Below are positions 1 to 64,000 of a stretch of 64,000 nucleotides of DNA, piece after piece; within the stretch, counting starts at the first letter, position 1, and each line of letters opens with the position of its first letter. The position numbers and the translations under genes are program-made. This stretch comes from Marmoricola sp. Lineage in GTDB: Bacteria > Actinomycetota > Actinomycetes > Propionibacteriales > Nocardioidaceae. The stretch spans positions 1,601 through 65,600 of the forward strand of contig JAKFBZ010000027.1 in the NCBI GenBank assembly GCA_036676945.1, in the 5' to 3' direction. Below the pieces are notes generated by a model that saw only the letters and a program-made list of their open reading frames with translations, was not told the origin of the DNA and ran no database searches.

Positions 1-185
1 TCCTTCGCGCGACCGGGGACGCCGGAGATGTCCGGCTCGTCGTACTGGCCGATGTCAGCGGTGTACGTGCACGGGATCGCGCCCTTGTCGCGCATCCACG
101 CCACGGCGACGGAGGTGTCGAGACCCCCGGAGAAGGCGATGCCGACGCGCTCGCCGACGGGCAGAGAAGTGAGTACTTTGGACAC
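1..185 (-). CDS. argG: Argininosuccinate synthase, N-terminal part (runs off the left edge)
   Basis: Manual translation from GTG at 185 gives [52 protein letters not shown], with the AFSGGLDTS motif of the E. coli-type ArgG. Not in the ORF track. Confidence 0.93.
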
Positions 186-193
186 ACGAGAAG

Positions 194-220
194 TATGCAT
201 GACTATGCATGATCATGCAA
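194..220. promoter_or_regulatory. Tandem/overlapping ArgR operators (ARG boxes) over the argG promoter
   Basis: TGCATGACTATGCA (196-209) and TGCATGATCATGCA (206-219) sit directly upstream of argG and overlap a CATACT -10 hexamer (192-197, minus strand). Confidence 0.8.
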
Positions 221-246
221 AGCCGGTGGTCGAGGCAGTCGGGACC

Positions 247-948
247 TCAGACGGCGCAGCCGTCCGGCCCGCAGGCGTCCGCTCCCCCGCCGACGAGATC
301 GAGCTGGGGGTGCGACTCCGACCACGCCTTCTCGAGGACCTGGGTGAAGACCTCGGCGGGCTGCGCGCCGGAGACGCCGTACTTGCGGTCGACGACGTAG
401 AACGGCACGCCGGTCGCACCGAGAGCTGCGGCCTCACGGATGTCGGCCTCGACCGCGTCGGCGTACTCCCGGCCGGCGAGGACCTCGTCGACGCGGGCGC
501 CGTCGAGTCCGGCCTCGACGGCGATCCGGCTCAGGGTGTCGTGGTCGGCGACGTTCTCGGTGTGGACGAAGTACGCCGCGAGCAGGGCCTCCTTCAGCCG
601 GCCCTGGAGCTCGGGCCCACCGGTCTCCAGCGCTAGGTGCAGGAGCCGGTGCGCGTCCACGGTGCTCACCCGCAGCGACGCGTGGTGGCGGAAGAGCAGG
701 CCTTCCTCGGCGGCCACGGCCTCGACGCGGTCGATCATCTGTTTGCCCGCCTCCGGGCCGCCGCCGTACTTGCGCCCCAGCGCTTCGGCGACCGTCTCGG
801 TCGGGACCGCGGGCGCGGACGGGTCGAGCTGGAAGGAGCGCCAGACGATCTCGACCTGGTGGTCGAAGGTGGCCAGGGCAGTCTCCAGACGCCGCTTGCC
901 GATGTAGCACCACGGGCAGACGACGTCACTCCAGATCTCGATACGCAT
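247..948 (-). CDS. DsbA/FrnE-family thiol-disulfide oxidoreductase
   Basis: N-terminal IEIWSDVVCPWCYIGKRRL with CPWC motif; C-terminal GVPF...SGAQ. Confidence 0.9.
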   Translation of the reverse strand: MRIEIWSDVVCPWCYIGKRRLETALATFDHQVEIVWRSFQLDPSAPAVPTETVAEALGRKYGGGPEAGKQMIDRVEAVAAEEGLLFRHHASLRVSTVDAHRLLHLALETGGPELQGRLKEALLAAYFVHTENVADHDTLSRIAVEAGLDGARVDEVLAGREYADAVEADIREAAALGATGVPFYVVDRKYGVSGAQPAEVFTQVLEKAWSESHPQLDLVGGGADACGPDGCAV

Positions 949-956
949 GCAGCCGT

Positions 957-982
957 AACCGGTCCGCGGTCCGTTTTGTTCC
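957..982 (-). promoter_or_regulatory. SigR/SigH-type promoter (GGAAC-N18-GTT) for the DsbA gene
   Basis: Minus strand GGAAC (982-978), exactly 18 nt, then GTT (959-957), ending 8 nt before the ATG at 948. Confidence 0.7.
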
Positions 983-1176
983 GGGACCCCAGACCGAAGT
1001 CGCGGCCGACCCCGAGACGGACCGGGGCGATCTCAGGGGTCGCTCGGGTGTTCTCCCTGATGTGCGCGCGCACCCGCGCAGGCGAGGGTTCGTTCCATGA
1101 GTGAGCGAAGCGAGCGAACAATCCAACACAGCCGCCTGGTGATCAGCGCAGGTCCGATGCGAAGCGAGGACCGAGC

Positions 1177-2094
1177 ATGATCACCATCGAGAACCTGACC
1201 AAGACGTACGGCGGCTTCACAGCGGTCGACGACGTCTCGTTCGCCGCCCGGGCCGGACGCGTGACCGGCTTCCTCGGCCCCAACGGCGCCGGCAAGTCCA
1301 CCACCATGCGGATCATGGTCGGACTGACCCCGCCCACGTCCGGGAAGGCGCTCGTCGACGGGCGTCCCTTCGCGGACCTGCCCAATCCCGGACTCGACGT
1401 CGGCGTCCTGCTCGACGCCTCCGCCCAGCACGCCGGCCGCACCGGACGAGAGATCCTCACGATCGCGGCCCGCACCATGGGACTCCCCCGGGTCCGCGTC
1501 GAGGAGATGCTGCACCGCGTCAGCCTCACCGACTCCGAGGCCGAGAGGCGGGTGAAGAACTACTCGCTCGGGATGCGCCAGCGGCTCGGGATCGCGACCG
1601 CGCTGATCGGCGACCCGGCCGTGCTGATCCTCGACGAGCCGGCGAACGGCCTCGACCCGGCCGGCATCCGCTGGATGCGCGACCTGCTCCGCGACTACGC
1701 CGACCAGGGCGGCACCGTGCTGCTCTCCTCACACCTGTTGCACGAGATCGAGGTCGTCGCAGACGACCTGGTCGTGATCGGCAACGGCCGGATCGTCGCC
1801 CAGGGCACCAAGGAGGAGCTGCTCGCCGCCGCGGGCACGCTCGTCCGGACCCGCGACGTCGCGGCCCTGACCAGGGCGCTCGCTGCTGCCGGCGTCCCGA
1901 GCAGCATCAGCAGCGACGGCACCGTCCGCACCGAGGCCGACACCGAGCAGGTCGGCCGGATCGCCCTCGAGGCACAGGTCGCCCTGACCGAGCTCCGCGC
2001 CGCCGACGGCGCCGGGCTGGAAGAGATGTTCCTCGAGCTGACGGCTGAATCGCAGCGCGAGACCACCCCGAACCGAGAAGGAGTAGCAGCATGA
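1177..2094 (+). CDS. ABC transporter ATP-binding protein (drug/peptide export type)
   Basis: Walker A GPNGAGKS, signature YSLGMRQ, Walker B LILDE. Confidence 0.92.
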   Translation: MITIENLTKTYGGFTAVDDVSFAARAGRVTGFLGPNGAGKSTTMRIMVGLTPPTSGKALVDGRPFADLPNPGLDVGVLLDASAQHAGRTGREILTIAARTMGLPRVRVEEMLHRVSLTDSEAERRVKNYSLGMRQRLGIATALIGDPAVLILDEPANGLDPAGIRWMRDLLRDYADQGGTVLLSSHLLHEIEVVADDLVVIGNGRIVAQGTKEELLAAAGTLVRTRDVAALTRALAAAGVPSSISSDGTVRTEADTEQVGRIALEAQVALTELRAADGAGLEEMFLELTAESQRETTPNREGVAA

Positions 2095-2900
2095 GCGCCG
2101 CGACCCTGGAACGACCCGTGGCCGCACCGGCCCGGGCACTCCGATCGACCGAGAAGATCCCGCTGACCCGGATCGTCGGTGTCGAGGTGCAGAAGATGTT
2201 CGACACCCGGTCGGGCTTCTGGTTGCTGACCGCCGTCGGCATCACCGCGACGCTGGCCACCATCGCCACCATCCTGTGGGCGCCCGAGGAGGAGATCTCC
2301 TACAGCTCGTTCGCAGCGGCGATCGGTGCTCCGATGTCGGTGATCCTGCCGATGATCGGCATCCTGGCGATCACCAGCGAGTGGAGCCAGCGCACCGGAC
2401 TGACCACCTTCACCCTGGTGCCGCACCGCAGCAAGGTGATCGGCGCGAAGCTGATCGCGATCCTGGGCGTCGGGGTGGCCTCGATCGCGCTCGCCTTCGC
2501 GGTCGGCGCCCTCGGCAATGTCGTCGGTTCCGCGATCCTCGGGGTCGACACCTCGTGGGACATGACCCTGGGCGACTCGGCGCTGATCTTCCTGGCCGAC
2601 GCCCTGGGCATGCTGATGGGGTTCACCCTCGGCATCCTGATCCGGAGCTCGCCGGGCGCCATCGTCGGGTACTTCGTCTACGCGCTGGTGCTGCCGGCAT
2701 CGCTCGGGGCGCTGGCCGCCTTCCAGGACTGGTTCGCGGACCTGCAGGGCTGGGTCGACTTCCAGTTCTCCTCCACCCGCCTGTACGACGGCGACCTGGC
2801 TGCGAGCGACTGGGGCCACCTGGCCACGTCGGGACTGATCTGGCTGGTCATCCCGATGGCGATCGGCCTGTTCGTGGTGACCCGCTCCGAGGTGAAGTAG
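2091..2900 (+). CDS. ABC-2 type transporter permease
   Basis: About six hydrophobic segments, ITSEWSQRT loop motif, ATGA overlap with the ATPase gene. Confidence 0.85.
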   Translation: MSAATLERPVAAPARALRSTEKIPLTRIVGVEVQKMFDTRSGFWLLTAVGITATLATIATILWAPEEEISYSSFAAAIGAPMSVILPMIGILAITSEWSQRTGLTTFTLVPHRSKVIGAKLIAILGVGVASIALAFAVGALGNVVGSAILGVDTSWDMTLGDSALIFLADALGMLMGFTLGILIRSSPGAIVGYFVYALVLPASLGALAAFQDWFADLQGWVDFQFSSTRLYDGDLAASDWGHLATSGLIWLVIPMAIGLFVVTRSEVK

Positions 2901-2927
2901 CCCGTACCCCGGCGGTCGGGAGGTCGG

Positions 2928-3284
2928 CTAAGCGCCGGCCTCCCATCCGTCGTACTCGGCGTGCGCCGCGTGACCGGCGAGCCGCTCGAAGAAGCTCCGG
3001 GCCTCGGCGACCCGCTCGGGGGTCAGTACGGCGTCGAACTGCTCGACGACCAGCACCCAGCCGCCGCCCTCGGCAGAGGCTTCGAGGGTCTTGACCTGCC
3101 AGCCCTCGATCACCGCCGTCTCGGCCGCGTCACGGGTCGACTCCTCGTCGGCGAAGTAGAGGTAGTGCAACCAGTGCCGGGGCGCCTCGAGGTCACCGGC
3201 CTGGGCCAGGGTCTCGAGGATCAGGTCGTCACCCTCGTGCCCGGTCCGGACCGGCGGACGGTGCTTACGTCGGAACAGGGACAC
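2928..3284 (-). CDS. RraB/DUF695-like small protein (RNase E inhibitor RraB fold)
   Basis: PRHWLHYLYF...EYDGWEA pattern typical of RraB-domain proteins. Confidence 0.6.
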   Translation of the reverse strand: MSLFRRKHRPPVRTGHEGDDLILETLAQAGDLEAPRHWLHYLYFADEESTRDAAETAVIEGWQVKTLEASAEGGGWVLVVEQFDAVLTPERVAEARSFFERLAGHAAHAEYDGWEAGA

Positions 3285-3341
3285 GGTCCACCTCGATCTC
3301 TCCTCGGCGTTCGAGTCTCGACCGTACTGGACCCGCCGGCC

Positions 3342-3824
3342 TCAGTGCTTGAGCGAGGGATCCCAGCGGTTGGCGATCAGCTTGAAGCTCGGGGTGTCGT
3401 CGAGCGACGTCATCGCCTCGTAGATCCGCTCGTACTTGGTCGCCGCGATCCGCCACTTGCCGTCGGGGTCCTTGCGGTACTCGTCGACGTAGTAGCCGCC
3501 GCCGCGGATGATCACCTTGAAGTCAGGCACGATCACGGTGTCCTCGAAGCCCCACGAGCCGGTCGCCGTGTCGCCGTCCACCGAGATCTCCGGGTGGCTG
3601 GCGATGTGGATCGTGACGATCCCGGGCCCGAGGTTGCCGGACATGAACTCGACGACGTCGGCCCGGTTGTCGTAGTGCAGCGGCTTGTCCATCGCCTGGG
3701 TGCCGTAGCGGGCGGTGACGTCCTCGGCCAGGCAGTCGCCGAACTCGTCCCACAGCTTCAGGTCGAGCGTGCGGAAGTAGCGGTACTTGAGCTGCCGGAT
3801 TTCTTCGATCGCGATGAGGTCCAT
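3342..3824 (-). CDS. NTF2/SnoaL-like protein, BaiE (steroid dehydratase)-like
   Basis: IEEIRQLKYRYFRTLD.K.W, H...HPEI.VDGDTATG.W, Y.DEY.K..GKWRI motifs. Confidence 0.75.
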   Translation of the reverse strand: MDLIAIEEIRQLKYRYFRTLDLKLWDEFGDCLAEDVTARYGTQAMDKPLHYDNRADVVEFMSGNLGPGIVTIHIASHPEISVDGDTATGSWGFEDTVIVPDFKVIIRGGGYYVDEYRKDPDGKWRIAATKYERIYEAMTSLDDTPSFKLIANRWDPSLKH

Positions 3825-3833
3825 GAAGCGAGC

Positions 3834-3849
3834 CTAGAACGTGTTCTAG
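3834..3849. promoter_or_regulatory. KstR-type operator TAGAACGTGTTCTA
   Basis: C-TAGAAC-GT-GTTCTA-G has perfect 7-bp inverted arms and matches TnnAACnnGTTnnA. It overlaps the TAGGCT -10 (3836-3831) of the BaiE-like gene. Confidence 0.75.
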
Positions 3850-3886
3850 TTCGCAGCTAGGGGTTCGCTCGAGATTGAAGGCGCGT

Positions 3887-4420
3887 TCAGTGCCGCGGGT
3901 CCCGCCCCGCGTAGGCGAGGAGCTTGTCCTGAGCCGAGGCGTCGGCCGGCACGGTGATCTCGGGAGCGAAGACGCCCTCGCGCTGGTCGTCGGTGAACGC
4001 GCCGTAGATCATCTCGTACGCCGCCTCCGGCAGGCCCTCGGGCATGGTGGCGTCCTGCCCGGTCGCCCGGGCCAGGTCCCAGCCGTGCAGCAGCTGGTCG
4101 CTGAACGCGATCCCGAGCGCGGGACCGGTCTTCTCGATCACGCCGTCCTCGCCGAAGACCGCCAGCATCTCCTCCCGAGCGCTCCGGAAATCCGCCGCCG
4201 GGTCGTCGCCGAGGAGCACGGGCGGCTCCTGGCCCGGCGGGGACACGTCCTGCCCTCGGGCCGCGCCCACGAAGTACTGCTGCGTGTCGAGCATGTGGTT
4301 CATCAAGGTGCGCACGTCCCACTTCTGGCAGGGCGTCGACGCGTCGAGCTGGTTCGCAGCGCCGGTCGCCTTGGTGAGCGTCCAGTCGCTGGCACGTCCG
4401 TACAGATCGAGCAGGTCCAT
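3887..4420 (-). CDS. TIGR03086-family (MDMPI-like) metal-binding protein
   Basis: TPCQKWDVRTLMNH and DQLLHGWDLARATGQ motifs. Confidence 0.8.
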   Translation of the reverse strand: MDLLDLYGRASDWTLTKATGAANQLDASTPCQKWDVRTLMNHMLDTQQYFVGAARGQDVSPPGQEPPVLLGDDPAADFRSAREEMLAVFGEDGVIEKTGPALGIAFSDQLLHGWDLARATGQDATMPEGLPEAAYEMIYGAFTDDQREGVFAPEITVPADASAQDKLLAYAGRDPRH

Positions 4421-4468
4421 GACATACCTCCACCCACTCGCTACCCGCTCTGCGGATCGACAAACACA

Positions 4469-4504
4469 AGAACGCCCCCTGACCCGAAGGCCAAGGGGCG
4501 TTCT
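4469..4504 (-). terminator. Intrinsic terminator of ilvBNC
   Basis: AGAACGCCCC / GGGGCGTTCT 10-bp stem just after the ilvC stop, followed by TGTGTTT on the minus strand. Confidence 0.75.
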
Positions 4505-4513
4505 GCGATGAAC

Positions 4514-6143
<1,630 letters not shown>

Positions 6144-6144
<1 letters not shown>

Positions 6145-7901
6145 CAGAGTTCGTCCTCGTCGAAGTCGGGGGCCAGGTCGCGCGCGTACTTGATGTCGTC
6201 GTTGGACGTTCCGGCGGCGACCATCGGCCAGACCATGGCGTCACGGTGCACCCGGAAGTCCACGACCACGGGGACGTCGTCGATCTCCATCGCCTTCTTG
6301 ATGGTCGCGTCCACGTCAGCGGCGTTGTCGCAGGACAGCCCCACGGCGCCGTACGCGTCGGCGAGCTTCACGAAGTCCGGCACCCGCTTGGACTGGAGGT
6401 CGGTGTTGGAGTAGCGGCTGTTGTAGAACAGCGTCTGCCACTGGCGCACCATGCCGAGCGACTCGTTGTTGATGATCGCGACCTTGATCGGGATGCCCTC
6501 GATCGTGCAGGTGGCGAGCTCCTGGTTCGTCATCTGGAAGCAGCCGTCGCCGTCGATCGCCCAGACGGTGGCATCGGGGCGGCCGACCTTGGCGCCCATC
6601 GCGGCCGGGACCGCGAAGCCCATCGTGCCGAGGCCGCCGGAGTTGATCCAGGTGTTGGGGTGCTCGAAGCCGACGTAGTGGGTCGCCCACATCTGGTGCT
6701 GACCGACGCCGGCGCAGTAGATCGACTCCGGGCCGCTGATCGCGCCGAGGCGCTCGAGGACGTACTGCGGCGCGAGGCCGTCGGCAGGGGTGTCGTAGCT
6801 GAGCGGGTACCGCTGCTTGAGCCCGGCGACGAACTTCACCCAGCCCTCGAAGTCACCGGTGTTGCCGGCGTCCTGCTCGGCCTGGAGGGCGACGATCAGG
6901 TCGGCGATCACCTCACGGCAGTCCCCCACGATCGGCACGTCGACGACGCGGTTCTTGCCGATCTCGGCCGGGTCGATGTCAGCGTGGATGACGCGGGCGC
7001 CGGGGGCGAACGAGTCCAGGTTGCCGGTGACTCGGTCGTCGAAACGAGCACCGAGGCTGATGATCAGGTCGCTCTTCTGCAGGCCCGCCACCGCGGCGAC
7101 TGTGCCGTGCATCCCGGGCATGCCGAGGTGCTGCGGGTGGCTGTCCGGGAACGCGCCGCGGGCCATCAGCGTGGTGACCACCGGGATCCCGGTCATCTCG
7201 GCGAGGACCCGGAGCTCCTTGGCCGCCCGCGCGCGGATCACGCCGCCGCCGACGTACAGGACGGGCTTGCTCGACTCCAGGATGAGCTTGGTCGCCTCGC
7301 GGATCTGCTTGGAGTGCGGGCGCGCCACCGGCCGGTAGCCGGGCAGGTTGATCTCGGTCGGCCAGACGAAGTCGGTCATCGCCTGCAGCGCCGACTTGGC
7401 GACGTCGACGAGCACCGGTCCCGGGCGGCCGGTCGAGGCGAGGTAGAACGCCTCGGCCACGGTCCGCGGGATGTCGGCGGGGTCGGTGACCAGGAAGTTG
7501 TGCTTGGTGATCGGCATCGTGATGCCGCGGATGTCGGCCTCCTGGAACGCGTCGGTGCCGATCGCGGCGGCCGGGACCTGTCCGGTGACGGCGACCATCG
7601 GGACCGAGTCCATGTACGCGTCCGCGATCGGGGTGACCAGGTTGGTCGCGCCCGGACCGCTGGTGGCCATGCAGACCCCGACCTTGCCGGTGGCCGCGGC
7701 GTAGCCCTGGGCCGCGTGGCCGGCGCCCTGCTCGTGGCGTACGAGGATGTGCCGGATCTTGGAGTCGTAGAGCGGGTCGTACGCCGGGAGGATGGCGCCG
7801 CCGGGGATGCCGAAGATGTTCTCGGCGCCCGCGCTCTCGAGGGACTTGATCAGGCTCTGGGCACCGGTGACCTGCGTCCCGGTCGTGCCCTGCTCGCTCA
7901 T
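6144..7901 (-). CDS. ilvB: Acetolactate synthase large subunit
   Basis: [31 protein letters not shown] ThDP motif. Start moved to MSEQG (7901) with AGGAA RBS. Confidence 0.97.
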
Positions 7902-7949
7902 CGGATTCCTTCGGTGGTCAGTCTGTGCGTGGGTTTCGTTCAGTCCATC

Positions 7950-7983
7950 AAAAAACCCCCCGGCCAAGGATGGCAGCGAGGGG
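7950..7983 (-). terminator. Attenuator terminator hairpin upstream of ilvB
   Basis: CCCCUCG-CU-GCCA(UCCU)UGGC-CGGGGGG followed by six U. Confidence 0.85.
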
Positions 7984-8011
7984 TCGACGCGGGAGCGTTG
8001 AGGTGGTGGCC

Positions 8012-8053
8012 TCAGCTCACGCGTCGCGTGCGTACAAGAATCTCAAAACGCAT
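8012..8053 (-). CDS. ilvB leader peptide [13 protein letters not shown]
   Basis: 13-codon ORF with consecutive Ile-Leu-Val codons just upstream of alternative hairpins and a terminator. Confidence 0.85.
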
Positions 8054-8143
8054 GGACACATAGTGCCCCTCGTGCCACCAGGCACTCAACTCACTATGCC
8101 AGCCATCCCAGCATCCGGGACAGCCATCTTGGATTCTGGCATT

Positions 8144-8848
8144 TCAGGCGTGAGCAGCGAGCGGGGCGATCTGGTTCCCGGTGTCGTCGAAGTTCGCCGG
8201 ATCCAGCCAGGCCTCCAGTGCCGCGCTGACCGCCGGCCACTCCGCGTCGGTGATCGAGAGCCAGTCGGTGTCCCGGTTGCGGCCCTTGTAGACGAGCGCG
8301 TTGCGGAAGGTGCCCTCGTAGGTGAATCCGAGCCGCTCGGCAGCGCGGCGCGACGGGGCATTGAGCGAGTCGCACTTCCACTCGTAGCGGCGGTAGCCGA
8401 GGTCGTCGAAGGCGTGGCGGAGCATCAGGTACATCGCCTCGGTCGCGGCGGTCGTCCGCTGCAGTTCGGCGGCGTACACGATCCCGCCGACCTCGACGGA
8501 CCCGTTCGCCGCATCCAGGCGGAGGTAGGAGGCCACCCCGACCGGCCGGCCGTCGGGCAGGCAGATCACGTGCGGGACCGCGCCCGGGTCGTCGTTCAGG
8601 TCCCGCAGCCAACCGAACAGGCCCGGCTTGTCGGTGAACGGACCGACCGGGATGTAGGTCCAGACGCTCTCCGGCGAGCGGGTCACCAGGGAATCGAAGA
8701 GCTGGTCGAGGTGGTGGGCGGCCACCGGCTCGATCCGGCAGGTGCGCCCGGTCAGCGTCACCGGCGCGACCTGGGGGCGCGCGGACCAGGCCACCGGATC
8801 CCCGATCGGCTGGCCGAACTCGTTGCTGCGCTGCTCCGGGCCGGTCAC
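8144..8848 (-). CDS. GNAT (RimJ/RimL-like) N-acetyltransferase
   Basis: LGYRRYEWKCDSLNAPSRRAAERLGFTYEGTFR motif. Start set at GTG 8848 (GTGA overlap with the upstream gene). Confidence 0.88.
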   Translation of the reverse strand: MTGPEQRSNEFGQPIGDPVAWSARPQVAPVTLTGRTCRIEPVAAHHLDQLFDSLVTRSPESVWTYIPVGPFTDKPGLFGWLRDLNDDPGAVPHVICLPDGRPVGVASYLRLDAANGSVEVGGIVYAAELQRTTAATEAMYLMLRHAFDDLGYRRYEWKCDSLNAPSRRAAERLGFTYEGTFRNALVYKGRNRDTDWLSITDAEWPAVSAALEAWLDPANFDDTGNQIAPLAAHA

Positions 8849-9822
8849 TGGAAGCTCACGAACCGGACCTGCGGGCGGATGCCGAGGACCTGGCCGGGGC
8901 GCATCCGGGGCACGTCCTCGTCGTAGAAGAGCTTGAAGCCGAGCGCGAACTGCGCCGGCCGGACCACGTGCCGGAAGGTGGCGAGCTTGGCGCGCGGCGG
9001 ACCGAAGCCGTCGACGTGCTGCACCTCGGCGAGGTGCGCTCGCGGCTTGACCTGCGCGATGTCCCGGATCATGTCGGTCCTGAACTGGTGGAGCAGGAAG
9101 ACCTTCTCGGGCAGACTCTCCCGGGCCGTGAGCGCGTCGAGCCAGCGGGAGACCCGGTTGACCTCGACGGCGTCGACCGAGCCGATCCGCTGCCCGGGGA
9201 CACCGCCCCGGCTCATCCGCCACTCGGGGTCGAGGGCCAGTCCGACCCACGGGTCCTTCAGGGCCCATTCCCAGCGTTCGGCGACCGGGAGGAACCCGGC
9301 ACTCCCCGGCTGGAGGTCGAGGAGCAGCAGGACACCGTGCCGGTGCGCGGCACGGATGTAGCGCTCGACCAGGCTCCGGTCGATGTCCGCGCTGTAGGTC
9401 CCGCTCCGGCCCGGGCTCGCGTGCGCGACGGTGACGATCAGCTCGAAGACGGGCTGGACCTGGCGACCACCCCGGGCGAACGGACGGGCCGCCGCCTGCA
9501 GCCGGGGCATGATCCGTTCCGGGTAGTCCTCACCGAGGACGCCGAGCGAGCTGGTGCCGGCGGTGCCGTAGTACGCGACCAGGAACTTGTTGCCCGCGAA
9601 GACGCGGCTCCCGCCGCCAGGCAGGACCGGCGGCCCGGAAGCCGGCCGAGGCACCTCCGGCGCGGGATCGGCCGACGGCGCCGGGAGCACGCCCGGCATC
9701 CGGGGCGCCTGCGGCGTCGGCTGCTCCCGGTCCTCGGGGCGGGTGTCGTCATCGCGGTCGTCCTGGCCGATCGCACCGATCACGAGGAGGAAGGCGACCA
9801 GGAGCAGGCCGACCAGGTACAT
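8845..9822 (-). CDS. Conserved exported protein of unknown function (possible glycoside-hydrolase-like barrel)
   Basis: N-terminal hydrophobic helix, Pro-rich linker, then VAYYG, FELI.TVA, LDLQPG, LALDPEW, HVDGFG, FKLFYDED motifs. Start uncertain (9822 or 9858). Confidence 0.6.
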   Translation of the reverse strand: MYLVGLLLVAFLLVIGAIGQDDRDDDTRPEDREQPTPQAPRMPGVLPAPSADPAPEVPRPASGPPVLPGGGSRVFAGNKFLVAYYGTAGTSSLGVLGEDYPERIMPRLQAAARPFARGGRQVQPVFELIVTVAHASPGRSGTYSADIDRSLVERYIRAAHRHGVLLLLDLQPGSAGFLPVAERWEWALKDPWVGLALDPEWRMSRGGVPGQRIGSVDAVEVNRVSRWLDALTARESLPEKVFLLHQFRTDMIRDIAQVKPRAHLAEVQHVDGFGPPRAKLATFRHVVRPAQFALGFKLFYDEDVPRMRPGQVLGIRPQVRFVSFQ

Positions 9823-9919
9823 CGGCACCCATTCCTGTCCGTCCGGTCGCGTCGCCATGGGCCCATTCGACACCACAGGGGGTCACGGTCACCAACGGAA
9901 TGCGGCTCGCCGCCACGCC

Positions 9920-10795
9920 TTAAGTCGACCGGAGCTCGGCGAACTGACGCAATGCGTCGAGAAGCAGCACCTTGGCGGCGGTGTCGTCGTCCGGGCGATG
10001 CACGGCGCTGAGCTCCTGGTACATCCGCGGCTCGAAGCTGCGGAAGACGACCCCGTGCTGCGGAGCCTTGAGCGCCTCGACGCTGTGCCAGATGCAGGAG
10101 GCGAGGCCGCGGAGCACCGCCTCCATCCAGACACTGCGCTCGTCGCTCTCGATCGCGACGGTCGGCGTGATGCCACAGGCTTCGTAGAAGCGGTCCAGGG
10201 CGGCACGCCGATCGGTGCCCGCGGTCGGCAGCACCAGCGGGACGCCGGCGAGATCACCGACCGTGATCGTCTCCGGCAGGTCCAGCCCGGGCGGCGAAAC
10301 CAGCCGAACCTCGGCGACCCCGATCGGCACCACCGCGAGAGCGGAGTCGATCGCCTGGTCGCAGAGCCCGAGCGACGCACGACCCGCGCCGACGATGTCG
10401 TGCACCTCGCGGGAGCCGGTGCAGCCGAGCAGCCGGGTGTGCAGCGTGATGCCCTGGGCGCGCAGTTCGCTCAGGATCGGGAGGGCCAGCGAGGCCTGCA
10501 GCGTCGGCGTCGCCGCGATCACGAGCTCGGGATCGGCGCTCTGCCCCTCGCCGATGTCCCGCAGCCGGTCCAGGCTGAGCAGCACCCGCCGGGCCCGGGC
10601 GACGAACTGCTCGCCCTCAGGGGTCGGCACCACGCCGCGGCCGGAGCGTGCGAACAGCGTGATCTCCAGCTCGCGCTCGAGGAGTCGCACCGCCCGGCTC
10701 AACGCCGGCTGGGCGACGTACAGGGCCGCGGCGGCCGCGGTCATGCTGCCGGCCTCCACGGTCGCCACCACGTAGCGGAGCTGCTGGATGTTCAT
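9920..10795 (-). CDS. LysR-family transcriptional regulator
   Basis: MNIQQLRY...SMTAAA..LYVAQPALSRAVR.LE.EL HTH. Start reset to ATG 10795. Confidence 0.93.
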   Translation of the reverse strand: MNIQQLRYVVATVEAGSMTAAAAALYVAQPALSRAVRLLERELEITLFARSGRGVVPTPEGEQFVARARRVLLSLDRLRDIGEGQSADPELVIAATPTLQASLALPILSELRAQGITLHTRLLGCTGSREVHDIVGAGRASLGLCDQAIDSALAVVPIGVAEVRLVSPPGLDLPETITVGDLAGVPLVLPTAGTDRRAALDRFYEACGITPTVAIESDERSVWMEAVLRGLASCIWHSVEALKAPQHGVVFRSFEPRMYQELSAVHRPDDDTAAKVLLLDALRQFAELRST

Positions 10796-10892
10796 CGGTC
10801 TCCTGATGCCTGACCCATGCCGAACGGGTCTTGGACCCGGGTCGTGGTCCGCCCTGAATGTAAGGGCACTTGCCCCTTCACCGAGGAGAACC

Positions 10893-11921
10893 ATGCGATC
10901 CATCTCGTTCCCGGGCAGGACCGTCGCCGTCGGCGCCGTCCTGCTCGGAGTACTCACCAGCGCCCTGGTCGGCTCGTCGACGGCCGGCGCCGCGACCCCG
11001 CCCGATCTCACCGGGCTCAAGGTCCTGATCACCAACGACGACAGCGCCCGCGGCCTGGACGCCGGTTTCGGGACCGACGGCAAGGGCCTCTACGAGCTCC
11101 GCAAGGCGTTCTGCGCCGCCGGCGCCGACGTCCTCGTGGTCGCGCCCTGGTCCCAGCAGAGCGGTGCCGGCGCGCGGATGACCACCCCCGGTTTCGCCCC
11201 GGTCCCGCTGACGGTCCAGGCCGTCACGCCGCCGGCCGCGTACGCCGGTGACTGCGCGGGCTCTTCCACCGGAGGCGCCGTCTTCGGCGTGTGCGCCTCG
11301 GCCGGACCGTGCGCCTCGGGCGTCCCCAGCGCCTCGCCCGCGGACGCGGTGAACATCGCCCTGAGCCGGTTCGCCAAGACCTACTGGACCGGCGGCCCCG
11401 ATCTCGTCCTGTCCGGCGTGAACTTCGGGCAGAACGTCGGCTCGACCCTGAACCACTCCGGCACCGTCGGCGCGGCCGTCACCGCCCGCGAGTACGGCGT
11501 CCCGGCGTTCGCGTTCAGCGCCGAAGTGCCGCGCGACCTGGCGCAGATCCCGTTCGTGCCGTTCGCCAAGACGGCCGCCTTCGCCGTCGACCTGGTCGCC
11601 AAGACCATCAAGAACAAGCAGCTCAAGCCCGGCCTGGTGCTCAACGCGAACTACCCGTTCGTCGGCGCCGGAGAGACGCTCGGCAAACCGGTCACCACCG
11701 TGGCCGGTACCTCGAACGACATCGGCCTCACCTTCGGCGGCGACGTCCCGAAGACCGGCGGCACCTACCAGCTCTCCGCCGGCACCCCGGCGGCGGAGAC
11801 GAAGAAGAACGCCGACACCACGGCACTGGCCCGCAACGACATCCCGGTCACCCCGCTCGACGGTGACTGGACGTTGCCGGCAAGCGGGTTCCTGACGCTC
11901 GTGCTGAGCCTCTTCGGCTGA
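10893..11921 (+). CDS. surE: Secreted SurE-family 5'/3'-nucleotidase
   Basis: Sec signal peptide (…STAGA), VLITNDD, AP..QQSG.G, DLVLSGVNFGQNVG, SGTVGAA motifs; GAGGAG RBS. Confidence 0.8.
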   Translation: MRSISFPGRTVAVGAVLLGVLTSALVGSSTAGAATPPDLTGLKVLITNDDSARGLDAGFGTDGKGLYELRKAFCAAGADVLVVAPWSQQSGAGARMTTPGFAPVPLTVQAVTPPAAYAGDCAGSSTGGAVFGVCASAGPCASGVPSASPADAVNIALSRFAKTYWTGGPDLVLSGVNFGQNVGSTLNHSGTVGAAVTAREYGVPAFAFSAEVPRDLAQIPFVPFAKTAAFAVDLVAKTIKNKQLKPGLVLNANYPFVGAGETLGKPVTTVAGTSNDIGLTFGGDVPKTGGTYQLSAGTPAAETKKNADTTALARNDIPVTPLDGDWTLPASGFLTLVLSLFG

Positions 11922-11928
11922 CGCCGAT

Positions 11929-12037
11929 CGGTGGTTGAGGTGCGAGCGCGCCAGCGCGAGCCGCGAAACCTCGCGACGCGTCCGGGGACCTCACCCGGTT
12001 TCGCGGCAGTCGCAGCCCGACTGCACCTCAACCACCG
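11929..12037. repeat. REP-like inverted doublet (REPIN-like) between convergent genes
   Basis: Perfect 15-bp terminal IR CGGTGGTTGAGGTGC / GCACCTCAACCACCG and inner 10-bp IR CCGCGAAACC / GGTTTCGCGG. Confidence 0.8.
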
Positions 12038-12451
12038 TCACGGGATGACCAGGTGCTCCATCCCCTGGTTCACCGCGATCTCCCAACGGAACCCGTCGGG
12101 ATCGGCGAAGTACCCGGTGTAGCCGCCCCAGTCGCGCCGTTCCCCCGGCTCGACCGGATCGGCACCGATCGAGCGGGCCAGCGCGAGGATCTCGTCGACC
12201 TCGGCCTCGGTCCGCACGTTGTGGGCGATGGTGACCGGCGCCAGGCCCTCGCCGCGCCGGATCGGGCCGACCTCGGCCTCGAACCCGGGCTCGGCCCACA
12301 GCGAGAGCATCAGGTGCTCCCCCGCCTTGATCATCAGCACCTCGCCAGGGACGTACACCTCCGGCGTCCAGCCGAGGCCGTCCACGTAGAAGTGGTGTGT
12401 GGCCGCGAGGTCGGTGACCGCCAGCGTGATGAAGCTGATCCTCTGGTCCAT
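12038..12451 (-). CDS. VOC/glyoxalase-family protein
   Basis: RISFITLAV.DL…FY..GLGW, WGGYTGYFADPDG..WE motifs. Confidence 0.88.
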   Translation of the reverse strand: MDQRISFITLAVTDLAATHHFYVDGLGWTPEVYVPGEVLMIKAGEHLMLSLWAEPGFEAEVGPIRRGEGLAPVTIAHNVRTEAEVDEILALARSIGADPVEPGERRDWGGYTGYFADPDGFRWEIAVNQGMEHLVIP

Positions 12452-12454
12452 CCC

Positions 12455-14245
12455 TCAGGCTCCTGCTCCGGTCGGGAAATCGCTGTACACACCCCACGCC
12501 AGCCAGTCGACCCAGGACCGGTTCGGCGCACGCTGGTAGCGGGTGTACATCCGCCCGCCGCCACCGACCACGAACGCCTGCAGCCGGCCGTCGGGGCGCA
12601 TCCGCACCACGATCGGGGTGCGCGCCGCGAAACCGTCGTAGCCGCCCCACGCCGACCAGTTGCCCCAGCCGCCGTTCGGAGCGCGCTGGACCTTGGTGAT
12701 CACCCGGCCGCCGCCCCCGACGGCCATGGCCTGCAGCCGGCCGTCGCGATGCATGCCGATGCTCACCTGGGTGCGGAGGGGGAAGTTCCCGTAGCCGGCC
12801 CACGCGGTCCAGGACCCCCAGCTGCCGCCGGCCCGGCGCTGGGACTTCATGTGCACCCTGCCGCCCGCACCGACGGCGTACACCTGGACCCGCCCGTCCT
12901 TGGTGAGCGCGGCCGAGACGGGCGTGGTCGCCGGGAAGTGCCGGTACCCGGTCAGGACCGCCCAGGCGGCCCAGCTGCCGTTCGCCCGCCGCTGGAGGCG
13001 GGTGTGCATCCGCCCGTCCCGGCCGACGCCGAAGACCTGCAGCCGTCCGTTCTTGTTCCGCACCACCGCCAGCGGAGTCGTCGGGGCGAAGGACCGGTTG
13101 CCGGCCCACGTCGACCAGCGGGACCAGCCGCCGTTGGGAGCACGCTGGACCCGGGTGTGCACCCGGCCGTCCGCGCCGACGCCGAACAGCTGCAGCCGGC
13201 CGTCCGCGTGCGCGGCGAGGGTCACCGGCGTGAGCGCCGGGAAGTGCGCGTAACCGCTCCAGGTCGCCCAGCCGCCCCAGCCGCCGTTCGGGCGCTTCTG
13301 GGTGCGGGTGCGGACCTGCCCGTCGACGGCTACTGCGAACACCTGCAGGCGGCCGTCCTTGTGCTGGGCCACCGTCACCGGGTTGCGAACGGTCAGCCCG
13401 CCAGGCGAACCCCAGGTGAACCAATTGACCCAGGCACCTCCCGGACTGCGCTGGTAACGCGTGTGCACCCGGCGATCGGCGCCGACTGCGAAGGCCTGCA
13501 GACGACCGTCCTTGTGCATCCCGACGGCTGTGCCGAGCGAGGGCACCCCGCCGCCGGGCGACCAGATCGGCACCGTCGACGGCCGCGGGTGGCAGCCGTA
13601 GCCGTCGTTGCGGACGGCCGCGCCGTCGAGGCCCTGCGGGTTGTCGTACCGGACCGTCGCCGACCCGTGGCAGGCCACCAGCGACCCCGGGTCGACCGCG
13701 CTGCCGGAGGCATCGGTCTCCTGGTAGTGCAGGTGCGGGCCGGTGCTGATCCCGGTGTTCCCGGAGTAGCCGATCAGTTGCCCGGCTGCGACCCGGGCAC
13801 CGGTCGAGACCTTGATCCCGGACAGATGCAGGTAGATCGAATGACGGCCGTCGGGGTGGTCGATCCGGATCCGGGTGCCGCTGTCGGCGTACCCGTTCGC
13901 CTTGCACCAGGCGACGCCGGCCCCGGTCTCGCCGGTGCCTCCGCCGTGCTGGGCGGGGTTGCAGGTGCGGTTGTCGACGACCGCGAGCCCGACGGTCCCC
14001 GAACCGCTCGCGTAGATCCCGGTCCCGACCGGCATCGCGAAGTCGAGCGCCGGGTAGGAGTGGTAACCGCCGGCCGACCAGGTGGCGGTGACGCTGCGGG
14101 TGCCGGCGAACGGCACCCATTCGGGCGACTTCGTCGCGTCCGCCACAGCCGGAGCGGCCAACGGTCCGACCGGCAGCAGCACGGCCAGCGTCGAGGCAGC
14201 CGCGAAGGCAGCCACCGCCCGCAGGCGTGCGCGTCGACGTTCCAC
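12455..14245 (-). CDS. Secreted M23 peptidase fused to a 7-repeat PLL-type lectin beta-propeller
   Basis: Signal peptide; M23 core (HSYPALD, YLHL, GNTG.STGPHLH); seven ~51-aa repeats DGRLQ.F.VG.DG…Q…W..W..W at 12458-13535. Start 14245 or 14275. Confidence 0.8.
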   Translation of the reverse strand: MERRRARLRAVAAFAAASTLAVLLPVGPLAAPAVADATKSPEWVPFAGTRSVTATWSAGGYHSYPALDFAMPVGTGIYASGSGTVGLAVVDNRTCNPAQHGGGTGETGAGVAWCKANGYADSGTRIRIDHPDGRHSIYLHLSGIKVSTGARVAAGQLIGYSGNTGISTGPHLHYQETDASGSAVDPGSLVACHGSATVRYDNPQGLDGAAVRNDGYGCHPRPSTVPIWSPGGGVPSLGTAVGMHKDGRLQAFAVGADRRVHTRYQRSPGGAWVNWFTWGSPGGLTVRNPVTVAQHKDGRLQVFAVAVDGQVRTRTQKRPNGGWGGWATWSGYAHFPALTPVTLAAHADGRLQLFGVGADGRVHTRVQRAPNGGWSRWSTWAGNRSFAPTTPLAVVRNKNGRLQVFGVGRDGRMHTRLQRRANGSWAAWAVLTGYRHFPATTPVSAALTKDGRVQVYAVGAGGRVHMKSQRRAGGSWGSWTAWAGYGNFPLRTQVSIGMHRDGRLQAMAVGGGGRVITKVQRAPNGGWGNWSAWGGYDGFAARTPIVVRMRPDGRLQAFVVGGGGRMYTRYQRAPNRSWVDWLAWGVYSDFPTGAGA

Positions 14246-14330
14246 CGTGAGCCCCCGATCACTCTCGCGGCCCACTATGGTCCAGCACGGCCCGCCTCGT
14301 ACGGACCTTCGGCCAAACGGTGCTGTGTCG

Positions 14331-16019
14331 TCAGCCGCAGACCGCGCCGTGGGCCGCGGACTGGACGACCTTCGCGTACTTGCCGAGCACCCCGCGGGTG
14401 TACTTCGGCGGGTTCGGCTCCCAGCCGACCTTGCGGGCCTCCAGGTCGTCCATCGTCACCTCGAGCGTCTTGTTGGCGACGTCGAGGGTGATCGGGTCGC
14501 CGTCACGCACGAAGGCGATCGGACCGCCGTCGACCGCCTCGGGAGCGATGTGCCCGACGCAGAGGCCGGTGGTGCCGCCGGAGAACCGGCCGTCGGTCAC
14601 GAGCAGGACGTCCTTGCCCAGGCCGGCGCCCTTGATCGCGCCGGTGATGGCGAGCATCTCGCGCATCCCCGGTCCGCCCTTGGGGCCTTCGTAGCGGATG
14701 ACGACCACGTCGTTCGCCACGATCCTGCCCTCGGCCAGCGCGTCGAGCGCCGCGCGCTCGCCGTCGAAGACCCGGGCGGTGCCGGTGAAGGTCGTGTCGT
14801 CGAACCCGGCGCTCTTGACGACCGCGCCCTCCGGGGCGAGCGAGCCCTTGAGGATCGTGATGCCGCCGGTGGCGTGGATCGGGCGGCCCAGCGCGCGGAT
14901 GACATCGTCGTCGACGGCCTTCGGGTTCAGCGCCTCGAGGTTCTCGGCCATCGTCCGGCCGGTCACGGTGAGGGTGTCGCCGTGCATCAGCCCGGCGTCG
15001 AGAAGCGCCTTCATCACGACCGGGATGCCGCCGATCTTGTCGACGTCGTTCATCACGTACTTGCCGAACGGCTTCAGGTCGCCGAGGTGCGGGACCTTGT
15101 CGCCGATCGTGTTGAAGTCGTCGATGGTCAGGTCGACCTCGGCCTCGCGGGCGATCGCGAGCAGGTGCAGCACCGCGTTGGTCGAGCCGCCGAGCGCCAT
15201 CACCACGGCGATCGCGTTCTCGAACGCCTCCCGGGTCATGATCTGGCGTGCCGTGATGCCCTGCTTGAGCATCGCGACCACCGCCTCGCCCGAGCGGTGC
15301 GCGAACCCGTCGCGACGACGGTCGACGGCCGGCGGGGCGGCGCTGCCCGGCAGGGACATGCCGAGCGCCTCGGCCACCGAGGCCATCGTGTTCGCGGTGT
15401 ACATGCCGCCGCAGGCGCCCTCGCCGGGGCAGATCGCGCGTTCGATCTTGTCGACCTCCTCGCGGGTGATCTTGCCGGCCAGGCACGCGCCGACCGCCTC
15501 GAAGGCATCGATGATCGTCACGTCGTGGCCGTCCACGCTGCCCGGCATCGTGGAGCCGGCGTACAGGAAGACGGAGGCGAGGTCGAGCCGGGCGGCAGCC
15601 ATCAGCATGCCGGGGAGGGACTTGTCGCAGCCGGCGAGCAGCACGGAGCCGTCCAGCCGCTCGGCCATCATCACGGTCTCGACCGAGTCGGCGATGACCT
15701 CGCGGCTGACCAGCGAGTAGTGCATCCCCTCGTGGCCCATCGAGATGCCGTCGGAGACCGAGATGGTGCCGAACTCGAGCGGGTACCCGCCGGCGGCGTG
15801 CACGCCGTTCTTCACGGCCTTCGCCAGCCGGTCCAGCGACAGGTTGCACGGGGTGATCTCGTTCCAGCTGGACGCGACCCCGATCTGCGGCTTGACCCAG
15901 TCGTCGTCACCCATGCCTACGGCCCGCAGCATCCCTCGCGCGGCCGCCTTCTCGAGGCCGTCGGTGACGTCGCGGGAGCGGGGCTTCATGTCGGGCGCCG
16001 GAGGAGGGGTCTGCGTCAT
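14331..16019 (-). CDS. ilvD: Dihydroxy-acid dehydratase
   Basis: [59 protein letters not shown]. Start reset to MTQT (16019). Confidence 0.97.
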
Positions 16020-16081
16020 GCGGCCCATTCTCCCCGACGACCCGCCGGTCCCGCGCGGGTGTTCCGTTCTGCGGCCCCGGC

Positions 16082-17170
16082 TCAGACCGCGGCTGCTCGG
16101 ACGACCATCACGTCCGGCAGGTTCTCGACGACCTCGGTCCACGACTCGCCCGCGTCCGCGGAGGCCCAGACCGCGCCGTTGCGAGCCCCGAAGTAGAGCC
16201 CCGCCGGCTCATGCGAGTCGGTGCACATCGCGTCGCGCATCACCGCGACGTAGAAGTCGTCGGGCAGACCCTTGTCCATCGCCGTCCAGGTCTCTCCCGC
16301 GTCCCGCGAGCGCCACACCGCCGCGTGGGCGTCCGGCGGGTAGCGGCGATCGCCCCCGTTGATCGGGAAGACGTAGACCGTGTCCGGCTCGTGGGGGTGC
16401 ACCACGACGGAGAAGCCGAACTCGGCCGGCAGCCCGTCGGCGATCGACTGCCAGGAGGCGGCGTGGTCGTCGGAGCGGTAGACCCCGCCGTGGTTCTGCA
16501 GGAACAGCCGTTCGGGACGGTCCGGGTGCCGGGCGACCTTGTGCACGCACTGCCCGAACTCCGGGTACTGCTCGCCCTCGGGCAGGAACTCCGCCTTCAC
16601 CCCCACATTGCGCGGCTCCCAGGACGCCCCTCCGTCGGAGGTCTGGTAGCAGCCGCCGGTCGAGATCGCGACGGTGATCGAGTCGGGGTCGGTCGGGTGC
16701 GGCAGGATCGTGTGGAACGCCTGCCCGCCGAAGCCCGCGCCCCACTCCGTCCGGTGCGGGTGCTCCCACAGGCCGCGCTCGAGTGCGAACGTGTCGCCGC
16801 CGTCGACCGAGCGGAACACCGCTCCCGGCTCGGTGCCGGCGAAGACCACGCCGGGCTCGGTGCCGGGCGCCAGTTGCCAGATGCGCTCCACGGAGGCGTC
16901 GAGGCCCTCGGGGAAATGCGCGCCCGAGGTCGCCTGCCAGGTCTCGCCGAAGTCGTCGGAGACCTGGATCTGCGGCCCGGTCCACGGCGAGGACGCCCCG
17001 GCGAAGAGCCGCGGTCGCTCCCCGCGGGTGTCGATCATGCAGGAGTAGACCTCGGTCATGTCGAAATGCGGCCCGGTCCAGCTCCACTCCGCCCGGCCCT
17101 CGTCGGACCGGCCGACCCACAAGCCTTTGCGGGTGCCCACCATCAGGATCGTCCCAGCTGCAGCGCTCAT
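16082..17170 (-). CDS. BNR/Asp-box beta-propeller protein (sialidase/glycosyl-hydrolase-like)
   Basis: Repeated S.DGG.TW / SDD.GETW Asp-boxes; CVHKV..HP motif. Confidence 0.8.
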
Positions 17171-17347
17171 CGATCGAGCATGCCTCCGGGAGCCCGCCGA
17201 TCTCAAGGGACTTAACTGACTTGATTGTCTACTGTTTTACTGTACTTTAAACGAGAGCACTTGTTCACACGGATGTCACAGACACGTGACCCCGGCGTTC
17301 CAACGAGTGCCTAGGTTCGGTGCACCAGCAAAGGGAGGAGAGCCCGG

Positions 17348-17563
17348 ATGAACACCCTGTACGCCGCATCGCCGCTGGGCCTCGCAGCACGTTGGTCGAC
17401 CCGCAGCCAGGAACAGGCCCGTCGCAACGCGATGGCCGCCTGCACCGTCCTGGCCGCCCGCCGCCTGGAACGTCTCGAGGTCGAGGAGTACGTCGCTGGC
17501 CACCTGGCCCGCCACGCCGACGCAGCACAACCGAACAGGACCGCCGACCGCCACGTGAGCTGA
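17348..17563 (+). CDS. Small hypothetical protein (71 aa)
   Basis: Strong GGGAGGAG RBS; helical, charged sequence (SQEQARRNAM…RRLERLEVEEY). Confidence 0.65.
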   Translation: MNTLYAASPLGLAARWSTRSQEQARRNAMAACTVLAARRLERLEVEEYVAGHLARHADAAQPNRTADRHVS

Positions 17564-17640
17564 ACCGACCCGAGCGCGCCGACGGGTGATGTCAGCCACT
17601 TCCGCCCCCTTACGCAGTGGGGCTGGGGCACACTCGATCC

Positions 17641-18609
17641 ATGTCAGCGCCCTTGTCCGAAGCCGGACCGATCCTCCGGCTGGTCCCTGATTCCGCCGAA
17701 TCCCCCGCCGCGACCGCTGCGGGCGACGGCTCGCACGAGTACGCGCTGCGCTTCTACCCGGTCATCGCGCACGACGGCACCGAGCTGCAGGCGTGGACCA
17801 ACGACGTCGACGGCCCGACCGTGCTGCTCTGCAACGGGCTCGGCACCAATCCGTACGCGTGGCCTGCCCTGCTGGACCCGGACTGCGGCGTACGCGTGAT
17901 CTCGTGGAACCACCGGGGCACCGGTGGGTCGGCTCGCCCGACCGACCCGACCCACGTCGGCATCGACGCGTTCGTCGAGGACGCGATCGCGGTCCTGGAC
18001 GACGCCGGCATCGAATCGGCGCCGGTGATGGGCTGGTCGATGGGCGTGAACACCGCGTTCGAACTCGCGACCCTGCACCCGGAGCGGGTGGACGCCCTGT
18101 TCGCCGTCGCCGGCGTGCCCGGTGGCACTTTCTCCTCGATGCTCGCGCCGCTGCACGTTCCCCGGTTCGCCCGGGCCGCGATCACGGTGAACGCCGCCCG
18201 GTTGATGCGGTTCGCCGGCGCTCCGCTGAGCGTCCTGGCCCGCAACCTGCCGGTCGGCCCGAAGGCGGTCGCCGTGCTGAGCCACAGCGGTTTCATGCTC
18301 CCCGTCGCAGATGTGGAGCTGACCGCCCGCACGATCCACGACATGCTGCAGACGCCGATCGACTGGTACATGGGCCTGGCGGTCGAGACCTCCAAGCACG
18401 TCCGGGTCTCGCTCAGCTCGATCGAGGTCCCGACCACCTTCGTCGCCGGCCACTGGGACGTGCTGGCATCCGCCGGAGACATGCGTTCGGCGGCTGCACG
18501 GATCGAGGGCGCCGAGTACGTCGAGTTCCGCGCCTCGCACTTCGTGGCGATGGAGAAGCCGGCTGAGGTCCACGAGCTGCTCCTCGACCTGCTGGACCGG
18601 ATCCCGTAA
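17641..18609 (+). CDS. Alpha/beta-fold hydrolase
   Basis: NGLG oxyanion region, GWSMG nucleophile elbow, C-terminal SHF histidine; leaderless CACACT-N6-ATG. Confidence 0.85.
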   Translation: MSAPLSEAGPILRLVPDSAESPAATAAGDGSHEYALRFYPVIAHDGTELQAWTNDVDGPTVLLCNGLGTNPYAWPALLDPDCGVRVISWNHRGTGGSARPTDPTHVGIDAFVEDAIAVLDDAGIESAPVMGWSMGVNTAFELATLHPERVDALFAVAGVPGGTFSSMLAPLHVPRFARAAITVNAARLMRFAGAPLSVLARNLPVGPKAVAVLSHSGFMLPVADVELTARTIHDMLQTPIDWYMGLAVETSKHVRVSLSSIEVPTTFVAGHWDVLASAGDMRSAAARIEGAEYVEFRASHFVAMEKPAEVHELLLDLLDRIP

Positions 18610-18633
18610 CAACGGATCAGTACCGTGGGGAGC

Positions 18634-19764
18634 ATGCGACGACTCCTCGCCACGAGCCTCGCCCTCGGCGCCGCCGTCCTGGTCGCCGGCTGCAACGGGG
18701 ACGACGACGCGTTCGGTCCCTCGTCCCAGGGCGGTGACCCGACCACAGCAGTCCCCCAGCCGACCGAGCCGGCGACCACCCTGTCACCGAACCCCGCGGG
18801 GCCTCCCGCGGTGATCGGGACGGTGGCGAGCGGTCTCGAGGTCCCCTGGGGCATCGCCTTCCTGCCGGACGGCTCCGCCCTGGTCACCGAGCGGGACAGC
18901 GGACGCGTCCTGCTGGTCCGACCGGGCGACGCTGCCCGCGAGGTGGGCCGCATCGACGAGACCAGGCCGCAGGGCGAGTCCGGGCTGCTCGGCGTCGCGG
19001 TCTCCCCGACGTACGCGACCGACCACCGGGTCTTCTTCTACACCTCGACCGACTCCGACAACCGGGTGCTGCGGGCGACCTTCGAGGACGGCCGGATCGG
19101 ACGGACGAAAGCGATCCTGACCGGCATCCCGCACGGATTCATCCATGACGGCGGACGGCTCGCCTTCGGCCCGGACGGCTACCTCTACGTCTCCACCGGC
19201 GAGACCGGGCAACCCGAGCTCGCCCAGCGAAGCGGCACACCGGCCGGCAAGGTCCTGCGGATCACCGTCGACGGCGCACCCGCGCCCGGCAACCCGGACC
19301 CGGACTCGCCGGTCTGGACACTCGGTCATCGCAACGTGCAGGGTCTCGCGTTCGACGACGCCGGACGGCTGTGGGCCTCGGAGTTCGGTCAGAACGCCTG
19401 GGACGAGCTCAATCTGATCCAGCGAGGGGTCAACTACGGCTGGCCGCAGGTCGAGGGGCGCGGTGACGTCCCGGGGTTCCGCAACCCGCAGGTCGTCTGG
19501 CGCACCGACGTGGCCTCCCCTTCCGGGCTGGCGTTCGCCGAAGGGAAGCTGTGGCTGGCGTCGCTGCGTGGCGAGCGCCTGTGGCGGATCGACGTGAGCG
19601 GGGCGCGGGCGACCAACCCGCGCGACTTCTTCGTCGGCCGCTACGGCCGGATGCGCACCGTCGCGCTGGCGCCCGACGGGAACCTGTGGGTGACCACGTC
19701 GAACCGGGACGGCCGCGGGGATCCCCAGGACGAGGACGACCGGATCCTGCTCGTCCGGCCCTGA
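18634..19764 (+). CDS. PQQ-dependent glucose/sorbosone dehydrogenase-family lipoprotein
   Basis: Lipobox LVAGC; PWG.AFLPDG, HDGGRLAFGPDG, GHRNVQGLAF, DELNLI, NYGWP motifs. Confidence 0.88.
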   Translation: MRRLLATSLALGAAVLVAGCNGDDDAFGPSSQGGDPTTAVPQPTEPATTLSPNPAGPPAVIGTVASGLEVPWGIAFLPDGSALVTERDSGRVLLVRPGDAAREVGRIDETRPQGESGLLGVAVSPTYATDHRVFFYTSTDSDNRVLRATFEDGRIGRTKAILTGIPHGFIHDGGRLAFGPDGYLYVSTGETGQPELAQRSGTPAGKVLRITVDGAPAPGNPDPDSPVWTLGHRNVQGLAFDDAGRLWASEFGQNAWDELNLIQRGVNYGWPQVEGRGDVPGFRNPQVVWRTDVASPSGLAFAEGKLWLASLRGERLWRIDVSGARATNPRDFFVGRYGRMRTVALAPDGNLWVTTSNRDGRGDPQDEDDRILLVRP

Positions 19765-19789
19765 CCCGAGTCAGGACCGGACGAGCCGA

Positions 19790-21460
19790 TCAGCGGACGA
19801 GCTTGATGCTGGTGGTGCCGCGGCGGATCGCCGGGAAGGCACCCAAAGCCGTCACCGAGGCCTTCCCGGGCGCGCCGGTGACGATGAAGGTGCCGGTGAA
19901 GACACCGTTCGGCCCGGCCACACCGGCGCGCTTGCGCACACCGCGCAGGTTCACGATGACCGGTTCGGCCGGTGCGAGTCCGGAGACGGTGACCGTGACC
20001 CGCCTGCCGATCGTCACGACCGCCTTGGACGCGACGACCCGGAAGGTCCTGGCGCCGAGGACGACCGCCTGGATCGAGGCGCTGTTGTTGCCGCGGTCCT
20101 TCACGGTGACGATCCGCTTCGCGGTGGCGGCCGGGAAGGTCACCCGGGTGGTCACGGTCCCGGCAGCCCCGGCAGACAGGCTCCGGTTCGAGCCGACCGC
20201 GTTGAGGCAGACCTTGTCGCCGGGGACGACCCCGGAAACGGTGTACGTCGCCGTACTGCCGCCCTTGATGAAGCCGGTCGGTCCGGCGATGGCGATCGCC
20301 GGCGTGCCCGAGGGCGCGTAGGCGAGGACCGGGAGTGCCTGGGCGGCAGCGATCCGCCACTGCTGCGCGCCGGAGCCGATGCCGGTGGCGCGGCCCGTGG
20401 CCAGCGCCTGGTCGTTGTAGGCGATCGCACCGGTCTCGGTGCTCAGCGCGTTGGCGCAGGCAGTGAGCTCGTCGGCCTGGTGGGCACGGACCCAGATCGC
20501 GGCCTTCGTCGCCGCAGCTGTCTCCCCGCGCAGACCGAGAGCCCCGCCGATCAGTCCGGTGCTGTTCGCGTTCGGGACTGCGGTGCTGGTGCCGCCGATG
20601 AAGGAGCCGTCCGGGAGCTGGCGGGCGATCAGCCAGTCCTCGGCCTTCTCCAACGCGGTCTCGACGGTGGCGTTGCCCGCGGCCTGGGGCTGGAGGAGCC
20701 GGACCACCTGGGCGGTCACGTCCGGGTCAGCCGGGCTGAACTGGGGGTTCGCACCGTCGCAGGTCTGGTCCTCCGCGGTCTTGTCGAAGTTGAAGTCGAG
20801 CCGGAAGTAGCCGGCCGCGCACTGCTGCTTCAGCAGGAACGTCAGTGCCGGATCCGCCTCGTCCGCCCCTGCGGCGAAGAGTCCCGCCACTCCGAGTGCC
20901 TGGCCCACGACGTTGGTGTACTCGCTGGCCGGGTCGTCGGCGCCGTCCTTCGTCGAGAGGCCGACCAGGCGGCCCTCGATCGGGGCGGTCGTGGCGACGA
21001 AGCTCTTCAGCCGCGCGACGAGGTCGATGCCGTCCATCGTCGTCGTCGGCGTGGACAACGCCTGCCCGAGGACCAGCGCCTTCGCCGTCCCTCCGGCGCT
21101 CTGCCCCTCGTAGTGCTCGGTGATGCCGTCAGCCGGGAAGTCGCTGTCGTAGTCGTAGGCGAACTCGGTGTACGCCTTCACCTGTGAAGCGATGGCGGCG
21201 CCGACGGCGTCGACGTCGGCCATGTGGCCGCCGGCGAGCTTCAGCGAGAGCGCGGCGTCGATCGAGGTGCCGTACAGCGGGCCGAAGTCGCCGGGCAGAA
21301 GCCCGTTCACGAGCTCACCGGCGAGCCAGTCGGCCCCGATGCTCAGCGGACGCGGGTCGGTGCCGGCGGCCTGCGCGGGAGCCGGGATCAGGGTGACGCC
21401 GGTGACGGCGAGTACGGAGGACGCGACGAGCGCCCCCGTACGTCGGAGGAGGGGTGACAT
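19790..21460 (-). CDS. Secreted prenyltransferase/squalene-cyclase-repeat (alpha/alpha barrel) protein with C-terminal Ig-like domains; candidate cobalamin-binding protein
   Basis: Signal peptide …PAQA; QW-like repeats (FLLKQQCAAGYF, WLIARQLPDGSF, NANSTGL); lies directly downstream of a B12 riboswitch. Confidence 0.7.
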   Translation of the reverse strand: MSPLLRRTGALVASSVLAVTGVTLIPAPAQAAGTDPRPLSIGADWLAGELVNGLLPGDFGPLYGTSIDAALSLKLAGGHMADVDAVGAAIASQVKAYTEFAYDYDSDFPADGITEHYEGQSAGGTAKALVLGQALSTPTTTMDGIDLVARLKSFVATTAPIEGRLVGLSTKDGADDPASEYTNVVGQALGVAGLFAAGADEADPALTFLLKQQCAAGYFRLDFNFDKTAEDQTCDGANPQFSPADPDVTAQVVRLLQPQAAGNATVETALEKAEDWLIARQLPDGSFIGGTSTAVPNANSTGLIGGALGLRGETAAATKAAIWVRAHQADELTACANALSTETGAIAYNDQALATGRATGIGSGAQQWRIAAAQALPVLAYAPSGTPAIAIAGPTGFIKGGSTATYTVSGVVPGDKVCLNAVGSNRSLSAGAAGTVTTRVTFPAATAKRIVTVKDRGNNSASIQAVVLGARTFRVVASKAVVTIGRRVTVTVSGLAPAEPVIVNLRGVRKRAGVAGPNGVFTGTFIVTGAPGKASVTALGAFPAIRRGTTSIKLVR

Positions 21461-21529
21461 GGTTTCCTTCCCGCTGCACGCGCGGGAGGCTGTCGCCGCC
21501 CGCTGCTTTCCACGACAGCGAATGTTGCG

Positions 21530-21660
21530 AGGACGTCGTCCGGTGGGTGCTCCGACTCGTCGCCCCTGCGTGCTGGGCGACCTACGGTTGCGGGTCAGTG
21601 CCGGGATTCGACCGGCTTTCCCCGACCAACGACGTGATGGTGTTGGGCTGCTCCCCCGAG
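21530..21660 (-). ncRNA. Cobalamin (AdoCbl) riboswitch
   Basis: Minus strand GGGGAAAGCCGGUCGAAUCCCGGCACUGACCCGCAACCGUA core, GUCGCCC…GGGCGAC stem, and GAGUCGGAGCACCC; TAGGGT -10 at 21676-21671. Confidence 0.88.
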
Positions 21661-21714
21661 GGAACGATTGACCCTAACACCGCGCTGGGGAGCGGTTTGC
21701 GGGCACGTCACCAC

Positions 21715-21771
21715 GTCTCGACACGCTCGGTCGCGACCTCGTCCCTCGGTCGCGCTCGCTGCTCGACGACC
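21715..21771. repeat. REP-like element (GTCTCGAC…CTCGACGACC type) downstream of gatB
   Basis: Head GTCTCGACACGCTCG, central GCGACC/GGTCGC hairpin, tail CTCGCTGCTCGACGACC; same architecture as the 11929-12037 units. Confidence 0.55.
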
Positions 21772-21800
21772 GACGAGCTGATCCGCTAGCGCGTCTCAGC

Positions 21801-23291
21801 TCAGGCGAGCTTCTCGATGATCAGTTCGCGGACGCGCCCGGCGTCCGCCTGGCCCTTCATGTCCTTCATCACCGCACCGATGAGTGCGCCGGCGGCGGCC
21901 GCCTTGCCGTCCCTGATCTTCTCCGCGACGTCCGGGTTGGCCGCGATCGCACGATCCACCGCCTCCCCCAGAGCGCCTTCGTCGGAGACGATGGCGAGCC
22001 CACGGGCCGCGACCACGGCGTCCGGCTCACCCTCGCCGGCGAGGACGCCCTCGAAGACCTGCCGGGCCAGTTTGTCGTTGAGCGATCCGCTGTCGACCAG
22101 GGCCTGGATCGCCGCGACCTGGGCCGGCGTGATCGCCAGTTCGGTCAGCTCGACGCCTTCCTCGTTGGCGCGACGGGTGAGCTCGGAGACCCACCATTTG
22201 CGCGCGGCCTGCGGGGACGATCCGGCGGCGACCGTCTGCTCGATCAGCCCGACCGCGTCAGCGGCGACCACGTCGCGCATCTCCAGGTCGGTGAAGCCCC
22301 AGTCGCCCTGCAACCGCGCGCGCTTCTCCCGCAGAGGCTCGGGCAGGCCCGCCTTCAGCTCGGCGACCCACTCGCGGGTGGGCGCCACCGGGACCAGGTC
22401 GGGCTCCGGGAAGTAGCGGTAGTCGTCGGCGTCCGACTTCTCCCGGCCGGACGTGGTGACCCCGGTGTCCTCGTGCCAGTGCCGGGTCTCCTGGAGGATC
22501 GACTCCCCCGCCTTCAGCAGGCTCGCCTGCCGGGAGACCTCGTAGCGGGCCGCCCGCTCGACCGAGCGCAGCGAGTTCACGTTCTTGGTCTCGGTGCGGG
22601 TGCCGAGCACGTCGGCGCCCTTGGGAGCCAGGGACAGGTTCACGTCGCAGCGCATCGAGCCCTGCTCCATCCGGACGTCCGAGACGTCCAGGCCGAGCAG
22701 CAGGTCGCGCAGGGTGGCGACGTACGCCTTGGCGACCGCCGGGGCCTTCGCGCCGACGCCGGTGATCGGGCGGGTCACGATCTCGATCAGCGGGATCCCG
22801 GCGCGGTTGTAGTCGACCAGCGAGTAGTCGGCGCCCTGGATCCGTCCGGTGGAGCCGCCGACGTGCAACGACTTGCCGGTGTCCTCCTCCATGTGAGCGC
22901 GCTCGATCTCCACCCGGTAGGTCTCACCGTCGACCTCGACGTCGAGGTAGCCGTCGAAGGCGATCGGCTCGTCGTACTGCGAGGTCTGGAAGTTCTTCGG
23001 CATGTCCGGGTAGAAGTAGTTCTTCCGGGCGAACCGGCACCACTCGGCGATCTCGCAGTTCAGCGCCAGGCCGATCCGGATCGCCGACTCCACCGCCTTG
23101 CCGTTGACCACCGGCATCGAGCCGGGCAGTCCGAGGCAGGTCGGACAGGTCTGCGTGTTCGGCTCGCCGCCGAACTCGACCGAGCAGCCGCAGAACATCT
23201 TGGTCGCGGTGTTCAGCTCGACGTGGACCTCCAGGCCCATCGCCGGATCGAACGCGGCGATCGCGTCGTCGTAGGAGAGCAGGTCGGTCAT
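21801..23291 (-). CDS. gatB: Asp/Glu-tRNA amidotransferase subunit B
   Basis: [52 protein letters not shown]. True start ATG 23291. Confidence 0.97.
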
Positions 23292-24829
23292 GCGGACGCT
23301 CCAGGAGTGTTGACAGCCTCGACCAACGAGGGCGCCTCGGCGAGCAAAGGTCGGCCCCATTCGCTCTCGAGCAGGGATTCCAGCGCGGCGCCGACCCGGT
23401 AGAGCCGGTCGTCGGCCAGTGCCGGGGCCAGGATCTGGAAGCCGACCGGGAGACCGTCCTCCGGCGCGAGGCCGGCCGGGATCGAGATGCCCGGGATGCC
23501 GGCCAGGTTCGCCGGGATGGTGGCGACGTCGTTGAGGTACATCGCCAGCGGGTCGTCGAGCTTCTCGCCGATCCTGAACGCCGTGGTGGGCGCGGTCGGC
23601 GACACAAGCACGTCGGCCTGCGCGAACGCGGCCTCGAAGTCGCGGCTGATCAGCGTCCGCACCTTCTGGGCCTGCCCGTAGTAGGCGTCGTAGTAGCCGC
23701 TCGAGAGCGCGTAGGTGCCCAGGATGATCCGGCGCTTCACCTCGTCGCCGAAGCCTGCGTCGCGGGTCGCGCGCATGACGTCCTCCGCGCTCGGGTCGTC
23801 GTTGCCCTCGGGCAGTGTCCGCAGGCCGTACCGCATCGCGTCGAAGCGGGCCAGGTTCGAGGAGGCCTCGCTCGGCATGATCAGGTAGTACGCCGCGAGC
23901 GCGTGCCGGAAGTTCGGGCAGGAGACCTCGACGACCTCGGCACCGGCCTTGACCAGGAGCGCGATCGACTCGTCGAACCGCTGCTGGACGCCGGCCTGGT
24001 AGCCCTCGCCGCCGAGCTCGGAGATGACCCCGATCCGGACCCCTGTCAGGTCGCCGGCCGCACCGAGGCGGGCCGCGTCTGCGAGCGCCGGGAGTGGCTG
24101 GTCGATGCTGGTGGAGTCCATCGGGTCGTGTCCGCCGATGACTTCGTGGAGCAGCGCTGAGTCCAGCACGGTCCGGGTCACCGGCCCGACCTGGTCGAGC
24201 GAGTTCGCCATCGCGACCAGCCCGTAGCGGGAGATGCCGCCGTACGTCGGCTTGAGGCCGACCGTGCCGGTCACGGCGCCGGGCTGGCGGATCGAGCCGC
24301 CGGTGTCGGTGCCGACGGCGAGCGGGGCCTCGAACGCCGCCACAGCGGCGGCGGAGCCACCGCCGGAGCCGCCCGGGATCCGGTCCAGGTCCCACGGGTT
24401 GCGGGTCGGACCGTACGCCGAGTGCTCGGTTGAGGAGCCCATCGCGAACTCGTCCATGTTGGTCTTGCCGAGGATCGGGAGACCGGCGGCCTTCAGCTTC
24501 GTGACGACGGTGGCGTCGTACGGCGGGATCCAGCCCTCGAGGATCTTCGACCCGCACGTGGTCGGCAGGCCCTCGGTGGCCAGCACGTCCTTGACCGCGA
24601 TCGGGACGCCGTCCAGCGGGCTCGCCGGGGTGCCCGCGGCGCGACGGGCGTCGGAGGCGGCCGCCTGAGCGAGCGCGCCTTCGGCGTCGACGTGCAGGAA
24701 CGCGTGCACTGCGCCGTCGACCGCGGCGATCCGGTCCAGGCAGGCCCGGGTCAGTTCCACACTGGTGGTCTCGCCGGCCTCGAGCATGGCGGCGAGGTCA
24801 GCCGCGCTCTTCTTGATCAGATCAGTCAC
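23288..24829 (-). CDS. gatA: Asp/Glu-tRNA amidotransferase subunit A
   Basis: Amidase signature [34 protein letters not shown]; EVKRRIILG. Confidence 0.97.
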
Positions 24830-25125
24830 TGCTCGTCTCCCAGGATCCGCGGGACCGAGAAGCGCTGCTGCTCGGAGGCCGGGGCGCCGGAGAGCGCCTG
24901 CTCGGCGGTCAGGCTCGGCCGGACGACGTCCTCGCGGAAGACGTTGGTCAGCGGGATCGCGTGCGAGGTCGGCGGGATGTCCGCGGCGGCGACCTCGGCG
25001 ATCGAGGCGATGCTCTCCAGGATCACGGAGAGCTGCGGGGCGAGGTGGTCGAGCTCTGCGTCATCCAGCTCGATCCGGGCGAGATCGGCCAGATGGCGCA
25101 CCTCGTCACGGGTGATTTCAGGCAT
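24826..25125 (-). CDS. gatC: Asp/Glu-tRNA amidotransferase subunit C
   Basis: ITRDEV.HLA.LARI, NVFRED, F.VPRIL; first gene of gatCAB. Confidence 0.96.
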
Positions 25126-25167
25126 GGGGGCAATCCTAGTGCCGGTCAGGCCCTGCCTTTCTCACCG

Positions 25168-25209
25168 GGTTTCGCGGCGGTCGCTGCGCAACCGCACCTC
25201 AACCAGCGA
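25168..25209 (+). repeat. Single REP-like unit (same family as 11997-12037)
   Basis: GGTTTCGCGGC-GGTCGCTGCGCAACC-GCACCTCAACCAGCG has the same 11-nt head and a 14/15 identical tail. Confidence 0.75.
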
Positions 25210-25215
25210 GGTGCG

Positions 25216-26268
25216 TCAGCCCCGGACGATCCCGTCGTCGATCATCTGCTGGAAGTGGTCGGTCACCGACTCCGCCCCCGCGCGGAAGGTGATCCCGAGC
25301 TCCTCGACGGTGCGGCTGTTGTCGAAGCGCAGCGGGTAGCCGACGTTGAGCTCGATGAACTTGCGGGTCATCCCGGCGATCGGCGCCGCCAGCTTGATGA
25401 CCGGCTTCGGTGCCTGGGTCAGCGGGAAGGACGGCCGGTAACCGAAGCGGGCGCGCAGCGCCTTGCCGATGTCGAGCATGCTCATCGTCTCGGCGTTGGT
25501 GATGTAGCGCCCGTGCGCCTGCGGGGTGAAGCCGGCCGCGATGTGCGCCCGGGCCACGTCGCGGACGTCGACGACGCCCATCTCCAGCGCAGGAGCGCCG
25601 GCGGCCAACGAGTAGTCGGTGAAGCTCCCCATCGTCCGGAAGGTGCCGGACTTGCTGGCGGTCGTCAGCGACGGCCCCAGGACCAGACCGGGATGGATGG
25701 TGACCAGGTCCCAGCGGTCCTGCGCTCCGGCGATGTCCCAGGCCTCGCGCTCGGCGAGCGTCTTGGAGTACGGGTAGGGCTGGTGATCGAGGGTGCTGGT
25801 GGTGTTCCAGTCGTCCTCGGTGAACTGGTCCCTGCCGCGCATGTCGATGTTGTCGCCACAGATCGCGACCACGCTGCTGGTCAGCACGACGCGCTTGACC
25901 GACGCGGTCTCGTTCACGCTGGTCAGAACGTTCCGCGTGCCGTCGAGAGCGGGGTCGACCAGCTGCTTCTGCGGGTCGCGCACCTTGCCGAGCAGGAACG
26001 GCGACGCGGTGTGGATGACGAGCTCGCAGCCGGCCATCGCCTCGGTGTAACTGCCCGGCTCGAGCAGCTCGGCGCGGTGCAGCGTGAGTCGCCCGGGGTG
26101 GGCCTCGGCAAGCGTGTGCAGGTGCTCGAGACCTCTGGCCTTCTGAGGGTCGCGCACGGTGGCGCGGACGGTCTTCCCGTCTTCGAGCAGGTACCGCACG
26201 ATCCAGCTCGCGACATAGCCGCTGCCACCGGTGACCAGGACCGGCGCGGTGGGGTCGATGTTCGTCAT
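25216..26268 (-). CDS. NAD-dependent epimerase/dehydratase (DFR/aldehyde-reductase-like extended SDR)
   Basis: VTGGSGYVASW, VIHTASP, VVLTSS, YPYSK (YxxxK). Confidence 0.88.
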   Translation of the reverse strand: MTNIDPTAPVLVTGGSGYVASWIVRYLLEDGKTVRATVRDPQKARGLEHLHTLAEAHPGRLTLHRAELLEPGSYTEAMAGCELVIHTASPFLLGKVRDPQKQLVDPALDGTRNVLTSVNETASVKRVVLTSSVVAICGDNIDMRGRDQFTEDDWNTTSTLDHQPYPYSKTLAEREAWDIAGAQDRWDLVTIHPGLVLGPSLTTASKSGTFRTMGSFTDYSLAAGAPALEMGVVDVRDVARAHIAAGFTPQAHGRYITNAETMSMLDIGKALRARFGYRPSFPLTQAPKPVIKLAAPIAGMTRKFIELNVGYPLRFDNSRTVEELGITFRAGAESVTDHFQQMIDDGIVRG

Positions 26269-26334
26269 GGGAGGACCCTAGAGCCGCGGATGCAGCCGTG
26301 CCGAGAGTCCCGAGGCGTGACTACGCTCACCTGC

Positions 26335-26814
26335 ATGGAGCCGACCTTGATCGCCGACGAACGCACCCAGCTCGAGGAGTTCCTGGACGTCAACCGCGCC
26401 GACCTGGTCGACACCCTGCGCGGCCTCACGGAGGAACAGGCCCGCAGGCGACTGGTCCCGTCGCTCACCACCCCGCTCGGCCTGCTCAAGCACGCCGCCT
26501 TCGCAGAGAGGGTCTGGTTCCACGTGGCGCTCGCCGGTCACACCCGGGCCGAGCTCGGGATGCCGGAGCAGATCGACCCGACCTTCGCCTTCACGGACGC
26601 GGACACGGTGGACTCGGTCATCGCCGAGTACGAGCAGGTCTGTGCCGAGGCCCGGGAGATCGCGGCCCGCTTCGCCCTGGACGACCTGGCCCGGCACAAC
26701 CGCCGCGGGCCGCTGACGCTGCGCTGGATCTACCTGCACATGATCGAGGAGCTCGCCCGGCACGCCGGCCACGCCGACATCCTGCGCGAGCAGATCCTCG
26801 CCGCCGACGCGTGA
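26335..26814 (+). CDS. DinB-family (DUF664) protein
   Basis: LLKHAAFAERVWF and RWIYLHMIEELARHAGHADILRE motifs. Confidence 0.88.
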   Translation: MEPTLIADERTQLEEFLDVNRADLVDTLRGLTEEQARRRLVPSLTTPLGLLKHAAFAERVWFHVALAGHTRAELGMPEQIDPTFAFTDADTVDSVIAEYEQVCAEAREIAARFALDDLARHNRRGPLTLRWIYLHMIEELARHAGHADILREQILAADA

Positions 26815-26939
26815 CGAAGGTCCCTACCCGCCTAACCACATAGGTCGCAAATCGTACCTAATCGTCGGAAATAGTAAGATCTTGTACTAAATAGGCTGAT
26901 TTTCCCCCATGCTGGTGGTTCACGGACTGGGGAGGGTCT

Positions 26940-28947
26940 ATGAGTTTCACCGTCGGCACCACGATGCGCGCCAGCACCGCCGGCTGGGCGGACCTGCTCG
27001 GCCCGCCGAGTGCGGAGAAAGCCCGCTCACGGCGGCTGGCCCACCTGGGCGGTGTCGCCGCCCTCACGGCCCTGGCCGGGTACATCACCTGGCGGCTCGC
27101 CTTCACCCTGCCCGCGGGCGGCCCGAACGCCGTCGCGGCGCTCATCCTGGTCGGCTTCGAGGCGATCCCCCTCATCGGCATGGGCTTCCGGCTGGTGACC
27201 CTGTGGAACATCGACTCCGCAGCGCCGGCGCCGGTCACCGAGGCACCGGGCGGCATGCGGGTCGCTGTCCTCATTCCGACCTATGACGAGCCCGCGGAGG
27301 TCATCGCCCCGACCATCGCCGCCGCCTGCGCACTCGAGCCCGCCCACGAGACCTGGGTGCTCGACGACGGGGAGCGCCCCTGGGTGGAGGAGATCTGCCG
27401 GGTGTACGGCGCCCGCTACGTCTGCCGGCCGGTCCACGACCACGCGAAGGCGGGCAACCTCAACCACGCGCTCGAACTGATGGAGGCCGAGGCTGCCGCA
27501 GGCGCCCCGGCCGTCGATCTCGTCGGCGTGCTGGACTGCGACCACGTTCCGCTGCCCGGTTTCCTCACCTCGACGCTCGGTTGGTTCGAGGACCCCGAGA
27601 TCGCCCTGGTGCAGGGGTCGCAGAGCTTCTACAACGCCGGCGCCTTCGACGACGACGGCGTCAACGGCGAACAGGGGCTGTTCTTCAACGTCCTGATGGC
27701 GGCGCGCAACCGGCCCGACGCCGGCCCCTTCTGGTGCGGTTCGACGGCCGTGCTGCGGACCCGGGCGCTCCGCGAGATCGGCGGCGTCGCGACCGACACC
27801 ATCGTCGAGGACATGCACACGACACTCGGCCTGCTCCGGACCGGGTGGCGCACGGCGTACCACCACCAGACCCTGGCCGTCGGCCTTGCCCCGTCCACCG
27901 CCGAGCAGTACCTCCTGCAACGGCGCCGCTGGGGCCTGGGAGCGATGCAGGTGCTGACCCGGGAGAAGCTCTGGGCGGCGAAGCGGTGGATGTCGTGGCG
28001 CAACTACTACGAGTACCTGACCGGGACGTTGTGGTGGCTCGAGGGCGCCGCCACCGTCCTCGTCCTGGCCGTGCCGGTCGTGCTCCTGGTCACCGGCGCA
28101 CAGACCTCCACCGCGCCGCCGCTGACCTTCACCGCGATCTTCGCCACGACGTTCGCCGTCCGGCTGTGGGGCGCCAAGCGCTTCTACCGCCATCAGCTCA
28201 GCTGGTCCAATGCGCTCGCGCTGCGGATCCTGAGGATCCCGGTCGGCCTGTCGTGCCTGTGGTGGCTGCTGACCCGCCGGACCCTAGAGTTCCAGGTCAC
28301 TCCGAAGGAAGGCACCGCGGAACGGACCCGGAGCAGGGTGCCGCGGGTCCTCGGCGTCCTGCTGGTCACTCTGGCGGCGATCGTCGCCTACAGCGCTGCC
28401 GGCCTGGCCGGAGTCGTTCCCTGGCGTGCGTCGCCCTCGGCCACGGTGGCCTCAGGGATCTGGTTGCTGATCGCCACGACCACGGTCGCCCTCGGGATGC
28501 GCCGGATCCGCGCTGCCGAGTTCGCCTCGTCGCGCCGCAACGCACACCGGTTCGCCGTCCAGGCCGTCGTCGCCGTCGAAGGCGTGGACGCAGAGCTGGT
28601 CGACATCTCGGTCGGCGGCCTTCGCGTCCGCCTCCCGGAGGACGCTGTGCCCGGCGGAGGCCTCGTCCATGTCGAACTGCCGGGAGCCGAACCGGTGAAG
28701 CTCGCGCTGGTGCGTTCCGGCACGGATGCCCGGATCTCCGACCGCCTGGTCTCGCTCCGGGTCGTCCAGGGCGACTGGGCAGCGATGCGGACCCTGTCGC
28801 AGTGGTTGTTCCACACGCCGGCCGGCGCGGTGACGAACCTGCCGTACGGCGTCCCGGCGGCTGCCTCCACGCAGCCCGCACCGAGTCTGTCGGTCCGGCA
28901 GGGCCGAGCCGCCTCCGCTCGCGTGCGGACCCGGGTAGCGGCCCTCC

Positions 28948-28955
<8 letters not shown>
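26940..28955 (+). CDS. BcsA/cellulose-synthase-like GT2 with C-terminal PilZ domain
   Basis: TYDE, LDDG, HAKAGNLN, LDCDH, FWCGS, EDMHT, QRRRW catalytic motifs; PilZ RNAHR…DISVGG. Confidence 0.88.
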
Positions 28956-33422
<4,467 letters not shown>

Positions 33423-33441
33423 TCAATAGGTAAGGATGGGT

Positions 33442-34137
33442 GCCATGCCCGACACCGCCGCCGACACCCTGACGATCGCGCCCCTCCCGGCCGACGTGAG
33501 TGCGCTGGTGCTCATGCTGCACGGGGGCGCCGAGCACGGCCATCGCCCGGTCGACGACCGCAGCCTGGCGTACCGGCGCACCCGGGCGATGTTCACCGCG
33601 GTCGCACCGCGCTTCGCCGGTGCCGGGGTGGGCACGGCGCTGCTCCGGTTCACGGTGAAGGGCTGGAACGAGTCCCACGGGGCTGAACCGGCACCGGTGA
33701 CCGACGCCCGGGCGGCGATCGACCACCTCCGCGGTCAGCACCCCGGCCTGCCCGTCGTCCTGCTCGGGCATTCCATGGGCGCCCGCACCGCGGCCCGGGT
33801 CGCGGACGCCGAGGGCGTGGTCGGAGTCGTCGGGCTCGCTCCCTGGCTGCCCTCGGGCGACCCGGTCGAACCGCTGCGCGACAGACATCTGGTCGCCGCC
33901 CACGGGCGCAAGGACAGGATCACGAGTGCCCGGCACACCCGGATCTTCGTCGAGCGCGCCGGGGCCGTCGCCGCGTCCGCGCGCTTCGTCGACATGGGCA
34001 TGCTCGGCCACTACATGCTGCGTGGCGCCAGGACCTGGAACGAGGTGGCCGTCTCCAGCACCCTCGAACTGCTCAGCACCGGGTGCGCCGGTGACGCCTG
34101 CAGCGACGACGTGGGCGGCATCACGTCCGGAAACTGA
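33442..34137 (+). CDS. Alpha/beta hydrolase
   Basis: MLHGG, GHSMG elbow, HG..DRIT, GHYML. Confidence 0.8.
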   Translation, partial: AMPDTAADTLTIAPLPADVSALVLMLHGGAEHGHRPVDDRSLAYRRTRAMFTAVAPRFAGAGVGTALLRFTVKGWNESHGAEPAPVTDARAAIDHLRGQHPGLPVVLLGHSMGARTAARVADAEGVVGVVGLAPWLPSGDPVEPLRDRHLVAAHGRKDRITSARHTRIFVERAGAVAASARFVDMGMLGHYMLRGARTWNEVAVSSTLELLSTGCAGDACSDDVGGITSGN

Positions 34138-34196
34138 AACCGGCCCGGAGCCCGGTGCGTTCCAGTAGTGGAAGCACCGCCGAGCAGAGAGTTCTC

Positions 34197-35036
34197 ATGT
34201 CCCCGCAGTCGCCGCGTCCCGCGGCAGTCCGTCCCCCCGTCCCGTCGACCCCGCGATCCGAGCCCGCGACGGCCGACCCAGAGTCCCGCAGCGGCTTGAG
34301 CCTGACCCAGATGGCGGCCAGTGCCGGAGCGGCCTCGTCAGCCGCGTTCGCCGCGTCCTACCTCGGCGTCGCCGGGACCATCATCGGCGCGGCGGTGGCC
34401 AGCGTGATCGCCACCGTGGCCACCACGATGTACTCCGCCTCACTGCACCGCAGCCGCGAGGCCGTACGCCGCCGGACCCTGCAGTTGGCGCCGCTCCCCT
34501 GGACCCCGGCGATCGCCCGCACCGCCGCGGTCACGCCGGGCGCGACCCGCGCTCCGGACACCGCGTCGATCGCGGACACCGCCACCCGCGTGCTGGCCCC
34601 GGTCCCCGTCGAGATCGCCCCCGAACCACCGCGAACCCTGGCCTCCGACCGGCCCGGCGTCCGCTGGGGACGGGTGCTCCCGGCCGCGGCCGCGGTCCTG
34701 GCGATCACCCTAGGCACGCTGACCGGCATCGAAGGCGCGCTCGGCAGACCGCTCTCCGCACTCTTCGGCGGATCCGACACCAGCGGGACCAGCCTGAGCA
34801 GCATCGCCGGCGCAGGCTCGGATGCCGGGACGGACCCGGTGCAGAAGGCCCCGAGCTCGCCCGAGCCGACTCCGCAGACCGAGCCGACCGCCGAGCCCAC
34901 GGCCGGACCGACCGGCGCCCCGACGCCGACGCCGTCCAGCGATCCGACCGACGAACCGTCCACGGAGCCGACCGACCCCGTCGAGACCCCGGACCCCACG
35001 CCGACACCGGAGCCGACGGCCACCGCGACCCCCTGA
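34197..35036 (+). CDS. Hypothetical membrane protein with Pro/Thr-rich extracellular tail
   Basis: Two N-terminal hydrophobic helices (SYLGVAGTIIGAAVASV), a third helix, then EPT/TP low-complexity C-terminus. Confidence 0.65.
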   Translation: MSPQSPRPAAVRPPVPSTPRSEPATADPESRSGLSLTQMAASAGAASSAAFAASYLGVAGTIIGAAVASVIATVATTMYSASLHRSREAVRRRTLQLAPLPWTPAIARTAAVTPGATRAPDTASIADTATRVLAPVPVEIAPEPPRTLASDRPGVRWGRVLPAAAAVLAITLGTLTGIEGALGRPLSALFGGSDTSGTSLSSIAGAGSDAGTDPVQKAPSSPEPTPQTEPTAEPTAGPTGAPTPTPSSDPTDEPSTEPTDPVETPDPTPTPEPTATATP

Positions 35037-35041
35037 GCACA

Positions 35042-35079
35042 GATCACGCCCCCCGTCCCGGCGGACGAGGGGCGTGATC
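35042..35079. terminator. Bidirectional hairpin terminator between convergent genes
   Basis: GATCACGCCCC-CCGTCC(CGGC)GGACG-A-GGGGCGTGATC stem. Confidence 0.7.
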
Positions 35080-35104
35080 GGCGTCTTGCGTGCCGACTAG
35101 CTGA

Positions 35105-38100
35105 TCAGAACAGATCGCCTTCGGCGATCGCGCCCTGGTAGTCGCCGGATCCTGCGAAGTGAGCGTGGTACGTCCCGTTCACGTCGATCAGCAGATCCTC
35201 ACCGTCCGTGCTCGGGTCGATGTTGATCACCGTGTAGTCGCACTCGGCCAGACCGCTGGCGTTGGTGACCGCACTGCACAGGTGGTACGCCGGCCGGCTG
35301 CCGAACGGCTTGTTGGTGAAGGAGATGGTGCGCCCCACCAACGGGTCGCCGTCCGCGTCGGTCAGTCGTGCCCGCACGTACCCGAAGCGCGTGCCCAGCG
35401 GCGAGCCCGCGACCGGCGAACCGGCCACCAGCGTCACCGCCTGCTGCGCGACCTGCTGGGTGTAGACCGGCGAGGTGCTGCCGGCGAACGCCGTGTCGCC
35501 CGAGTACGCCGCCGTGATCGAGTGGGCGCCGCCGCTGAGGCCGGGGACCACGAGCGTGGCGACCCGCTGGCCGCCCACCGTGCTGATCGCGGAGGTGCCC
35601 AGGACCGCGGCGCCGTCGGAGAAGGTCACCGAACCGGTCGGTTCGCCGACGGTCGGGAACTGCTCGTTCACCGTCGCTGTCAGCGTGACGCTGTCACCGA
35701 AGGTCGCCGGGTTGACCGAGGAGGCGACGCCGGTCGTGGTCGGGGCTCGGCCCACCGCGACGGAGGTGGTGTTCTCCGAGCCGGTGAAGTTGAAGTTCCC
35801 GACGTACTCGGCCCGGACGGTGTGGCTGCCCGGAGACAGCGTGCTGGTCACGAACGACGCTGTCGCGGCGTTGGTCCCGGCCGGGACGAGGCTGCTCGAG
35901 CCGAGAAGCTCGCCGCCCTCCCAGAAGCGGACCACGCCGGACGGCTTGCCGTTGGCCGGAGCCACCGCGTTGACCGTCACGTCGAAGGTCACCGGCGCGT
36001 TGTAGGCCGCCGTGGCCGGACCGGTGAGGCCCAGCGTCGTGGCGCCCTTGCTCGTGAACTGGCCGCTGCCCTGGTCGAGCAGACCGTCGCTCTTGAAGAA
36101 GTTGCCGTCGCCGCTGTACTGCGCCTTGACCTTGTAGGTACCGGGCGTCAGGGCGGAGAACGACGGGCTGGTCGCGACACCGTCCACGATCGGACGCTGA
36201 CCTCCGAGCGGCAGGCCGTTGATCGTGAACAGGACCGTGCCCGACGGGTCGCCGGCACCCGGCGCGACCGGGGTGACCGCCGCGGAGAACGTCGTCGGCT
36301 GGCCGGTCAGAGCCGGGTTGTTCGACGAGGTCACCACAGTCGAGGTCGACGCCTTCTGCACCGTCTGCGTCGAGGATGCGTTGCTGCCCAGGAAGCTGCC
36401 GTCCCCGCTGTAGGTCGCGGTGATCGCGTGCTGGCCGACCGCGAGGGCGGAGGTGGTGAGCGTGGCCTGGAAGGCCGAGTTCACCGGCACCGTGGCCAGG
36501 ACGCTGCTGCCGTCCTTGAACACGATGTCCCCCGTCGGGGCACCAGCACCCGGAGCCGTCACCGTCACCGAGGCGGTGAAGGTGACCGGCTGTCCGAAGA
36601 CCGAGCTCGGCGCGCTGCTGACCAGGGCGGTGCTGGTCGCCGCCTTGTTCACCTGCTGGCTCAGCGAGTCCTCGCTGCCGCTGAGGAACTCGGTGCTGTC
36701 GCTCAGGTACCGGGCGACGACCGCGTGCGTGCCGACCGGCAGGTTGCTCAGCGTCACTTCCGCGACGCCGCCGACCATGTCCGGGGTGGCCACGGTGACA
36801 CCGTTGACCCGGAACCGCACCGCGCCGGTGGGGTCACCGGACGAGGGCGCCTGCGGCGAGACCTCGGCACGGAAGGTGACTCCCTGGCCGAACACCGACG
36901 GGTTCTGCGAGGAGGTCAGCACGATGTCGGTCTGGGCCGGCGTCACGACCTGCGTGTACGCCGAGTCCGAACCCGCGTAGTTGGAGTTGCCGAGGTAGTT
37001 CGCGGTGACGTTGTGCGACCCCACGAGCATGCTCGTCGTCGGCGACGTCGCCTGGCCGTTGACCAGGGTGACCGGGCCGCCGAGCGGCTGACCGTCGACC
37101 TCGAACTGGACCTGACCCGCCGGCACGCCGGCGCCGGGCGCCACCGAGACCACGTTGGCCGTGTAGCTCAGCGGCTGACCCGACACGGCGGTCGCGTCCG
37201 AGGTGCTGAGGCTCAGGTTCGTGTCCGCGCGCTCGACACCGTGGGTGACGACCGCCGACGAACTGGGGTTGAAGTCGGCGTCACCGTTGTAGACGGCCTC
37301 CACGTCGTGGTTGCCGGCATTCAGGTTGCTGACCGTGAGCTGGGCGGTGTTGCCGCTCAGCGGGACCGCGGTGCCGAACGGCGCACCGTCGATGTTGAAC
37401 TGGACGCCGCCGGTCGGAGCGCCGACGCCGGGGGCGACCACGCCGATCGTCGCGGTGAAGGTCACCGCTTGGCCGAACTTGGTCGGCGTCGGTGCCGCGT
37501 TCAGCTGAGTGGTGGTGTCCGCCTTGACGGTCGTGGCGGTCCTGGTCGCAGCGGTGCTGGTCAGGAAGTTGGCGTCACCGCTGTAGACCGCACCGACCGT
37601 GTGCGTGCCGGTGCTCAGGGCGTCGGTGGCCGGCGTCGTGGCGACGCCGCTGCCGTTCACGGACACCGGAGCCCCGAAGTCCGATCCGTCCACGGTGAAC
37701 TGGACCGAACCGGTCGGCGTTCCGGTCCCGTTCGTCTTCGCGACAGTCGCCGTGAAGCTCTGGAACTCGCCGTGCACGATCGTCGCCGGCTGGGTGAGAG
37801 TCGTGGTGGTGGCGTTCTTGGTCACGTCGAACGAGCGGCTGATGCCGGTCGAGCCCCAGCGCGCCGAGCCCGCGTAGCCGATCGTCAGCGCGGCCGTTCG
37901 CGGCGGGCCGCTCACCGGCAGGTTGACGGTCACGTTGCCGGCCGCGTTGGTCACGCCGCTGGTGGAGCCGCCGCCGGTCAGCGCGAAGCTGATCGTGTGA
38001 CCGGCCAGGTTGGTGAGACCGGTCGGGGCCAGGTCGGCGATGTTGGCCGTGATCCCGCTGAGCGTGGTGTTCTGCGGGGCACTGAGCGGATCGTTGTAGG

Positions 38101-38506
38101 TGATCCCGAACCGGTTGTCGATCGTGACCGCACTCGTCGAGGTGTTGGTCGAGTTGCTGCAGGCGAGGAAGCCTGACCGGTTGACCTCCTCCACCCTGAC
38201 CGTGTAGCTGCCGTTGTCGTAGCTGTGGGTGTCGATCGAGACGGACTTGGCGCCGGTGCCGGTCTGCTCGTTGCTGAAGACGGTGGCGCCTCCGGAGTTG
38301 ACCAGGAAGAACCGGGTCCGGGCCGACGTACCGCTCAGGCACGCCGTCCCGTTGCTGGTGGCCCCCGAGGCCGAGAGCGTCGTGTTGCCACGGAGCACGG
38401 ACCCGTTGCCGGGAGCCGTGATCGCAGCCTCCGCGGGACCGGTGACCACCAGGACGAGGCCCAGGGCCGTGACGAGAGCCGCAAGGGCGGCGGTGATTCT
38501 GCGCAC
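35105..38506 (-). CDS. Giant secreted Ig-like repeat protein B (8 Big_3-type repeats)
   Basis: Signal peptide …GPAEA; repeats T.T.L.S..P…GQ.VTFTA.V…P.G.V.F..DG…H.V.A.Y.G. Start GTG 38506 (AAGGA RBS) or 38542. Confidence 0.85.
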   Translation of the reverse strand: MRRITAALAALVTALGLVLVVTGPAEAAITAPGNGSVLRGNTTLSASGATSNGTACLSGTSARTRFFLVNSGGATVFSNEQTGTGAKSVSIDTHSYDNGSYTVRVEEVNRSGFLACSNSTNTSTSAVTIDNRFGITYNDPLSAPQNTTLSGITANIADLAPTGLTNLAGHTISFALTGGGSTSGVTNAAGNVTVNLPVSGPPRTAALTIGYAGSARWGSTGISRSFDVTKNATTTTLTQPATIVHGEFQSFTATVAKTNGTGTPTGSVQFTVDGSDFGAPVSVNGSGVATTPATDALSTGTHTVGAVYSGDANFLTSTAATRTATTVKADTTTQLNAAPTPTKFGQAVTFTATIGVVAPGVGAPTGGVQFNIDGAPFGTAVPLSGNTAQLTVSNLNAGNHDVEAVYNGDADFNPSSSAVVTHGVERADTNLSLSTSDATAVSGQPLSYTANVVSVAPGAGVPAGQVQFEVDGQPLGGPVTLVNGQATSPTTSMLVGSHNVTANYLGNSNYAGSDSAYTQVVTPAQTDIVLTSSQNPSVFGQGVTFRAEVSPQAPSSGDPTGAVRFRVNGVTVATPDMVGGVAEVTLSNLPVGTHAVVARYLSDSTEFLSGSEDSLSQQVNKAATSTALVSSAPSSVFGQPVTFTASVTVTAPGAGAPTGDIVFKDGSSVLATVPVNSAFQATLTTSALAVGQHAITATYSGDGSFLGSNASSTQTVQKASTSTVVTSSNNPALTGQPTTFSAAVTPVAPGAGDPSGTVLFTINGLPLGGQRPIVDGVATSPSFSALTPGTYKVKAQYSGDGNFFKSDGLLDQGSGQFTSKGATTLGLTGPATAAYNAPVTFDVTVNAVAPANGKPSGVVRFWEGGELLGSSSLVPAGTNAATASFVTSTLSPGSHTVRAEYVGNFNFTGSENTTSVAVGRAPTTTGVASSVNPATFGDSVTLTATVNEQFPTVGEPTGSVTFSDGAAVLGTSAISTVGGQRVATLVVPGLSGGAHSITAAYSGDTAFAGSTSPVYTQQVAQQAVTLVAGSPVAGSPLGTRFGYVRARLTDADGDPLVGRTISFTNKPFGSRPAYHLCSAVTNASGLAECDYTVINIDPSTDGEDLLIDVNGTYHAHFAGSGDYQGAIAEGDLF

Positions 38507-38538
38507 GGGTGCTATTCCTTTTCTCTGGGTCTGCCGGG

Positions 38539-41500
38539 TCACTTGATCAGCGCGCCGTTGGACGTGGAACCGACGTAGTCGCCGCTGCCGGGGTAGGTCG
38601 CCTTGTAGCCGCCGGCCAGGATCAGCTGGATCAGCTTCGAGTCGGCGTCGCAGACGGCGAGCCCCGCCCCGTCGGTGACGATCGTGCAGGCGGTCACTCC
38701 GCCGATCGTGAACACCACCGGCTGGCCGGCCAACGGGCCGGACGCGGTGCTGAGCCTCGCCTTCAGCAGGCCGAGGTTGATCCCGAGAAGGGGGTTCAAC
38801 CTGACCAGGGCGGCCTCGGCGACCAGGCCGGTCGCCTTCTTGGCCACCGTGACCGTGACGACCGCGGAGGTGCTGGCGCCGAACGCGTCGGCCCCGTTGT
38901 AGACCGCCGTGACCGGGTGCGCACCACCGGAGAGCGCCGCCGTGCTGAACGTCGCCTTCCCGTTGCCGCCGACGGCCGCCAGCGGAACGGTGCCCAGCGG
39001 GGTGCTGCCGTCGATGAAGGTCACCGTGCCGGTCGGGGCGCCCAGGGCCCCCGAGCCCGGTGTCACCGTCGCGGTGAGCGTCACCGTGTCACCGAAGGTC
39101 GGCGACGTGGTGGAGGCGGCCAGCGCGGTGCTGGTGCCGATGACGCCGACGCTCTGCGTCAGCGTCCTGGTCTCGCCCAGGAAGTGCTCGTCACCGGAGT
39201 ACACCGCAGTCACGGTGTGCGCCCCCGGGGTCAGCGACGTCGTGCTCGGGCTGGTGGCCTCACCGTCGCCGTCGACGGCGACGGCACCGCCGAGCGCGAC
39301 ACCGTCGACCCGGAACTGGACGAACCCGCCCGGAGTGCCGGTCCCGGCCTGGTTGGACGCCACCGTTGCGTGGAAGTCCACGGACTGGCCGTGGTTGCTG
39401 TTCGCGTGGGAGGACGTCAGGCCCAGCGTCACCGAGGCGCTGTCGACCTGCTGGGTGACGGTGTCACCCGAGGCCGCGTACGCCGCGGAGGAGGCGAAAG
39501 CCGCGATCACCAGGTGGTCGCCCGGCTCCGGGGAGGAGACGGTCGGGCTCTCCGCGTCGCCGTTGGCGTCGACCGGGACCGGACCACCGATGTCGGTGCC
39601 GTCGATCGAGAACTGAACGGCACCCAGCGGCGCGCTGTCGTCGTCGGCTTCCACGTGAGCGGTGAAGGTCACCAGTTCGCCGAAGGTCGACGGGCTCTTC
39701 GACGACGTGACGGTCGTGGTGGTCGCGACGACCGCGGTCGCCGCGATCACGATCTGGTCGACCGCGTCGGCGGTGCTGCCGTTGTAGTCGGCGTCGCCGG
39801 CGTACTCGGCCGTGATCGCGTGCGTGCCGACAGGAAGGAACGAGGTGGTGAAGGTGGCCTGGCTGCTGCCGCCCGACGGTGCGAGCGCCGCCGACCCGAT
39901 CTCGTCACCGCCGGCGAAGAAGACCACCGTGCCGGTCGGCGAGCCGGAGCCCGGCGACTGCGCCGCGACGGTCGCGGTGACGGTGACCGCTTCCTCCTCG
40001 ACCTGCGGCGACGGCCCGGTGAGGACGACGTTGACGGTGTCGGCCTTCGCGACCGCCTGGGTCAGGCTGTCGGAGTCGGTCCTGAAGTTCGCGTCACCGC
40101 TGTAGGAGACCGCGACCGTGTGCGAACCGGCACCGAGGTCGGAGACCGGGTCGAAGGCGACCGCGCCACCGACCAGTGCGACCGGGGAGCCCACGTTGTT
40201 GCCGTCGATCACCAGCTGGGCGGTGCCGGACGGCACACCCGAGCCCGGGGCGACCGGCGCCACCGAGGCCGTGAAGTGGACGGTCTCGCCGGTCACCGTG
40301 GAGGTGTCCGAGCTCTGCAGGTCGACGACGGTGTCGGCCTTGGCGACCGTGGTGGCCGTCGGCGCGGAGGCGCTGGCGGCGTACACGTCGTCACCGGAGT
40401 AGTTCGCGGTGATCGAGTGCGAGCCGACCGGGATGTCGGTCAGGTCGAGCTCGGCGTTACCGGAACCGTCCAGTGCGGCGGTGCCCAGGATGCTCAGACC
40501 GTCGAAGAAGGTCACCGAGCCGGTGAGCGGGTCGGACCCGCTGACCTTGGTCACGTTGGCGGCAAGGTTCACGTTCTGGCCGTACACCGAGGAGGTCGGG
40601 GTGATGACCTGCGTGGTGGAGGTGCCGAGCAGCGGGTTGCGGACCCGGAACTGGACGGCGGGCGAGGCGCTGCCGCTGTGGTCGGCGCTGCCGAGGTACG
40701 TCGCGACCACGTTGTGGAAGCCCAGCGGCAGCGTGGAGATCGCGGCGCTGGTCGCCGAACCTCCGGAGAGGGCGATCGGCGAACCGAAGTCCGCGCCGTC
40801 GACCGAGAACTGGACCGAGCCGGCGGGGGTGCTGCCGCCGAAGGTCGGGGCGATGGTCGCGGTGAAGGTGACCGGGTCACCGAGGATCGCGACGCCCGGG
40901 TTCGCGACCACGGTGCTCGTCGTCGGGATCGTCGTGACGGTGAAGCCGGCGCTGGTGGAGGCGGCCTCGAGGTCGGCTGCTCCGGCGAACGAGGCCGAGA
41001 TCGTCGTCGAGCGCGGCGCCGCGTTGACCGGGATCGTCGCGGAGGCGACACCGGCTGCGTCGGTGGTCGCGTTGACCGTGGCACCCCCGCCGAGGGTGAA
41101 GGTCACGGTGCGACCGGCTGCGTTGGCCTGGTCGGCCAGGTCGTTGAGCTGGGCGCTCACCACGGCCGTACCGGTCTGCGGGCCGGCGATCGCACCGGTG
41201 TAGGCGATCGAGGAGCAGTCCTTGGCGCTGACCACGATGGTGGTCGCACCGATTCCACCGCCTCCGGTGAGGAAGACGCCGTAGTTGCCGCGCGAAGGCT
41301 GCGCGCCGCCACGGGCGAGGCCGTCGCTGACGCTCGGGGCGGTCACGTTCACGGTGTAGGCACCGTTCGAGCCGGTGACCGTGGTGAAGGTCTGACCGGA
41401 CCCGGGGCTCACCTGCGAGGTGTCCACCCGGGCGGTGACGGTCTGTCCGGCCGAGCCGCCGACGATGTTGCCGGAGATGGCCACGTTGCCGCCGGCGCAC

Positions 41501-42444
41501 GTGTACGACGGCGTGCCGGTGGCGGTGATCAGGGTGCCGCCGGAGGTGTTCGCCGCGGTCATGGTGCGGTTCAGCGTGACGGCGCCGCCGTCGAGCGGCA
41601 GGACGAGGGTCTCCTTGACCTGGTTCTTGAACTGCGGCGACCAGTAGGAGTCGTCCGACATCGACGCGTCGGCGTTCTGGCTGAAGACCCGCTTGACCGG
41701 GAGGGCGCCGTTGCCCATCGCGTTGACCGTGGTCGAGGTCGTGTTCGCCGGGGCGTCGAAGTGGAGCGTGCCGTCGAACGGCGAGGCACCGGTGCCGCCG
41801 AGCGAGCCGGCGTCGTAAGTGAACCCGCCGGTGTAGCGGACGTCGGTGAGGGTGTGCCAGTTGTCGCCGTTGTTCAGCGGGAAGTCGTGGACCTTCCAGC
41901 TCGGGTTCGGGGTGAGGTGCAGCTCGATGTCCGCGACGATGTTCGTCGAGATGATCGAGACCGTCGCCCGGGCGGTCAGGTGCTGGAACTGGTTCTCCTG
42001 GAGCAGCGCCAGGTCCGACGTACGGACGTAGCGGGTACCGCTCACCGTGCCGCCGAAGTTGCCGAGGCTGGCGTTGCCGACGCCGTCCACGGCGACCGAG
42101 CCGCTGCCACCGGTGATGGTGCCGCTGATGTTCAGCTTGTAGGCGTCGTGACCGCCGAAGTCCTCGCGACCCACGACCGAGTACGTGACCGTCTCGTTGA
42201 TCGTGACGTCGGTGCCTTCGGCCTGGTAACGGAACGAGGTGTTGCCGTAGGTCCAGGAGTTGCCGGTCTGCCACACAGCGACGTCGTCGCCGGTCGCCTG
42301 GACGGCGACCGCCGGCGAGCCGGCGAAGGCCGTCAGACCGGCCGCGAACATCGCGAGCACAGTGGCCAGGATCAAGCGGGAGCGCGTACGCCGCCCTGCC
42401 TGTCCGGTACGACGAACTCCGACATCGGATCCGCGAACACGCAT
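38539..42444 (-). CDS. Giant secreted Ig-like repeat protein A (7 Big_3-type repeats, beta-rich N-terminal domain)
   Basis: Signal peptide …SPAVA; ~250-aa non-Ig N-terminal domain; repeats as in the downstream paralogue. Confidence 0.85.
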   Translation of the reverse strand: MRVRGSDVGVRRTGQAGRRTRSRLILATVLAMFAAGLTAFAGSPAVAVQATGDDVAVWQTGNSWTYGNTSFRYQAEGTDVTINETVTYSVVGREDFGGHDAYKLNISGTITGGSGSVAVDGVGNASLGNFGGTVSGTRYVRTSDLALLQENQFQHLTARATVSIISTNIVADIELHLTPNPSWKVHDFPLNNGDNWHTLTDVRYTGGFTYDAGSLGGTGASPFDGTLHFDAPANTTSTTVNAMGNGALPVKRVFSQNADASMSDDSYWSPQFKNQVKETLVLPLDGGAVTLNRTMTAANTSGGTLITATGTPSYTCAGGNVAISGNIVGGSAGQTVTARVDTSQVSPGSGQTFTTVTGSNGAYTVNVTAPSVSDGLARGGAQPSRGNYGVFLTGGGGIGATTIVVSAKDCSSIAYTGAIAGPQTGTAVVSAQLNDLADQANAAGRTVTFTLGGGATVNATTDAAGVASATIPVNAAPRSTTISASFAGAADLEAASTSAGFTVTTIPTTSTVVANPGVAILGDPVTFTATIAPTFGGSTPAGSVQFSVDGADFGSPIALSGGSATSAAISTLPLGFHNVVATYLGSADHSGSASPAVQFRVRNPLLGTSTTQVITPTSSVYGQNVNLAANVTKVSGSDPLTGSVTFFDGLSILGTAALDGSGNAELDLTDIPVGSHSITANYSGDDVYAASASAPTATTVAKADTVVDLQSSDTSTVTGETVHFTASVAPVAPGSGVPSGTAQLVIDGNNVGSPVALVGGAVAFDPVSDLGAGSHTVAVSYSGDANFRTDSDSLTQAVAKADTVNVVLTGPSPQVEEEAVTVTATVAAQSPGSGSPTGTVVFFAGGDEIGSAALAPSGGSSQATFTTSFLPVGTHAITAEYAGDADYNGSTADAVDQIVIAATAVVATTTTVTSSKSPSTFGELVTFTAHVEADDDSAPLGAVQFSIDGTDIGGPVPVDANGDAESPTVSSPEPGDHLVIAAFASSAAYAASGDTVTQQVDSASVTLGLTSSHANSNHGQSVDFHATVASNQAGTGTPGGFVQFRVDGVALGGAVAVDGDGEATSPSTTSLTPGAHTVTAVYSGDEHFLGETRTLTQSVGVIGTSTALAASTTSPTFGDTVTLTATVTPGSGALGAPTGTVTFIDGSTPLGTVPLAAVGGNGKATFSTAALSGGAHPVTAVYNGADAFGASTSAVVTVTVAKKATGLVAEAALVRLNPLLGINLGLLKARLSTASGPLAGQPVVFTIGGVTACTIVTDGAGLAVCDADSKLIQLILAGGYKATYPGSGDYVGSTSNGALIK

Positions 42445-42691
42445 TCCAGAACCCCTTCAACGGCGTTGCCCACGGACAAGGACATCCGTGGCGAGCGAGT
42501 TCTAGCAGGCCTCAAGTTGCGACGACAATCACTTTGGTCAACTTGTTGAACGCGTGAGTTCCGACCTTTCGCCGCCTCATTTCGGGCATAGCAAACGAAG
42601 TCGGACCGGGGTTACGCACGGGTAGAACCCGTTCTCGAATTCGAGGGCCGTAAAGAAAGTTGCGACTGGGCCAAGACCGGTCTACTCTCTC

Positions 42692-42718
42692 GATGAAACG
42701 AAACCGTTTCGTTTCATC
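42692..42718. promoter_or_regulatory. TetR operator: 27-bp palindrome with perfect 13-bp arms
   Basis: GATGAAACGAAAC-C-GTTTCGTTTCATC immediately before the RBS of a tetR-MFS operon. Confidence 0.8.
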
Positions 42719-42741
42719 CGTCAGAGGAGGAGCCCGGTCGC

Positions 42742-43425
42742 GTGATGATGAGCGTGCTGCACACCAAGCACCGCCCCCGCATCGAAGGCGAGCGCGAGGA
42801 CGAGATCCTCGACGCCTGCGTCGAGCTCCTGATGGAGGTCGGCTACGACCGGCTCACGATGGACGCCGTCGCCAAACAGGCACGCGCCAGCAAGGCGACC
42901 CTCTACCGCCGTTGGGAGAGCAAGGCCAGCCTCGTCGTCGAGGCGCTCGCACGGGCCAAGTCGGCACCGAGTGTCGACGACCACGACACCGGAGCTCTGC
43001 GCTCGGATCTGCTGGCCACGTTCTGCGGCCACGAAGGGTTGAGCGGCGCCGCGACCGGGATCCTCGGGTCGGTCCTCACCGCGGTGAGCACGGACCCCGA
43101 GTTCGCCGACGAGTTCCGGGCCAAGTTCATCGCCCCGAAGATCGCCGTGAGCCGGACGATCTACGAACGGGCCATCGCCCGGGGGGAGATCGCCGCGGAC
43201 GTCGACATCACGCTGATCGCCCCTGCGCTCGCCGGCATCCTCCTGCACCGCGCGTTCATCCTCGGCGAGACCATCGACGACGCGAGCATCGAGCGCGTCA
43301 TCGACAACGTGATCCTCCCCGCCGTACGCCACCCCGCGTGCGCCGGCGACAGCACTTCCGACAACACCCCGTCCCCGAAGAAGGCCGACACCAAGGCCGT
43401 CACCACAGCAAGGAAGAATTCATGA
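42742..43425 (+). CDS. TetR/AcrR-family regulator
   Basis: GYDRLTMDAVAKQARASKATLYRRWESK HTH; DTGALRSDL C-terminal domain. Start 42742-42748. Confidence 0.92.
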   Translation: MMMSVLHTKHRPRIEGEREDEILDACVELLMEVGYDRLTMDAVAKQARASKATLYRRWESKASLVVEALARAKSAPSVDDHDTGALRSDLLATFCGHEGLSGAATGILGSVLTAVSTDPEFADEFRAKFIAPKIAVSRTIYERAIARGEIAADVDITLIAPALAGILLHRAFILGETIDDASIERVIDNVILPAVRHPACAGDSTSDNTPSPKKADTKAVTTARKNS

Positions 43426-45056
43426 CCGACATCGCAGAGGCCAAGGCGGACCCCACCGGGCGCGCCGAAGGCCACACGCATCTGGGCTGGGCCCTGGTGC
43501 TCATCTCGGTGGCGCAGCTGATGGTGGTGCTCGACAGCACCATCGCCAACATCGCGCTCCCCTACATCCAGCAAGACCTGGGCATCTCCGCAGCGAACCT
43601 GCAGTGGGTCGTCACCGGCTACGCGCTCGCCTTCGGCGGTCTGCTCCTCCTCGGCGGTCGGCTCGGTGACCTGTACGGCCGCCGCCTCGTCTTCATGATC
43701 GGTGTCGCGATCTTCGCGATCGCCTCCGGTCTCGGCGGCCTCGCCCAGAACGAGCTGATGCTGCTCGGTTCCCGGGGACTCCAGGGTCTCGGCGCCGCAC
43801 TGGCCGCGCCTACCGCCCTCGCGCTGATCACCACGAACTTCCCGGCCGGTGCCCAGCGCAACCGCGCCTTCTCCGTGTACGCCGCGATGTCGGGCGTCGG
43901 TGCCGCGGTCGGCCTGGTCCTCGGCGGCTGGCTGACCGGCCTGACCCCGGAGGTCTTCGGCCTGGACGTCGAGGGCTGGCGGCTGACCTTCCTGATCAAC
44001 GTCCCGATCGGCATCGCGGCGGCATACTTCGCCCCCAAGCTGCTGGCCGAGTCCGAGACCCACCCGGGAGAGCTCGACCTGCCCGGCGCCTTCACCGGCA
44101 CCCTCGGCCTGGTCTCGCTGGTCTACGGCATCTCCCGGGCCGGCGGCGAGGCGGGTTGGGACGACCCGTGGACGATCACCTTCATGGCCGTCGGGGTCGG
44201 GCTGCTGGCCCTGTTCGTCGCGATCGAGCGTCGCGTCGAGCACCCGCTGCTGCCGCTGCGGATCCTGACCAACCGCACCCGGGCGACGGCGTTCGTGACG
44301 ATGATGATCGTCCCGGCCGCGATGTTCGCGATGTTCTACTTCCTCTCCCAGTTCGTCCAGAACGTGATGGGTTACAGCCCGCTGCACACGGGTTTCGCGT
44401 TCCTGCCCTTCAGCGTCGGCATCGTCGCCGGTGCGGCGATCTCGTCGAAGCTGCTGACCAGGATGGACCCGCGGATCCTGGCCGGCGCCGGCACGATCTT
44501 CGCCGGCTTCGCGCTGCTGAACTTCTCGCGGCTCTCGATCGACGATTCACCGAAGAACATCCTGGCGACGGCGTTCGGCGACGGCTACCTGGGTACCGGG
44601 GTCAACTACTGGGTCGACCTGTTCCCGTTCATCATCCTGATGGCGTTCGGCATGGGCCTGACCTTCGTGCCGATGACACTGACCGCCGTGTACGGCGTCG
44701 ACCACCGCGACTCGGGGGTCGCCTCGGGTGTGCTGAACACCATGCAGCAGGTGGGTGGCGCGCTCGGTCTGGCGACGCTGTCGACCGTTGCGGTGCAGGC
44801 GATCCAGGACAAGAGCGCATCGCTCGGTGCGGCCGTGATGGCGATCGCGCCCGGCGGTGGTGGAGCCGACCCGGAGGCCGCGGCGTCGCTGAAGAACGTG
44901 ATCGGTCAGGCGGCCTTCACCGAAGGAAGCACGCATGCCTTCATGACCGGCGCGTTCATGATCTGGACGGCGAGCCTGATCGTGTGGATGTTCCTCAACG
45001 TCAAGCACGAGGACCTCGCCACCGATGACGCGCCCGACGGCGTGCACATCGGCTGA
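43422..45056 (+). CDS. MFS drug:H+ antiporter (DHA2, 14-TMS)
   Basis: LMVVLDSTIANIALP, GGRLGDLYGRR motif A, RGLQGLGAAL. ATG at 43422 overlaps the tetR stop. Confidence 0.92.
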   Translation: MTDIAEAKADPTGRAEGHTHLGWALVLISVAQLMVVLDSTIANIALPYIQQDLGISAANLQWVVTGYALAFGGLLLLGGRLGDLYGRRLVFMIGVAIFAIASGLGGLAQNELMLLGSRGLQGLGAALAAPTALALITTNFPAGAQRNRAFSVYAAMSGVGAAVGLVLGGWLTGLTPEVFGLDVEGWRLTFLINVPIGIAAAYFAPKLLAESETHPGELDLPGAFTGTLGLVSLVYGISRAGGEAGWDDPWTITFMAVGVGLLALFVAIERRVEHPLLPLRILTNRTRATAFVTMMIVPAAMFAMFYFLSQFVQNVMGYSPLHTGFAFLPFSVGIVAGAAISSKLLTRMDPRILAGAGTIFAGFALLNFSRLSIDDSPKNILATAFGDGYLGTGVNYWVDLFPFIILMAFGMGLTFVPMTLTAVYGVDHRDSGVASGVLNTMQQVGGALGLATLSTVAVQAIQDKSASLGAAVMAIAPGGGGADPEAAASLKNVIGQAAFTEGSTHAFMTGAFMIWTASLIVWMFLNVKHEDLATDDAPDGVHIG

Positions 45057-45059
45057 GAG

Positions 45060-46079
45060 TCAGTCACCGCTCAACCGTGAGGCGCTGGCCGTGAGAACGG
45101 CCAGCGCCTCACGTGCGTAACGGGGCGTCGCGCCGGCCAGGCCGCAGGCCGGGGTGAGGACGAGCTGCCCGGCGACCTCGTCGAGGCCGAAGCCGAGCAT
45201 GTCCAGCAGGCGTGAGACCCGGTCGACGACCTGCTTCACGGTCGGCGGCGCACTCGGGTCCAGAGCCGGCACGACGCCCAGCAGGACCCGCTCCCCCGCG
45301 TCGATGGCCTGACCCAGCTCCTCGTACTGCTCGGCGGCGAGGACACCGAGGTCGACCGAGATCCCGGCCGCACCGGCTCCGCGCAGCAACCCGATCGGGA
45401 CGTCCGCGGCGCAGCAGTGCGCCATCGGGGTCGCACCCGCCGCCGTGATCGCGTCGAAGACCCATTCCAGAGCCGCCGACGCCTTCGGTGCGTCGACCGA
45501 GCGGTGCCGGCCGAAACCGGACGCCGTCGGCACCTGCGCCGCCAGCACCGCCGGTAGAGCCGGTTCGTCGACCTGCACGAGCAGGTCGGCCCCGGGGAGC
45601 CGCCGCCGGACATCGGCGATGTGATCGCCCAGTCCGGCCGCGAGCGCCTGCGCGAGCTCCCGGCGCGCGCCGACATCCGCCAGCACCCGGTCACCGCGGG
45701 GGCGCTCGACGGTCGCGGCCAGGGTCCACGGCCCGGTGACCTGGATCTTGAACTCGCCGGCGGCGACAGTTCGCCCGGTCTGGGCGAGCTCCTCGACGGT
45801 GTCGAGGTCCTGGGCCAGGAGCGACCGCGCGCGGCGGTGGTCCACACCCGGCGCGTCGGTCAGCCGCCAACCCGCCGGTTGCAGGTCGAACCCGAGCTCG
45901 GCGACGACGGCCAGGGCCCGCCCCGTCATCCCCGCCGTCGCTCCGCGAGCGGGGAGCTCCGGGACGTACGGCAGATCGGGGAGCTCGCCGAGGACGACCC
46001 GGACGGCTTCGGCGACGTCGTCGCCGGGCATCGACCCGATGCCGCTGGCGATGGTCCGGCCTTGCACGGGAGTGTCCAC
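45060..46079 (-). CDS. MetE C-terminal-domain-like (truncated cobalamin-independent methionine synthase family) protein
   Basis: K.QVTGPWTL, QVDEP, HCC and TPACGL zinc-ligand motifs; no N-terminal folate domain. Confidence 0.78.
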   Translation of the reverse strand: MDTPVQGRTIASGIGSMPGDDVAEAVRVVLGELPDLPYVPELPARGATAGMTGRALAVVAELGFDLQPAGWRLTDAPGVDHRRARSLLAQDLDTVEELAQTGRTVAAGEFKIQVTGPWTLAATVERPRGDRVLADVGARRELAQALAAGLGDHIADVRRRLPGADLLVQVDEPALPAVLAAQVPTASGFGRHRSVDAPKASAALEWVFDAITAAGATPMAHCCAADVPIGLLRGAGAAGISVDLGVLAAEQYEELGQAIDAGERVLLGVVPALDPSAPPTVKQVVDRVSRLLDMLGFGLDEVAGQLVLTPACGLAGATPRYAREALAVLTASASRLSGD

Positions 46080-46100
46080 GTCGAAACCCTATGCGCCGAC

Positions 46101-46126
46101 CCATCCGTCCTGCGCGCGGCTCCGAA
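46101..46126 (+). promoter_or_regulatory. SigK promoter CCATCC-N15-CCGAA
   Basis: Exact match to the M. tuberculosis SigK consensus, 8 nt before ATG 46135. Confidence 0.8.
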
Positions 46127-46134
46127 GCACTGCC

Positions 46135-47679
46135 ATGAGACGGCCCGCACGTCCGACCCTGCTGACCCTCGCCTACGCGCTCTCCGGCGTCCTGGCGGCG
46201 TGCTTCGGCATGGCGGCTGCGCATCTGGTCGCCTCGCTCGGCAACCCTGCCGCGTCCCCGGTCTACGCGGTCGGCAGCACCGTGATCGACGCGACGCCGA
46301 CCCCGATGAAGGAGTGGGCGATCCGCACCTTCGGGACCGCCGACAAGGCGATCCTGATCGGGAACGTGCTGCTCTTCACGCTGTTGTTCGCTGCGGTGGC
46401 GGGGATCATCGCGCGACGCCGGCTGGCCCTGGCCAACGGCCTTCTCGTCTTCCTGGTCGTGCTCGCAGGCGCTGCGGCGCTGCGCCGGCCGGATGCATCT
46501 CTCGGCGACGCCGTGCCCGCACTCGTCGCCGCCGTACTCGCACCGGTCACGCTCTCGTGGCTGGTACGGGCGCTGCGAACGCGGGGGGCGAACGCAGCGA
46601 CTCCCTCGAGCAGCGCGCCCGGCAGCTCGCGCCGAGGGTTCCTGATCGGCTCCGGCCTCGTCGTGCTCGGCGGCGTGGCGATGGCCGGAGCCGGTCAGTG
46701 GATCGTGAAGGCACGGTCGAAGATCTCCGACATCGTGCTGCCGCAGGCCGCGCAGCCGCTGCCGCCGCTGGCCGAGGGCCTGGACGCGCAGTTCTCCGGG
46801 ATCTCGTCCTTCCAGACCTCGAACCGGGACTTCTACCGCGTCGACACCAAGCTGGCCGTCCCGCTGGTCAACCAGAACTCGTGGCGGCTGCGCATCGACG
46901 GCATGGTCGAGCGGGAGCTCTCCTTCACCTACGACGACCTCTTCGACATGGCGGTCGAGGAGCACGACATCACCCTCACCTGCGTCTCCAACACGGTCGG
47001 CGGCAAACTGGTCGGCGCGGCGCGCTGGCTCGGCGTACCGGTGAAGACCCTGCTGGACATGGCCGGGTACTCGGACAAGGCCGACCAGGTGCTCTCGGTC
47101 GACGTCGACGGCTTCAAGATCAGTACGCCGATCCAGGCGCTGACCGACGACCGTCCCGCACTGGTCGCGATCGGCATGAACGGGAAGGTGCTCCCCCGCG
47201 AGCACGGCTTCCCGGCACGGCTGGTCACCCCCGGCCTCTACGGCTTCGTCGGCGCCACCAAGTGGCTGCAGCGACTGACCGTGACGACGTACGCCGAGGA
47301 CGAGGCCTACTGGACCAAGCGGGACTGGGCAACCGATGCCCCGATCAAGCTCTCCAGCCGGATCGACACCCCCAGGCCGCTCGCGAACGTGAAGGCCGGC
47401 CGGCGCGCGATCGGCGGAGTCGCCTGGGCGCAGCAGAACGGCGTCGCCCAGGTCGAGGTCCGCATCGACGGCGGGCCCTGGCAGCAGGCCACCCTCGGAC
47501 CCGACGCCGGTGTCGACTACTGGCGGCAGTGGTACCTGTCCTGGGACGCCGAACCGGGCAGCCACATGATCGCGGTCCGGGCCACCGGCAAGGACGGCAC
47601 GGTGCAGACCTCGGTGCGGGCGAACTCCTTCCCCGACGGGTCCAGCGGCATCCAGGAGATCGTCGTCACCGCTTCCTGA
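46135..47679 (+). CDS. Polytopic molybdopterin-dependent oxidoreductase (sulfite oxidase/MsrP family)
   Basis: Four TM helices, internal SRRGFL Tat motif plus fifth TM, FYRVDT, TLTCVSN Mo-Cys, HGFPARL, PGLYG, KWL. Confidence 0.88.
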   Translation: MRRPARPTLLTLAYALSGVLAACFGMAAAHLVASLGNPAASPVYAVGSTVIDATPTPMKEWAIRTFGTADKAILIGNVLLFTLLFAAVAGIIARRRLALANGLLVFLVVLAGAAALRRPDASLGDAVPALVAAVLAPVTLSWLVRALRTRGANAATPSSSAPGSSRRGFLIGSGLVVLGGVAMAGAGQWIVKARSKISDIVLPQAAQPLPPLAEGLDAQFSGISSFQTSNRDFYRVDTKLAVPLVNQNSWRLRIDGMVERELSFTYDDLFDMAVEEHDITLTCVSNTVGGKLVGAARWLGVPVKTLLDMAGYSDKADQVLSVDVDGFKISTPIQALTDDRPALVAIGMNGKVLPREHGFPARLVTPGLYGFVGATKWLQRLTVTTYAEDEAYWTKRDWATDAPIKLSSRIDTPRPLANVKAGRRAIGGVAWAQQNGVAQVEVRIDGGPWQQATLGPDAGVDYWRQWYLSWDAEPGSHMIAVRATGKDGTVQTSVRANSFPDGSSGIQEIVVTAS

Positions 47680-47716
47680 CCGGCTCCGGATCTCCGGAAA
47701 TCCCTGCCCGTCCAGG

Positions 47717-47742
47717 CAATCCGCTTCCCGCCCGGCACCGAA
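47717..47742 (+). promoter_or_regulatory. Second SigK promoter CAATCC-N15-CCGAA
   Basis: One mismatch to consensus with exact spacing, upstream of the fasciclin-sigK-rskA operon. Confidence 0.72.
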
Positions 47743-47802
47743 TCACTGCCGACAGCGCACCACGGACAAGCACCACCACAACCCGTCGAAAGGCTCAATC
47801 TC

Positions 47803-48423
47803 ATGACCACCACCCTTCTGCGCCGCACCGGGGCCGTCGCCGCGGTTTCCCTCGCCCTCTCGTTCGGCCTCGCGGCCTGCGGCAGTGACGACTCCGACAA
47901 CGACGCCACCGCGACCGCGGACGAGACCATGTCGACCGACGCCGGTGCCGGCGCCGAGACCTTCGGCGCGGGCTGCAAGTTCATCCCGGCCGACGGCAAG
48001 GGCTCGTTCAACGGCATGGCCACCGACCCGGTCGCCACCGCCGCCAGCAACAACCCGCTGCTCAAGACGCTCGTCGCCGCCGTCGGCGTCGCAGGCCTGG
48101 GTGACACGCTCAACTCGGCCGACGCACTGACCGTGTTCGCGCCGACCGACGACGCGTTCGCGAAGATCCCGAAGGCAGACCTGGACGCCGTCCTGGCCGA
48201 CAAGGCGCTGCTCACCAAGATCCTGACCCACCACGTGGTGGCCGGCAAGCTCAACCCGGAAGACGTCATCGGTGAGCACGAGACCCTCGCGGGCGACACG
48301 ATCAACGTGACCGGCACTGTTCCGGAGCTCAAGTCGGAGAACGCGGCCGTGCTGTGCGGGAACATCCCGACCGCCAACGCCACGGTCTACGTCATCGACA
48401 CTGTCATGATGCCGGCGGCCTGA
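47803..48423 (+). CDS. Fasciclin-domain lipoprotein (MPT83/MPT70-like)
   Basis: Lipobox LAAC; TVFAPTDDAF, ILTHHVV, GNIPTANATVYVIDTV. Confidence 0.92.
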   Translation: MTTTLLRRTGAVAAVSLALSFGLAACGSDDSDNDATATADETMSTDAGAGAETFGAGCKFIPADGKGSFNGMATDPVATAASNNPLLKTLVAAVGVAGLGDTLNSADALTVFAPTDDAFAKIPKADLDAVLADKALLTKILTHHVVAGKLNPEDVIGEHETLAGDTINVTGTVPELKSENAAVLCGNIPTANATVYVIDTVMMPAA

Positions 48424-48464
48424 CCCACACTGGTCACCAGCAGACAACCAGAAGGATCTGAACC

Positions 48465-49064
48465 GTGTCGCACTTGAAGCCCGTTCCCTCCGGCGATCCG
48501 TCGCCGGAGGGAACGGGCCTCCCGACTCTCGCGGGCCTGCTCCGAGCCTCGGCCCGCGGCGACGAGGCAGCGTTCGCCCAGCTCTACGACGAGACCTCCG
48601 CACGGATCTTCGGTCTGGTCCTCCGGGTCGTCCGGGACCGGGCCCAGGCCGAGGAGGTCACCCAGGAGGTCTTCCTCCAGGTGTGGAAGACGGCGAGCCG
48701 GTACGACGAGTCCAAGGGCAGCGCGCTGTCCTGGTTGATGACGCTGGCGCACCGGCGCTCCGTGGACAGGGTCCGCGCCGCCGAGGCCGCCAGCCGGCAG
48801 GACACCCATTTCCACCAGAACTCCCACCAGGTCGACCACGACGCCACGGCCGAAGCGGCCGAGGCTTCGATGGAGGCCAGGAGGGTGCGGTCGGCTCTTG
48901 CGGAGCTGACCGTCGTCCAGCGGGAAGCGCTGGAACTCGCCTACTTCGGTGGCTATACGCACACCGAGGTGGCATCCATGCTCGACCTACCGGTCGGCAC
49001 AGCAAAGACCCGCATCCGAGACGGACTGATCCGGTTGCGTGACGCGATGGGAGTGGGCCAATGA
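48465..49064 (+). CDS. sigK: ECF sigma factor SigK
   Basis: GDEAAFAQLYD, WLMTLAHRRSVDRVR, LAYFGGYTHTEVA, GTAKTRIRDGL; adjacent to fasciclin and anti-sigma. Confidence 0.88.
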   Translation: MSHLKPVPSGDPSPEGTGLPTLAGLLRASARGDEAAFAQLYDETSARIFGLVLRVVRDRAQAEEVTQEVFLQVWKTASRYDESKGSALSWLMTLAHRRSVDRVRAAEAASRQDTHFHQNSHQVDHDATAEAAEASMEARRVRSALAELTVVQREALELAYFGGYTHTEVASMLDLPVGTAKTRIRDGLIRLRDAMGVGQ

Positions 49065-49801
49065 CTGCTCACGAGATCCATGCCCTCTCCGGGGCCTACG
49101 CGGTAGACGCACTCGACGACGCTGAGCGCGCCCGTTTCGAGGAGCACCTCGCGGCCTGCGCGACCTGCCAGGAGGAGGTGGCCAGCCTCCAGGAGGCCAC
49201 CGCCCTGCTCGCCGAGGACTCCGCGACCACGCCTCCCCCGGCTCTGCGCGCCTCCGTCCTCGCCGAGATCAAGAACGTCCGTCCGCTGCCGCCCGTGGGC
49301 GGCGCGGAGCCCGTCGCCGACCTCGCCAGCCGTCGCCGGCGTCCCCGTTGGGCCGGCCTGGTGGCCGCGGCCGCGGCCGCCGCCGTCTTCGTCGGCGGCG
49401 GAGCCGTCGTCTGGCAGCAGGTCAACGACTCCGACCGCACCCAGGAGGCCATCAGCCCGGTCGACCAGGTGCTCAGGGCCCGCGACGTGCAGCACGTCAG
49501 TATCGACTTCCCCGGCGGCGCCAGCGCCACCGTGTTCAAGTCCGTGGCGGAGAACAAGGCCGTCCTGGTCACCGAGAAGATGCCGGCCGCGCCGAGCGGC
49601 CGCGTCTACCAGCTCTGGTTCCAGAAGGACGGCCGGATGGTCTCCGCAGGCGTGATGCCGGCCGGGAGCGACCAGTCCGTGCTGCTGGAGGGCGACCTGA
49701 CCGGTGCCGAAGGCGCCGGGATCACCGTCGAGCCGAAGGGTGGTTCGACCGCGCCGACCTCCGCACCGATCGCAGTGTTCGACTTCGAGCAGGCGACGTG
49801 A
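49061..49801 (+). CDS. rskA: Anti-sigma K factor RskA with ZAS motif
   Basis: GAYAVDAL…HLAACATC zinc motif, single TM, C-terminal YQLWF…ITVEP.GGS.APT. Confidence 0.88.
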   Translation: MTAHEIHALSGAYAVDALDDAERARFEEHLAACATCQEEVASLQEATALLAEDSATTPPPALRASVLAEIKNVRPLPPVGGAEPVADLASRRRRPRWAGLVAAAAAAAVFVGGGAVVWQQVNDSDRTQEAISPVDQVLRARDVQHVSIDFPGGASATVFKSVAENKAVLVTEKMPAAPSGRVYQLWFQKDGRMVSAGVMPAGSDQSVLLEGDLTGAEGAGITVEPKGGSTAPTSAPIAVFDFEQAT

Positions 49802-51825
49802 GCGGCCGGCACCGGGCCGACGAGCGGCCGACCCGGGGCCGGGTAGCCGTCGTCGGCAGCGGTGTCGCGGGCCTGACCGCGGCGTACGTGATCTCCGGCG
49901 AGGCCGAGGTGACCCTGTTCGAGGCCGACGACCGCCTCGGCGGGCACGCGGACACCCACGTCGTGACCACGCCGGACGGCCCGGTCGCGATCGACACCGG
50001 CTTCATCGTGCACAACGAGGTCACCTACCCCACCCTGCTGCGCCTGTTCCGCGAGCTCGGCGTCGCGACCCAGCCGTCGGACATGTCGATGTCGGTGCGC
50101 TCGGACGAGGCGCACGGCGGCACCGGTCTGGAGTGGGCCGGAGCGCTGGGTCGTCGCGGGGTCTTCCCTTCCTGGCGACACCTGGTGCGTCCGTCGTACC
50201 TGCGCATGCTCGTCGAGATCCCCCGGTTCCACCGGCGCGCGAAGCGACTGCTCGCCCTGACCGAGGGCACCGATGACGACGGCCAGACTCTGGCGGAGTT
50301 CCTCGCCGAGGGCCGGTTCACGCCGTACTTCCGCCGGCATTTCATGGCGCCGCTTGTCGCCGCGGTCTGGTCCTGCGACCCGTCGATCGCGCTGGAGTAC
50401 CCGGCCCGTTACCTGTTCGCGTTCCTGCGTCACCACGGGATGCTCACCGTGTTCGGATCGCCGCAGTGGCGCACGGTCACGGGCGGCTCGCACACATACG
50501 TCGCCAAGGTGGCCGAGGCGATCCGTGGGAACGGCGGCACGATCGTGGTCGGCACCAAGGTCACCTCGGTGATCGAGACCGAGGACGGTGCCGAGCTCAC
50601 CGACGGCAACGGCGCGGTGCACTCCTTCGACGCCGTGGTGATCGCGACCCACCCCGATCAGGCACTCGGCATGCTCGCCGAGCCGACCGCGCTGCAGACC
50701 GAACTGCTCACCGCGATGCCGTACTCACAGAACCTGGCGCAGCTGCACACCGACAGCAGCGTGATGCCGCGCAACCGGAACGCCTGGGCGTCCTGGAACC
50801 AGTGGGAGCGCCCGGACACGGACGCGGTCACGGTCACCTACGACATGACCCGGCTGATGTCCCTGCCGGTCTCCGACGGCGTCCGCTACTTCGTCACCCT
50901 GGGCGCCCCGGACCTGATCGACCCGGACAGCGTGATCGCGACCCGCGACTACGCGCACCCGATCTACAACCCGACCTCGGTGGCCGCCCAACGGCGTCTG
51001 CCCGAGATCGACAGCGACCGGCTCGTCTTCGCGGGCGCCTGGCACGGCTGGGGCTTCCACGAGGACGGCGCCCGCTCCGGCGCGGCCGCCGCCGCCCGGC
51101 TCGGCTTCGACTGGCCCGAGGCGCCGGCGCTGCCGAGCACCCCGCGGCGGTACGCCGCCACGATCCAGCACACCCGCCGGGCCCCGATGAAGCGGCGCTT
51201 CAGCAACCGCACCACGTTCTGGCTGGTGGATCTCGACGAGCTCCCCGACCATGGGCCGCTGGCGACTTTCGAGGCTCGCGACCACCTCGGCGATCCGAAG
51301 CTGTCGATCCGGCAGAACGTCGAGTCGTTCCTGGACCGCGAGGGCATCGTCGTCACCGGCGGCCGGATCCTGATGGCCGCCAACGCCCGGGCCCTCGGCT
51401 ACTGCTTCAACCCGATCAGCGTGTTCTGGTGCTTCGACGCGCACGGCGCCCTGGCCGCGACCGTCGTCGAGGTGCACAACACCTACGGCGACCGGCACGC
51501 GTACGTCGTCCACCCGGACCACGCTGGCCGGGCGATGGTCGCCAAAGAGATGTACGTCTCGCCGTTCCACGGCGTCGACGGGCATTACGAGCTCGTCGTC
51601 CCGGTCCCCGGGGACGACCTCACGGTCTGCGTACGGCTGGTCACGGACGCCGGCGAGAAGTTCGACGCGTCGTTGCGCGGCACCGTCTCGACGGCCGGGC
51701 CACTTCGCGCGGCCCCAGCGGCAATCCGGGGGGCGCTTCTGATCCGAATGCACGGTGTCTGGCTGTGGGCCCGCCGGTTGCGGGTACAGCCCCGTCCACA
51801 CCACCACCAAGAAGGTGTCCGATGA
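49798..51825 (+). CDS. Fusion of FAD-dependent oxidoreductase (Rv0449c/UfaD-like) and DUF1365 (Rv0448c/UfaO-like)
   Basis: GSGVAGL…FEA..RLGGH, DTGFIV.N..TYP, GWGFHEDG, then in frame R.LGYCFNPISVFWC, EVHNTYGDRH, K..YVSPF. GTGA overlap with rskA. Confidence 0.85.
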   Translation: MSGRHRADERPTRGRVAVVGSGVAGLTAAYVISGEAEVTLFEADDRLGGHADTHVVTTPDGPVAIDTGFIVHNEVTYPTLLRLFRELGVATQPSDMSMSVRSDEAHGGTGLEWAGALGRRGVFPSWRHLVRPSYLRMLVEIPRFHRRAKRLLALTEGTDDDGQTLAEFLAEGRFTPYFRRHFMAPLVAAVWSCDPSIALEYPARYLFAFLRHHGMLTVFGSPQWRTVTGGSHTYVAKVAEAIRGNGGTIVVGTKVTSVIETEDGAELTDGNGAVHSFDAVVIATHPDQALGMLAEPTALQTELLTAMPYSQNLAQLHTDSSVMPRNRNAWASWNQWERPDTDAVTVTYDMTRLMSLPVSDGVRYFVTLGAPDLIDPDSVIATRDYAHPIYNPTSVAAQRRLPEIDSDRLVFAGAWHGWGFHEDGARSGAAAAARLGFDWPEAPALPSTPRRYAATIQHTRRAPMKRRFSNRTTFWLVDLDELPDHGPLATFEARDHLGDPKLSIRQNVESFLDREGIVVTGGRILMAANARALGYCFNPISVFWCFDAHGALAATVVEVHNTYGDRHAYVVHPDHAGRAMVAKEMYVSPFHGVDGHYELVVPVPGDDLTVCVRLVTDAGEKFDASLRGTVSTAGPLRAAPAAIRGALLIRMHGVWLWARRLRVQPRPHHHQEGVR

Positions 51826-53117
51826 CCAGCAGTCTCGACGCAACCCCGCTCTCGGTCGATCACTGGACCGACATCTCGCCGCTGCGCCGTGGCCCGAAGG
51901 CGAGGATCTCCACGGCGATCGCGCGCCGGATCTTCCTCGAGGTTGCCGACCGGCTCGGCATCACCGTCGCGGTCGCCGGCGTCGACGACACGACCGGGGC
52001 GGACCTGGTCCTGCACCGCCCTGAGGAGTTCTTCACCCGGGTGGGCAACGACGGCCTGATCGGCTTCGGCGAGGCCTATATGACCGGCGCCTGGGACGCC
52101 GAGGACCTGGGCGCGACCCTGACGGTCCTGTGCAACGAGATCGGCGACCTGGTGCCGATGTGGATGCAGCGGATGCGCGCCGTCTACGTCTCCCGTCCGC
52201 CGCGGACGCAACGGAACAGCGCCAAGAACACCCGGAAGAACATCGCGCACCACTACGACCTCTCCAACGATCTGTTCGGCCTGTTCCTGGACCGGACGAT
52301 GAGCTACTCCTCGGCGATGTTCGACACGGACTCGCTGACCGACGCGAGCCGGACCGTCCTGGCGCCGCCGGTGCCGGGATCCGACCTCACCGAGGCGCAG
52401 ACCCGGAAGATCGACGCGATCCTCGACGCCGCCGGCGTCACCCGCGGCACCCGGGTCCTCGAGATCGGCACCGGTTGGGGCGAGCTCGCCATCCGTGCCG
52501 CCCGCCGGGGCGCCACTGTGCGATCGGTGACCCTCTCCAGCGAACAACAGGCCCTGGCCCGGGCACGCTTCGCCGACGCGGTCGCCGAGGAAGGTCTGCG
52601 TGCCGACGTCGTCCAGGTGGACCTGCTCGACTACCGGGCCGTCGAGGGTCAGTACGACGCCGTGGTGTCGGTCGAGATGATCGAGGCGGTCGGCTACGAG
52701 TACCTGCCGTCGTACTTCCAGACCATCGACCGGGTGCTGGCGCCGGGCGGCAAGGTCGCGATCCAGGCGATCACGATGCCGCACGACCGGATGCTCGCCA
52801 CCCGGCGCACCTGGACGTGGATCCACAAGTACATCTTCCCCGGCGGCTTCCTGCCCTCGACCGAGCTGCTCGACGAGGTCACCCGCAAGGAGACCAGCCT
52901 CCGGCTCGTCGGGCGTACGACGTTCGGCAGCCACTACGCCGAGACGCTGCGCCAGTGGGACGAGGCGTTCATGGCCGCCAACGGTCGGGTGCTGGAGCTC
53001 GGTTTCGACGAGACCTTCCGCCGGCTGTGGCACTTCTACCTGGAGTACTCCCGGGCCGGCTTCGCGTCCGGCTACATCGACGTACAGCAGCTCGCCTTCA
53101 CCCGGGAGGCACCGTGA
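51822..53117 (+). CDS. Cfa-family SAM-dependent fatty-acid methyltransferase 1 (UfaA1/UfaM-like)
   Basis: NIAHHYDLSNDLF..FLD..M.YSS, LEIGTGWG, SVEMIEAVG, KYIFPGG. Confidence 0.88.
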   Translation: MTSSLDATPLSVDHWTDISPLRRGPKARISTAIARRIFLEVADRLGITVAVAGVDDTTGADLVLHRPEEFFTRVGNDGLIGFGEAYMTGAWDAEDLGATLTVLCNEIGDLVPMWMQRMRAVYVSRPPRTQRNSAKNTRKNIAHHYDLSNDLFGLFLDRTMSYSSAMFDTDSLTDASRTVLAPPVPGSDLTEAQTRKIDAILDAAGVTRGTRVLEIGTGWGELAIRAARRGATVRSVTLSSEQQALARARFADAVAEEGLRADVVQVDLLDYRAVEGQYDAVVSVEMIEAVGYEYLPSYFQTIDRVLAPGGKVAIQAITMPHDRMLATRRTWTWIHKYIFPGGFLPSTELLDEVTRKETSLRLVGRTTFGSHYAETLRQWDEAFMAANGRVLELGFDETFRRLWHFYLEYSRAGFASGYIDVQQLAFTREAP

Positions 53118-54409
53118 CGACCACCGGAATCCGTCCCAGCAAGGCAGCGCCCGCCACCGGTGTGGCCGACACCCTCGCCGAAGCGCTGCGCCCGTTCGTC
53201 GGCGGAGACCTGCCGGTCCTGCTGCATGCCTGGGACGGCTCGGTCGCCGGCCAGGGTCCGCTGGTCCGGCTCAACTCGCCGCAGGCCCTGACCCGGCTGC
53301 TCTGGGCGCCGGGCGAGCTCGGCGCCGCGCAGGCGTACGTGACCGGCGAGATCGACGTTGCCGGCGATCTGGACGCCGCCCTGACGCACGTCTGGACGGT
53401 GATCGAGGAGCGTGGACTGACAGGGGTGTCCACGAGCCCGGCGACCGTCTGGCGTGCGGCGCGGGCGGCACTCAAGGTCGGAGCGCTGGGCGGGCGTCCT
53501 GCGCCGCCGCAGTCGCAGGCCGTGCTGCGGGGCCGGCTGCACAGCAAGCGCCGCGACGCCGACGCGATCAGCCACCACTACGACTTCTCCAACGAGTTCT
53601 ACGCCGCGATCCTCGACGAGCACATGGCCTACTCGTCGGGCTACTGGACGTCGCCGGACCTCACCCTGGAGGAGGCCCAGGCCGCGAAGCTGGACCTGGT
53701 CTGCCGCAAGGTCGGGCTCGGGCCGCGCCGGACCTTCCTCGACGTCGGCTGCGGCTGGGGCTCGCTCTCGCTGTACGCCGCCGAGCACTTCGGCGCCCAG
53801 GTCACCGGCGTGACGATCGCCGCGGAGCAGAAGAAGTTCATCGACGCCCGGATCGCCGAGCGCGGCCTGGGCGACCTCGTCGAGATCAAGCTCTGCGACT
53901 ACCGCGACGTGGAGGGCACCTTCGACGCCGTGGCGTCGATCGAGATGGGTGAGCACGTCGGATCGGCGAACTACCCGACGTACGTCGAGGTGCTGCACGA
54001 CGCGGTGAAGCCCGGCGGACGGGTGCTGATCCAGCAGATGTCCCGCCCGGGTCCGGGTGGCGGCGCGCACCCCGGTGGCGGCCCGTTCATCGAGTCGTTC
54101 ATCGCGCCGGACATGACGATGCGGCCGGTCGGCGAGACCGTCGACCTGATCGAGTCCGGGGGCCTGGAGGTCCGCGACGTGCACGCGCTGCGCGAGCACT
54201 ACGTGCTGACGGTCGACGCCTGGCTCGAGAAGTTCGAGGCGTCGCTCGACCACCTGCGCACGCTGGTGCCCGAGGAGTACCTCCGCGTCTGGCGGCTGTA
54301 CCTGGTCGGTGGCCGGATGGCTTTCCGCGACGGCAGGATGGGGGTCGACCAGATCCTCGCGGTGCGCCCCGGCGCCCCGCACGACCTGCCGGCGGTGCGC
54401 AGCTTGTGA
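53114..54409 (+). CDS. Cfa-family SAM-dependent fatty-acid methyltransferase 2
   Basis: ISHHYDFSNEFY, M.YS.GYW, LDVGCGWG, IEMGEHVG, LREHY..T; GTGA overlap. Confidence 0.88.
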   Translation: MTTTGIRPSKAAPATGVADTLAEALRPFVGGDLPVLLHAWDGSVAGQGPLVRLNSPQALTRLLWAPGELGAAQAYVTGEIDVAGDLDAALTHVWTVIEERGLTGVSTSPATVWRAARAALKVGALGGRPAPPQSQAVLRGRLHSKRRDADAISHHYDFSNEFYAAILDEHMAYSSGYWTSPDLTLEEAQAAKLDLVCRKVGLGPRRTFLDVGCGWGSLSLYAAEHFGAQVTGVTIAAEQKKFIDARIAERGLGDLVEIKLCDYRDVEGTFDAVASIEMGEHVGSANYPTYVEVLHDAVKPGGRVLIQQMSRPGPGGGAHPGGGPFIESFIAPDMTMRPVGETVDLIESGGLEVRDVHALREHYVLTVDAWLEKFEASLDHLRTLVPEEYLRVWRLYLVGGRMAFRDGRMGVDQILAVRPGAPHDLPAVRSL

Positions 54410-55239
54410 TCTTCTTCCTCTCGTTCGCCGACCTGGTCGTGCTGTCGGCCGCATGCGCGGCTGTCGTCGTCCTGCTGATGGCACTCACCGCTGTGCTCGC
54501 GCGCGCGACCGGCAAAGTATCGGTGGTCGACACCGTGTGGGGTCTGGGGTTCATCGCCGTGGCGATCACTGCGGTCGTGGTCAGCGCGTGGCAGATCCGC
54601 GACTGGGGCTGCATCAGCGACGCCGGCTGCCAGGAGATGGACCAGCACAGCCTGCGCGTCCTGGTCGTGCTCGCCCTCGTCACCCTGTGGGGCGGCCGGC
54701 TCGCCTGGCACATCTTCAAGCGTTCCCGCGGGCACGGCGAGGACCCCCGCTACGAAGAACTGATGAGCAAGGGGCCGGGCGGGATCGTCCGCAAGGTGCT
54801 CCTCCCCCAGGGTCTGGCCATCTGGTTCGTGTCGCTGCCGATCCAGGTCACGGTGGTTTCCGGCGGCCACGTCACCTGGGTGCTCTGGCTCGGCGTGGCG
54901 GTCTGGCTGCTCGGGATGGTCTTCGAGTCCGTCGGCGACGCGCAGCTGGCGGCGTACAAGAAGGACCCCGACCGCGGACCGGTGATGGACCGCGGGCTCT
55001 GGCGCTACACGCGGCACCCGAACTACTTCGGCGACGCCTGCGTCTGGTGGGGCATCTGGCTGGTCTGCGCCGCGGCGTGGCCGGGGGTGCTCACGATCCT
55101 CTCGCCGGTCGCGATGACCTTCTTCCTGATTTTCGCGACCGGAGCGAAACATCTGGAGCGAACGATGATGCAGCGCCCCGGATATCCCGAGTACGCGGCC
55201 CGGACGAGCATGTTCTTCCCGCTGCCACCGAAGAAGTAG
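54406..55239 (+). CDS. DUF1295 membrane protein (steroid 5-alpha-reductase-like, Rv0446c-like)
   Basis: DTVWGLGF, WG.RL..HI..R..G.GED.RY, FESVGD.QL, GLWRYTRHPNYFG. Confidence 0.88.
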   Translation: MIFFLSFADLVVLSAACAAVVVLLMALTAVLARATGKVSVVDTVWGLGFIAVAITAVVVSAWQIRDWGCISDAGCQEMDQHSLRVLVVLALVTLWGGRLAWHIFKRSRGHGEDPRYEELMSKGPGGIVRKVLLPQGLAIWFVSLPIQVTVVSGGHVTWVLWLGVAVWLLGMVFESVGDAQLAAYKKDPDRGPVMDRGLWRYTRHPNYFGDACVWWGIWLVCAAAWPGVLTILSPVAMTFFLIFATGAKHLERTMMQRPGYPEYAARTSMFFPLPPKK

Positions 55240-55323
55240 CCGAAAGGGACCTGCGGTCCCTGGCGAGTCGCGCGCCGACAGTGTTTGGATGACCGAAGTG
55301 TCCGCACATGCTCTGGAGGGTGC

Positions 55324-55656
55324 ATGGACAGCGCGAGAGCTCACTACGACGACGGCAGCATCGCCTGCGACGACGACGGCCTGGCGATCCAGCGGTACTA
55401 CCCCTGGGGCGCCAGACGGATCCCCTACCGCGAGATCAGGAACGTCCGGCTCCATCGACTATCGGGCTGGAGCGCGGTGCAGAAACTCAGCGTCTGGGGC
55501 CCGGCCGACCTGGTGCACTGGTGGAACTACGACCCGCAGCGCCCGCACCGCGACGTGGCCGTCGTGATCGACACGGGCTCCCGGATCCGCCCCACCGTGA
55601 CACCGGCCGACCCCGCAGCGTTCGAGAGGATCGTGCGGGCGCACCTCGTGGGTTGA
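55324..55656 (+). CDS. Small hypothetical protein (possible PH-like fold)
   Basis: 110-aa ORF with GGAGGG RBS; YY.W…IPY.EI…WG…WW..D..RP pattern. Confidence 0.6.
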   Translation: MDSARAHYDDGSIACDDDGLAIQRYYPWGARRIPYREIRNVRLHRLSGWSAVQKLSVWGPADLVHWWNYDPQRPHRDVAVVIDTGSRIRPTVTPADPAAFERIVRAHLVG

Positions 55657-55671
55657 GACCTCGCCGCCGGG

Positions 55672-55761
55672 TCACAAGCTGCTACGGCCTCCACGGACCC
55701 GACCGAGGATGAAGAGCACGAGCGCGACGACGGCGAGCACAATGAGAATTGTCCACAACAC
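55672..55761 (-). CDS. 29-aa single-helix membrane peptide
   Basis: (M)LWTILIVLAVVALVLFILGRVRGGRSSL with GGAG RBS 7 nt upstream of GTG 55761. Confidence 0.6.
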   Translation of the reverse strand: MLWTILIVLAVVALVLFILGRVRGGRSSL

Positions 55762-55891
55762 GGTAAGACTCCGTTCATCAGACCCGAGCGAGTTGCTCTC
55801 GGGCGAGGCCGAAATGGCCGTAATGAGTAGTACCCCAGCAGCTCGCCCCGAAACGGCGTTCCGTTCGGGAGGTCGCATCGGTCCCGGTCAG

Positions 55892-56302
55892 CTAGGCGTT
55901 GCGCACCTGGAACGACGCCGAGAACTCCCCGTCCCCCACCGTGAGCCGCCACTGGTACCGCCCCGGGGGCAGCGGCATCGGGCCGAGTGAGAACTGGAAG
56001 GCGTGGTCGATCGCCGTGCCGGGCTCGATGCCGGACGGCCGGCCGAGTTCGAACTCCTGCTGGAGCCCGACGCCCTGGCCGTCGAACTGGACGTGCCGGC
56101 CGTCGGCGTCGACGAGGAACAGCGACAGCGGGATCTTCTCGTTGGTCCGGTCCCAGGGCACCTGCAGGAAGACCGCGACCGCGGCCGGGGCGGTCGGCGT
56201 ACCGGTCACCGACCAGCCTGCGCCGAGCATGTGCAGCTTGCCGGTCGGGTCGGCCACCGCGGCGTCGCAGAGCAGCATCGTCGCTTCGATCGGGGAGGCC
56301 AT
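55892..56302 (-). CDS. Hypothetical beta-rich protein (DUF6941-like)
   Basis: MLLCDAA…GKLHMLGAGW…LPPGRYQWRLTV; TGATG overlap with the mnmA stop. Confidence 0.7.
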   Translation of the reverse strand: MASPIEATMLLCDAAVADPTGKLHMLGAGWSVTGTPTAPAAVAVFLQVPWDRTNEKIPLSLFLVDADGRHVQFDGQGVGLQQEFELGRPSGIEPGTAIDHAFQFSLGPMPLPPGRYQWRLTVGDGEFSASFQVRNA

Positions 56303-57414
56303 CAGGACACCTTCTCCGCCAGGGAGCGCGACGTCGCCGCGATCGTCCCGGACCCGACGACGCGGGTCCCGGCGTAGATCACGCACGCCTGTCCGGGCGC
56401 GATCCCCTCGGCAGGGTCGAGCAGGGTCACCGCGAAACCGTCCGTGGTCGGCAGCACGCGCGCCCGGTGCTCGTCGCCGTGGGCCCGCAACTGCACGGTG
56501 CAGTCCAGCGGTTCCTCGGGTGCGGTGCCGCACCACAGCGGCCTGATGCACTCCAACCCGGTCACCTCGAGGTCGGCACGCGAGCCGACGGTGACGGTCC
56601 CGGAGACGGGCTCGATGTCGAGGACGTAGCGAGGCTTGCCGTCCGAGGCCGGCGTACCGATGCGCAGGCCTTTGCGCTGTCCGATGGTGAACCGCCACGA
56701 CCCCTCGTGGCTGCCCAGGACGTCGCCGGACGCGGCGTCGACGATCTCGCCCGAGGAGTTCGGGGCCGCGTCGCCGAGCTTCTCGGCGAGCCAGCCGCCG
56801 GTGTCGCCGTCGCTGATGAAGCAGATGTCGTGGCTGTCGGGCTTGGCCGCGACCTGGATCCCCCGCCGTTCGGCCTCGGCCCGGATCTCGGTCTTGGTGG
56901 TGTCCCCCAGGGGGAACATCGAGTGCGCGAGCTGGTCCTGGGTCAGGACACCGAGGACGTAGGACTGGTCCTTGCCGTGGTCCTCGGCGCGGTGCAGCTC
57001 CAGCAGGCCGTCCGACCCGGTGCGCAGCTGCGCGTAGTGACCGGTCGCCACGGCGTCGAAGCCGAGGGCGAGGCCCTTGTCCAGGACGGCCGCGAACTTG
57101 ATCTTCTCGTTGCAGCGCAGGCACGGGTTCGGGGTCCGGCCGCCGGCGTACTCGGCCAGGAAGTCCTCGACCACATCCTCGTGGAACCGGTCGGAGAGGT
57201 CCCAGACGTAGAACGGGATCCCGATCAGGTCCGCGACCCGGCGGGCGTCGTTGCTGTCCTCGATCGTGCAGCAGCCTCGCGCCCCGGTCCGGTAGGACTG
57301 CGGGTTGCGAGAGAGCGCCAGGTGGATGCCGGTCACCTCGTGACCCGCCTCGACGGCGCGTGCCGCGGCCACGGCCGAGTCCACGCCACCCGACATCGCT
57401 GCCAGGACCTTCAT
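56302..57414 (-). CDS. mnmA: tRNA 2-thiouridylase
   Basis: [53 protein letters not shown]. Confidence 0.97.
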
Positions 57415-58604
57415 GACCGGTCCCTCGACGTCTTGCCCGCAGCGCGGGCCCGTTCGACGACCGGGCCGATCGCCTCCACCAGGGCCCGGACGTCGGCCTC
57501 GGTCGAGGTGTGACCGAGCGAGAGCCGCAGTGATCCACGGGCCTGCTCGTCGTCGCATCCCATCGCGAGCAGCACGTGGGAGGGCTGCGGTACGCCGGCG
57601 TTGCACGCCGAACCGGTCGAGCACTCGATCCCGCGGGCGTCGAGCAGCATCAGCAGCGAGTCGCCCTCGCAGCCGGGGAAGGTCAGGTGTGCGTTGCCGG
57701 GAAGGCGGTGCCCCGGAGAGGAGACCGGATCACCGTTGTACGCCGCCTCCGGGACCACCTCGCGGACCCCGGCCACGAGTTCGTCACGCAGCCCGCTGAG
57801 TCGCGCGGCGAGCTCCGGCTGGTGCTTCACGGCCAGTTCGCAGGCGGTGGCGAAGCCGGCGATCGCCGGAGCGTCGATGGTGCCGGAGCGGACGTCACGC
57901 TCCTGACCGCCGCCGTGCAGCAGCGCGGTGAGCTGCACCTCGCGGCGCACCAGCAGCGCGCCCACGCCGTACGGACCACCGATCTTGTGCCCGGTGACCG
58001 TCATCGCATCGACGCCCGACGCGGCGAAGTCGACGGGCACCTGGCCGACGGCCTGCACGGCGTCGGTGTGCACCGGGATCCCGAAGCGGTGGGCCAGCTC
58101 GACGACCTCTGCGATCGGCTGCACCGTGCCGACCTCGTTGTTGGCCCACATCACCGAGACCAGCGCGATCTGTTCGGGGTGCTCCTCGAGCCGCGTGCGG
58201 AAAGCCTCCAGGTCGAGACGGCCCAGGTCGTCGACCCCGATCAGCTCGATGTCGGCACCCTCCTCCTCGGCCAGCCAGTGCAGCGGGTCCAGGACCGCGT
58301 GGTGCTCGACCGCGCTGACCAGGATGCGGCTGCGAGCCGGGTCCTGACCGCGCCTGGCCCAGTACAGGCCCTTGAGTGCGAGGTTGTCGGCCTCGGTGCC
58401 GCCGGAGGTGAAGACCACCTCGCCGGGACGACAGCCCAGGGCGCTCGCCACCGTCTCCCGGGACTCCTCGACGACGCGCCGGGCACCGCGGCCGGACGCG
58501 TGCAGGGAGTTCGCGTTGCCGACGACACCGAGCCGCGCGGTCATCGCCGCGGCGGCTTCGGGGAGGATCGGCGTCGTCGCCGCGTGGTCGAGATAGACGG
58601 TCAT
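57411..58604 (-). CDS. iscS: Cysteine desulfurase (IscS/NifS type)
   Basis: [36 protein letters not shown] motifs. Confidence 0.93.
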
Positions 58605-58647
58605 GTCCGTCCAAGCCTACTTCCGTGCCCCTGGGAGCGGGGACGCA

Positions 58648-59547
58648 CTAACCGCCGAGGCGCTTCAGGTCGACGATCAGCGCCCGGTGGTCGGTCCCGG
58701 CGACCTTCTCCGCGCGGGTGTCGATCGCGTCGAACCGGGGCGAGAAGAGCACGTGGTCGATGGTGATCAGCGCCAGTCCCGCGTTCTGCCCCGACCAGGT
58801 CGGCTGCCATCCCGCGTTCGAGCGCCGGGCCGCGTCGGCGAGCCCGGTCCGGGAGTCCAGCAGGTCGCGCACGGGCTGGTGGTCCAGGGTCGCGTTGAAG
58901 TCACCGACGACGAGCCGGGTGCCGGGCAGCGCCGCGGCTGCCCGGTTGATCGCGTGCCAGTCCTGGGCCCAGGCTCCCGGCCGCTTCAGCGGCTGGCTCG
59001 GATGCACCGCGAGCAGCCAGAACGGGTCGGGTCCCAGCACTCGCAGCCGGTAGCCGCCGAGGCGCGTCGCAAGCCTCTCCTGGTCGAGCAACGGGTATAC
59101 CGAGAACACCATCGTCCCCGAACCGCCGTCCCCGGCGCCGCCGCCGGCGTACGGGAACAGGTCCTCGATCCCGGCGGTGCGCAGGTGGGCGAACGCGGAA
59201 CTGTCGACCTCCTCGAGGACGAGCAGGTCGACCTTGTTCTCGCGGGCGAGCGTGACCACCTGCGTCGCACTGGCACCGCCGCGCTTGGTGTTCACGTTCA
59301 TCACACTCAGGTCCGGCCGCCCCTCCGCGTGCGCACCGAGGTACGACGGCGCGAGCAGGATCGTGTGCAGGACGACACCGGCGAGCGCGAGCACCGCGCC
59401 CGCGGCGTACTGCCGTCGTACGGCCGGAGCGGCGCGACGGCGCAGCAACAGCAGCACCGCTGCCGCGAACAAATAGCTCGGCAGCGCGTACGGGATCACG
59501 GTCGTGAGCATCACGAACCAGAAGCCGCCCGGCGCGGTCAGCCACAT
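58648..59547 (-). CDS. Membrane-anchored endonuclease/exonuclease/phosphatase-family protein (start may be CTG 59640)
   Basis: SVMNVN, LVLEE, VVGDFNAT, IDHVL, TDHRAL motifs; N-terminal TM helices. Confidence 0.85.
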   Translation of the reverse strand: MWLTAPGGFWFVMLTTVIPYALPSYLFAAAVLLLLRRRAAPAVRRQYAAGAVLALAGVVLHTILLAPSYLGAHAEGRPDLSVMNVNTKRGGASATQVVTLARENKVDLLVLEEVDSSAFAHLRTAGIEDLFPYAGGGAGDGGSGTMVFSVYPLLDQERLATRLGGYRLRVLGPDPFWLLAVHPSQPLKRPGAWAQDWHAINRAAAALPGTRLVVGDFNATLDHQPVRDLLDSRTGLADAARRSNAGWQPTWSGQNAGLALITIDHVLFSPRFDAIDTRAEKVAGTDHRALIVDLKRLGG

Positions 59548-59636
59548 CAGGCTGAGAACGACCGAACCGGCCAGGACACCGGCCGCGATGATCGCGGCGG
59601 TGACCCTGACCGGTCCGATGAGGTGGTTCAGGTTTG

Positions 59637-60590
59637 TCAGGCCTTGCGCTGGGTGATCTCCGCGGCCGCAGCCGGGAGGACCGAGTGCAGGTCTCCGACG
59701 ACACCGAAGTCGACCAGCTCGAAGATCGGCGCCTCTTCGTCCTTGTTCACGGCGACGATCGTCTTGGAGGTCTGCATGCCGGCGCGGTGCTGGATCGCAC
59801 CGGAGATGCCCGCCGCGATGTACAACTGCGGCGAGACGACCTTGCCGGTCTGGCCGATCTGGAAGGCGTGCGGCACCCAGCCGGAGTCGACCGCTGCACG
59901 CGAAGCGCCGACAGCGGCGCCGAGCGAGTCGGCCAGAGCGTCGACGGGCTCGAAGTTGCCGCCGGTACCGCGACCGCCGGAGACGATGATCGCTGCCTCG
60001 GTCAGCTCGGGGCGACCCGAGGAGACCCGCGGCTCGCTCTTGGTGATCCGGGCCTTCTTCGCGGACTCCGAGACCGTCGCGGCGAACGCCTCGACGGCGC
60101 CGGCCCCGGCGGACTCCTCCGGAGCGGCGGCGTTCGGCTTCACGGTGATGATCGGCGTGCCCTGGGTGACCTTCGCCTGCACGGTGTAGCTGCCGGCGAA
60201 GACCGACTGGGTGGTGACCGGACCGGCCTGGACGTCGACGGCGTCGGTGATCAGACCCGACTCCAGCTTGACGGCGAGGCGGGCGGCGATCTCCTTGCCC
60301 TCGATGTTGGACGAGATCAGGATCGCGGCCGGGCTGGCCTGGCCGGCGAGCTGCTGGAGCACCTCGGCCTTCGGGGCCACCAGGAAGCCGGCGATCTCGG
60401 CGTCGTCGACGGTGTAGACCTTCTCCGCGCCGTACTTGGCGACGGCCTCGGCCGCACCGGCGGCCTTGTCGGCGGCACCGATGAAGACCGCGGAGGGCTC
60501 ACCGAGGCGCTTGGCGATGGTCAGCAGCTCGAAGGTCGGCTTCTTGACCGCCCCGTCGACGTGATCGATCAGAACAAGAACTTCAGACAT
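59637..60590 (-). CDS. etfA: Electron transfer flavoprotein alpha subunit
   Basis: IVSGGRG, GASRAAVD.GW, QIGQTGK.V.P.LYIA.GISGAIQH.AGM. Confidence 0.97.
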   Translation of the reverse strand: MSEVLVLIDHVDGAVKKPTFELLTIAKRLGEPSAVFIGAADKAAGAAEAVAKYGAEKVYTVDDAEIAGFLVAPKAEVLQQLAGQASPAAILISSNIEGKEIAARLAVKLESGLITDAVDVQAGPVTTQSVFAGSYTVQAKVTQGTPIITVKPNAAAPEESAGAGAVEAFAATVSESAKKARITKSEPRVSSGRPELTEAAIIVSGGRGTGGNFEPVDALADSLGAAVGASRAAVDSGWVPHAFQIGQTGKVVSPQLYIAAGISGAIQHRAGMQTSKTIVAVNKDEEAPIFELVDFGVVGDLHSVLPAAAAEITQRKA

Positions 60591-60603
60591 GTCTCAGTAC
60601 CCC

Positions 60604-61398
60604 TCAGATGAACTTCTTCGAAGCGAGGAAGTCCGCGAGTGCCTTGGCACCGGAACCACCCTCGTCGGTCACGATCTCGCCGGCGGTGCGCGGCGGGCGG
60701 GCCTCGACGCTCTCGACCGCGGTCCACGCTGCGGACAGGCCGACCTCGCCCGCGTCGACGCCGATGTCGGCCAGCGACCAGACCTCACGCGGCTTCTTCT
60801 TCGCGGCGACGATCTGCTTGAAGCCGCCGATCCGGGGCTCGCCGGACTGGTCGGTCACGGCGATGACGACGGAACCGCTCGCGCCGATGACCTCGGTCGC
60901 GGTGTCCCCGTCGCGCTTGACGCGGAACTCGGTGCCCTTGTTCTGCACGAGCGACCCGTAGGTCATCTGCGGCAGGTCGAGGCGCTCGGCGAGCATCGCC
61001 GGGAGCACGCCCATGCCACCGTCGGTGGACGCCATGCCGCAGACGACGATGTCCACGTCGCCGATCTTGTTGATCGCGGCGGCGAGCACCTTCGAGGTGG
61101 CGAGCGCGTCCGAGCCGGCGATGGCGTCGTCGACGACCTGGGCGCCGTCGTCGGCGCCCATCTGAAGGGCCTTCGTGACGGCGGTCGCGGCGTCCTCGGG
61201 TCCGACGGTCAGCGCAGTGACGGTCACGGACTCGGGGTCCTCGGCGTTCTCCTTGAGCTGGAGGGCCTGCTCGACGGCGTACTCATCCAGTCCGGAGAGC
61301 TCACCAGCGACGGCGACGCGGTTGACGGTGTTGTCCGACTCGAACTGCTGGTCAGCAGTGGCGTCGGGTACGTACTTCACACAGACGACAATCTTCAT
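60604..61398 (-). CDS. etfB: Electron transfer flavoprotein beta subunit
   Basis: MKIVVCVKYVPD, DEYAVEQAL, ALQMGAD, GSDALAT, CGMASTDG. Confidence 0.96.
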   Translation of the reverse strand: MKIVVCVKYVPDATADQQFESDNTVNRVAVAGELSGLDEYAVEQALQLKENAEDPESVTVTALTVGPEDAATAVTKALQMGADDGAQVVDDAIAGSDALATSKVLAAAINKIGDVDIVVCGMASTDGGMGVLPAMLAERLDLPQMTYGSLVQNKGTEFRVKRDGDTATEVIGASGSVVIAVTDQSGEPRIGGFKQIVAAKKKPREVWSLADIGVDAGEVGLSAAWTAVESVEARPPRTAGEIVTDEGGSGAKALADFLASKKFI

Positions 61399-61510
61399 GC
61401 TGGTCACGGCTCCGCAGAGCCCCTCCTGAATCAAGTGTGGTGAACCCGGCTGACACTACTAGCGAGTTCGGTGTCTACCCACATCGTCTCGCGTGGGGTC
61501 AATCACAGGG

Positions 61511-61891
61511 TTAGCGGGTCGGCTTCGGGGCAAGCAGGCGCTGCAGGTACCGACCGATGGCGAGGTACACGATGGCGGCGATGCCCCAGTTGACCACGGC
61601 GTTCTTCACCTCGGCGTTCTCGCCGTGGAACGCGAAGATGCCGTTCTCGCGGCTGAACGGCCCGTCGATGGCGTCCGCGAAGTTGAGGATGAACTTCACC
61701 AGCGGGTTGTCCTGGCTGACGTTGTCCTGGGCGGCGACCAGGAACGCGCCGAGGGCGAGGACGACCGCGAACACCAGGAAGATGACCCGGATGATCTTGG
61801 CCATCGTCTCGCGCAGGTGATCGGTCTCCGCCTTACGGGCCTGGGAGCGCTCCGGGAGCGGTTCGTCCGACTTCACTACTTTGGCCACCAA
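61511..61891 (-). CDS. Hypothetical two-helix membrane protein
   Basis: Two hydrophobic helices flanking NPLVKF…ADAIDGPF; VNWGIAA.VY. Confidence 0.65.
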   Translation of the reverse strand: MVAKVVKSDEPLPERSQARKAETDHLRETMAKIIRVIFLVFAVVLALGAFLVAAQDNVSQDNPLVKFILNFADAIDGPFSRENGIFAFHGENAEVKNAVVNWGIAAIVYLAIGRYLQRLLAPKPTR

Positions 61892-61972
61892 GGCTCCTCG
61901 TCCTACTCCCCCACGCGGGGTGCTCCGCCGCGTGGCCCCAACGCTAGGCGATCTGACCCGGTTTCGCCCGCA

Positions 61973-62752
61973 TCAGCGGCCTTTGAACTGGGCCTTTCCG
62001 GGGCCGTTCTCGACGAACGAGTTCATGCCGATGCTGCGGTCCTCGGTCGCGAAGAGCGCCGCGAACTGCTGGCGCTCGATCTCCAGGCCGGTTTCCAGGT
62101 CGGTCTCGATGCCGCGGTCGATCGACTCCTTGGCGGCGCGGACGGCGTACGTCGCCGCCCCGGCGAACTGCCCGGCCCACGCGAGAGCCTCGGCGTACAC
62201 GTCCGCGGCCGGGACCACCCGGTCGACGAGCCCGATCGCGAGGGCCTCGTCGGCCTTCACGAACCGGCCGGTGAAGATGATGTCCTTCGCCCTGCTCGGC
62301 CCGACCAGGCGGGTGAGCCGCTGGGTGCCGCCGGCGCCGGGGATGATCCCGAGGAGGATCTCGGGCTGGCCGAGGACAGCGTTCTCGCCGGCGATCCGGA
62401 TGTCGGCGCAGAGCGCGAGTTCGCACCCGCCGCCGAGCGCGTAGCCGGTGACCGCGGCCACGACCGGCTTGGGGATCCGGGCGACCGCGGTGAAGGCGGA
62501 GGTGAGACCGGCCGAGCGCTTGACCATGTCCGTGTGGGACATGTCGGCCATCTCCTTGACGTCCGCACCCGCAGCGAAGACCCGCTCGCCGCCGTAGATG
62601 ACCACGGCCTTGACGTCGTCGCGGTCGGTCGCCTCAGCGGCCAGCGCCCTGATCTCCTCCTGCATCTGGACGTCGAGCGCGTTCATCTTCGGCCGGTCCA
62701 GCCGGATCGTCCCGACACCGTCGGCCACTTCAAGTCGTACGAACTCACCCAT
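61973..62752 (-). CDS. Enoyl-CoA hydratase/isomerase
   Basis: LDRPKMNAL, FAAGADVKEM, GYALGGGCELAL..DIR, PEILLGIIPGAGGTQRL. Confidence 0.93.
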   Translation of the reverse strand: MGEFVRLEVADGVGTIRLDRPKMNALDVQMQEEIRALAAEATDRDDVKAVVIYGGERVFAAGADVKEMADMSHTDMVKRSAGLTSAFTAVARIPKPVVAAVTGYALGGGCELALCADIRIAGENAVLGQPEILLGIIPGAGGTQRLTRLVGPSRAKDIIFTGRFVKADEALAIGLVDRVVPAADVYAEALAWAGQFAGAATYAVRAAKESIDRGIETDLETGLEIERQQFAALFATEDRSIGMNSFVENGPGKAQFKGR

Positions 62753-62860
62753 GCCGTGCAGCCTAGTCACCGTGGCCGGTTCGTGATGTCACGGGCGGCG
62801 GACCCGGCCCTGGCCGGGCCGCCGCGGCACGGCCTTCGGCTGCCCTGCGAGGATGTGCGG

Positions 62861-64000
62861 GTGGTGCACGAGATCTGGCGCTGGACCAGCCCCGAGGATT
62901 CCGCCCCGGTCTGGCCGGGACGGAGCTGGCCGCTGGGCGCGACCTGGTCCGAGGAATCGACCAACTTCGCCGTCTCCGCACCTGAGGCCACTGCGATGTG
63001 GGTCTGCCTGTTCGACGAGGACGCCGAGGGCAACGAGCGCGAGACGACGTACCAGCTCACCGAGCACTCGCTGGGCATCTGGCACGGGGCCGTGCCCGAC
63101 GTCGCCCCCGGGACCCGCTACGGCTACCGGGCCGCCGGGCCCTGGCAGCCCTCGCAAGGCCTGCGCTTCAACGTCAACAAACTGCTGCTCGACCCGTACG
63201 GACGGGCCGTGAGCGGCGCGGTGACCCCGGGTCCGGCGATCTTCGCCCACGACCTGGAGCACCCGGAGAGCCCCAGCGCACTGGACTCCGCTCCCGCGAT
63301 GCCGCGCAGCGTGGTGGTCCACGACCCGTTCGACTGGGGACCCGGGGGCGACCCGCCGCAGCGTCGCCGCTGGCGTGACTCGGTGATCTACGAACTGCAC
63401 GTGAAGGGCTTCACCGCCCTGCACGCCGAGATCCCCGAGGAGCTGCGCGGCACCTACGCCGGCCTCGGGTCACCCGAGGTGATCCGCTACCTGACCGAGC
63501 TGGGCGTGACCGCGGTCGAGCTGTTGCCCGTCCACCAGTTCATCTCAGAACCGCACCTGGCCGAGCTCGGACTGTCCAACTACTGGGGCTACAACTCGAT
63601 CGGCTTCTTCGCACCGCACAACGCGTACGCCGCCGGCGGCGACCGCGGCCAGCAGGTCACCGAGTTCAAGCAGATGGTGAAGAACTTCCACGCCGCCGGC
63701 ATCGAGGTGATCCTCGACGTGGTCTACAACCACACCGCCGAGGCCGGCGCGCTCGGGCCGACGTACAGCTTCCGCGGCCTCGACGACCGCGGCTTCTACC
63801 ACCGCGTCCCCGTCCCCGACGACGAGGACGACCTGCCGGCGCACGTGCGCTTCGACGACACCTACTGGGACGTGACCGGCTGCGGCAACACCGTCAACGC
63901 CCAGAACCCGCAGGCCCTGCGGCTGATCCTGGACTCGCTGCGCTACTGGGTCACCGAGATGCACGTCGACGGGTTCCGCTTCGACCTGCTCTCCGCCCTG
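62861..64000 (+). CDS. glgX: Glycogen debranching enzyme, partial (runs off the right edge)
   Basis: Manual translation: PLGATW, LLLDPY, IYELHVKGFT, VELLPVHQF, NYWGYN, DVVYNHTAE, TGCGNT, VDGFRFDL. Confidence 0.95.
   Translation, partial: MVHEIWRWTSPEDSAPVWPGRSWPLGATWSEESTNFAVSAPEATAMWVCLFDEDAEGNERETTYQLTEHSLGIWHGAVPDVAPGTRYGYRAAGPWQPSQGLRFNVNKLLLDPYGRAVSGAVTPGPAIFAHDLEHPESPSALDSAPAMPRSVVVHDPFDWGPGGDPPQRRRWRDSVIYELHVKGFTALHAEIPEELRGTYAGLGSPEVIRYLTELGVTAVELLPVHQFISEPHLAELGLSNYWGYNSIGFFAPHNAYAAGGDRGQQVTEFKQMVKNFHAAGIEVILDVVYNHTAEAGALGPTYSFRGLDDRGFYHRVPVPDDEDDLPAHVRFDDTYWDVTGCGNTVNAQNPQALRLILDSLRYWVTEMHVDGFRFDLLSAL

Follow-up and report, generated by a model that had tools for sequence, protein, structure and literature searches.

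Organization of the locus and of the secreted protein

The locus lies in a 64,000-nucleotide stretch of Marmoricola sp. DNA, analyzed as a whole (hereafter the window), and comprises a cobalamin (B12) riboswitch followed by one gene for a secreted protein of 556 aa. The gene and its domains, all on the minus strand, are as follows.

19790..21460, minus strand: coding sequence of the 556-aa secreted barrel protein (ATG 21460-21458, stop 19792-19790)
21368..21460, minus strand: signal peptide, residues 1-31, with a predicted site between AQA and A; from the translation, the cleavage site being judged by eye
20306..21364, minus strand: (alpha/alpha)6 barrel (toroid) domain, residues 33-385; from the structure model, Foldseek, and the family profile
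20051..20305, minus strand: first Ig-like beta-sandwich domain, residues ~386-470; from the secondary structure of the model and Foldseek matches of Ig/MG type
19793..20050, minus strand: second Ig-like beta-sandwich domain, residues ~471-556; from the model and Foldseek, with no anchor at its end

This architecture, i.e. a signal, a helical barrel, and two Ig-like domains, is established. The full-length structure model reaches a pLDDT of 93 and the barrel modelled alone 95.9, with residues 1-24 below 50. Reading the translation directly, we find no lipobox (no Cys within the first 40 residues) and neither a C-terminal TM segment nor an LPXTG motif in the 556 aa, which agrees with the secreted, unanchored protein described in an earlier reading of the same DNA (the initial annotation). 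We also rejected a Tat signal, since the RR pair is not kept among relatives, which carry PR, SR, or GR at this place. The Ig-like part is variable in its extent across the family: 36 of the 80 orthologous matches stop before query residue 500, and in 2 loci that were read through (L075 and L078) the ORF ends just past the barrel. Residues that are invariant in the barrel of the family alignment include QQC214, C234, D247, Q281, N297, and T301, and the window protein keeps all family-invariant residues.

The downstream neighbour is a convergent GSDH-family dehydrogenase gene (18625-19764). It sits directly next to the barrel gene with no transporter gene between the two, as the initial annotation had also noted. 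Within the 64-kb window, the only ECF-like match is to an ABC ATPase at 29% (1168-1827).

A compact cobalamin riboswitch with a translational platform

The 5' leader of the gene carries the following elements, again on the minus strand.

21671..21676 (read 21676-21671), minus strand: -10-like hexamer TAGGGT, putative promoter, read from the sequence
21651..21664, minus strand: small 5'-leader hairpin (UUCCCUCGGGGGAG), directly past the putative transcription start; paired in the minimum-energy fold
21524..21645, minus strand: cobalamin riboswitch aptamer, compact form; from the RF00174 full-model match, orthologue scores, and covariation
21635-21628 with 21541-21533, minus strand: aptamer P1 helix
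21616-21612 with 21604-21600, minus strand: aptamer P5 helix
21587-21575 with 21565-21552, minus strand: short P6 hairpin of the aptamer
21557-21542, minus strand: B12-box-like stretch AGUCGGAGCACCCACC in the aptamer
21501..21520, minus strand: conserved post-aptamer hairpin CGCUGU-CGUGGAAA-GCAGCG, from the leader alignment, with a putative function
21482..21489 (read 21489-21482), minus strand: anti-SD strand CCUCCCGC, complementary to the Shine-Dalgarno (SD) copy and to the upstream (CA)GCGGG copy
21465..21474, minus strand: SD region GCGGGAAGGA, sequestered by the anti-SD strand; from leader comparison

The aptamer lies between gatB and the 556-aa gene, 64 nt upstream of the ATG. In a search of 481 nt, the full RF00174 model aligns to 21524-21645, with an intact core, at 26.0 bits (E 9.6e-5, or ~0.013 when scaled to 64 kb). 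The gathering score of this model is 31.5 bits, and an Rfam scan of the whole 64-kb window at the gathering threshold gives no match because the window copy falls below it; the riboswitch emerged in E-value mode. The initial annotation had called a cobalamin riboswitch core here and named an Rfam cmsearch as a check, which gives this full-model match below the gathering threshold. Orthologous leaders do exceed the cut-off (L026, L063, L005, L072, L009, L006, L048, L053, and L084, 32.4-38.9 bits), and the core motif is present upstream of 75 of 80 homologous genes; a cobalamin-riboswitch core adjoins a family gene in 79 of 80 species loci.

Comparison of 44 leaders reveals strong covariation. 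Specifically, 95.8% of cells are paired; compensatory changes occur in 14 pairs and 115 cells, compared with 35 such cells in shuffles. None of 500 shuffles reaches the observed value, and slid controls are 31-54% paired. Folding of the leader as a single sequence gives little signal (z -1.7 and -0.6). The riboswitch is genuine, and its covariation is established.

Like the compact, short-P6, translational forms of RF00174, the window aptamer contains the core GGGAA-GCCGGU...CCGGC-CUGACCCGCAACCGUAG in conserved form, together with a B12-box-like 3' strand and with P1, P5, and P6 helices that are supported by covariation. It also shares their setting, as it lies in the 5' leader of a gene related to B12 and has an expression platform that sequesters the SD; the operon downstream of it in relatives encodes an ECF importer. 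By contrast, it is shorter than the model by ~21 nt in the P2/P3 region and by ~47 nt in the P6 extension, and its platform is built on a duplicated CAGCGGG element. The Rfam threshold overlooks an entire clade of such compact cobalamin riboswitches in actinobacteria.

Downstream of the aptamer, CCUCCCGC (21489-21482) forms a hairpin with GCGGGAAGG (21474-21466), and this pairing overlaps the SD, which lies 5 nt ahead of the ATG. Among 72 distinct leaders (the window and 71 loci), the SD-side block CAGCGGGAAGG, 5-9 nt before the start codon, is nearly invariant, most of the leaders listed have an anti-SD of the CCUCCCGCUG type, and the comparative alignment shows that the duplicated CAGCGGG and the anti-SD strand are conserved; compensatory variants of the anti-SD strand occur in 3 leaders (L013, L048, and L073). 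The anti-SD/SD hairpin after the aptamer is thus established, and the hairpin abutting the SD that had been noted initially is the same pairing. The post-aptamer hairpin at 21501-21520 is present in 44 of 44 aligned leaders (97% paired) and recurs in the 72-leader set. Its 3' strand contains CAGCGGG, the second copy of which adjoins the SD. The hairpin is probably a P13-like switching helix.

Ligand-dependent switching of the leader would follow from these alternative pairings. When corrinoid is bound, the hairpin at 21520-21501 would stay closed and leave CCUCCCGC free to pair with GCGGGAAGG, which would hide the ribosome-binding site and turn translation off. When B12 is absent, the upstream CAGCGGG copy would capture the anti-SD strand, and the gene would be translated.

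The TAGGGT hexamer, proposed as the promoter in the initial annotation, is preceded by TG at 21679-21678 (TGn, an extended -10) on the minus strand. A soil metatranscriptome contig of 162 nt covers 21501-21662 of the leader with 0 mismatches and starts at 21662, i.e. 9 nt downstream of the hexamer. TANNNT hexamers are also found 5' of the aptamer, at a comparable place, in many related leaders; the distance to the aptamer is shorter in these relatives than in the window, where the small hairpin intervenes. A CCCC-N4-GGGG hairpin occurs at the same place as the window hairpin (21651-21664) in many relatives. A promoter scanner that covers only E. coli-type promoters found none. TAGGGT may thus act as a promoter of another type; transcription would start at ~21662, and the 5' leader would then fold into the compact cobalamin aptamer.

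Most relatives carry the gene at the head of an ECF importer operon

A homologue search yields 112 homologues of the barrel protein, and the family comprises 157 confirmed matches in GTDB species genomes and 1,112 representatives at E <= 1e-30. Among the matches listed from a profile search of a 5.8-billion-protein set with the barrel, only close relatives are present, and an exhaustive search of representatives gives no distant annotated links.

The operon context in relatives is established. In 70 of 80 loci, the barrel gene is the first gene of an operon that also encodes a small secreted SCO2322-family protein, a CbiQ-type T component, a double ABC ATPase, and an ECF S component. These gene calls come from the ORFs of one such locus (L009), CbiQ and ABC_tran domains, ECF ATPase models, PF12822 (ECF S component), and PF28005 (SCO2322). 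Nocardioides koreensis is one of the operon-type relatives, and Plantactinospora, outside Nocardioidaceae, shows the same riboswitch-barrel-SCO2322-ECF arrangement. In L075 and L078 the barrel at first seemed fused to its partner, but stop codons separate the genes; the fusions were artefacts of over-extended ORFs in GC-rich DNA. Of 25 SCO2322 partners (PF28005), 1 has a weak Pfam match to DUF4430 (E 0.016), and one UniRef name, for partner P0360, says DUF4430. Profile searches against PDB sequences return no match for the SCO2322 partner or for the S component. The literature search gave nothing relevant on SCO2320-2325, nor on a riboswitch with a prenyltransferase and ECF genes.

Two sets of known systems have similar parts. 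B12 scavenging was predicted by Burroughs et al. (2007, PMC1796856) for extracellular toroid proteins and transcobalamin-beta-like (SLBB/DUF4430) proteins encoded in CbiO/CbiQ operons. In Lactobacillus sakei, lsa1836-1840 encodes an ECF system in which the alpha-like and beta-like parts of transcobalamin are separate secreted subunits; it was linked experimentally to haem and not to B12 (bioRxiv 10.1101/864751). Like the accessory proteins of the lsa1839/1840 type, the window protein is a secreted alpha/alpha toroid, in this family often with Ig-like domains, and its relatives, compared by parts, have the same set as L. sakei: a toroid, an additional small secreted protein, and the T, A-A, and S parts of an ECF transporter. 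The present family differs in being actinobacterial, in standing under a cobalamin riboswitch, and in having PF28005 (SCO2322) as partner. The window differs further, as partner and transporter are both absent at its locus; the adjoining ECF/CbiO-CbiQ genes are likewise absent in five (plus one) relatives, whereas they are present in the 70 operon-type loci.

The composition of these operons also bears on the ligand. The barrel and the ECF system of the relatives could capture something other than a corrinoid, for example cobalt, a cobalt chelate, or a tetrapyrrole such as haem, with the riboswitch only linking expression to B12 status. B12 riboswitches also control cobalt importers, Pfam assigns the T component to CbiQ, and the architecturally equivalent L. 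sakei operon has been tied by experiment to haem uptake. However, the S component belongs to PF12822, a general vitamin-type ECF S family, and not to the CbiM-type cobalt component; a large toroid cavity would be better matched to a large ligand than to an ion; and haem uptake would give no reason for repression by B12. We consider a non-corrinoid ligand unlikely.

The barrel resembles terpene cyclases more closely than transcobalamin

When the full-length model is used, Foldseek matches are dominated by Ig-like domains and complement MG domains, and the barrel was re-modelled alone for the fold comparison. Its top matches are class II terpene cyclases, led by a small squalene-hopene-type enzyme (8pak, E 5.6e-6, TM 0.57) and including MstE and drimenyl diphosphate synthase (TM 0.57-0.60 for the terpene cyclases); GH88/GH105 hydrolases reach TM 0.5-0.58. 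Transcobalamin ranks 14th (7qbg_C, E 5.6e-4, TM 0.40; 2bb5_A, E 1.4e-3, TM about 0.4). The Foldseek comparison that the initial annotation had suggested thus does return transcobalamin among the significant matches, but behind the cyclases.

Profile comparisons lead in the same direction. The family profile matches squalene-hopene cyclase (1gsz) at 7.4e-20, SQHop_cyclase_C matches 38 of 68 family members in Pfam, and the family is a homologous alpha/alpha barrel with QW-type repeats, sharing the QxxDG(S/G)F repeats of class II terpene cyclases (squalene-hopene cyclase, 8pak/8paj, and MstE). Pfam PF01122 (Cobalamin_bind) has no match in the window protein and a weak one in 1 of 68 family members (E 0.014); one tandem-barrel relative also matches it weakly, at 19.8 bits, under the 25-bit cut-off. 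DUF4430 has no Pfam match in the window protein, the C-terminal part of which consists of the two Ig-like sandwiches, and no gene for a beta-like (SLBB/DUF4430) partner is present in the 64-kb window. The complement thioester domain (TED) matches weakly (E 0.017 in the window protein; 31 of 68 members), and an alpha-2-macroglobulin/complement thioester domain was rejected, as there is no C-x-E-Q and the sequence has QQC(A/S)xG instead. The initial description as transcobalamin-like therefore holds only at the level of the fold.

These matches would suit a secreted (alpha/alpha)6 enzyme, i.e. a class II terpene cyclase or prenyl-binding protein, or one like a glycoside hydrolase or lyase, with an indirect link to B12. 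For example, the invariant D247 aligns with the central Asp of the DxDD motif. The motif is nonetheless incomplete: where squalene-hopene cyclase has D374-V-D-D-T-A, family members read D-x-D-[A/V]-T-A (DPDVTA in the window), so that the third Asp is Ala or Val throughout. The window protein also differs from these cyclases in being exported, which would remove it from isoprenoid diphosphate substrates, and in having a single barrel rather than a beta-gamma didomain. The family context is an importer (in 70 of 80 genomes) and not isoprenoid metabolism, and no glycosidase family matches the window protein or the 68 family members by sequence in Pfam. An enzymatic role is, in our judgement, very unlikely.

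A candidate extracellular subunit for corrinoid capture

Given the control by the riboswitch and the position as first gene of a B12-regulated ECF operon in ~70 related soil actinobacteria, the barrel is most likely an extracellular corrinoid-capture protein. We put the probability at roughly 60% that it is such a subunit and that the window copy, now solo, hands B12 to a transporter encoded elsewhere. The initial annotation had preferred corrinoid capture to a cyclase, a reading that gains from the riboswitch linkage, the 70 of 80 ECF operons, and the incomplete DxDD, and loses in that the likeness to transcobalamin is weaker than it had stated. On our best reading, the barrel would be an extracellular capture subunit of the split-transcobalamin alpha-half type, which was already predicted in 2007 (PMC1796856) and has been seen in the lsa1836-1840 operon of L. 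sakei.

In the proposed mechanism, the barrel protein would leave the cell by its Sec-type signal and remain without an anchor. In most relatives, it would be made together with the small, secreted SCO2322-family protein, which would be membrane-tethered, and the ECF importer; because it is encoded with these, we propose that it serves as the extracellular corrinoid-capture subunit of the ECF system. The barrel may be the counterpart of the transcobalamin alpha domain, and the SCO2322 protein a possible beta-like partner. In the window lineage, the protein would work without a partner. Under B12 shortage it would bind extracellular corrinoid, and the captured corrinoid may be passed to a transporter encoded elsewhere.

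Mammalian transcobalamin, intrinsic factor, and haptocorrin are likewise secreted and have an (alpha/alpha)6 barrel, a fold that is common to many other families, and the role proposed here would be the same, i.e. extracellular capture of B12 on behalf of a dedicated uptake system. Transcobalamin holds B12 between its alpha and beta domains, the latter closing over the ligand. By contrast, the window protein has two Ig-like domains in place of a beta domain and no significant Cobalamin_bind match.

Several observations count against corrinoid capture. The nearest relatives in sequence and fold are class II terpene cyclases and not transcobalamin (TM ~0.4, against 0.57-0.60 for the cyclases). 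In transcobalamin, B12 is enclosed only with the help of the beta domain, and the window has no beta-like gene; for the SCO2322 partner of relatives, the searches gave no more than the weak DUF4430 match and the one UniRef name. The L. sakei system is tied experimentally to haem, not to B12, and B12 riboswitches also govern cobalt transporters. Lastly, the aptamer of the window itself stays under the Rfam cut-off.

To our knowledge, extracellular B12 acquisition by Gram-positive soil bacteria is poorly known, and dedicated capture proteins come mainly from gut Bacteroides and animals. BtuG and BtuH of Bacteroides are surface lipoproteins of riboswitch-controlled uptake loci that bind corrinoids with high affinity and work with the TonB-dependent BtuB. 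Any likeness to the window protein would be a functional analogy only, as these Gram-negative lipoproteins have unrelated folds and no homology to it. With a family that is tied to a riboswitch and usually to an ECF importer, the 2007 prediction of bacterial transcobalamin-like scavengers, and of extracellular helpers for ECF transporters, becomes directly testable.

The solo gene of the window lineage is retained under selection

The window and five (plus one) relatives have the riboswitch and the barrel gene without the other operon genes; solo-type species include N. marmoriginsengisoli (Gsoil 097) and N. marmorisolisilvae. Synteny at the locus (gatCAB - riboswitch - barrel - convergent GSDH) is preserved and shows a clean deletion in the solo lineage; the partner and importer genes have been deleted from this locus. 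The window is thus a natural experiment, in which the barrel alone stays under B12 control after loss of its partner and transporter, and its retention suggests that the barrel binds ligand on its own.

The same losses could instead have left the riboswitch and barrel as remnants of operon decay that persist but are no longer useful, as the window and its nearest relatives lack the four genes that follow the barrel in the operon. The barrel has also diverged fast, being 48% identical to that of L002, where GatB is 91% identical in the same comparison. Fast divergence is, however, also seen in the extracellular proteins of intact operons (35-60% identity for SCO2322 vs 60-93% for the S component). 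The solo ORF is intact in the window and in at least 6 divergent genomes (41-83% identity), its invariant residues, riboswitch, and SD switch are all retained, and the structure model is very confident. For the sole unsaturated solo pair (L001 and L004), all other solo pairs being saturated, dN/dS is 0.19, and the solo barrel gene is under purifying selection. We regard decay as distinctly unlikely.

A bolder version of corrinoid capture, which we offer as speculative, is that the subunit of the window lineage became a free-standing, unanchored, B12-repressed secreted "corrinophore", by analogy with a haemophore. It would bind corrinoids in soil with no beta-like partner and would then either hand them to an unrelated transporter or keep them away from competitors. 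The family would then show actinobacterial ECF importers using extracytoplasmic binding proteins. If true, this would run contrary to the textbook view which, as far as we know, is that ECF transporters have none.

The leader RNA is detected in soil, as described above, which also argues against decay. A protein identical to that of the window is found on soil metagenome contigs.

Barrel locus and its cobalamin riboswitch

On the minus strand, the barrel gene is flanked by the end of gatB (stop near 21801) and by a convergent gene for a GSDH-family dehydrogenase (18625-19764; PF07995), and 19790-21460 (ATG start, 556 aa) is the sole long ORF at the locus with coding-type composition. Its regulatory RNA sits in the 340-nt spacer upstream. 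Long spurious ORFs in the wrong strand or frame are abundant in 15000-28000 (e.g. 21454-21789 on the plus strand), as expected at 70% G+C.

At the curated Rfam threshold, the full 64-kb window returns zero matches, but under permissive settings a search of 21380-21860 detects RF00174 (Cobalamin) on the minus strand, at 21524-21645 (26.0 bits, E = 9.6e-5, or about 0.013 when scaled to the whole window), covering model positions 1-189. The compactness of the RNA explains its low score: relative to RF00174, the P2/P3 region is shorter by about 21 nt and the P6 extension by about 47 nt. Of 80 loci encoding barrel-protein relatives, each from a different species, 75 match an aptamer-core regular expression upstream of the barrel homologue, and in four more the core motif precedes a second, tandem barrel paralogue. 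Orthologous leaders score 32.4-38.9 bits and exceed the Rfam cut-off, including those of L005 and L063, two of the window's nearest relatives, and of a Plantactinospora genome outside the family. RNAalifold on a 44-leader alignment recovers P1, a short P2-like helix, P5, and P6, with 95.8% of cells paired and 115 cells changed on both sides vs 35 expected; these values are reached by 0 of 500 shuffles, and slid controls pair at only 31-54%. The cobalamin riboswitch of the window is thus real.

Leader RNA and expression platform

Single-sequence folding of the leader was uninformative. Comparison of leaders gives the layout below (minus strand, 5' to 3'), which is strikingly conserved from the hairpin directly 3' of the aptamer to the start codon.

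21676-21671: TAGGGT preceded by TGn, fitting the actinobacterial TANNNT -10 element
21524-21645: cobalamin aptamer
21520-21501: hairpin CGCUGU-CGWGGAAA-GCAGCG, directly 3' of the aptamer
between this hairpin and the next strand: variable hairpin
21489-21482: anti-Shine-Dalgarno (anti-SD) strand CCUCCCGCUG (in the window, CCUCCCGC)
21476-21463: SD block GCAGCGGGAAGGAA, a few nt 3' of the anti-SD strand, followed by the start codon at a spacing of 5-9 nt in the compared leaders

Hexamers resembling TAGGGT occupy a comparable position upstream of the aptamer in many relatives, nearer to it than in the window. The window sequence is represented in soil metagenomes, with 86-98% of sampled words found in the five best runs and smaller shares elsewhere. 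In one soil metatranscriptome (X23), a 162-nt contig identical to the window spans exactly 21662-21501, taking in the aptamer and first hairpin as well as the putative start, so the leader exists as RNA; its 5' end is compatible with a transcription start about 9 nt past TAGGGT. No contig in that metatranscriptome covers the barrel coding region. The 162-nt contig may be a stable leader fragment, or it may stop at the hairpin because assembly (a unitig) broke there at k-mers conserved across species; given the latter, we do not read 21501 as a termination site.

The motif CAGCGGG is present twice: one copy forms the first hairpin's 3' strand and the other is fused to the SD. The anti-SD strand is able to pair with either copy. 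In the variants at L013, L048, and L073, both strands are altered together, and no U-tract terminator was found downstream in the leader. From these features we infer a translational switch, in which B12 binding would stabilise the first hairpin and leave the anti-SD strand free to sequester the SD; when the hairpin is not stabilised, its CAGCGGG copy would titrate the anti-SD strand instead. The CUCCCGC/GCGGGA hairpin recorded in the initial annotation corresponds to the SD-sequestering helix of this platform.

The barrel protein

The 556-aa protein carries an N-terminal Sec-type signal with an AQA|A site, and neither a lipobox cysteine nor a C-terminal anchor. In its AlphaFold model (pLDDT 93), residues ~33-385 form a helical barrel, accompanied by two beta-sandwich domains. 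For the window protein, all Pfam and NCBIfam matches are sub-threshold (TED domain 0.017, squalene cyclase 0.0025), and the recurrent weak matches over 68 family members are SQHop_cyclase_C (38), Prenyltrans (34), and TED_complement (31), with Cobalamin_bind matched once. The family profile matches squalene-hopene cyclase at 7e-20. When only the barrel (pLDDT 95.9) served as the Foldseek query, the top ranks went to small class II terpene cyclases (8pak, E = 5.6e-6, TM 0.57), while transcobalamin appears at ranks 14 (7qbg_C, E = 5.6e-4, TM 0.40) and 20 (2bb5_A). These matches place the barrel in the cyclase/prenyltransferase/transcobalamin toroid fold class, within which it lies closer to the cyclases.

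That the barrel is itself an enzyme, as this ranking might suggest, is nevertheless very unlikely: class II terpene cyclases have a catalytic DxDD, whereas the family has D-x-D-[A/V]-T-A (DPDVTA in the window), so the motif is not intact. A search of the protein sequence for a thioester motif found none.

Architectural variants occur among relatives (P0101, P0103, P0230, P0268, P0206, and P0302), and forms include tandem double barrels of 770-782 aa that end in a C-terminal membrane anchor, a lipoprotein (P0094), barrel-only proteins of ~360-380 aa with a terminal Cys, and proteins of >1300 aa that bear DUF4214 repeats. P0230 shows a weak match to Pfam Cobalamin_bind in its second barrel (E = 4e-4).

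Operon context and loss in the solo lineage

In the window, at L001, L002, L004, L005, and L063, and in N. marmorisolisilvae, the barrel gene directly precedes unrelated genes (the convergent GSDH gene or others). By contrast, in 70 of 80 species ~4.4 kb between the barrel and GSDH genes encodes four proteins:

Protein 1: secreted, ~290 aa, comprising a conserved domain of 110 residues, a linker rich in Pro, Ala, and Ser, and a membrane anchor at the C-terminus; assigned to PF28005 'SCO2322' by precomputed annotation
Protein 2: CbiQ-type ECF T component
Protein 3: fused double ECF ATPase
Protein 4: ECF S component, PF12822

Since the upstream gatCAB genes are conserved throughout the compared loci, the solo arrangement arose by deletion of all four genes downstream of the barrel. 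By GatB (86-91% identity), the solo genomes are also those nearest to the window, a pattern that fits a single loss.

The system is widespread in Actinomycetes, as it also occurs in Plantactinospora sp. KBS50 (L084, 5622-14119), where capture pairs are doubled in the order riboswitch, barrel (359 aa), SCO2322 (162 aa), barrel (483 aa), SCO2322 (307 aa), CbiQ, double ATPase, and S component. An exhaustive search yields 1,112 cluster representatives of the barrel family at E <= 1e-30.

Some species carry two tandem barrel paralogues (L031, 4406-4478 and ~5810; L046, L048, L053, and L061, ~6001-8950). At L031 each has its own cobalamin riboswitch, and at the other four loci only the second does; the riboswitch-barrel unit behaves as a duplicating cassette.

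The barrel is 48% identical to that of L002, vs 91% for GatB (GatB region 21801-23300) and 76% for GSDH. Such divergence could be read as decay of a remnant left by the deletion, which we consider improbable: the solo gene has stayed intact both in the window and in six or more divergent genomes, retains all family-invariant residues together with the riboswitch and SD switch, and shows a dN/dS of 0.19 in the sole pair close enough for a meaningful estimate. At operon-type loci, SCO2322 is likewise 35-60% identical vs 60-93% for the S component: compared with neighbouring gene products, the extracellular proteins change far more quickly, intact operons included.

Function and relation to known systems

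The best explanation for the barrel is that it takes part in corrinoid acquisition (confidence about 0.6), based on regulation and gene company in relatives rather than on specific transcobalamin likeness. Every element observed in the initial annotation was confirmed; its interpretation as a transcobalamin-like corrinoid-capture protein is supported in part, for the probable role and not for the specific likeness, as cyclases rank higher.

Systems of this kind have already been predicted. The transcobalamin beta domain is an SLBB beta-grasp domain, and some bacterial secreted proteins join it to an alpha/alpha toroid and frequently carry Ig-like domains too; their genes share operons with CbiO- and CbiQ-like ones, and B12 scavenging was predicted for these proteins (Burroughs et al., PMC1796856). 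In Lactobacillus sakei, lsa1836-1840 comprises genes for the ECF S, A-A', and T components and for distinct secreted proteins that were modelled as beta and alpha transcobalamin halves, and is tied experimentally to haem uptake (preprint, bioRxiv 10.1101/864751). The Nocardioides operon is made of the same parts. The cobalamin riboswitch points to corrinoids as the predicted substrate of the Nocardioides operon, and capture of another ligand is unlikely. For the SCO2322 partner as a possible SLBB domain, comparison with DUF4430 gave one weak match in 25 members, and one UniRef name says DUF4430; a PDB profile search returned no match, and no paper was found on SCO2322 or neighbouring genes. 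What is new is the actinobacterial riboswitch-controlled barrel family with an SCO2322-type partner, its stand-alone form in the window, with partner and transporter shed, and the conserved expression platform with duplicated CAGCGGG.

Other genes in the window

After a third-position G+C filter of the ORF list, 44 likely genes remain. Two adjacent giant genes on the minus strand (35105-38542 and 38539-42444; 1145 and 1301 aa) encode almost entirely Big_3_5 bacterial Ig-like repeats (8 and 7 matched stretches, respectively), and are probably surface or adhesin-like proteins. The region 26940-31353 encodes a family-2 glycosyltransferase (671 aa) and then a GGDEF-EAL protein (801 aa), both ordinary and unrelated to the barrel.

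Follow-up and report, generated by a model that had tools for sequence, protein, structure and literature searches.

How two long secreted proteins without a recognisable anchor might serve the cell that makes them, and whether they do so together, is the question raised by a pair of adjoining genes in Marmoricola sp. The DNA analysed, referred to as the window, is a stretch of 64,000 nucleotides from contig JAKFBZ010000027.1, and all positions below count from its first letter. The two genes, A and B, encode Ig-repeat proteins. Many predicted fibrillar adhesin-like proteins carry no recognisable anchor (Monzon et al., 2021; PMC8286594), and for the practical matter of how such proteins are retained the A-B locus offers a clean case for study. 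Our literature searches returned no account of the A-B pair or of Nocardioidaceae proteins with Big_3_5 repeats.

Gene structure and module plan of A and B

Gene A (38539..42444, 1301 residues) and gene B (35105..38542) form a two-gene unit on the minus strand, established from the ORFs read in the window, and both show the codon bias of real genes (GC3 0.88-0.93). At the junction, the TGA of A (38539-38541) is overlapped by a GTG at 38542, from which the longest ORF of B gives 1145 residues. A second candidate start, the GTG at 38506, has the Shine-Dalgarno motif AAAGGA upstream. B more likely starts at this site (1133 residues), because its orthologues begin with (M/V)RR(L/M)(I/T)AA. The gap or overlap between the genes amounts to 4-32 nt, depending on the start of B. 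The distance from the stop of A to the first domain of B has a median of 107 nt over 27 loci, which implies a spacer of ~15-30 nt.

The intergenic region of ~300 nt between A and a divergent TetR-family gene (42445..42741) presumably holds the promoter and leader of the unit, and a GAAGGGG Shine-Dalgarno-like motif lies ~10 nt upstream of the ATG of A at 42444. Within this region we found no match to the sigma-70 consensus or to Rfam, and searches for regulatory RNA and tRNA were likewise empty. Directly 3' of the stop of B, between convergent genes, a GC-rich 17-bp hairpin is located at 35042..35079 on the minus strand (dG -45 kcal/mol, z -4.9); none of 200 shuffled sequences folds equally well. 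A strong hairpin is present after B alone and not after A. It is the probable terminator of the unit, and A and B are presumably co-transcribed. None of the RNA-seq runs searched holds the A-B locus; among DNA runs, it occurs in soil metagenomes.

Reading the N-termini directly for n-, h- and c-regions and an AxA site, we identified a Sec-type signal peptide in each protein, with a basic n-region and a hydrophobic core. In A (42304..42444, minus strand, residues 1-47), cleavage is predicted between AVA and VQ (SPAVA-VQATG); in B (38426..38506, minus strand, from the 38506 start), between AEA and AI (GPAEA-AITAP). The AxA site is kept in all orthologues, directly ahead of the first folded domain, and 31 A orthologues conserve the motif AxA-[VAT]QA.G.[DE]V. 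A Tat signal was rejected, as no conserved S/T-R-R-x-F-L-K motif is found across the orthologues.

Behind its signal peptide, A consists of an all-β, barrel-like head (41545..42303, residues 48-300), a Cys-bridged Big_7-like Ig domain (41200..41544, residues about 301-415, Cys316 and Cys410), an invasin/Big_1-like linker Ig (40915..41199, residues about 416-510), a stalk of seven Big_3_5 repeats (38863..40893, residues 518-1194 by a local repeat HMM) and a Big_1-like C-terminal (CT) domain (38542..38844, residues 1201-1301, Cys1253 and Cys1265). In B, a Big_7-like Cys-bridged Ig (38093..38425, residues 40-150, Cys68 and Cys128) is followed by a Big_1-like linker Ig (37799..38092, residues about 151-248), eight Big_3_5 repeats (35468..37783, residues 254-1025 by the same HMM) and a CT domain (35108..35446, residues 1033-1145, Cys1089 and Cys1101). 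All of these features lie on the minus strand. With a gathering cut-off of 35.5 bits, PF16640 (Big_3_5) scores 387.7 bits on A (E 1.9e-118, seven repeats) and 417.5 bits on B (E 9.5e-128, eight repeats). The original prediction of two adjoining ORFs with signal peptides and 7 or 8 Big_3-type repeats is thus borne out by Pfam, GC3 and the AxA sites.

The same prediction gave each protein a distinct N-terminal domain and a terminal domain, and here the comparison of A with B modifies it. The extra module of A is real, but the N-terminal domain of B, together with its linker Ig, matches residues about 300-505 of A (30% identity, E 3e-11) and so corresponds to the second domain of A. The terminal domains are present in both and are homologous invasin/Big_1-type Ig domains (36% identity, E 2e-14). 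The CT profile matches invasin D1 (1cwv, E 1.1e-6) and also the linker Ig in several A orthologues. Weak Pfam matches below cut-off were seen for the A linker (Invasin_D3, E 6e-4) and the B CT domain (Big_1), and the B-like partner in one distant locus (L040) exceeds the Pfam Big_7 cut-off. A PDB sequence search with B returned nothing. Word-indexed homologue searches are insensitive here, yielding no match for the N-terminal region of B and two fragments for the CT profile despite clear homologues. A and B are paralogues on one module plan, with the 250-residue head of A as the sole real difference besides one Big_3_5 repeat. Each is a rod-like protein of 11 β-rich modules, probably some tens of nanometres in length, and both are acidic (pI 4.3 and 4.8).

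At the other end, A finishes with NGALIK and B with EGDLF, both C-termini being a folded Ig domain; most sampled A orthologues end hydrophobic-hydrophobic-K straight after the Ig fold. Motif and tail scans found no LPXTG-type signal with hydrophobic tail and no TM tail in A or B, and no LPXTG or LAxTG motif with hydrophobic segment and basic tail in A, B or the sampled orthologues. Neither N-terminal signal region contains Cys, so both proteins lack a lipobox. The sortase motif TLxTC is absent from every supported ORF of the window and from 1090 ORFs of 38 related loci and of the surroundings of the pair in the window. The predicted absence of LPXTG, TM tail and lipobox is thereby confirmed, and that of a nearby sortase at the level of its motif.

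Conservation and mobility of the gene pair

B directly follows A in 30/30 evaluable genome loci, mostly from Nocardioidaceae, and this strict co-occurrence extends to further loci including metagenomic contigs (L001, L039, L043-L045, L047 and L048). The carriers are Nocardioidaceae and other Actinomycetota, and the head is also found in at least one archaeon. At least three genomic neighbourhoods hold the pair, one from TetR/MFS to ligA, one beside prfB and another in L001; the pair is thus mobile as a unit. Cultured Nocardioides, Pimelobacter and Aeromicrobium strains carry it as a strictly conserved unit of fixed geometry, among them Nocardioides marmoriginsengisoli, Pimelobacter simplex and Aeromicrobium terrae. 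A conserved third partner was rejected, since the upstream ORFs kept in 15-18 loci are antisense shadows of prfB. Downstream of B, a Pro/Thr-rich membrane ORF is conserved in the window-type context alone (9 loci).

The stalks are constant, with seven repeats in A and eight in B in every complete orthologue. Repeat i best matches repeat i of other genomes in 69-97% of comparisons, and the median identity is 60% for orthologous repeats against 40% for paralogous ones. Relative to the window, the 31 orthologues have a median identity of 58% in the head, 52-55% in the stalks and 36-48% in the CT domain. The original prediction of exchangeable tips on conserved stalks finds no support here: no other part is as well conserved as the head, and none of the 31 orthologues carries a different head in its place.

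In a more distant lineage (L037, L040), the pair is shortened and its gene order reversed, and the pairing is kept. The partners share a C-terminal module other than CT, 61% identical between them (E 8e-53). The long pair comprises a head plus 10 Ig domains against 11, and the short pair a head plus about 5 against about 5, so the co-variation in length comes from two architecture classes only. Together with the 30/30 loci and the three or more neighbourhoods, this form lends sequence support to the "two-component" part of the original prediction. One observation speaks against strict pairing: a short A-like gene in L042 stands without a visible partner and abuts, where the contig ends, a short transposase-like ORF that was assigned to IS3 by eye only.

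A reading that we consider somewhat unlikely takes A and B as two secreted proteins, adhesin-like or otherwise binding, which act independently, form no complex and lie side by side by descent. Ig-repeat proteins often occur as tandem paralogues, and the two genes could be neighbours because a tandem duplication was passed on vertically. The common module plan fits such an origin, and a third, shorter paralogue in two loci (3 Big_3_5 repeats and CT) suggests a family expanding in place. However, the repeats of B do not line up as collinear copies of those of A, which places the duplication far back, with both copies retained ever since. Against independence also stand the preservation of the pair in all evaluable loci and in several contexts, the joint shortening of both partners under reversed order, and the retention of a common C-terminal module by the partners of each architecture class.

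Less probable still is a released matrix or biofilm scaffold that is not bound to the cell and binds exopolysaccharide or environmental polymers. The lack of any known type of anchor is consistent with release, and Big_7-type Ig domains are also found in polysaccharide lyases. Also in its favour, the window contains, at a distance of 4-8 kb from the pair, one gene for a GT2+PilZ synthase-like protein and one for a GGDEF-EAL protein. These exopolysaccharide and c-di-GMP genes were seen in the window, however, whose context is not that of the prfB-adjacent loci or of L001. The C-terminal membrane anchors of distant head proteins, described below, point instead to a role of the head at the cell surface.

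The head of A

The head of A matches no Pfam or NCBIfam model and no PDB entry by sequence search. An AF2 model built from 7 sequences reached a pLDDT of only 52; the 48-sequence alignment raised it to 94.6 (pTM 0.90) and established the fold class, with 12 long antiparallel β-strands. Foldseek against the PDB gave no close match (TM about 0.33-0.48, none with E <= 1e-3), and nothing among viral structures. No binding site can be recognised in the head, and it has no relative that is known.

About 119 protein clusters at 50% identity carry the head at the N-terminus. In the more distant proteins it follows the signal peptide and stands on other stalks made of CARDB, PKD, Big_7 or InlB-B repeats; in many, the C-terminus is formed by a TM segment with an acidic tail or by a tail of the PGF-CTERM-like type. 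The proposed survey of homologues for tip swapping thus gives the reverse at deep distance, the same head on different stalks. At least one member is archaeal ("InlB B-repeat-containing protein" MFW5907771.1, Ca. Natronoplasma / Aenigmatarchaeota, profile E down to 4e-23). Five distant head proteins have NCBIfam "OmpL47-type barrel" matches; the window's head and six distant members rescanned one by one have none. The head defines an undescribed domain family spanning Actinomycetota and at least one archaeon. With its confident fold and no model in either database, it is worth curating and solving.

The barrel-like fold raises the idea of an inverse autotransporter, in which A would insert its N-terminal 12-strand barrel into a membrane or outer layer, with the Ig chain as exported passenger. 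In intimin and invasin, too, a barrel comes before an Ig array, and the array of A includes invasin/Big_1-like domains; the CT profile matches invasin, and Foldseek lists autotransporter β-domains (1uyn, 3qq2, 2qom, 8bo2) with probability up to 0.99. These matches nevertheless reach a TM of only 0.33-0.45, none with E <= 1e-3, and the best ones also include a crystallised DUF1849 barrel-like protein and Bacteroides lipoprotein-type barrels. The hosts are Nocardioidaceae, other Actinomycetota and at least one archaeon, and these are not known to have a BAM-type outer membrane. Moreover, the distant relatives are anchored at the opposite, C-terminal end, and B has no barrel yet has everything else in common with A. 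We regard this arrangement as very improbable.

Least credible, with next to no chance, is an atypical sorting signal that would make A and B subunits of a sortase-polymerised pilus or wall proteins anchored by sortase. Although A and B are elongated Ig-repeat proteins of a Gram-positive phylum and a neighbouring Big_9/cadherin-like protein uses LAxTG anchoring in some carrier lineages (L026, L038), the C-terminal scans, the hydrophobic-hydrophobic-K ends and the search for TLxTC described above all argue against it. The polymerisation route of the original prediction finds no footing either, as no sortase or pilin signal is present and the CT profile matches invasin/Big_1 Ig domains.

A possible paired fibril and its closest known systems

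The reading we favour, tentatively and somewhat short of an even call, is an extracellular fibril for which both proteins are required and in which their lengths are matched. A and B are inherited together, would be co-transcribed and Sec-secreted as rod-like proteins, and would act together as one structure. The C-terminal module common to A and B would form its proximal end, either by pairing A with B or by non-covalent docking of both to the same envelope component, and the head of A would be the distal, ligand-binding end, roughly level with the Big_7-like domain of B. Pairing is supported by the tight linkage, the co-occurrence, the mobility as a unit, the fixed architecture, the common C-terminal module and the length co-variation. 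Being common to the partners in two independent architecture classes, the C-terminal module is a candidate attachment or pairing device.

The distal position of the head is supported by the distant head proteins, in which the head follows the signal peptide and the anchor is often C-terminal. In Gram-positive phyla, the adhesive domain is N-terminal and the stalk C-terminal, also in proteins without a sortase motif (PMC8286594). By analogy, the head may serve as a ligand-binding tip, and we infer that A and B associate physically, are retained at the surface and act in adhesion. A bolder version seems to us doubtful: an obligate heterodimeric, length-matched surface fibril of an undescribed kind, which would stay on a monoderm envelope through a dedicated Ig module at the C-terminus, without sortase, lipid or TM anchor, and would display an ancient 12-strand β-barrel head common to Actinomycetota and at least some Archaea. 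If a heterodimeric anchorless fibril exists, it would represent a new route of attachment and assembly and a new ligand-binding domain family; if A and B are independent released proteins, they are two more uncharacterised Ig-repeat proteins.

Among known systems, A and B resemble the fibrillar adhesins (Monzon et al., 2021; PMC8286594) in the Sec signal, the N-terminal non-repeat head, the long tandem Ig-like stalk and the rod-like plan. Export signals and tandem stalk-type repeats (7 and 8 Big_3_5 with flanking Ig) are present. In contrast, neither protein contains a recognised adhesive family, as the head of A matches no model and B has no non-Ig head, and a known surface anchor (LPXTG-type, SLH, TM helix and similar) is absent; the lack of a recognisable anchor is common among the fibrillar adhesin-like proteins surveyed (PMC8286594). 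A and B further differ in their fixed, positionally orthologous rather than variable repeats and in the obligate pairing of A with a head-less, length-matched partner. Sortase-dependent pili and LPXTG wall proteins have a C-terminal sorting signal and a sortase near the locus; the scans of A, B and their sampled orthologues found no such signal, and those of the window and the 38 loci no TLxTC motif.

Invasin and intimin are similar in that invasin/Big_1 profiles match the linker Ig and the CT domain, in Pfam below the cut-offs, and a 12-strand β module precedes the Ig array in A, whereas the main stalk is made of Big_3_5 rather than Big_1, no C-type lectin tip is present, and no autotransporter barrel comes closer to the β module than a TM of 0.45. 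Structurally, the head has its best neighbours in DUF1849 (6ntr), YmcC-like BF2203 (3fzx) and BDI_3050 (4fvs), with Foldseek probability 0.93-0.99, TM 0.33-0.48 and identity 8-11%. They are 12-strand barrel-like proteins of unassigned function that stand alone in diderm bacteria, unlike the head of A on its Ig stalk. The archaeal and other distant head proteins, such as MFW5907771.1, resemble A in that the signal peptide leads straight into a homologous head, with β-sandwich domains as the stalk behind it; they differ from A in the make-up of those stalks and, in many cases, in the TM or PGF-CTERM-like tail at the end.

Gene structure and conservation of the A–B pair

In the window, whose GC content is approximately 70%, frame-specific GC3 revealed two long minus-strand genes with real codon bias. 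Gene A (38539..42444, minus strand) starts with ATG and encodes 1301 residues, and its neighbor and paralogue, gene B (35105..38542, minus strand), encodes 1145 residues counted from the first GTG. The TGA of A overlaps this GTG at 38542. We consider the second GTG, at 38506, the most likely start of B, because it is preceded by AAAGGA and because B orthologues begin with (M/V)RR(L/M)(I/T)AA. This start would leave a spacer of 32 nt between the two genes.

On the 5′ side of A, a 300-nt intergenic region is followed by a divergent gene for a TetR-family regulator (42742..43425, plus strand; TetR_N plus TetR_C_11) and by a likewise divergent MFS exporter-like membrane protein, read from translation only (about 43430..45056, plus strand). 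On the 3′ side of B, we notice a 17-bp hairpin (35042..35079; dG −45 kcal/mol, z −4.9), beyond which lie a convergent Pro/Thr-rich membrane ORF, an α/β-hydrolase gene and ligA. With the divergent TetR gene at one side and the hairpin and convergent ORF at the other, A and B are thus an isolated two-gene unit. The convergent ORF (34155..35036, plus strand; 293 aa) matched no Pfam family; its product has one hydrophobic segment or two, and its tail is rich in Pro, Thr and Glu. Nine related loci, all of the window-type context, have it in this position, and the TetR gene is kept beside the pair in 11 loci.

Further away lies the gene for a BcsA-like GT2 glycosyltransferase (26895..28955, plus strand) of the c-di-GMP-gated polysaccharide synthase type, with PilZ as its C-terminal domain; the gene for a GGDEF-EAL protein (28948..31353, plus strand) begins within its 3′ end. 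The two resemble a c-di-GMP-controlled exopolysaccharide module, 4–8 kb from A and B. On the other side, a fasciclin-domain protein (47680..48423, plus strand) comes straight after a molybdopterin-binding oxidoreductase-domain protein (45736..47679, plus strand).

With one genome scanned per species, 37 related loci were found, nearly all in Nocardioidaceae (Nocardioides, Marmoricola, Pimelobacter, Aeromicrobium) and a few in other actinobacterial MAGs. Cultured carriers include Pimelobacter simplex 3E, Nocardioides marmoriginsengisoli Gsoil 097, N. silvaticus and Aeromicrobium terrae. The closest, from Marmoricola sp. RAF53, shares 78% identity across the N-terminal module of A (residues 48–300, referred to as the head). 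The original prediction of a two-component system is supported, as a B-type gene lies directly 3′ of A on the same strand in all 30 loci with a complete A; the arrangement also occurs in loci L001, L039, L043-L045, L047 and L048. The median distance from the stop of A to the first domain of B is 107 nt, and the spacer is therefore approximately 15–30 nt. Meanwhile, the genomic neighborhood varies: about 9–11 loci are window-like, from TetR to ligA, prfB adjoins the pair in about 16, and L001 resembles neither context. In L001, on a 439-kb MAG contig, a frameshift divides the A orthologue (10001..13892) into an ORF of 636 aa and another of 674/777 aa. Either the assembly is wrong at this point or A is a pseudogene here; B is intact. 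In two Nocardioides genomes, a third gene lies directly 3′ of B (L032 17131..18567; L036 16973..18532). Its product is a short paralogue that has a signal peptide, three Big_3_5 repeats, the same C-terminal domain (CT) and the C-terminus ..ARGNLVG.

Domain anatomy of the two proteins

Both proteins carry a Sec-type signal peptide with an AxA site and no Cys. Their stalks consist of Big_3_5 repeats (Pfam PF16640), seven in A (E 1.9e-118) and eight in B (E 9.5e-128), located by a local HMM at residues 518–1194 and 254–1025, respectively. Every complete orthologue has exactly these numbers. Repeat i best matches repeat i elsewhere in 69–97% of comparisons, with a median identity of 60% between orthologous repeats versus 40% between paralogous ones. 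Because the repeats are positionally orthologous, the arrays are ancient and fixed, evolving without concerted evolution or copy-number drift.

The CTs of A and B, approximately 100 aa long, are homologous (36% identity, E 2e-14) and have a Cys pair in common. Since a profile of 20 C-terminal domains matches Yersinia invasin D1 (1cwv, E 1.1e-6) and also the Big_1 protein 5ldy, the CT is predicted to be an Ig domain of the invasin/Big_1 type. At the other end, the first 200 mature residues of B align with residues ~300–505 of A (30% identity, E 3e-11), a region comprising a Cys-bridged Ig (divergent Big_7) and a Big_1-like linker Ig. By alignment, the tips thus differ in one real respect only, the extra head of A. 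In total, A has the head plus 10 Ig-type domains and B has 11; the mature forms have masses of 123 kDa and 110 kDa and pI values of 4.3 and 4.8.

Compared with the window, orthologues show a median identity of 58% in the head, 52–55% in the stalks, 48% in the CT of A and 36% in that of B. All parts evolve at similar rates, with the head as the most conserved, and the proposal of exchangeable tips on these stalks is not supported.

The head domain of A

No Pfam or NCBIfam family and no PDB sequence matched the head. When 1.84 billion representatives were searched exhaustively with a profile, only 119 clusters carried it at E ≤ 1e-3, of which 19 reached E ≤ 1e-30; it lies almost always straight after the signal peptide. 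The close subfamily, including one protein from an Acidimicrobiales MAG, is ~1290–1360 aa long with 7–8 Big_3_5 repeats plus the CT. Distant members have no Big_3_5; their stalks are CARDB, PKD, Big_7 or InlB-B-type repeats, and at the C-terminus many carry either a TM segment plus acidic tail or a PGF-CTERM-like tail. One of them has an archaeal annotation, Ca. Natronoplasma and Aenigmatarchaeota.

The AlphaFold2 model of the head, built on a 48-sequence alignment, shows twelve long antiparallel strands (pLDDT 94.6, pTM 0.90). We read it as a soluble, barrel-like domain of 12 strands, which would represent a new family.

Gene pairing, possible attachment and related systems

A shortened pair occurs in L037, an Actinomycetes MAG, and in L040/L041, where a 548-aa B-like protein (Big_7, then Big_1-like domains) is encoded directly 5′ of an 815-aa A-like protein (the head plus approximately five Ig domains). 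The last 120 residues of both proteins form a module that is 61% identical between the partners (E 8e-53); it matched no Pfam family and is not related to the CT of the long pair. In two architecture classes, then, the partner lengths co-vary and the C-terminal module is common to both. In L040, small secreted Cys-containing proteins similar to one another (..YLYF.P..G.PF..SL..; 4750..5421 and 3..419) lie on either side of the short pair, with no Pfam match.

We tentatively favor a co-expressed, Sec-secreted pair of rods acting together, with the common C-terminal module proximal and the head distal. The module may serve as a shared proximal end for pairing or non-covalent docking, and the barrel head of A as a putative distal binding end. 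Polymerisation, also proposed in the original prediction, found no support. The main rival, two independent paralogues, we consider somewhat less likely. The only short A-like gene seen with no visible partner is P0017 (701 aa) in L042, where an abutting 36-aa ORF at the contig end (7379..7486) resembles, by eye, the start of an IS3-family transposase orfA.

Neither A nor B has an LPXTG-like motif with a hydrophobic tail, and the sortase TLxTC motif is absent from all supported ORFs of the window and from 1090 ORFs taken from 38 loci and the window region. The expectation of attachment by no recognized anchor is supported. That A and B are released as matrix proteins agrees with these tails, yet we regard it as improbable. 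A membrane-embedded barrel is unlikely for the head, because the hosts are monoderm Actinomycetota (at least one distant member has an archaeal host instead) and because the anchor of distant relatives sits at the other end; A as an inverse-autotransporter-like barrel anchor is accordingly highly doubtful. That A and B are sortase substrates is hardly credible. In two MAG loci, a ~1000-aa Big_9/cadherin-like/PKD protein immediately 5′ of A (L026 1811..4813; L038 6693..9596) bears a classical sorting signal (LAATG, a hydrophobic stretch and RRRR), so that, in these lineages at least, sortase anchoring serves this sortase-type adhesin beside the pair and not A or B.

According to a survey of fibrillar adhesins, many have no known anchor, and of those only 20% have a TM helix (PMC8286594). 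Regarding the head, Foldseek returned no PDB chain at E ≤ 1e-3, and viral structure models gave no match. Its nearest Foldseek neighbors, a set with TM values of 0.33–0.48, include the barrel-like DUF1849 protein 6ntr, 12-strand autotransporter β-domains and YmcC-like Bacteroides proteins.
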